DNA of 20,000 nucleotides from an uncultured virus (IMG/VR IMGVR_UViG_2061766007_002858) (taxonomy: Duplodnaviria; Heunggongvirae; Uroviricota; Caudoviricetes), in the IMG/VR virus record IMGVR_UViG_2061766007_002858; one strand, given 5' to 3'. Both the position numbers and the translations under genes were made by a program. The notes beneath the pieces were generated by a model. The model was not told the origin of the DNA, ran no database searches, and worked only from the letters and a program-made list of their open reading frames with translations. Shown piece after piece: positions 1 through 20,000 of this stretch. Every line of letters begins with the position of its first letter. Position 1 is the first letter of the stretch.

Positions 1-795
1 TGGAATTCAGCGACCGCTCAGACAGTAAAGAGGTCGAGGCGGTGCTTGAGGCGCTTGGCGCGGTAGGTTTCGAGGGCATCGGCGAAACGGCCGAGGCTCC
101 GGAAGANNNNNNNNNNNNNNNNNNNNNNNNAGCCCCAGGAAGGCGGGAGCGCCGAAGAAAACACTAAAGGCGAAGAGAGCCGCGACACCGTTGAGTTGAC
201 GGTCACCCTGCCGATGGCGAGGCACACGGGCATGAGCCTGCGCAACCTCATCAACCTGCTTTACACCCGCGCGGGACTGCTCAACAGGGCGCTGGGAACA
301 GCCTTCCGTGTAGACGAAGGGCTGGTCAAAGCCCTGCAGGACGATGCCAGCGTGCTTACGCTGGACCGCTTCTTTGAGACGGTGGAGGCTTACGAAAACA
401 GGCACGGCAAGGCGGCGGACGGGCTGGTCATCGAGCCGGACAGGCTGACCTTCAGCACACTGCCGGAGACGGATGACCCCGCTGTTCTGCGCGCCTTCAC
501 CACCCTCTGCGCCATGATGAACAAGCAGGCTATTACACAGCAGCGCATCCAGGCGAAGACAGCCGACGCCGAGAACGAAAAGTATGCCATGCGTATCTGG
601 CTTCTGCGCCTGGGCATGAACGGTCCCGAGTACAAAGAGGAGCGCAGGATCCTGATGCGGAAACTTTCCGGCCACTGCGCCTTCCGCACCGATGATGACA
701 GGCTGCGCTGGCAGGCGAAGCAGAACGAGAAGCGCGACGCCCTGAGGGCCGCAAAGCAGATCGTGGAGGTGAGCAGCGATGCGGATGCCGAGTAA
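1..795 (+). CDS. Phage 'virulence-related protein'-like conserved hypothetical protein, 5'-truncated, N gap at 107-130
   Basis: Open frame before the gap (EFSDRSDSKEVEAVLEALGAVGF) and after it. C-terminal ENEKYAMRIWLLRLGMNGPEYKEERRILMRKLSGHCAF resembles the ENEKYAFRCFLLRLG motif of this Firmicutes prophage family (recalled, not searched). Confidence 0.7.
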
Positions 796-1006
796 GGAAA
801 CCGTCGAAGCCCTCCGCAGGGCGTACCCCGTTGGCTGCACCGTGGAGCTGGTGCAGATGGACGACCCGCAGGCACCGCCGCCCGGCACCCTCGGAAAGGT
901 GGTGGCGGTGGATGACATCGCCACGATTCACGTCGCCTGGAGCAACGGCTCCGGGCTGGGAATCGCCTTCGGACAGGACAGATGCAGGAGGGTCGACCAT
1001 GACTGA
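779..1006 (+). CDS. DUF4314 family protein
   Basis: 75 aa; YPVGCTVELVQMDDPQAPPPGTLGKVVAVDDIATIHVAWSNGSGLG is the typical DUF4314 pattern; GGAGGTG Shine-Dalgarno (SD) upstream. Confidence 0.85.
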   Translation: MRMPSKETVEALRRAYPVGCTVELVQMDDPQAPPPGTLGKVVAVDDIATIHVAWSNGSGLGIAFGQDRCRRVDHD

Positions 1007-1196
1007 GAAAGTGCGTGATCAGATCCTCGCCATCCGCGACACTGGCCTCACGAACATGTTTGACCTGCACATGGTGCAGCGGCTGGCATACGAGCGTGGA
1101 TACTACGAGCTGGTCTGCTGGCTGGAGGAGCACAGGAAGGAATACGCGCGCTTCATCATGACGGGCGAAGCGGAACAGGAGGACGGCAATGGCTGA
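999..1196 (+). CDS. DUF5049 family protein
   Basis: 65 aa MTEKVRDQILAIRDTGLTNMFD...EYARFIMTGE. ATG at 999 follows AGGAGG and overlaps the previous gene end; the ORF track start at 831 is too far upstream. Confidence 0.85.
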   Translation: MTEKVRDQILAIRDTGLTNMFDLHMVQRLAYERGYYELVCWLEEHRKEYARFIMTGEAEQEDGNG

Positions 1197-1593
1197 AGAG
1201 ATCAGAGTGCTGCTTGTAGAGCCAGGCAAACAGCCCAGGCTTGTGACGGTGGAACATACGCTGGAAAACATGCAGGCGCTGGTTGGTGGCTACATCGAGG
1301 CCGTCTACCCCTGGGACGACCCAGTCGGCGTCATTTGCGACGAGGACGGTATCGCCAACGGGAAGGAGCCTAACCGGCTGCTGGCGGACGAGGACGGCAA
1401 CCCCTACGATGTTCTCAAAGGCACGTTCTTCATCTGCGGCCTGGGCGGAGAGGACTTCTGCAGCATCAGCGACGAGATGGCTGAGAAGTACACTGTGCGT
1501 TTCCGCTGGCCGGAGATGTTCGCCCGCACCCCGGACGGGCATGTCCTATGGATGAGGCTGGAACCCGGCGCGAAGCCCGGAATCATCTGTTGA
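1189..1593 (+). CDS. DUF3846 family protein
   Basis: 134 aa; VLLVEPGKQP...LENMQALVGGYIEAVYPWDDPVGVICDEDG...PNR...GTFFICG pattern; AGGAGG SD. Confidence 0.8.
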   Translation: MAEEIRVLLVEPGKQPRLVTVEHTLENMQALVGGYIEAVYPWDDPVGVICDEDGIANGKEPNRLLADEDGNPYDVLKGTFFICGLGGEDFCSISDEMAEKYTVRFRWPEMFARTPDGHVLWMRLEPGAKPGIIC

Positions 1594-1608
1594 AAAACGT
1601 CCGGGTTT

Positions 1609-1708
1609 GTTATCAGAAATGTATCAATATACCGGCCTCACATGCGTGGACTTATGCCCCGAAAGACGGTAATGTACGTACTGCCGAAGGGCACACAGAC
1701 CACCGAAA
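1609..1708 (+). promoter_or_regulatory. Cassette-head repeat copy 1 with sigma70-like promoter
   Basis: TATCAAT at 1622; TGGACT (1647-1652)-N17-TAATGT (1670-1675); GTACGTAC palindrome; TGCC-GAAG-GGCA mini-hairpin. Near-identical copies at about 2543 and 3631. Confidence 0.75.
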
Positions 1709-1727
1709 AAGCAAGGAGGCAGCCGCC

Positions 1728-2164
1728 ATGAAGAGAGCCGAGCGCAACGAATTCAACTACATCAGGAGATACGNNNNNNNNNNAAGATACGAAAAGCAGT
1801 TTGACCTGGGGTACGGAACGACCCTGACCATCCGCACGGATGGGAGCCCCGAATACAAGCATGCCCTGCACGACCTTTACACCGGCTGGGGNNNNNNNNN
1901 NAAAAGCAGTTTGACCTGGGTTACGGAACGACCCTGACCATCCGAACGGACGGGAGCCCCGAATACAAGCATGCCCTGCACGACCTTTACACCGGCTGGG
2001 GATTCCACCCTGCCAGCGTCCGGGTGGACAGGAGCATGTACGACGATAAGGAGCGCATCATTTACATCTACGGGCTGACCTTCGACCTGCGCGGCGAGGA
2101 GCATCCCTGGACAGAGCTTTACACCGCCGAGGAGAGGGCACGCTTTGAAGCGGCCCTCGGCTGA
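1728..2164 (+). CDS. Hypothetical protein, cassette 1 gene A (about 102 aa once the overlapping contigs are collapsed)
   Basis: AAGGAGG SD then ATG 1728. Reconstructed across gaps 1774-1783 and 1892-1901: MKRAERNEFNYIRRYEKQFDLGYGTTLTIRTDGSPEYKHALHDLYTGWGFHPASVRVDRSMYDDKERIIYIYGLTFDLRGEEHPWTELYTAEERARFEAALG, TGA 2162-2164. Not called intact by the ORF track. Confidence 0.75.
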
Positions 2165-2179
2165 AGGGAGGGCGCCGAA

Positions 2180-2458
2180 ATGACGATCGCTGAGATCAAC
2201 ATCGCCTGCGCGCTGAACCACATCGAGACGCTCCGCAGGCATGGAGCCCAGGTGACGGGCCCAGACGGGCAGCGCGTCGAGCTGAACAGCTTCTTCTGGG
2301 GCAAGGCGATGGACGCCTGCATGCTGGGCGACTGCAGCGCCATCTGCTACGACCTTTTCCTGCCGGGGATTGAGGAACCGCTGCTCATCGCCATCCACCG
2401 CGACGGCAGGGTTGATTCCGGCAGCGCGGAAAACGTGATGCGATGCCTCGACCATTGA
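2180..2458 (+). CDS. Hypothetical protein, cassette 1 gene B (92 aa)
   Basis: GGGAGG SD, GC-rich third positions, followed by a hairpin. Confidence 0.75.
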   Translation: MTIAEINIACALNHIETLRRHGAQVTGPDGQRVELNSFFWGKAMDACMLGDCSAICYDLFLPGIEEPLLIAIHRDGRVDSGSAENVMRCLDH

Positions 2459-2472
2459 CGGAACCAGGCAGC

Positions 2473-2516
2473 GGATAGAGGAAACGGGCTGGGCGACCGG
2501 CCCCTTTTCTCTGTCC
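2473..2516 (+). terminator. Probable intrinsic terminator, possibly bidirectional
   Basis: GGGCTGG-GCGA-CCGGCCC core hairpin followed by CTTTTCTCT. Outer arms GGATAGAGGAAA / TTTTCTCTGTCC also pair, with G-U. Confidence 0.65.
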
Positions 2517-2529
2517 ACCGCATGAAAGA

Positions 2530-2629
2530 GTTATCTGTTTTGTATCAATATATCTGCCTCACAGGCGTGGACTTATCCCTCAAAAGACGGTAATGTACGT
2601 ACTGCAAGGAGCGAAGAAAAGCCTTGCGG
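2530..2629 (+). promoter_or_regulatory. Cassette-head repeat copy 2 with sigma70-like promoter
   Basis: TATCAAT at 2543; TGGACT (2568-2573)-N17-TAATGT (2591-2596); GTACGTAC; leader hairpin CTGCAAGG...CCTTGCGG. Confidence 0.75.
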
Positions 2630-2657
2630 CACAAGGATTTTGAAGGAGGAAACCACG

Positions 2658-2930
2658 ATGACGATTGAAAAGGCCATGAGAACCTACCGCCTGCCGAACC
2701 CCACCACCCCGGAAGACCTCGCCTGCGGATGGAGCAAGACGCTGACCTTTGGCGACAGGATTCTGGTCGCCGGCCATTACTACCAGCACAACAGGCCCTG
2801 CTACTACGGCGCGGTGTACGAGTTCCTGAGCGACGACCACACCTGCGAGGGCGCCATCGGGCTGGTGGCGGCAAGCGAGGTGGAATTCGAGGACGACGGC
2901 CACGCGATTGCTTGGGCGATGGCGCAGTAA
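2658..2930 (+). CDS. Hypothetical protein, cassette 2 gene A (90 aa)
   Basis: AAGGAGG SD then ATG 2658: MTIEKAMRTYRLPNPTTPEDL...FEDDGHAIAWAMAQ. Confidence 0.8.
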   Translation: MTIEKAMRTYRLPNPTTPEDLACGWSKTLTFGDRILVAGHYYQHNRPCYYGAVYEFLSDDHTCEGAIGLVAASEVEFEDDGHAIAWAMAQ

Positions 2931-2943
2931 GGAGGGCAAAACG

Positions 2944-3615
2944 ATGCTGAGCAGAGGAAACGCGGTTTTTGAGGAAATGCAACGCGTCGGGCACGAATGG
3001 GAAAAGGCCCGCGAGGAGCGCAGGCGGCGCAANNNNNNNNNNACGGTTTTTGAGGAAATGCAGCGCGTCGGGCACGAATGGGAAAAGGCCCGCGAGGAGC
3101 GCAGGCGGCGCAAGCAGGAGATCATCGACACGAAGGGCTGGGAAAGCGAAGAGCTGAAAGCCTGNNNNNNNNNNTACCGCATCGGCCACGACTGGGAAAA
3201 AGCCCGCGAGGAGCGCAGACAGCGCAAACAGGAGATCATCGACACGAAGGGCTGGGACAGCGAAGAGCTGAAAGCCTGGTACGTCGAGGACGAGGCGGCG
3301 AAGTTCCCCTTCAGCCATGGAGCCAACAAGGCATACCGCGCCTGGGCGTCCAGCGTCGGCCGCCGGGAGGACGAGGTGGAAATGGACGATTTCCTCTGGG
3401 ACAGGGAGGTTTCCGATTTTGTGGATACCCTGCGCAGAGCCGGATTTGCCACCTTCGTTTATACCAACCAGTCTACGGCGGTGATGGAGAACCTCCACCG
3501 GTTCGCCGCGGAGGGCTGCAGGATGGAAGGGCTTTGCACTGTCACCCGCCGCGAGAACCGCTGGGGCGAAGAGGAGCCTGTCGAGGTCATGGGCATACGA
3601 TTTTCCCTGGGATGA
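2944..3615 (+). CDS. Hypothetical protein, cassette 2 gene B, tentatively DUF7698-like; N-terminal part repeated in variant contigs
   Basis: TAAGGAGG SD, ATG 2944. C-terminal DDFLWDREVSDFVDTLRRAGFATFVYTNQSTAVMENLHRFAAEGCRMEGL resembles DUF7698 proteins as recalled. The apparent internal repeat coincides with N gaps 3033-3042 and 3165-3174. Confidence 0.65.
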   Translation: MLSRGNAVFEEMQRVGHEWEKAREERRRRXXXXTVFEEMQRVGHEWEKAREERRRRKQEIIDTKGWESEELKAXXXXYRIGHDWEKAREERRQRKQEIIDTKGWDSEELKAWYVEDEAAKFPFSHGANKAYRAWASSVGRREDEVEMDDFLWDREVSDFVDTLRRAGFATFVYTNQSTAVMENLHRFAAEGCRMEGLCTVTRRENRWGEEEPVEVMGIRFSLG

Positions 3616-3628
3616 AATGACACACATA

Positions 3629-3717
3629 GTTATCAATTTATATCGCGCACAGGCGTGGACTTATCCCTCAAAAGACGGTAATGTACGTACTGCCGAAGGG
3701 CAAAGAACACACCGAAA
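3629..3717 (+). promoter_or_regulatory. Cassette-head repeat copy 3 with sigma70-like promoter
   Basis: TATCAAT at 3631; TGGACT (3656-3661)-N17-TAATGT (3679-3684); GTACGTAC; TGCC-GAAG-GGCA; CACCGAAA at the same offset as in copy 1. Confidence 0.75.
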
Positions 3718-3732
3718 GCGAGGAACAAAACC

Positions 3733-4056
3733 ATGATGAACGCCTACTCCCTGAGAAACCACTTCACCCTGGGCAACTACAACACCACGATCACCCGCGC
3801 CGAATTCGAGCGCAGCTTCACGAAAACGAAGGAGAGCGTGACATTCACCTTCATGGGCTGGGACGGCAAGAGCTACGACGGCGAAAGCCGCAAGGCGCGG
3901 GTCCTGCGCAGCAACATTCCCGGCTACGAGAGTGTCCGCTTCATCAAGGTCGGCAAGAGCCTGCACTACATCATGGAAGATGAGCTGAGGGTGGAAAAGG
4001 CCACCGGCGAGAGCCATCCCGAAGCCAGCTGGCTGGTGGATGTTGAGAGAGCCTGA
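3733..4056 (+). CDS. Hypothetical protein, cassette 3 gene A (107 aa)
   Basis: GAGGA SD, strong GC3 bias, directly downstream of repeat copy 3. Confidence 0.8.
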   Translation: MMNAYSLRNHFTLGNYNTTITRAEFERSFTKTKESVTFTFMGWDGKSYDGESRKARVLRSNIPGYESVRFIKVGKSLHYIMEDELRVEKATGESHPEASWLVDVERA

Positions 4057-4071
4057 CAGGAGGAAAACGCC

Positions 4072-4413
4072 ATGAAGTTTGCGAGAGATGACGTTCAGAC
4101 TACATACTGCGGTGAAGACCCCATCGACAGGAACGACCCGGAAGGCGCGAAGACCGCCATCGAGCTGACGCTGCCCACCGGCTTTTCCGAAAAGGCGTGG
4201 GCCTGCTGGGATTACTTTGACGGCACCGCCTTCCTGTACGAATACAAGGGCCGCCTGGTGGTGACGGACGAGAGCCTTTACCTGACCGTCCACGGCGACG
4301 GCACGATGGACGCGCCGCTGGGATTCCCGCGCTGGGAATGTTATTCCTGGGAGGAGCTGGAGAAAATCCTGGAAACCACCTACGACGAGTTGGCTGAAGA
4401 AGATCTGATCTGA
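4072..4413 (+). CDS. Hypothetical acidic protein, cassette 3 gene B (113 aa)
   Basis: AGGAGG SD; about 26 D/E versus 9 K/R by hand count; aromatic-rich. Confidence 0.8.
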   Translation: MKFARDDVQTTYCGEDPIDRNDPEGAKTAIELTLPTGFSEKAWACWDYFDGTAFLYEYKGRLVVTDESLYLTVHGDGTMDAPLGFPRWECYSWEELEKILETTYDELAEEDLI

Positions 4414-4472
4414 TCCCCGTGTAAACAGCATATTGCCGGGAGCAGCCCAAGGAGGGCTGTATCTCGTACTGA

Positions 4473-4497
4473 AAGACCGCGAAGGTCTTATTTTTTT
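4473..4497 (+). terminator. Intrinsic terminator closing the cassette array
   Basis: AAGACC-GCGAA-GGTCTT followed by ATTTTTTT. A second hairpin (CAGCCC-AAGGA-GGGCTG, extended 4437-4466) lies just upstream. Confidence 0.75.
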
Positions 4498-4516
4498 GCC
4501 CGAGGAGGTGAGAAAC

Positions 4517-5745
4517 ACGAAAAAGCTGAAACGCTACAAGCCTACGGCCTTCAAGGCGAAAGACAGCCATTACGACAAGGCCGCCGCGGATTTCGCCGTG
4601 GCTTTCATTGAAAACTTGTGCCACACCAAGGGTACCTGGGCGGGAAAGCCATTCCTTCTGCTGGACTGGCAGGAACAGATCATACGGGATCTGTTCGGCA
4701 TTCTGAAGCCCAATGGATATCGGCAGTTCAACACCGCCTATGTGGAGATCCCGAAGAAGAACGGAAAGAGCGAGCTGGCTGCGGCCATTGCTCTTTTGCT
4801 TTGCTGCGGTGACGGCGAAGAGCGCGCCGAGGTCTACGGCTGCGCCGCCGACCGTCAGCAGGCCAGCATCGTGTTCGAGGTGGCCGCCGACATGGTGCGG
4901 ATGTGTCCGGCGCTCAGCAAGCGCGTGAAGATNNNNNNNNNNNNNNNNNNNNNNNNNNNNNNNNNNNNNNNNNNNNNNNNNNNNNNNNNNNNNNNNNNNN
5001 NNNNNNNNNNNNNNNNNNNNNNNNNNNNNNNNNNNNNNNNNNNNNNNNNNNNNNNNNNNNNNNNNNNNNNNNNNNNNNNNNNNNNNNNNNNNNNNNNNNN
5101 NNNNNNNNNNNNNNNNNNNNNNNNNNNNNNNNNNNNNNNNNNNNNNNNNNNNNNNNNNNNNNNNNNNNNNNNNNNNNNNNNNNNNNNNNNNNNNNNNNNN
5201 NNNNNNNNNNNNNNNNNNNNNNNNNNNNNNNNNNNNNNNNNNNNNNNNNNNNNNNNNNNNNNNNNNNNNNNNNNNNNNNNNNNNNNNNNNNNNNCCAGGG
5301 ACACCTCATGACGACCGAGGGCAATGTGATCCATTACGGGTTTATAGAACAGTTTATCGGCAGGCTGGGCGAGCGGTTCAACATCCGCGATATCGCCTTT
5401 GACCGCTGGGGCGCTGTCCAGATGGTGCAGAACCTGGAGGGCATGGGCTTCACCGTGGTTCCCTTCGGGCAGGGCTTTAAGGATATGTCCCCGCCAACGA
5501 AAGAACTGATGAAGCTGGTGCTGGAGAAGCGGATCGCACATGGAGGTCACCCGGTACTGCGCTGGATGATGGACAACATCTATATCCGTACCGATCCTGC
5601 TGGAAATATCAAGGCGGACAAGGAAAAGAGCACCGAAAAGATAGACGGCGCGGTAGCCACTATCATGGGCCTGGACCGCGCCATCCGCTGCGGGAATGAT
5701 ACACAGGAAAGCGTGTATAACGAACGCGGCATTCTGTTTCTATGA
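4517..5745 (+). CDS. terL: Terminase large subunit (middle missing in N gap 4933-5294; start uncertain, ACG 4517 or GTG 4508)
   Basis: Adenine-binding PFLLLDWQEQII, Walker A EIPKKNGKSEL, GCAADRQQASIVF, and nuclease-domain IAFDRWGA...KSTEKIDGAVATIMG. Confidence 0.95.
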
Positions 5746-5784
5746 CGGAGGGATGATTCATGGGAAAACTGTCGNNNNNNNNNN

Positions 5785-6070
5785 CCCCTTCGGGCAAGGT
5801 TTTAAGGACATGTCCCCGCCCACGAAAGAGCTGATGAAGCTGGTGCTGGAGAAGCGGATCGCTCACGGCGGGCATCCGGTGCTGCGGTGGATGATGGACA
5901 ACATATACATCCGCACCGATCCCGCCGGGAACATCAAGGCTGATAAAGAGAAATCCACGGAGAAAATCGACGGCGCGGTGGCCACTATCATGGGCCTGGA
6001 CCGCGCCATCCGCTGCGGGAATGATACGCAGGAAAGCGTGTATAACGACCGCGGCATTCTGTTTTTATAA
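5785..6070 (+). CDS. terL: Variant copy of the terL 3' end (overlapping strain-variant contig)
   Basis: Same protein sequence (PFGQGFKD...RGILFL) with mostly synonymous differences; flanked by 10-N gaps; a further short copy lies at 6130-6178. Confidence 0.85.
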
Positions 6071-6192
6071 CGGAGGGATGATTCATGGGAAAACTGTCGA
6101 GCCTGTTTCATATCAGGGANNNNNNNNNNCGATACAAAGGAAAGCGTGTACAACGACCGCGGCATTTTGTTTTTATGACGGAGGGATGATTC

Positions 6193-8159
6193 ATGGGAAA
6201 ACTGTCGAGCCTGTTTCACATAAGGGATAAGCCTCAGAACCGCACAGTCGGCAGCGGCTATGCCTTCTACATGGGCGGCACCACATCCGGCAAAGTTGTG
6301 ACGGAGCGCTCCGCCATGCAGATGACGGCGGTGTATTCCTGCGTGCGAATCCTTGCTGAGGCTGTCGCGGGATTGCCGCTGCACCTGTACCGGTACCGCG
6401 ATGACGGCGGGAAGGAAAAGNNNNNNNNNNTGGCAGCGGCTATGCCTTCTACATGGGCGGCACCACATCAGGCAAGGTCGTGACGGAACGCTCCGCCATG
6501 CAGATGACAGCGGTGTATTCCTGCGTACGGATTCTGGCTGAAGCTATCGCGGGATTACCGCTGCACCTGTACCGGTACCGTGATGACGGAGGTAAGGAGA
6601 AAGCCATCGACCATCCACTGTACCTGCTGCTGCATGACGAGCCGAATCCGGAGATGAGTTCATTCGTCTTCCGTGAGACGCTCATGACGCACCTGCTCCT
6701 ATGGGGCAACGCCTATGCGCAAATCATACGCAACGGCAAAGGCGAAGTGGTGGCGCTGTATCCCCTGATGCCCAACAANNNNNNNNNNTTCGTCTTCCGG
6801 GAGACGCTTATGACGCACCTGCTTCTGTGGGGTAACGCCTACGCGCAGATCATCCGAAATGGCAAAGGCGAGGTAGTGGCGCTGTATCCCCTGATGCCCA
6901 ACAAAATGTCGGTGGATCGTGATGCGGACGGCCGCTTGTACTACACCTATCAGCGGTCCAGCGAGGAAGCGCCCATCGCGGAAGGCTCAAAGGTCATCCT
7001 GTCGCCAAAGGATGTGCTGCACATCCCCGGCCTGGGCTTTGACGGGCTTGTGGGCTACAGCCCCATTGCCATGGCGAAAAACGCCATCGGCCTGGCCATC
7101 GCTACGGAGGAGTACGGCTCCAAGTTCTTCGCCAACGGCGCTACACCCAGCGGCATCCTGGAATATCCGGGGACGGTAAAGGATCCGGAGAAGGTCAGGG
7201 ACAGCTGGACGCGGGGCTTTTCCGGCAGCGGCAACGCGCATAAGGTGGCTGTGCTTGAGGAGGGCATGAAATACACGCCCATCTCCATTTCCCCGGAGCA
7301 GGCGCAGTTCCTGGAGACCAGGAAGTTTCAGATCAACGAAATCGCCCGTATTTTCCGGGTGCCGCCCCACATGGTGGGCGACCTGGACAAATCGAGCTTC
7401 TCCAATATCGAGCAGCAGTCGCTGGAATTCGTGAAATACACCCTCGATCCNNNNNNNNNNAGGCATGAAGTACACGCCCATCTCTATCGCCCCGGAGCAG
7501 GCGCAGTTCCTGGAAACAAGAAAATTTCAGATCAACGAGATCGCCCGCATCTTCCGGGTGCCGCCGCACATGGTTGGCGACCTGGACAAATCGAGCTTTT
7601 CCAATATCGAGCAGCAGTCGCTGGAATTCGTGAAATACACCCTTGATCCATGGGTTGTGCGCTGGGAGCAGTCCATCCAGCGCACACTTCTGCAGGACGA
7701 GGAGAAGACACGGTATTTTGTGAAGTTCAACCTGGAAGGCCTGCTGCGCGGCGATTACCAGAGCCGCATGAACGGATACGCCNNNNNNNNNNATGGGTGG
7801 TGCGCTGGGAACAGTCCATTCAGCGCACGCTCCTGCAGGATGAGGAGAAGGCGCGGTATTTCGTGAAATTCAACCTGGAAGGCCTGCTGCGCGGCGATTA
7901 CCAGAGCCGCATGAACGGGTACGCCACGGCGAGGCAGAACGGATGGATGTCGGCCAACGACATCCGGGAACTGGAGAACCTCGACCGCATCCCGCCCGAG
8001 AGCGGAGGCGACCTGTATCTTATCAACGGCAACATGCTCCCGCTCAACAGGGCGGGCGCTTTTGCGAATACGACGGAAAAGGAGGACACCGATTCTGATG
8101 AAAGCACAGAAGAAGTTCTGGCGGTGGAAGAATCAGGCGGACGGAGAAGAGGCCGCTGA
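6193..8159 (+). CDS. Phage portal protein (HK97 family), composite of overlapping variant contigs
   Basis: SAMQMTAVYSCVRILAE, LLLWGNAYAQIIRN, VLHIPGLGFDGLVGYSPI, QFLETRKFQINEIARIFRVPPHMVGDL, GWMSANDIRELENL. Partial start copies at 5760 and 6085. Confidence 0.95.
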
Positions 8160-8926
8160 GCGCGTACTGGAGCTCTACGGCACCATCGCCGAGGAAAGCT
8201 GGTTCGACGACGATATCACCCCGGCGCAGTTCCGTGACGAGCTGTTTTCCGGCACGGGAGACGTCGTCATCTGGCTGAACTCGCCCGGCGGGGACTGCGT
8301 GGCCGCCAGCCAGATATATGCCATGCTTATGGATTACCCCGGTAATGTGACCGTGAAGATCGACGGCATCGCCGCGTCGGCGGCGTCTGTCATCGCCATG
8401 GCGGGCACTACCGTTCTCATGGCACCGACGGCCATGATGATGATTCACAATCCGGCCACGATTGCCATGGGCGACCATGAGGATATGCGCAAGGCCATCG
8501 AGATGCTGGACGAAGTGAAGGAAAGCATCATCAACGCCTATGAGATTAGAACCGGACTCAGCCGGGCGAAAATCTCCCACATGATGGATGCCACCACATG
8601 GATGAACGCCAACAAAGCCATCGAACTGGGCTTTGTGGATGATATCCTGACGGACGAAAAGCTGAACACCGATATGCCGGCTTTCGCTTTTTCNNNNNNN
8701 NNNTCTGACGGACGAAAAGCTGAACACCGATATACCGGCTTTCGCTTTTTCGGACAGCGCTGTGGAGCGGACGCTCATCAACAAGCTGACGGCTAAGGCT
8801 ATGCCGGTTGATCCGGAAAAAATGCATGCGCCGGTTCAGCCCAAACCGGAAGAACCCACCATTCCCCAGGGGCGGCGCGTCGACGATCTCAAAGCCCGCC
8901 TCATGACCATCAAAAACTATATGTGA
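8098..8926 (+). CDS. ClpP-type (S14) prohead maturation protease
   Basis: WLNSPGGD, IDGIAASAASVIAMAG (catalytic Ser), MMIHNP (His), TWMNANKAIELGFVD. Continues after gap 8694-8703 to ...DDLKARLMTIKNYM TGA 8924-8926. Confidence 0.92.
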
Positions 8927-8935
8927 CAGGAGGAA

Positions 8936-9438
8936 TTGTCTATGACCATCGTTGAAATNNNNNNNNNNTGGACAATCCGAGGGAATCACATGAGCCAGTC
9001 ACGCCGAAAACGGAAACACAGGTTCCGGAAGAAATCACTATTCCCCAGGGGCGGCGCGTTGANNNNNNNNNNAGAAAAAACGCCTGTGCCGGTTCAGCCA
9101 GTACCGGAAGAATCCACCATTCCCCAGGGACGGCGCGTTGATGATCTCAAAGCCCGTCTCATGACCATCAAAAACTATATGTGACAGGAGGAATTGTCTA
9201 TGAACATCGTTGAAATGCGCGAAAAGCGCGCTAAGCTCTGGGCCACCATGGAAGGCTTTCTGGACACCCATCGCAATGAAAANNNNNNNNNNGGGACAAT
9301 CCGAGGGAATCACCTGAGCCAGCCACGCCGAAAACAGAAACACAGGTTCCGGAAGAAATCACTATTCCCCAGGGGCGGCGCGTTGACGATCTCAAAGCCC
9401 GTCTCATGACTATCAAAAACTATATGTGACAGGAGGAA
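8936..9438 (+). repeat. Stacked variant contigs of the protease 3' end / capsid 5' end junction
   Basis: Repeated TIPQGRRV(DDLKARLMTIKNYM) and M(T/N)IVEM segments separated by 10-N gaps. Confidence 0.85.
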
Positions 9439-9444
9439 ATGTCT

Positions 9445-10478
9445 ATGACCATCGTTGAAATGCGCGAGAAGCGCGCCAGGCTCTGGGCCACCATGGAAGG
9501 CTTTCTGGACACCCATCGCAATGAAAAGGGCGTACTGTCCGCCGAGGATGATGCCACCTATGCTTCCATGGAAACCGATCTGGACGCCCTGACCAATGAG
9601 ATCCACCGCATGGAGCGCCGCGACGCCAGGGAGGCTGAACTGTCCAAGCCCATGAACAAGCCTCTGACTGAAAAGCCGGAGAAGAACACCGAGCCTGAAA
9701 AGACCGGTCGCGCTTCCAATGCCTATCGTGAGGATTTCGGCAGGCATCTGAGGGGCAAGACGCCCATCCNNNNNNNNNNTGCCCTGACCAACGAGATCCA
9801 CCGCATGGAGCGCCGCGACGCCAGGGAGGCTGAGCTTTCCAAGCCCATGAACAAACCTCTGACTGAAAAGCCGGAGAAGAACGCCGAGCCTGAAAAGATC
9901 GGTCGCGCTTCCAGTGCCTATCGTGAGGATTTCGGCAGGCATCTGAGGGGCAAGACGCCCATCCNNNNNNNNNNGCGCGAAAAGCGCGCCAAGCTCTGGG
10001 CCACCATGGAAGGCTTTCTGGATACCCATCGCAATGAAAAGGGCGTGCTGTCCGCCGAGGATGACGCCACCTATGCTTCCATGGAGACCGATCTGGACGC
10101 CATGACCAACGAGATCCACCGCATGGAGCGGCGCGATGCCCGGGAGGCCGAGCTGTCCAAGCCCATGAACAAGCCCCTGACCGAAAAACCGGAGAAGAAC
10201 GCCGAGCCTGAAAAGGCCGGCCGCGCTTCCAACGCTTACCGCGAGGATTTCGGCAGGCATCTGAGGGGCAAGACGCCCATCCACAACGTACTGTCCGAAA
10301 GCACCGATGCGGACGGCGGCTACCTGGTACCCACCGAGTTTGAGCATCAGATCGTGACGGAGCTGGAAGAGAGCAATATCATCCGCTCCATCGCCAAGGT
10401 CATCACCACGCATCATGACCGGAAGATCCCCATCGCCGTGGGCCATTCCGTGGCCACCTGGACGGCTGAGAACGCGGC
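9445..10478 (+). CDS. Major capsid protein (HK97 family), N-terminal part; composite of three overlapping variant contigs
   Basis: Coiled-coil delta-domain-like N-terminus, then NVLSESTDADGGYLVPTEFEHQIVTELEESNIIRSIAKVITT. AGGAGG is 8 nt before ATG 9445, while ATG 9439 is too close to the SD and is TTG in other copies. Confidence 0.92.
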
Positions 10479-10488
10479 NNNNNNNNNN

Positions 10489-11265
10489 CGTGCTTTTCCA
10501 GAACACAGACTCGCTCATGTTCAGCACTACAGTCCCCACGTAATACAGCAGCACCCAGTCCACAGATTCCTGCGCGCCGGATGCTGCCGTATCAAATGAG
10601 TCCCACAGCGCCTTTACCGAGGGTCTGGGGCCACGGCATTCTCCGTATCTCCGGTATCCTCAGGCAGCGCGGCAGTCAGCGCCTCGGTGATCTGCTCCAT
10701 GATCTTTTCCACATTGGTCAGGGAGATCATCGCGCCTACCTGGCGCTCGGTCAGTTTTTCGTCTTCATGCAAAAGGCCCGCCCACAGCAGCGTTCGGGTG
10801 GCTTTCACGGAGCCCTGCTGCATCTTCTGGAACGCCTGGTCCAGGGAGCCGAATTTGTCCTCCAGCTCCGCAAAGGCGTTCAGGTCGAAGAGCAGCGTGC
10901 GGGGCTTGTCCAGTTCAATGGGAATACGCACTTCCCGGATGTCATGCAGCGCCATAGTTTAGCCCTCCCCATTGGTCTCTTTGGTTTCTTCGTAGACCTC
11001 GTTGAACCAGCTGTCCACGCCNNNNNNNNNNATCTTAACCCTCCCCGTTGGTCTCTTTGGTTTCTTCGTAGACCTCGTTGAACCAGCTGTCCACGCCGGT
11101 GAATTCCGGGTCGCTGGTGTCGGCAGAGATCTGCCAGTTGCCGTCATAGTCGCGCTGGACAAAAGTGCCGGTCAGCTTGGGCTGACGCCAGGCGGGCGAA
11201 TCGTTACTGGTAGAGTATTCATCCTCGACCAGCTGGAACTTGCCCTTGTACAGCCACACGCAGCG
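10489..11265 (-). other. Inverted block of variant contigs: major tail protein 3' end, tail chaperone and downstream ORF
   Basis: Reverse-complement homolog of about 14293-15175, bounded by 10-N gaps and interrupting the capsid gene. Confidence 0.85.
10614..10955 (-). CDS. Tail assembly chaperone (variant copy)
   Basis: 113 aa, differing from 14710-15051 at two residues. Confidence 0.8.
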   Translation of the reverse strand: MALHDIREVRIPIELDKPRTLLFDLNAFAELEDKFGSLDQAFQKMQQGSVKATRTLLWAGLLHEDEKLTERQVGAMISLTNVEKIMEQITEALTAALPEDTGDTENAVAPDPR

Positions 11266-11275
11266 NNNNNNNNNN

Positions 11276-11646
11276 ACGCGCTCAAGTCTCCCTATCGCAG
11301 GAACGCGAAGTTCCTGATGAACGACGCGACGGTGTCCGCTATCCGCAAGTTGAAGGACGGCAACGGCGTGTACCTGTGGCAGCCTGCCCTGCAAGCGGGT
11401 CAGCCTGACAAGCTGCTGGGCTTCGACCTGGTGACGTCTCCTTATGCGCCGACCATGGCTGCCGGCGCGCTGCCCATCGCCTTTGGTGATTTCAACAATT
11501 ACTGGATCGGCGACCGCATGGGTCGCACGGTGCAGCGCCTGAATGAACTGTATGCCACCAACGGCCAGATCGGCTTTGTGGCCACCGAGCGCGTGGACGG
11601 CAAGGTGATCCTGCCCGAGGGCATCCAGCTGCTCCAGATGAAGTGA
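11276..11646 (+). CDS. Major capsid protein, C-terminal part
   Basis: ALKSPYRRNAKFLMNDATVSAIRKLKDGNGVYLWQP...IAFGDFNNYWIGDR...GQIGFVATERVDGKVILPEGIQLLQMK. Confidence 0.93.
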
Positions 11647-11659
11647 GGAGGGCGCGGCT

Positions 11660-11911
11660 ATGAGCTATAACGTGAAGAACTACACCGAGCAGGGCGGCGA
11701 CGTCACCCATATCGGCGGAAAGCTGGTGTTTGAAGAGGGAGCCTCTGTAGAGGGGCTCCCTGGCTCTACTCCTGCAGAGAACCAGGCTGCCAGCACAGCT
11801 GCTACCGTTGCTGCCCTGAAGGATGATTTCAATGCGCTGCTGGCAAAGCTGAAGGAAGCCGGCCTTATGGCTGCTGACACTACTGCGGACGAAGATGCCG
11901 ATGGCGAATAA
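11660..11911 (+). CDS. Head fibre / capsid decoration-like protein
   Basis: 83 aa MSYNVKNYTEQGG...STAATVAALKDDFNALLAKLKEAGLM; position right after the capsid gene. Confidence 0.7.
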   Translation: MSYNVKNYTEQGGDVTHIGGKLVFEEGASVEGLPGSTPAENQAASTAATVAALKDDFNALLAKLKEAGLMAADTTADEDADGE

Positions 11912-11929
11912 CGGGAGGGAGGCTGTCGA

Positions 11930-12253
11930 ATGGCGCTGATTACACTGGCTGAGGCCAAGGAGTACCTGAGGGTGGACACCGATGCCGATGACGCGCTGAT
12001 CGGCAGTCTCCTTCTCTCCGCCGGAAGGCTGTGCGCCGATGTGGCGCGGCTGAACGATGAGGAATGGGCGGCGGTGGATGCTGACGCGACTGCAGATGAC
12101 AGCCCCGGGGTGATTTCACTACGGGCTTCGCTGCGCGTGGCGGTGTATTTCACGCTGGCGTACCTGTATGAGCACCGGGAGGAAGCAGATCATCATGGTC
12201 TGCTGCTCACGCTGCGTTCTCTGCTTTTCGCTGTCAGGGAGGGACGTCCGTGA
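11930..12253 (+). CDS. Head-tail connector (HK97 gp6-like)
   Basis: ITLAEAKEYLRVD...DDALIGSLL...AYLYEHRE motif; variant 3' copy at 12454-12639. Confidence 0.88.
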   Translation: MALITLAEAKEYLRVDTDADDALIGSLLLSAGRLCADVARLNDEEWAAVDADATADDSPGVISLRASLRVAVYFTLAYLYEHREEADHHGLLLTLRSLLFAVREGRP

Positions 12254-12443
12254 AGAAGAATCCGCTTTACCCCAGCAGGCTGAGAAATCGTGTGGAATTC
12301 CTGCGGCGTGTCGTGACCGTAGAGCATGGTATCAGCAAGGAACGCTGGGAAACAGCTTTTATCTGCTGGTGCGGAGCAGAGCCGCTGTCAGGTAGAGAGT
12401 TCTGGGAGGCAGCGGCCATCAATCGGGAAAACGAGGTGCGCTT
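12250..12443 (+). CDS. Head closure protein, partial variant copy
   Basis: GTG start overlapping the previous stop; LRNRVEF...EPLSGREFWEAAAINRENEVR, cut by an N gap. Confidence 0.75.
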
Positions 12444-12635
12444 NNNNNNNNNNAATGCGGTGGACGCTGAACCTGCCGCAGATGACAGTGCAGCGGTGAT
12501 TTCTCTCCGGGCATCTCTGCGCGTGGCGATGTATTTCACGCTGGCATACCTGTATGAGCACCGGGAGGAAGCGGACCATCACGCCCTGCTTCTTACTCTC
12601 CGATCTTTGCTCTTTTCCGTCAGGGAGGGACGCCC

Positions 12636-13059
12636 GTGAAGAAGAATCCGCTGTATCCCAGCAGACTGCGCAGCCGCGCCGAATTCCTGCGCCGCACTGT
12701 CAGTATGGAGCATGGCATCAGTCGGGAACGCTGGGAAACCACCTTCACATGCTGGTGCTGCGTGGAACCGCTGTCAGGCAGAGAGTTCTGGGAGGCAGCG
12801 GCCATCAATCGGGAAAACGAGGTGCGCTTCACCATCCGCTACCGGAAGGACGTATCCGCCGAGATGCGGATCAGGCTGGACAGCACAGTGTACGACATCA
12901 CCTCTATCCTCGATAAAAACAACCGGCATGAGGCGCTNNNNNNNNNNACTGGATGGTACGGTGTACGACATCACCTCTATCCTCGATAAAAACAACCGGC
13001 ATGAGGCGCTGGAGATACTGGCAAGGACGGTGACGCCAGATGGCAAATGTCAGAATTGA
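12636..13059 (+). CDS. Head closure / head-tail adaptor (SPP1 gp16-like), composite
   Basis: EPLSGREFWEAAAINRENEVRFTIRYRKDVSAEMRIRLDSTVYDITSI; finishes after gap 12938-12947. Confidence 0.85.
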
Positions 13060-13450
13060 CGGGCTGAAAGACCTGGGGACCCGTGTGAAGAACATGGGCA
13101 AAGAGGCGCGCGGCGCTGCCGGACAAGCGCTCCGCAAGGGCGCGGAGATCATCAAAGAAGAAGCCCATGTCCGGGCTCCCCGCAGCGCCCACGGGCATCC
13201 CGCCACCCAGGGACGTACAGCCAAGCATCTGGCGGATCAGCTGACCACCAGCGTCTCCGCCAGCAAATACACCGCAGGCGTGACCGTCGTCGGTGGTGTG
13301 AATGGTCCAAGCTATTACTGGAAATACCTCGAGTACGGCACAAAGCGCATAAAAGAACGCGCCTTTATCCGCGAAAGCGCGGAGGCGCGCGGTGATGAAG
13401 CTATGGAGACCGTGAAGCGCGAGATAGAAGCCCGGCTGGGCATCAAGTGA
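13040..13450 (+). CDS. HK97 gp10 family neck/tail component
   Basis: VRIDGLKDL...ALRKGAEIIKEEA..RAP...YYWKYLEYGTKRIKERAFIRES. Confidence 0.88.
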   Translation: MANVRIDGLKDLGTRVKNMGKEARGAAGQALRKGAEIIKEEAHVRAPRSAHGHPATQGRTAKHLADQLTTSVSASKYTAGVTVVGGVNGPSYYWKYLEYGTKRIKERAFIRESAEARGDEAMETVKREIEARLGIK

Positions 13451-13461
13451 GGTGATCACCA

Positions 13462-13912
13462 TTGGACGCATCGACCCTGGTGGACGAGCTGTTGGAAAGC
13501 GAAGAGCTGACAGCGCTCCTGGCCACCGACCCATACGGCAATCCCGCCATCTATCAGATCCTTTCCCCAGAGGCGGAGGTATTTCCCCGGCTGGCTGTGT
13601 TTGAATCGGATCGCGAGTANNNNNNNNNNGGAGGCGGAGGTCTTTCCCAGACTGGCCGTGTTTGAAGCGGATCGTGAATACACCCGCTTCGCCGATGACC
13701 AGCCGCTGGAAGAAGAGATCACCTTCCGCATCGACATCTACGCCCGGGAAAATCTGCTGTATCCCATCAACGCCGCTTTGCACAAAACCATGCGCCGGAA
13801 CGGCTATCAGCGGTACGGACAGGTGCAGGACGATTATCTGCAGGATATGGACATCTACGTGAAATCCGCCACCTATACCATCAAAGAACAGCTCCCGTTT
13901 CCCTGGGAGTGA
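13462..13912 (+). CDS. Probable tail terminator / tail completion protein, composite
   Basis: GAGGTGA SD, TTG start; FPRLAVFE...FADDQPLEEEITFRIDIY; located between gp10 and the major tail gene. Confidence 0.7.
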
Positions 13913-13927
13913 GAGAGGAGAATTGAT

Positions 13928-14706
13928 ATGCCTCAGAATACCACTGTCAAGGCGCAGCGGCAGTCGCTGCGCAATATCCACTACGCCCTGCTGACCAGCG
14001 ATACCACGGAGGGAGTGACCTACGCCAAGCCTGAGCCGCTGGTTGGCGCGATCTCCGCCAGCATTTCGCCTACCACCAATCAGGAAAAGCTGTGGGCGGA
14101 TGACGGCGTATTCGACATCGCCTCCCAGCTGGGCGATATCACCCTTGAGCTGGAGCTGGCGGCGCTTCCCATGAAGGCGCAGGCGGTCCTGCTGGGCCAT
14201 AAGTACGAAAAGGGCGTCATGGTGCAGAACGCCAGCGACGAAGCGCCCTATGTGGCCATTGGCTTCATGAGCCAGCCTCAGCCGAACCAGTTCCGCTGCG
14301 TATGGCTGTACAAGGGCAAGTTCCAGCTGGTCGAGGATGAATATTCCACCAGCAATGATTCTCCCGCCTGGCGTCAGCCCAAGCTGACCGGTACCTTCGT
14401 CCAGCGCGACTANNNNNNNNNNTGACATCACCCTGGAGCTGGAGCTGGCGGCGCTTCCCATGAAGGCGCAGGCAATCCTGCTGGGCCATAAGTACGAAAA
14501 GGGCGTNNNNNNNNNNGTATTCCACCAGCAACGATTCTCCCGCCTGGCGTCAGCCCAAGCTGACCGGCACCTTTGTGCAGCGCGACTACGACGGCAACTG
14601 GCAGATTTCCGCCGATACCAGCGATCCGGAATTCACCGGCGTGGACAGCTGGTTCAACGATGTCTATGAGGAACCCAAAGAGACCAACACCAACGAGGAG
14701 GGCTAA
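13928..14706 (+). CDS. Major tail protein (phi13-like family), composite
   Basis: SLRNIHYALLTSDT..GVTYAKP, LWADDGV, APYVAIGF, VWLYKGKF, LTGTFVQRD; TAA 14704-14706. Confidence 0.9.
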
Positions 14707-14709
14707 GCC

Positions 14710-15051
14710 ATGGCGCTGCATGATATCCGGGAAGTGCGTATTCCCATTGAACTGGACAAGCCCCGCACGCTGCTTTTCGACCTGAACGCCTTTGCAGAGC
14801 TGGAGGACAAATTCGGCTCCCTGGACCAGGCGTTCCAGAAGATGCAGCAGGGCTCCGTGAAAGCCACCCGCACGCTGCTGTGGGCGGGCCTTTTGCATGA
14901 AGATGAAAACCTGACCGAGCGCCAGGTCGGCGCGATGATCTCCCTGACAAACGTGGAAAAGATCATGGAGCAGATTACTGAGGCTCTGACCGCTGCGCTG
15001 CCGGAAGACACCGGCGACACGGAGAAAGCTGTGGCTCCCGACCCTCGGTAA
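14710..15051 (+). CDS. Tail assembly chaperone (lambda gpG position)
   Basis: 113 aa, IELDKPRTLLFDLNAFAELEDKFG...LLWAGLLHEDENLTERQVG; sits between the major tail and tape measure genes. Confidence 0.82.
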   Translation: MALHDIREVRIPIELDKPRTLLFDLNAFAELEDKFGSLDQAFQKMQQGSVKATRTLLWAGLLHEDENLTERQVGAMISLTNVEKIMEQITEALTAALPEDTGDTEKAVAPDPR

Positions 15052-15245
15052 AGGCGCTGTGGGACTCGTTTGATACAGCAGCATCCGGCGCGCAGGAATC
15101 TGTGGACTGGGTGCTGCTGTATTACGTGGGGACCGTAGTGCTGAACATGAGTGAAGCTGTATTTTGGAAAAGCACCCTGCGGAAACTGCACGCGGTCTTC
15201 AAATGCCATTGTGAGCATATGCCGAAACCTGATCGAAAGAAATGA
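15042..15245 (+). CDS. gpT-like ORF in the -1 frame, probable frameshift extension of the chaperone
   Basis: PSVKALWDSFDTAASGAQESVDWVLLYYVGTVVLNMSEAVFWKSTLRKLHAVFKCHCEHMPKPDRKK, TGA 15243-15245. The L(N/G)MS...FW..T pattern is typical of gpT-like segments. Not in the ORF track. Confidence 0.72.
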   Translation, partial: PSVKALWDSFDTAASGAQESVDWVLLYYVGTVVLNMSEAVFWKSTLRKLHAVFKCHCEHMPKPDRKK

Positions 15246-15263
15246 CGAAGGAGGTGATTTCCC

Positions 15264-16000
15264 ATGGCGTCCGGAACGTCCGACCTTATTGTCCGCCTGT
15301 CCCTTGACACGACCCAGTTTGAAGGTTNNNNNNNNNNNNNNNNNNNNNNNNNNNNNNNNNNNNNNNNNNNNNNNNNNNNNNNNNNNNNNNNNNNCACAGT
15401 GCAGCTGCAGACCTCGGCGCAGACCCTGACGGATAAGCTGGCGGCGCAAAAGCAAAAGGTGGCCGATCTCGAAGCCGCCTACGAAAAGAGCAAAGCGGAA
15501 ACCGGCGAGAACTCCGAGGAGACGAGGAAGCTGGCCGCCCAGCTTGAGCAGGCCAAGCAAAAGGTCTCCCAGACCGAGCAGGCGCTGAAGCTCGTCACCC
15601 AGCAGCTGAAGCTGTCCCAGAACGGCTTTTATCAGCTGGGCACACAGCTGGAAAACATCGGAGCGAAGCTGGAAAACGTCGGCAAAAAGGTATCGCAGGT
15701 CGGGCAGCAGCTCACTACGAAACTGACCACGCCCATTGTGGCGCTGGGCACGGTCTGCATCAAGACGTTCACGTCCTTTGATGATTCCCTGAAGACAGTA
15801 CAGGCCACCATGGGCCTTGTGGCCGGTTCCTCGGAAGAGGCAGACCGGCAGATCGCCCTGCTGAACAGTACGGCCCAGGAGATGGGCCGGTCAACACGCT
15901 ACTCCGCGTCTGAAGCCGCACAGGCATTGAACTACCTGGCTCTGGCCGGTTATGACGCGGACGAGGCCTGCGCGGCGCTGCCGCAGGTGCTGGCCCTGGC
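15264..16000 (+). CDS. Tape measure protein (TP901 family), N-terminal part
   Basis: AAGGAGGTGA SD; MASGTSDLIVRLSLDTTQFEG, coiled coil, LTTPIVALG, AQEMGRSTRYSASEAAQALNYLALAGY. Confidence 0.9.
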
Positions 16001-16010
16001 NNNNNNNNNN

Positions 16011-17340
16011 CGAGCGGGAGCATGTTGCCGTTGATAAGATATAGGTCGCCCCCGCTCTCGGGCGGGATGCGGTCGAGGTTTTCCAGCTCGCGTATGTCGT
16101 TGGCGGACATCCATCCGTTCTGCCTCGCCGTGGCGTATCCGTTCATGCGGCTCTGGTAATCGCCGCGNNNNNNNNNNCGTCCAACTATCCCTGACTTTCT
16201 CCGGGTCCTTCACCGTTCCAGGGTATTCCAGGATGCCGCTGGGCGTAGCGCCATTGGCGAAGAACTTGGAGCCATACTCTTCCGTAGCGATGGCCAGGCC
16301 GATAGCGTTTTTCGCCATAGCGATAGGGCTGTAACCCACAAGTCCGTCAAAACCCAGGCCTGGGATGTGCAGAACATCCTTTGGCGACAGGATGACCTTT
16401 GCGCCTTCGGAAATCGGCGCTTCCTCGCTGGACCGCTGATAGGTGTAGTACAGATGCCCGTCCTNNNNNNNNNNATCCAGGTCGCCCACCATGTGCGGCG
16501 GCACCCGGAAAATGCGGGCGATCTCGTTGATCTGAAACTTCCTGGTCTCCAGAAACTGCGCCTGCTCCGGCGAAATGGAGATGGGCGTGTACTTCATGCC
16601 CTCCTCAAGCACGGCCACCTTGTGGGCGTTACCGCTGCCGGAAAAGCCACGTGTCCAGCTGTCCCTGACTTTCTCAGGGTCCTTCACCGTTCCGGGGTAT
16701 TCGAGGATGCCGCTGGGCGTAGCGCCGTTGGCGAAGAACTTAGAGCCGTACTCCTCCGTAGCGATAGCCAGGCCGATGGCGTTTTTCGCCATGGCGATGG
16801 GACTGTAGCCCACAAGCCCGTCAAAGCCCAGACCCGGAATATGCAGCACATCCTTTGGCGACAGGATGACCTTTGCGCCTTCGGAAACCGGCGCTTCCTC
16901 GCTGGACCGCTGATAGGTGTAGTACAGATGCCCGTCCTGATCCCGATCCACCGACATCTTGTTGGGCATCAGGGGATACAGCGCCACCACTTCGCCTTTG
17001 CCGTTGCGNNNNNNNNNNNNNNNNNNNNNNNNNNNNNNNNNNNNNNNNNNNNNNNNNNNNNNNNNNNNNNNNNNNNNNNNNNNNNNNNNNNNNNNNNNNN
17101 NNNNNNGATGGCTTTCTCCTTACCCCCGTCATCACGGTACCGGTACAGGTGCAGCGGCAAGCCCGCAACTGCCTCCGCCAGAATTCGCACGCAGGAATAC
17201 ACCGCTGTCATCTGCATGGCGGAGCGTTCTGTCACAACCTTGCCGGATGTAGTGCCGCCCATGTAGAAGGCATAGCCGCTGCCGACTGTGCGGTTCTGAG
17301 GCTTGTCCCTGATATGAAACAGGCTCGACAGTTTTCCCAT
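16011..17340 (-). CDS. Portal protein, inverted fragmented variant copies
   Basis: Reverse-complement homologs of 6193-8050 in four N-separated pieces; start MGKLSSLFHIRDKP at 17340. Confidence 0.85.
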
Positions 17341-17354
17341 GAATCATCCCTCCG

Positions 17355-17561
17355 TCATAGAAACAGAATGCCGCGGTCGTTATACACGCTTTCCTGTGTA
17401 TCATTCCCGCAGCGGATGGCGCGGTCCAGGCCCATGATAGTGGCCACCGCGCCGTCGATTTTCTCCGTGGATTTCTCTTTGTCAGCTTTGATGTTTCCAG
17501 CAGGATCGGTGCGGATATAGATGTTGTCCATCATCCAGCGCAGTACCGGGTGACCTCCATG
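17355..17561 (-). CDS. terL: terL 3' end, inverted variant copy
   Basis: HGGHPVLRWMMDNIYIRTDPAGNIKADKEKSTEKIDGAVA...RGILFL on the minus strand. Confidence 0.85.
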   Translation of the reverse strand, partial: HGGHPVLRWMMDNIYIRTDPAGNIKADKEKSTEKIDGAVATIMGLDRAIRCGNDTQESVYNDRGILFL

Positions 17562-17571
17562 NNNNNNNNNN

Positions 17572-17662
17572 ATCTGTGTTCTGGAAAAGCACCCTGCGAA
17601 AGCTGCATGCGGTATTCAAATGCCACTGTGAGCATATGCCGAAGGCTGGTGGAAAGAAATAA
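17572..17662 (+). CDS. 3' end of the gpT-like ORF, variant copy
   Basis: SVFWKSTLRKLHAVFKCHCEHMPKAGGKK, TAA 17660-17662. Confidence 0.75.
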
Positions 17663-17708
17663 GGAAACACTTTCCAATGTAAAAACGCAGGAAAAGACAA
17701 ATCTCATA

Positions 17709-17745
17709 TTGACAAGCATCGATATGTGGTGTATTATCATATCGA
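17709..17745 (+). promoter_or_regulatory. Near-consensus sigma70/sigmaA promoter with overlapping inverted-repeat operator (moron head)
   Basis: TTGACA (17709-17714)-N17-TATTAT (17732-17737); TCGATATG (17719-17726) / CATATCGA (17738-17745) flank the -10; GAGGTG SD at 17759 and ATG at 17771. Confidence 0.82.
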
Positions 17746-17787
17746 CATCAATCAATGTGAGGTGTTGAGTATGGAATNNNNNNNNNN

Positions 17788-20000
17788 TGCCACCGGGATC
17801 ACCAATTTCAAACAGGTGACGGCGCAGCTTCAGACCTCTGCGCAGACCCTGACGGACAAGCTGGCAGCGCAGAAGCAGAAGGTGGCCGATCTCGAGGCCG
17901 CCTATGAAAAGAGTAAGGCTGAGACCGGCGAGAACTCCGAGGAAACGAAAAAGCTGGCCGCCCAGCTGGAGCAGGCAAAACAGAAGGTCTCCCAGACCGA
18001 GCAGGCGCTGAAGCTCGTCACTCAGCAGTTGAAGCTGTCGCAGAACGGTTTCTATCAGCTGGGCACGCAGCTGGAAAACATCGGCGCGAAGCTGGAGAAT
18101 GTCGGCAAGAAGGTATCCCAGGTCGGGCAGCAGCTCACTACGAAGCTGACCACGCCCATCGTGGCTCTGGGCACCGCCTGCATCACCACCTTCACATCCT
18201 TTGACGACAGCCTTAAAACCGTACAGGCCACCATGGGCCTTGTGGCTGGCTCGTCAGAAGAGGCAGACCGGCAGATTGCCCTGCTCAACAGCACGGCGCA
18301 GGAGATGGGCCGGTCGACACGCTACTCCGCATCTGAAGCTGCCCAGGCATTGAACTACCTGGCTCTGGCCGGATATGACGCGGACGAGGCGTGCGCGGCA
18401 TTGCCGCAGGTGCTTGCCCTGGCGCAGGCGGGCGGGCTGGATCTGGCCTATGCCTCTGACCTGGCCACTGACGCCATGGCGGCCCTTGGTCTCTCTATGG
18501 ATCAGCTGGGCACTTTCTCCGACCAGATGGCTGTCACAGCGCAGAAGTCTAATACGTCCGTCGGGCAGCTGGGCGAAGCCATCCTGACCGTGGGCGGCAC
18601 CGCCAAAAACCTCAAGGGCGGCACGGCGGAGCTGAACGCTGAGCTGGGTATTCTGGCCAACCGCGGTATCAAGGGCGCAGAGGGCGGCACGCACCTGCGC
18701 AATGTCATCCTGTCGCTGACGAAGCCCACAGACAAGGCAGCCGCGCAGCTGGAGGCCCTCGGCGTATCGGTCTATGACAGCTCTGGCAACATGCGGTCCA
18801 TGAACGACATCATGATGGATCTGAACGCGTCCATNNNNNNNNNNCGATAGTTCCGGCAACATGCGGTCCATGAACGACATCATGATGGATCTGAACGCGT
18901 CCATGGACGGCATGACCGCAGAGCAGAAACAGAATATCATCTCTACCATCTTCAATAAGACGGACCTCGCCGCCGTGACGGCGCTGCTGGACGGATGTGG
19001 CACGGAGTTCGATGAGCTCATGGGCTACATCAAGGGCAGCGAAGGCGCAGCCCAGCAGATGGCCGACACCATGGAGAGCGGCCTCGGCGGCTCCTTCCGC
19101 ACGTTGAAATCCGCTGTGGAGGGCCTGGCTATCTCCTTTGGCGAGCGCCTGGCTCCCATGGTGCAGAAGGCGGTCGAGAAGATCACCACCATCGTGAACT
19201 GGCTGACCAGCCTGGATGACAAGACCAAGGATACCATCATCCGGATCGCGGCTATCGCCGCCGCTGTTGGCCCGGTGCTGCTGGTGGGCGGCAAGCTTAT
19301 CACCGGCATCGGGAAAGTCATCAANNNNNNNNNNGGCTGCTGTCGGTCCGGTGCTGTTGGTGGGCGGCAAGCTTATCACCGGCATCGGCAAGGTGATCAA
19401 GAACGTCGGCTCCGTGATGAAGGTTATCTCCGGCGCAACGAAGGTCACCGGGCTGCTGGGCAAGACTATGACCGCGCTGACCGGCCCGGTTGGCATCATG
19501 ATCGCCGTCATCGCGGTATTGGCCGCTGCTTTCATTTCCCTGTACAAGAACAACGAAGAATTCCGGGATAAGGTCAACGCCATCTGGCAGCAGATCTGCG
19601 CAGCGTTTGAAAAGGTGAAGGCAGCTTTCGTCAGCGCCTTTCAAACCCTGCAGTCTTGGTTTGAGCCGATCAAGGCGTCCCTGCAAAAGCTCTGGGGCAC
19701 GATCCAGGGCATTGTGCTGAAGCTGATGCCCGTATTCGAGGCGGTTGGCGCTGCCATCGGCGCGGTGGTGGCTGTCGTGGTGTCGGCGGTCTCCGGCATC
19801 ATCGCGGCCATTGGCCCGGTGATTGACGCCATCGTCAATTATGTGGATTTCCTGGCGAATCTTTTCTCCGCCATCGTGTCCCTGTTCTCCGGGGACTGGG
19901 ACGGCTTCACCCAGGGAATCAAGGACGCCTGGGACAGCCTGTGTACCGCCCTGCAGGATGTATGGACGGCCATCGGCAATTTCTTCTCCCAGTTCTGGGA
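17788..20000 (+). CDS. Tape measure protein (TP901 family), second longer variant copy, composite and 3'-truncated
   Basis: GLDLAYASDLATDAMAALG, SNTSVGQLGEAIL, LANRGIKGAEGGTHLRNVIL, GAAQQMADTM, a hydrophobic stretch, LYKNNEEFRDKVNAIW and Trp-periodic repeats at the window end. Confidence 0.93.

Follow-up and report, generated by a model that had tools for sequence, protein, structure and literature searches.

A repeated promoter-like module heading accessory gene units in a Heliusvirales-like phage of gut and rumen Clostridia

Three copies of a non-coding module of about 100 nt lie in the window (the whole stretch of 20,000 nucleotides analysed), in a variable region flanked by the methyltransferase genes and terL. 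The phage is temperate and Heliusvirales-like, with gut and rumen Clostridia as hosts. Related Heliusvirales-like phages carry the same genes reordered, single, behind the other of two core types or replaced. Judged from sequence comparison, the modules are probably sigma-70-type promoter-leaders that head autonomous accessory units and act as joints for homologous recombination.

The array and its genes in the window

A repeat search of the window returned three family copies at 1622-1708, 2543-2629 and 3631-3717, each within one of the modules R1 to R3 (Table 1). The 23-nt core AAAGACGGTAATGTACGTACTGC is exactly the same in all three, and no fourth match with up to three mismatches occurs in the window. 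The mean chance expectation is 0.00 with 0/200 dinucleotide-preserving shuffles reaching three matches, bearing out the sequence-only reading, which had described a threefold repeat with fixed geometry and an invariant core. The TATCAAT-N18-TGGACT-N17-TAATGT geometry is the same in 3/3 copies, and a gene pair with strong ribosome-binding sites begins 48-61 nt after each TGGACT-N17-TAATGT. The ribosome-binding sites of the three ORF pairs are of the GGAGG type and the six genes fall into six separate BLASTP clusters, in agreement with the earlier claim that each copy is followed by two small, mutually unrelated ORFs with good SD sequences. The hairpin terminators that had been claimed after units 1 and 3 are present as terminator-like hairpins with T-runs (2486-2503 and 4473-4489), that of unit 3 being kept in the related phages G001, G002 and G003, and none was found after unit 2.

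Table 1. Features of the array and its neighborhood in the window
Feature	Position	Strand	Details
Conserved upstream gene, 3' part	196..795	+	matches positions 253-428 of PHROG 2443 only ("amidoligase enzyme")
DUF4314 protein gene	779..1006	+	PF14192, E 1.2e-28
DUF5049 protein gene	999..1196	+	PF16468, E 5.9e-33
DUF3846 protein gene	1189..1593	+	PF12957, E 4.5e-35
Repeat copy R1	1606..1712	+	profile score 76.4 bits
R1 AT-rich upstream stretch	1609..1646	+
R1 TATCAAT	1622..1628	+
R1 -35-like TGGACT	1647..1652	+
R1 invariant core	1662..1684	+
R1 -10-like TAATGT	1670..1675	+
R1 small hairpin TGCCGAAGGGCA	1682..1693		at predicted transcript 5' end
R1 ribosome-binding site GGAGG			ahead of ATG at 1728
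A1 (unit 1, gene 1)	1728..2164	+	true length about 102 aa; no Pfam/PHROG family
A2 (unit 1, gene 2)	2180..2458	+	92 aa; no Pfam/PHROG family
Terminator-like hairpin after unit 1	2486..2513	+	T-rich tail
Repeat copy R2	2529..2635	+	profile score 78.5 bits
R2 TATCAAT	2543..2549
R2 TGGACT	2568..2573
R2 core	2583..2605
R2 TAATGT	2591..2596
R2 longer hairpin GCAAGG...CCTTGC	about 2603..2628		leader MFE -11.0
B1 (unit 2, gene 1), Nmad4 domain protein	2658..2930	+	PF18756, E 2.4e-21; phrog_6231
B2 (unit 2, gene 2), DUF7698 protein	2944..3615	+	PF24753, E 5.1e-12; true length about 158 aa
Repeat copy R3	3626..3723	+	profile score 86.2 bits
R3 TATCAAT	3631..3637
R3 TGGACT	3656..3661
R3 core	3671..3693
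R3 TAATGT	3679..3684
R3 hairpin TGCCGAAGGGCA	3691..3702
C1 (unit 3, gene 1)	3733..4056	+	107 aa; no Pfam/PHROG family
C2 (unit 3, gene 2)	4072..4413	+	113 aa; no Pfam/PHROG family
Terminator-like hairpin after unit 3	4473..4496	+	T-run; ends 20 nt ahead of terL coding region
terL (large terminase), 5' part	4517..4932	+	PF03354; phrog_9, E 4e-42; cut by long N gap

Pfam and PHROG searches assigned no family to four of the six unit proteins (A1, A2, C1 and C2). The relatives of A1 (271 clusters) and C1 (606 clusters) bear no informative name ("hypothetical protein" at most, jgi), and the two confident structure models (A1, pLDDT 90.8, and C1, pLDDT 87.0) gave no match above Z 3.9 among solved structures. 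A2 has 13 relatives in the fetched loci. The small cargo genes adjoin DNA methyltransferases, and the family and structure searches gave nothing that directly supports the anti-defence or host-takeover role proposed for the cargo from sequence alone, nor anything that excludes an anti-defence role; any action of the cargo is hypothetical. Upstream of the array, the product of the gene at 196..795 has no Pfam match and its amidoligase label is thus putative for the part present; in G001 the full 310-aa version is headed by a fourth repeat copy. The DUF3846 gene is missing from G001, and its family is found in other phages as the first gene behind seven copies of core type t1. The base composition of the array shows no departure.

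The window is a gapped, strain-collapsed scaffold with many N gaps having 88-97% duplicate flanks and with long inverted duplications. N gaps with near-duplicate flanks are placed inside A1 (1774-1783 and 1892-1901) and B2 (3033-3042 and 3165-3174), so the copies do not lie in continuous sequence as had been stated. Independent DNA-run contigs skip from 1773 to 1902 and from 3026 to 3222, the latter joint occurring in two DNA runs, indicating that the duplications in A1 (1774-1901) and B2 (3027-3221) are scaffold artefacts. Once these are removed, the starts of successive copies lie about 793 and 893 nt apart instead of 921 and 1088 nt, and the unit size of about 0.9-1.1 kb given earlier describes the scaffold, the true sizes being ~0.79 and ~0.89 kb. 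Two independently assembled relatives have spacings of 793/883 and 792/879 nt, matching the corrected window. Intact 102-aa forms of A1 are present in G001-G003 and 158-aa forms of B2 are seen in relatives.

The module family and the reshuffling of units

The module is one of a large family, in which two core types (t1 and t2) and hybrids of the two occur. Profiles built from the copies gave 93 matches in the 38 dereplicated loci of a first set, all 93 on the seed strand and 42 of them lacking the exact search pattern, with at least two copies in 29/38 loci and a maximum of six. In a second, larger set, matches were found in 148/170 loci and in 73/87 dereplicated viral locus clusters, and no locus (0/148) had matches on both strands. 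All loci were retrieved by motif search, which in part builds in the conservation of the searched bases, and related loci are not independent. Control loci fetched by motifs with the wrong spacing (72 loci, 478 kb) had profile matches in 0/72, and the wrong spacings found 13 and 59 stretches compared with 86 and at least 131 for the right spacing. Of 88 copies, 79 have a start codon 30-61 nt past the -10 hexamer; in the other nine it is more than 150 nt off, at least one case reflecting a gene missed by the crude calling (longest ORFs filtered by GC3). In comparison among relatives the repeat behaves as a gene-proximal, co-oriented, promoter-shaped module, in support of the sequence-only reading.

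Identity between -35 and +9 is 90-100% in five of six orthologous comparisons with G002 and G003, in excess of the 65-79% of the flanking coding sequence. Modules share 0.70 identity inside one locus, 0.60 when they precede members of one gene family in different loci, and 0.48 across the whole set. Five gene families are found behind both t1 and t2. In three whole phage records the profiles match only the stretch between the methyltransferases and terL, with three, three and four copies plus two matches of E about 0.09. In other phage contexts the modules head unrelated genes, for example between holin/SH3 and endolysin-like genes. The hybrids of loci L073, L196 and L207 combine the -35 half of t1 with the -10 half of t2, and in every case the spacer is 17 nt, the pattern to be expected if -35 and -10 are recognised as separate elements. 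TGGACT/TAATGT matches 7/12 positions of the sigma-70 consensus and the commoner TAATAT form 8/12, and a simple consensus scan flags 0/3 copies in the window and none in G001. We infer that RNA polymerase starts about 7 nt past TAATGT, and likewise which holoenzyme is responsible. Three near-identical RNA-library contigs (2327-2481, 3391-3648 and 3719-3898) all stop at the shared core, which is expected of any assembler, and they could be DNA carry-over.

The order A1A2 / B1B2 / C1C2 of the window recurs in G003, whereas it is B1B2 / A1 / C1 + DUF7678 in G001 and A / B / new gene D1 + C2 in G002. Further arrangements are C2-like / A1A2 / B2 / D1+x / B1 (L029), B2 / C1 / B1 (L030) and B2 / C2 / B1 (L049). 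A fixed order of the six genes, the outcome named beforehand as counting against exchange, is thus seen in one relative, G003, and not in G001, G002, L029, L030, L036, L049, L057/L062 or L073; with the module at the joints of these other orders and combinations, the comparison supports the proposal of exchangeable cassettes headed by the repeat. The terS and terL genes, adjacent in L036, L044 and L020, are about 6.5 kb apart in G001-G003. Homology between the window and G002 stops at 3682 inside the R3 core and restarts at 4070, the one breakpoint mapped to a core. Between the window and G003 the two types of leader hairpin are swapped between units B and C, the genes being orthologous. Homology with G001 begins at the ribosome-binding site and ends at the stop codon, indicating unit exchange and leaving the crossover positions unplaced. 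Recombination may well occur at the modules, not merely near them.

Alternative readings of the module

A module serving as the promoter or operator of a dedicated trans-acting factor (alternative sigma, activator or repressor), with the array as a block-switched regulon and the core types as specificity alleles, is unlikely though arguable. Conservation does exceed the hexamers (AGGCG before -35, GACGG or TTTAGAG before -10), the canonical hexamers are poorly matched, and profile types are mixed in 0/38 loci of the first set and 4/73 clusters with matches of the second. The t2 copies of G001 retain the far-upstream TTATCAAT stretch of the window lineage, so that the G001 cores look replaced in place, and a TerL N-terminal tree puts the window (t1) nearest G001 (t2) with 100% identity over 91 columns; the t1/t2 label needs 3-4 changes on this tree, no fewer than shuffled labels, although only three of its branches are well supported. 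Type purity is, however, explicable by local homogenisation through recombination alone, and in L073, L196 and L207 the hybrids share arrays with pure t1 copies, implying that a single genome can use, or at least retain, both halves. Nor do the types follow the candidate late regulator, which is nearly identical in G001 (t2) and G002 (t1) (168 aa, with an identical C-terminal helix-turn-helix stretch) and is a different, DUF1492 protein in G003 (t1). The unrelated genes headed in other contexts agree with a portable promoter that the host polymerase uses.

That the conserved part works chiefly at the RNA level, as a 5' leader (stabiliser, attenuator or protein-binding site), and not as a promoter is improbable. 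Half of the leaders do have a small hairpin, variable in sequence, at the predicted transcript start, and leader types are exchanged between units. Folding to -4 kcal/mol or below is seen in 50% of 78 unique leaders. Shuffled versions of these leaders reach it in 18%, but so do 52% of random 30-mers drawn from these GC-rich loci, so the hairpins are no stabler than their surroundings, and the leader stem-loop is weakly supported. Half of the leaders lack a hairpin, and some 20 leaders measure only about 31 nt. The most conserved block, with its -35/-10 geometry, precedes the hairpin, and no Rfam family matches across the region at E up to 1. A promoter would still be required, and none other is apparent in units that follow a terminator.

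Cassettes of integrons have no promoter, carry attC at their end and depend on the IntI tyrosine recombinase for their movement. The array resembles them in its short, exchangeable, co-oriented units bounded by a repeat, and G001 encodes two large serine recombinases, but promoterless units, attC and IntI are all absent here. The G001 recombinases are at the prophage end, 24 kb off, where integrases sit; the promoter-like element is 5' of the units instead of a 3' attC and has no imperfect inverted-repeat structure, and the breakpoints are scattered over core, ribosome-binding site and stop codon, making a site-specific recombination target very doubtful.

Equally hard to credit is an array produced by assembly, with alternative alleles of one site from several strains joined serially. 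The window is indeed strain-collapsed, the independent DNA-run contigs break within the shared core and none spans two copies in this sample, so that the unit order in the sample rests on the collinear G002 and G003, not on a spanning read. However, these two were independently assembled and have three copies each with the same gene order and corrected spacings, other contigs contain up to six copies, and in contigs of two DNA runs each copy is joined to a left or right flank specific to that copy.

Samuel and colleagues reportedly described in 2024 that anti-defence genes in plasmid leading regions stand behind repeated promoters and single-strand promoters, and the sequence-only reading had drawn an analogy with such regions. 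The array is similar in its function-unknown small genes behind repeated promoter-like elements, adjoining anti-restriction-type functions (DNA methyltransferases). A single-strand promoter or origin has a negligible probability here, the element being part of a tailed phage that carries terminase and HNH genes, having 0 matches in 72,556 plasmid records and lacking the single-strand hairpin (ssDNA fold z for six strands: -0.13, -1.41, -1.14, +0.24, -0.44 and -0.44), and the analogy is effectively refuted for the folding feature tested (z -1.4 to +0.2).

Known systems and the favored mechanism

Morons, a concept of Juhala, Hendrix and colleagues, are said to be autonomous promoter-gene-terminator units between conserved genes of temperate phages. 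The units described here likewise consist of small accessory genes behind a promoter-like element of their own, and a terminator closes some of them; they are located between terS and terL, which other phages have side by side, and their presence varies among relatives. They differ in forming a serial array that shares one promoter module, whereas morons are single insertions with their own signals, and in showing no departure in base composition.

The analogy with PeSL (promoter-early stem-loop) repeats fits feature by feature. PeSLs occupy hyperplastic regions of T4-type phages, and their promoter activity, terminator activity and mini-circles have been demonstrated experimentally (Arbiol et al. 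2010, PMC2839356; Comeau et al. 2014, PMC4122927). In both systems an intergenic repeat contains an AT-rich stretch, sigma-70-like -35/-10 boxes and a stem-loop, together with the following gene's ribosome-binding site and start codon, is clustered in a variable region ahead of function-unknown genes, and marks the positions to which differences between related phages map. There is no sequence similarity, and the host phage is a temperate siphovirus-type phage of Clostridia as opposed to a lytic T4-like myovirus. Here 3-6 copies are confined to one region, as opposed to about 50 per genome for PeSL; the hexamers are a poor match to the consensus, those of PeSL being described as identical to it; and two core types with hybrids exist. 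The stem-loop here, if present, follows the -10 and may or may not terminate, and the promoter role of the module is predicted from sequence.

In the favored explanation, each module would comprise an AT-rich upstream stretch, a sigma-70-family promoter (-35 TGGACT, 17-nt spacer, -10 TAATGT) and a short leader, often opening with a small stem-loop, in which the ribosome-binding site keeps a constant distance to the ATG. It would give autonomous transcription of the one or two accessory genes behind it, some units being closed by a terminator. As the modules are long and alike, homologous recombination could occur between copies in the same genome or in co-infecting or resident relatives, and units would thereby be deleted, inserted, reordered or replaced and the modules homogenised. 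We found no description of promoter-repeat cassettes for this phage group in the literature; the trading of accessory genes at repeated promoters is a known phage strategy.

Three-unit array upstream of terL

The array upstream of terL is a real, well-delimited feature composed of three copies of a promoter-like module, R1 to R3, each placed ahead of one two-gene unit. A repeat search of the window recovers the copies as a single three-member family, and the 23-nt core that the sequence-only reading had reported three times is found exactly in each, with no further site in the 20 kb at up to three mismatches and none in 200 shuffles. The geometry TATCAAT-N18-TGGACT-N17-TAATGT, described there as fixed, is the same in 3/3 copies. 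Two ORFs follow each copy, as had been stated, with GGAGG-type ribosome-binding sites before all six genes, and the description of the genes as mutually unrelated agrees with the separation of their proteins into six BLASTP clusters. Terminator-like hairpins with T-runs had been placed after units 1 and 3 and are seen after A2 and C2; a scan of the window shows none after B2, and among R1 to R3 such a hairpin precedes R2 only. Genes for DUF4314, DUF5049 and DUF3846 proteins lie upstream of the array and terL lies downstream.

Coordinates of modules, genes and other features in the window and related viral records
Feature	Record	Coordinates	Span in repeat search	Core	First ORF after TAATGT
Array	window	1609-4497			
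Module R1	window	1606-1712	1622-1708	1662-1684	52 nt
Module R2	window	2529-2635	2543-2629	2583-2605	61 nt
Module R3	window	3626-3723	3631-3717	3671-3693	48 nt
A1 (unit 1)	window	1728-2164			
A2 (unit 1)	window	2180-2458			
B1 (unit 2)	window	2658-2930			
B2 (unit 2)	window	2944-3615			
C1 (unit 3)	window	3733-4056			
C2 (unit 3)	window	4072-4413			
Region of terminator-like hairpin before terL	window	4433-4520			
Part with many duplications	window	5461-19000			
Duplication example	window	5461-5760/5786-6085			
Duplication example	window	9462-10274			
Inverted duplication	window	6855-7387/16476-17008			
Inverted duplication	window	10490-10976/14689-15175			
21-nt unit, six times	window	14996-18764			
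snoRNA model match	window	12035-12087			
Hybrid module	L073	2289-2389			
Hybrid module	L196	369-438			
Hybrid module	L207	4665-4760			
Hybrid module	L202	286-390			
Spacer example	L036	1229-1337			
Spacer example	L029	5173-5281			
AAA_21 ATPase and partner	L025	2719-3834			
Region with terS-terL gap (~6.5 kb)	G001 (loci L016, L083)	C1:25674-34961			

As a metagenomic scaffold the window is gapped: it contains many N runs with 88-97% duplicates on their flanks, besides long inverted duplications. The statement that the copies lie in continuous sequence does not stand, as N gaps with near-duplicate flanks are present inside A1 and B2. Two independent public DNA runs gave contigs that jump 1773>1902 and 3026>3222, a pattern that identifies the duplications inside both genes as scaffold artifacts. 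The unit size, given as about 0.9-1.1 kb, has to be lowered to real copy spacings of ~793 and ~893 nt once these duplications are removed, and the spacings in two independently assembled viral contigs are 793/883 nt (related record G002) and 792/879 nt (related record G003). The contigs of the public runs stop within a 44-nt stretch common to R2 and R3 with each copy tied to its own left or right flank. None of the contigs from the runs holding the window's sequence spans a copy, and the unit order A-B-C in the window's sample rests on collinearity with G002 and G003. In its main lines the sequence-only reading is correct.

Downstream of the array the window contains many 88-95% direct and inverted duplications beside N gaps, in which head and tail gene parts of at least two strain variants seem to have been joined in both orientations, so that the gene order in the window is not to be trusted without other assemblies. 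A 21-nt unit with a consensus near CGCAGCTGGAAAACATCGGCG is repeated there within duplicated coding sequence, twice as adjacent pairs.

Module family and its promoter-like build

Pattern scans of viral contigs show the module in two forms, or core types. The window's form, termed t1, is GCGTGGACTT-N11-GACGGTAAT, and the form present at equivalent positions in G001, the nearest viral record, is termed t2 (...CTTGCTAT-N8-TTTAGAGTGATATATACAC). Profiles built from the copies score 93 hits across 38 dereplicated loci. Every hit is on the seed strand, and 42 lack the exact search pattern; at least two copies are present in 29 of the 38 loci and six in one locus, with a median spacing of 951 nt. A second pair of scans yields 170 loci, 148 with hits, and hits on both strands occur in 0/148. 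Collapsing overlapping or near-identical loci leaves 87 clusters, comprising 59 with t2 only, 10 with t1 only, 4 mixed and 14 without a hit. Control scans with the wrong spacer length return 13 and 59 single-match stretches compared with 86 and at least 131 for the right spacing, and no profile hit is present in 72 wrong-spacer control loci (478 kb).

The t1 form is present in eight MAG contigs in a scan of one genome per prokaryote species, labeled Lachnospiraceae (4), Oscillospiraceae, Blautia, Clostridia and, for one 2.6-kb contig, Bacteroidales. The metagenomes holding the window's sequence are of bovine-gut, pig-gut and digester origin. A blastn search with the 110-nt module finds no match among 50,697 GenBank phage records or 72,556 plasmids, and the only profile hits among named records are weak t2-like ones in two NatCom phages. 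Within three whole phage records the profile hits are confined to the stretch from the methyltransferases to terL. Rfam 15 gives no relevant match in the window at E up to 1, the sole match being an unrelated snoRNA model (E 0.2).

When the copies are aligned, two blocks prove conserved, TGGACT or TTGCTA and, 17 nt away, TAAT(A/G)T or GATATA. The spacers vary, the sequence upstream is AT-rich, and the leader downstream is rich in purines and contains GGAGG. As judged by eye from the alignment, GTTATCAGAAATGTATCAATATA and its counterparts sit in a region of ~60% G+C. The hexamers match 7 or 8 of 12 sigma-70 consensus positions, and a simple consensus scan of the window and G001 flags no copy. 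The start codon is located 30-61 nt past the -10-like hexamer in 79/88 copies; in the remaining nine it is more than 150 nt away, and at least one of these, the first copy of G003, precedes a gene missed by the crude gene caller. The 17-nt hexamer spacing is kept in t1, in t2 and in three hybrids joining the t1 -35 block to the t2 -10 block (L073, L196 and L207, viral loci fetched by the module pattern). Across the four hybrid loci a half of the other core type or a plain TTGACT is joined with the spacer kept, and pure copies are present in the same arrays. The two blocks thus assort independently at fixed spacing, as expected of separately recognized -35 and -10 elements.

From -35 to +9 the window copies are 100, 90 and 92% identical to those of G003 and 100 and 90% (R1 and R2) to those of G002, with the coding sequence beside the modules at 65-79% identity in the same comparisons. 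Contigs from RNA libraries (assembled public runs, in which DNA carry-over is possible) cover parts of A2, B2 and C1 and end at the shared core. The spacer between the ribosome-binding site and ATG (...GGAG[GA]NACACCACCATGA...) is common to unrelated genes and to both core types, as in L036, L029 and the G001 copies, indicating that the conserved module reaches the start codon and that the exchangeable part begins at ATG.

The favored reading, drawn from sequence, is that of a portable promoter that would be read by the host enzyme, with local homogenization by recombination. The near purity of the arrays in core type would also suit modules matched to a genome-specific dedicated factor, as would the far-upstream TTATCAAT stretch of the window lineage retained by the t2 copies of G001 and a TerL N terminus that is the same in the window and G001 over 91 columns, yet accompanied by different core types. 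Such matching is unlikely, however, as almost the same 168-aa regulator is encoded in G001 (t2) and G002 (t1), with a DUF1492 protein in its place in G003 (t1), hybrids and pure copies stand together in the same arrays, and modules are also found before unrelated genes in other places, such as beside holin and endolysin-like genes. The regulator has weak similarity to sigma-70 region 4 and is encoded upstream of HNH and terS; its near identity in G001 and G002 rules out the phage late regulator as the determinant of core type. Strict mutual exclusion of the core types is likewise ruled out by the 4 mixed or hybrid clusters of the larger scan.

In half of the unique leaders a small stem-loop begins 2-6 nt after the inferred start, with the subtypes TGCC-GAAG-GGCA, CCGC-N7-GCGG, GCAAGG-N12-CCTTGC and CGG..GGGC-N-GCCC..CCG. 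Folding at -4 kcal/mol or better is found for 39/78 unique leaders (50%; 40/80 in another count) compared with 18% of shuffles and 52% of random local 30-mers. 5' structures have a role in Firmicutes mRNAs, and a 5' stabilizing stem-loop in the leader is a candidate only.

Exchange of units and comparison with known systems

The arrangement of units in the window and its relatives is listed below. The gene pairs are not fixed, since in several phages B1 is headed by one module and B2 by another.

Order of units in the window and in related viral records and loci
Record or locus	Order
Window and G003	A1A2 / B1B2 / C1C2
G001	B1B2 / A1 / C1 + DUF7678; without DUF3846, A2, C2
G002	A1A2 / B1B2 / D1 (new 93-aa gene) + C2
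L029	C2-like / A1A2 / B2 / D1 + 68-aa gene / B1
L030	B2 / C1 / B1
L036	DUF6900 + A2-like / B2 / D1 ... / B1 / terS terL
L049	B2 / C2 / B1
L057 and L062	B1B2 / C1C2

Breakpoints were compared in a handful of phage pairs. Homology between the window and G002 stops at 3682, within the core, and restarts at 4070, the start of C2, and the third module of G002 has the -10-proximal and leader variant that goes with D1 elsewhere. Between the window and G001 homology extends in each unit from the ribosome-binding site to the stop codon, the preceding module being of the other type, and in the comparison with G003 the long and short leader hairpins are traded between units B and C, the genes being orthologous. 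Fifteen gene families are found directly behind a copy, five of them behind both core types, and likeness between modules is 0.70 within a locus and 0.60 for modules of different loci that precede one gene family. Recombination and gene conversion among the copies are the putative mechanism, in line with these patterns. In RNA library X16 a single contig connects 2157 with 3649. One side of the joint is just 25 letters long, at 90% likeness, and the contig may weakly indicate a relative at 90-95% identity that has A1 followed by a t1 module and C1 and is without A2, B1 and B2.

The closest known system is the promoter-early stem-loop (PeSL) cassette of T4-type phages, outlined in PMC2839356 as combining sigma-70-like boxes and a stem-loop with an AT-rich stretch and with the ribosome-binding site and start of the gene that follows. 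By the same account PeSLs occur in hyperplastic regions, ahead of ORFans, and bound the differences between related phages. Experiments have demonstrated promoter and terminator activity and mini-circles for PeSLs. The analogy with PeSLs, made in the sequence-only reading, holds for part of the architecture and for comparative features and does not extend to descent. As in PeSLs, an AT-rich stretch is present, as judged from the alignment by eye, and the module ends 3' with the ribosome-binding site and start codon of the gene behind it. It is repeated and concentrated in a variable region before genes without known function, and insertions, deletions and replacements end at the module in the handful of pairs compared (within the core, or as swapped leaders). 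In contrast to a T4-like myovirus, the phage here has an HK97-type TerL, an HNH gene, a P27-type terS and serine integrases. The module would be PeSL-like in its working, with a predicted activity, and not a PeSL by descent. The additions here are the -35/-10 hybrids and the breadth of the family, the kind itself being already known.

The modules also resemble a serial array of morons, and each unit has a promoter-like module before it. Morons have an atypical base composition and their own promoter and terminator, and are expressed from the repressed prophage. Here a terminator-like site follows units 1 and 3 only and no unit of G001 in a scan, and the composition is not atypical, with a G+C of 0.52-0.65 in the array and 0.53-0.65 in the flanks that dips only at the intergenic modules. 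The single-strand promoter of plasmid leading regions is a long imperfect hairpin in one DNA strand, and the module is not of this kind on the features examined, both strands of the three copies giving z values of -1.41 to +0.24 and no plasmid matching. An integron cassette array, with promoterless cassettes, attC at their 3' end and an adjacent IntI integrase, is rejected, as the repeat lies 5' of the genes with promoter geometry and no significant single-strand structure, and only serine-type recombinases are seen, at the prophage end.

Phage background, cargo and meaning

The order of genes in G001 is regulator, HNH, terS (P27 type), SAM-synthetase-like gene, two N6/N4 methyltransferases, phrog_2443-like gene headed by a fourth module, DUF4314, DUF5049, units, terL and head genes, with DNA polymerase A (DNA_pol_A), an SNF2 helicase, VRR_NUC, DUF2800 and two serine recombinases elsewhere. 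In G001 to G003 the array has HNH and terS before it and terL behind it, and the wide terS-terL gap is taken up by the SAM-synthetase-like gene, the methyltransferases, small DUF genes, the phrog_2443-like gene and the units headed by the modules. Elsewhere in the module family terS directly adjoins terL, with the array upstream of terS. Best among the named DNA matches are NatCom phages from human feces classed as Ca. Heliusvirales (69-80% over terL), with Oscillospiraceae, Acutalibacteraceae and Ruminococcus as hosts, and from these nearest matches the array's phage is probably Heliusvirales-like. Such phages are described in PMC11283538 as among the most widespread Clostridia phages of the human and animal gut, and a total of 25,699 non-identical genomes is mentioned there. 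No description of regulatory repeats in Heliusvirales-like phages was found in the main texts of the literature searched, and the word promoter occurs 0 times in PMC11283538.

The hairpin before terL, which has a seven-T run and is conserved across G001 to G003, stops ~20 nt short of the terL frame, leaving no room for a terL promoter. Possible terL starts are a GTG inside the ribosome-binding site in the window and a TTG 7 nt after it in G002 and G003. Either terL must be read through the hairpin or the hairpin must have another role, such as a packaging signal. The module is also seen beside lysis genes, as t1 in L038, L072, L075 and L077 and as t2 in L048 and L054. In these loci it either follows a holin or SH3 gene and precedes a 124-aa gene and a 744-aa protein that has an endolysin-like domain, or stands at the contig end behind holin and endolysin.

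B1 carries an Nmad4 domain, B2 belongs to DUF7698, and no Pfam or PHROG family is assigned to A1, A2, C1 or C2. Across loci the units encode DUF7698, Nmad4, DUF3846, DUF7678, DUF6900, DUF4313, DUF6809, AIG2/GGACT-like, zinc-ribbon, AAA_21 and several family-less proteins, and the 15 families behind copies are all DUFs or without a Pfam family. Relatives of C1 and A1 fall into 606 and 271 clusters, respectively, none informatively named, the few named ones being "hypothetical protein"; in a protein atlas C2 matches only unnamed viral clusters at 0.77, and B2 matches DUF7698 clusters. The AlphaFold models of C1 and A1 are confident (pLDDT 87.0 and 90.8). Foldseek finds no PDB match for either at E 0.001 or better (best E 0.25), and VIA-align gives a best Z of 3.9 for both, within the noise of the tool. 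The toxin or acetyltransferase names in weak structure-match rows have no evidential value. A 372-394-aa AAA_21 ATPase with a 178-208-aa partner is present inside the promoter-module array of L025 and L078; AAA_21 takes its Pfam name from AbiEii-type toxins, and the arrays can thus also carry larger genes of defense-system type.

The sole hint of a counter-defense role for the cargo is the nearby methyltransferases, and a Heliusvirales methyltransferase is interpreted by the authors of PMC11283538 as protection against restriction. Rather than ordinary host-read promoters, the modules could be recognition sites of a putative dedicated factor switching the array on as one program, for instance immediately after DNA entry or in the lysogen, the near purity of arrays reflecting the module-factor match and the fast-changing cargo (DUF7698, Nmad4, DUF3846, DUF7678, DUF6900 and four family-less proteins, adjoining the methyltransferases and the SAM-synthetase-like gene) forming a counter-defense arsenal. 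This is quite improbable; if true, an abundant gut and rumen phage group would carry such an arsenal on a standard plug-in expression adaptor.

On the favored reading as a portable promoter, the module offers a candidate promoter-leader part of compact size for GC-rich gut Clostridia, a group with, to our knowledge, few genetic parts. Modular shuffling at promoter repeats, shown in T4-type phages, is extended to temperate phages of Gram-positive anaerobes, with recombination of the -35 and -10 halves as a further observation. In thousands of metagenomic phage contigs, variable accessory-gene slots can be recognized by a short DNA signature. The ~15 small protein families in these slots, each represented in hundreds of clusters and all lacking a function, are exchanged as units, which makes them good candidates for tests of host interaction or counter-defense.
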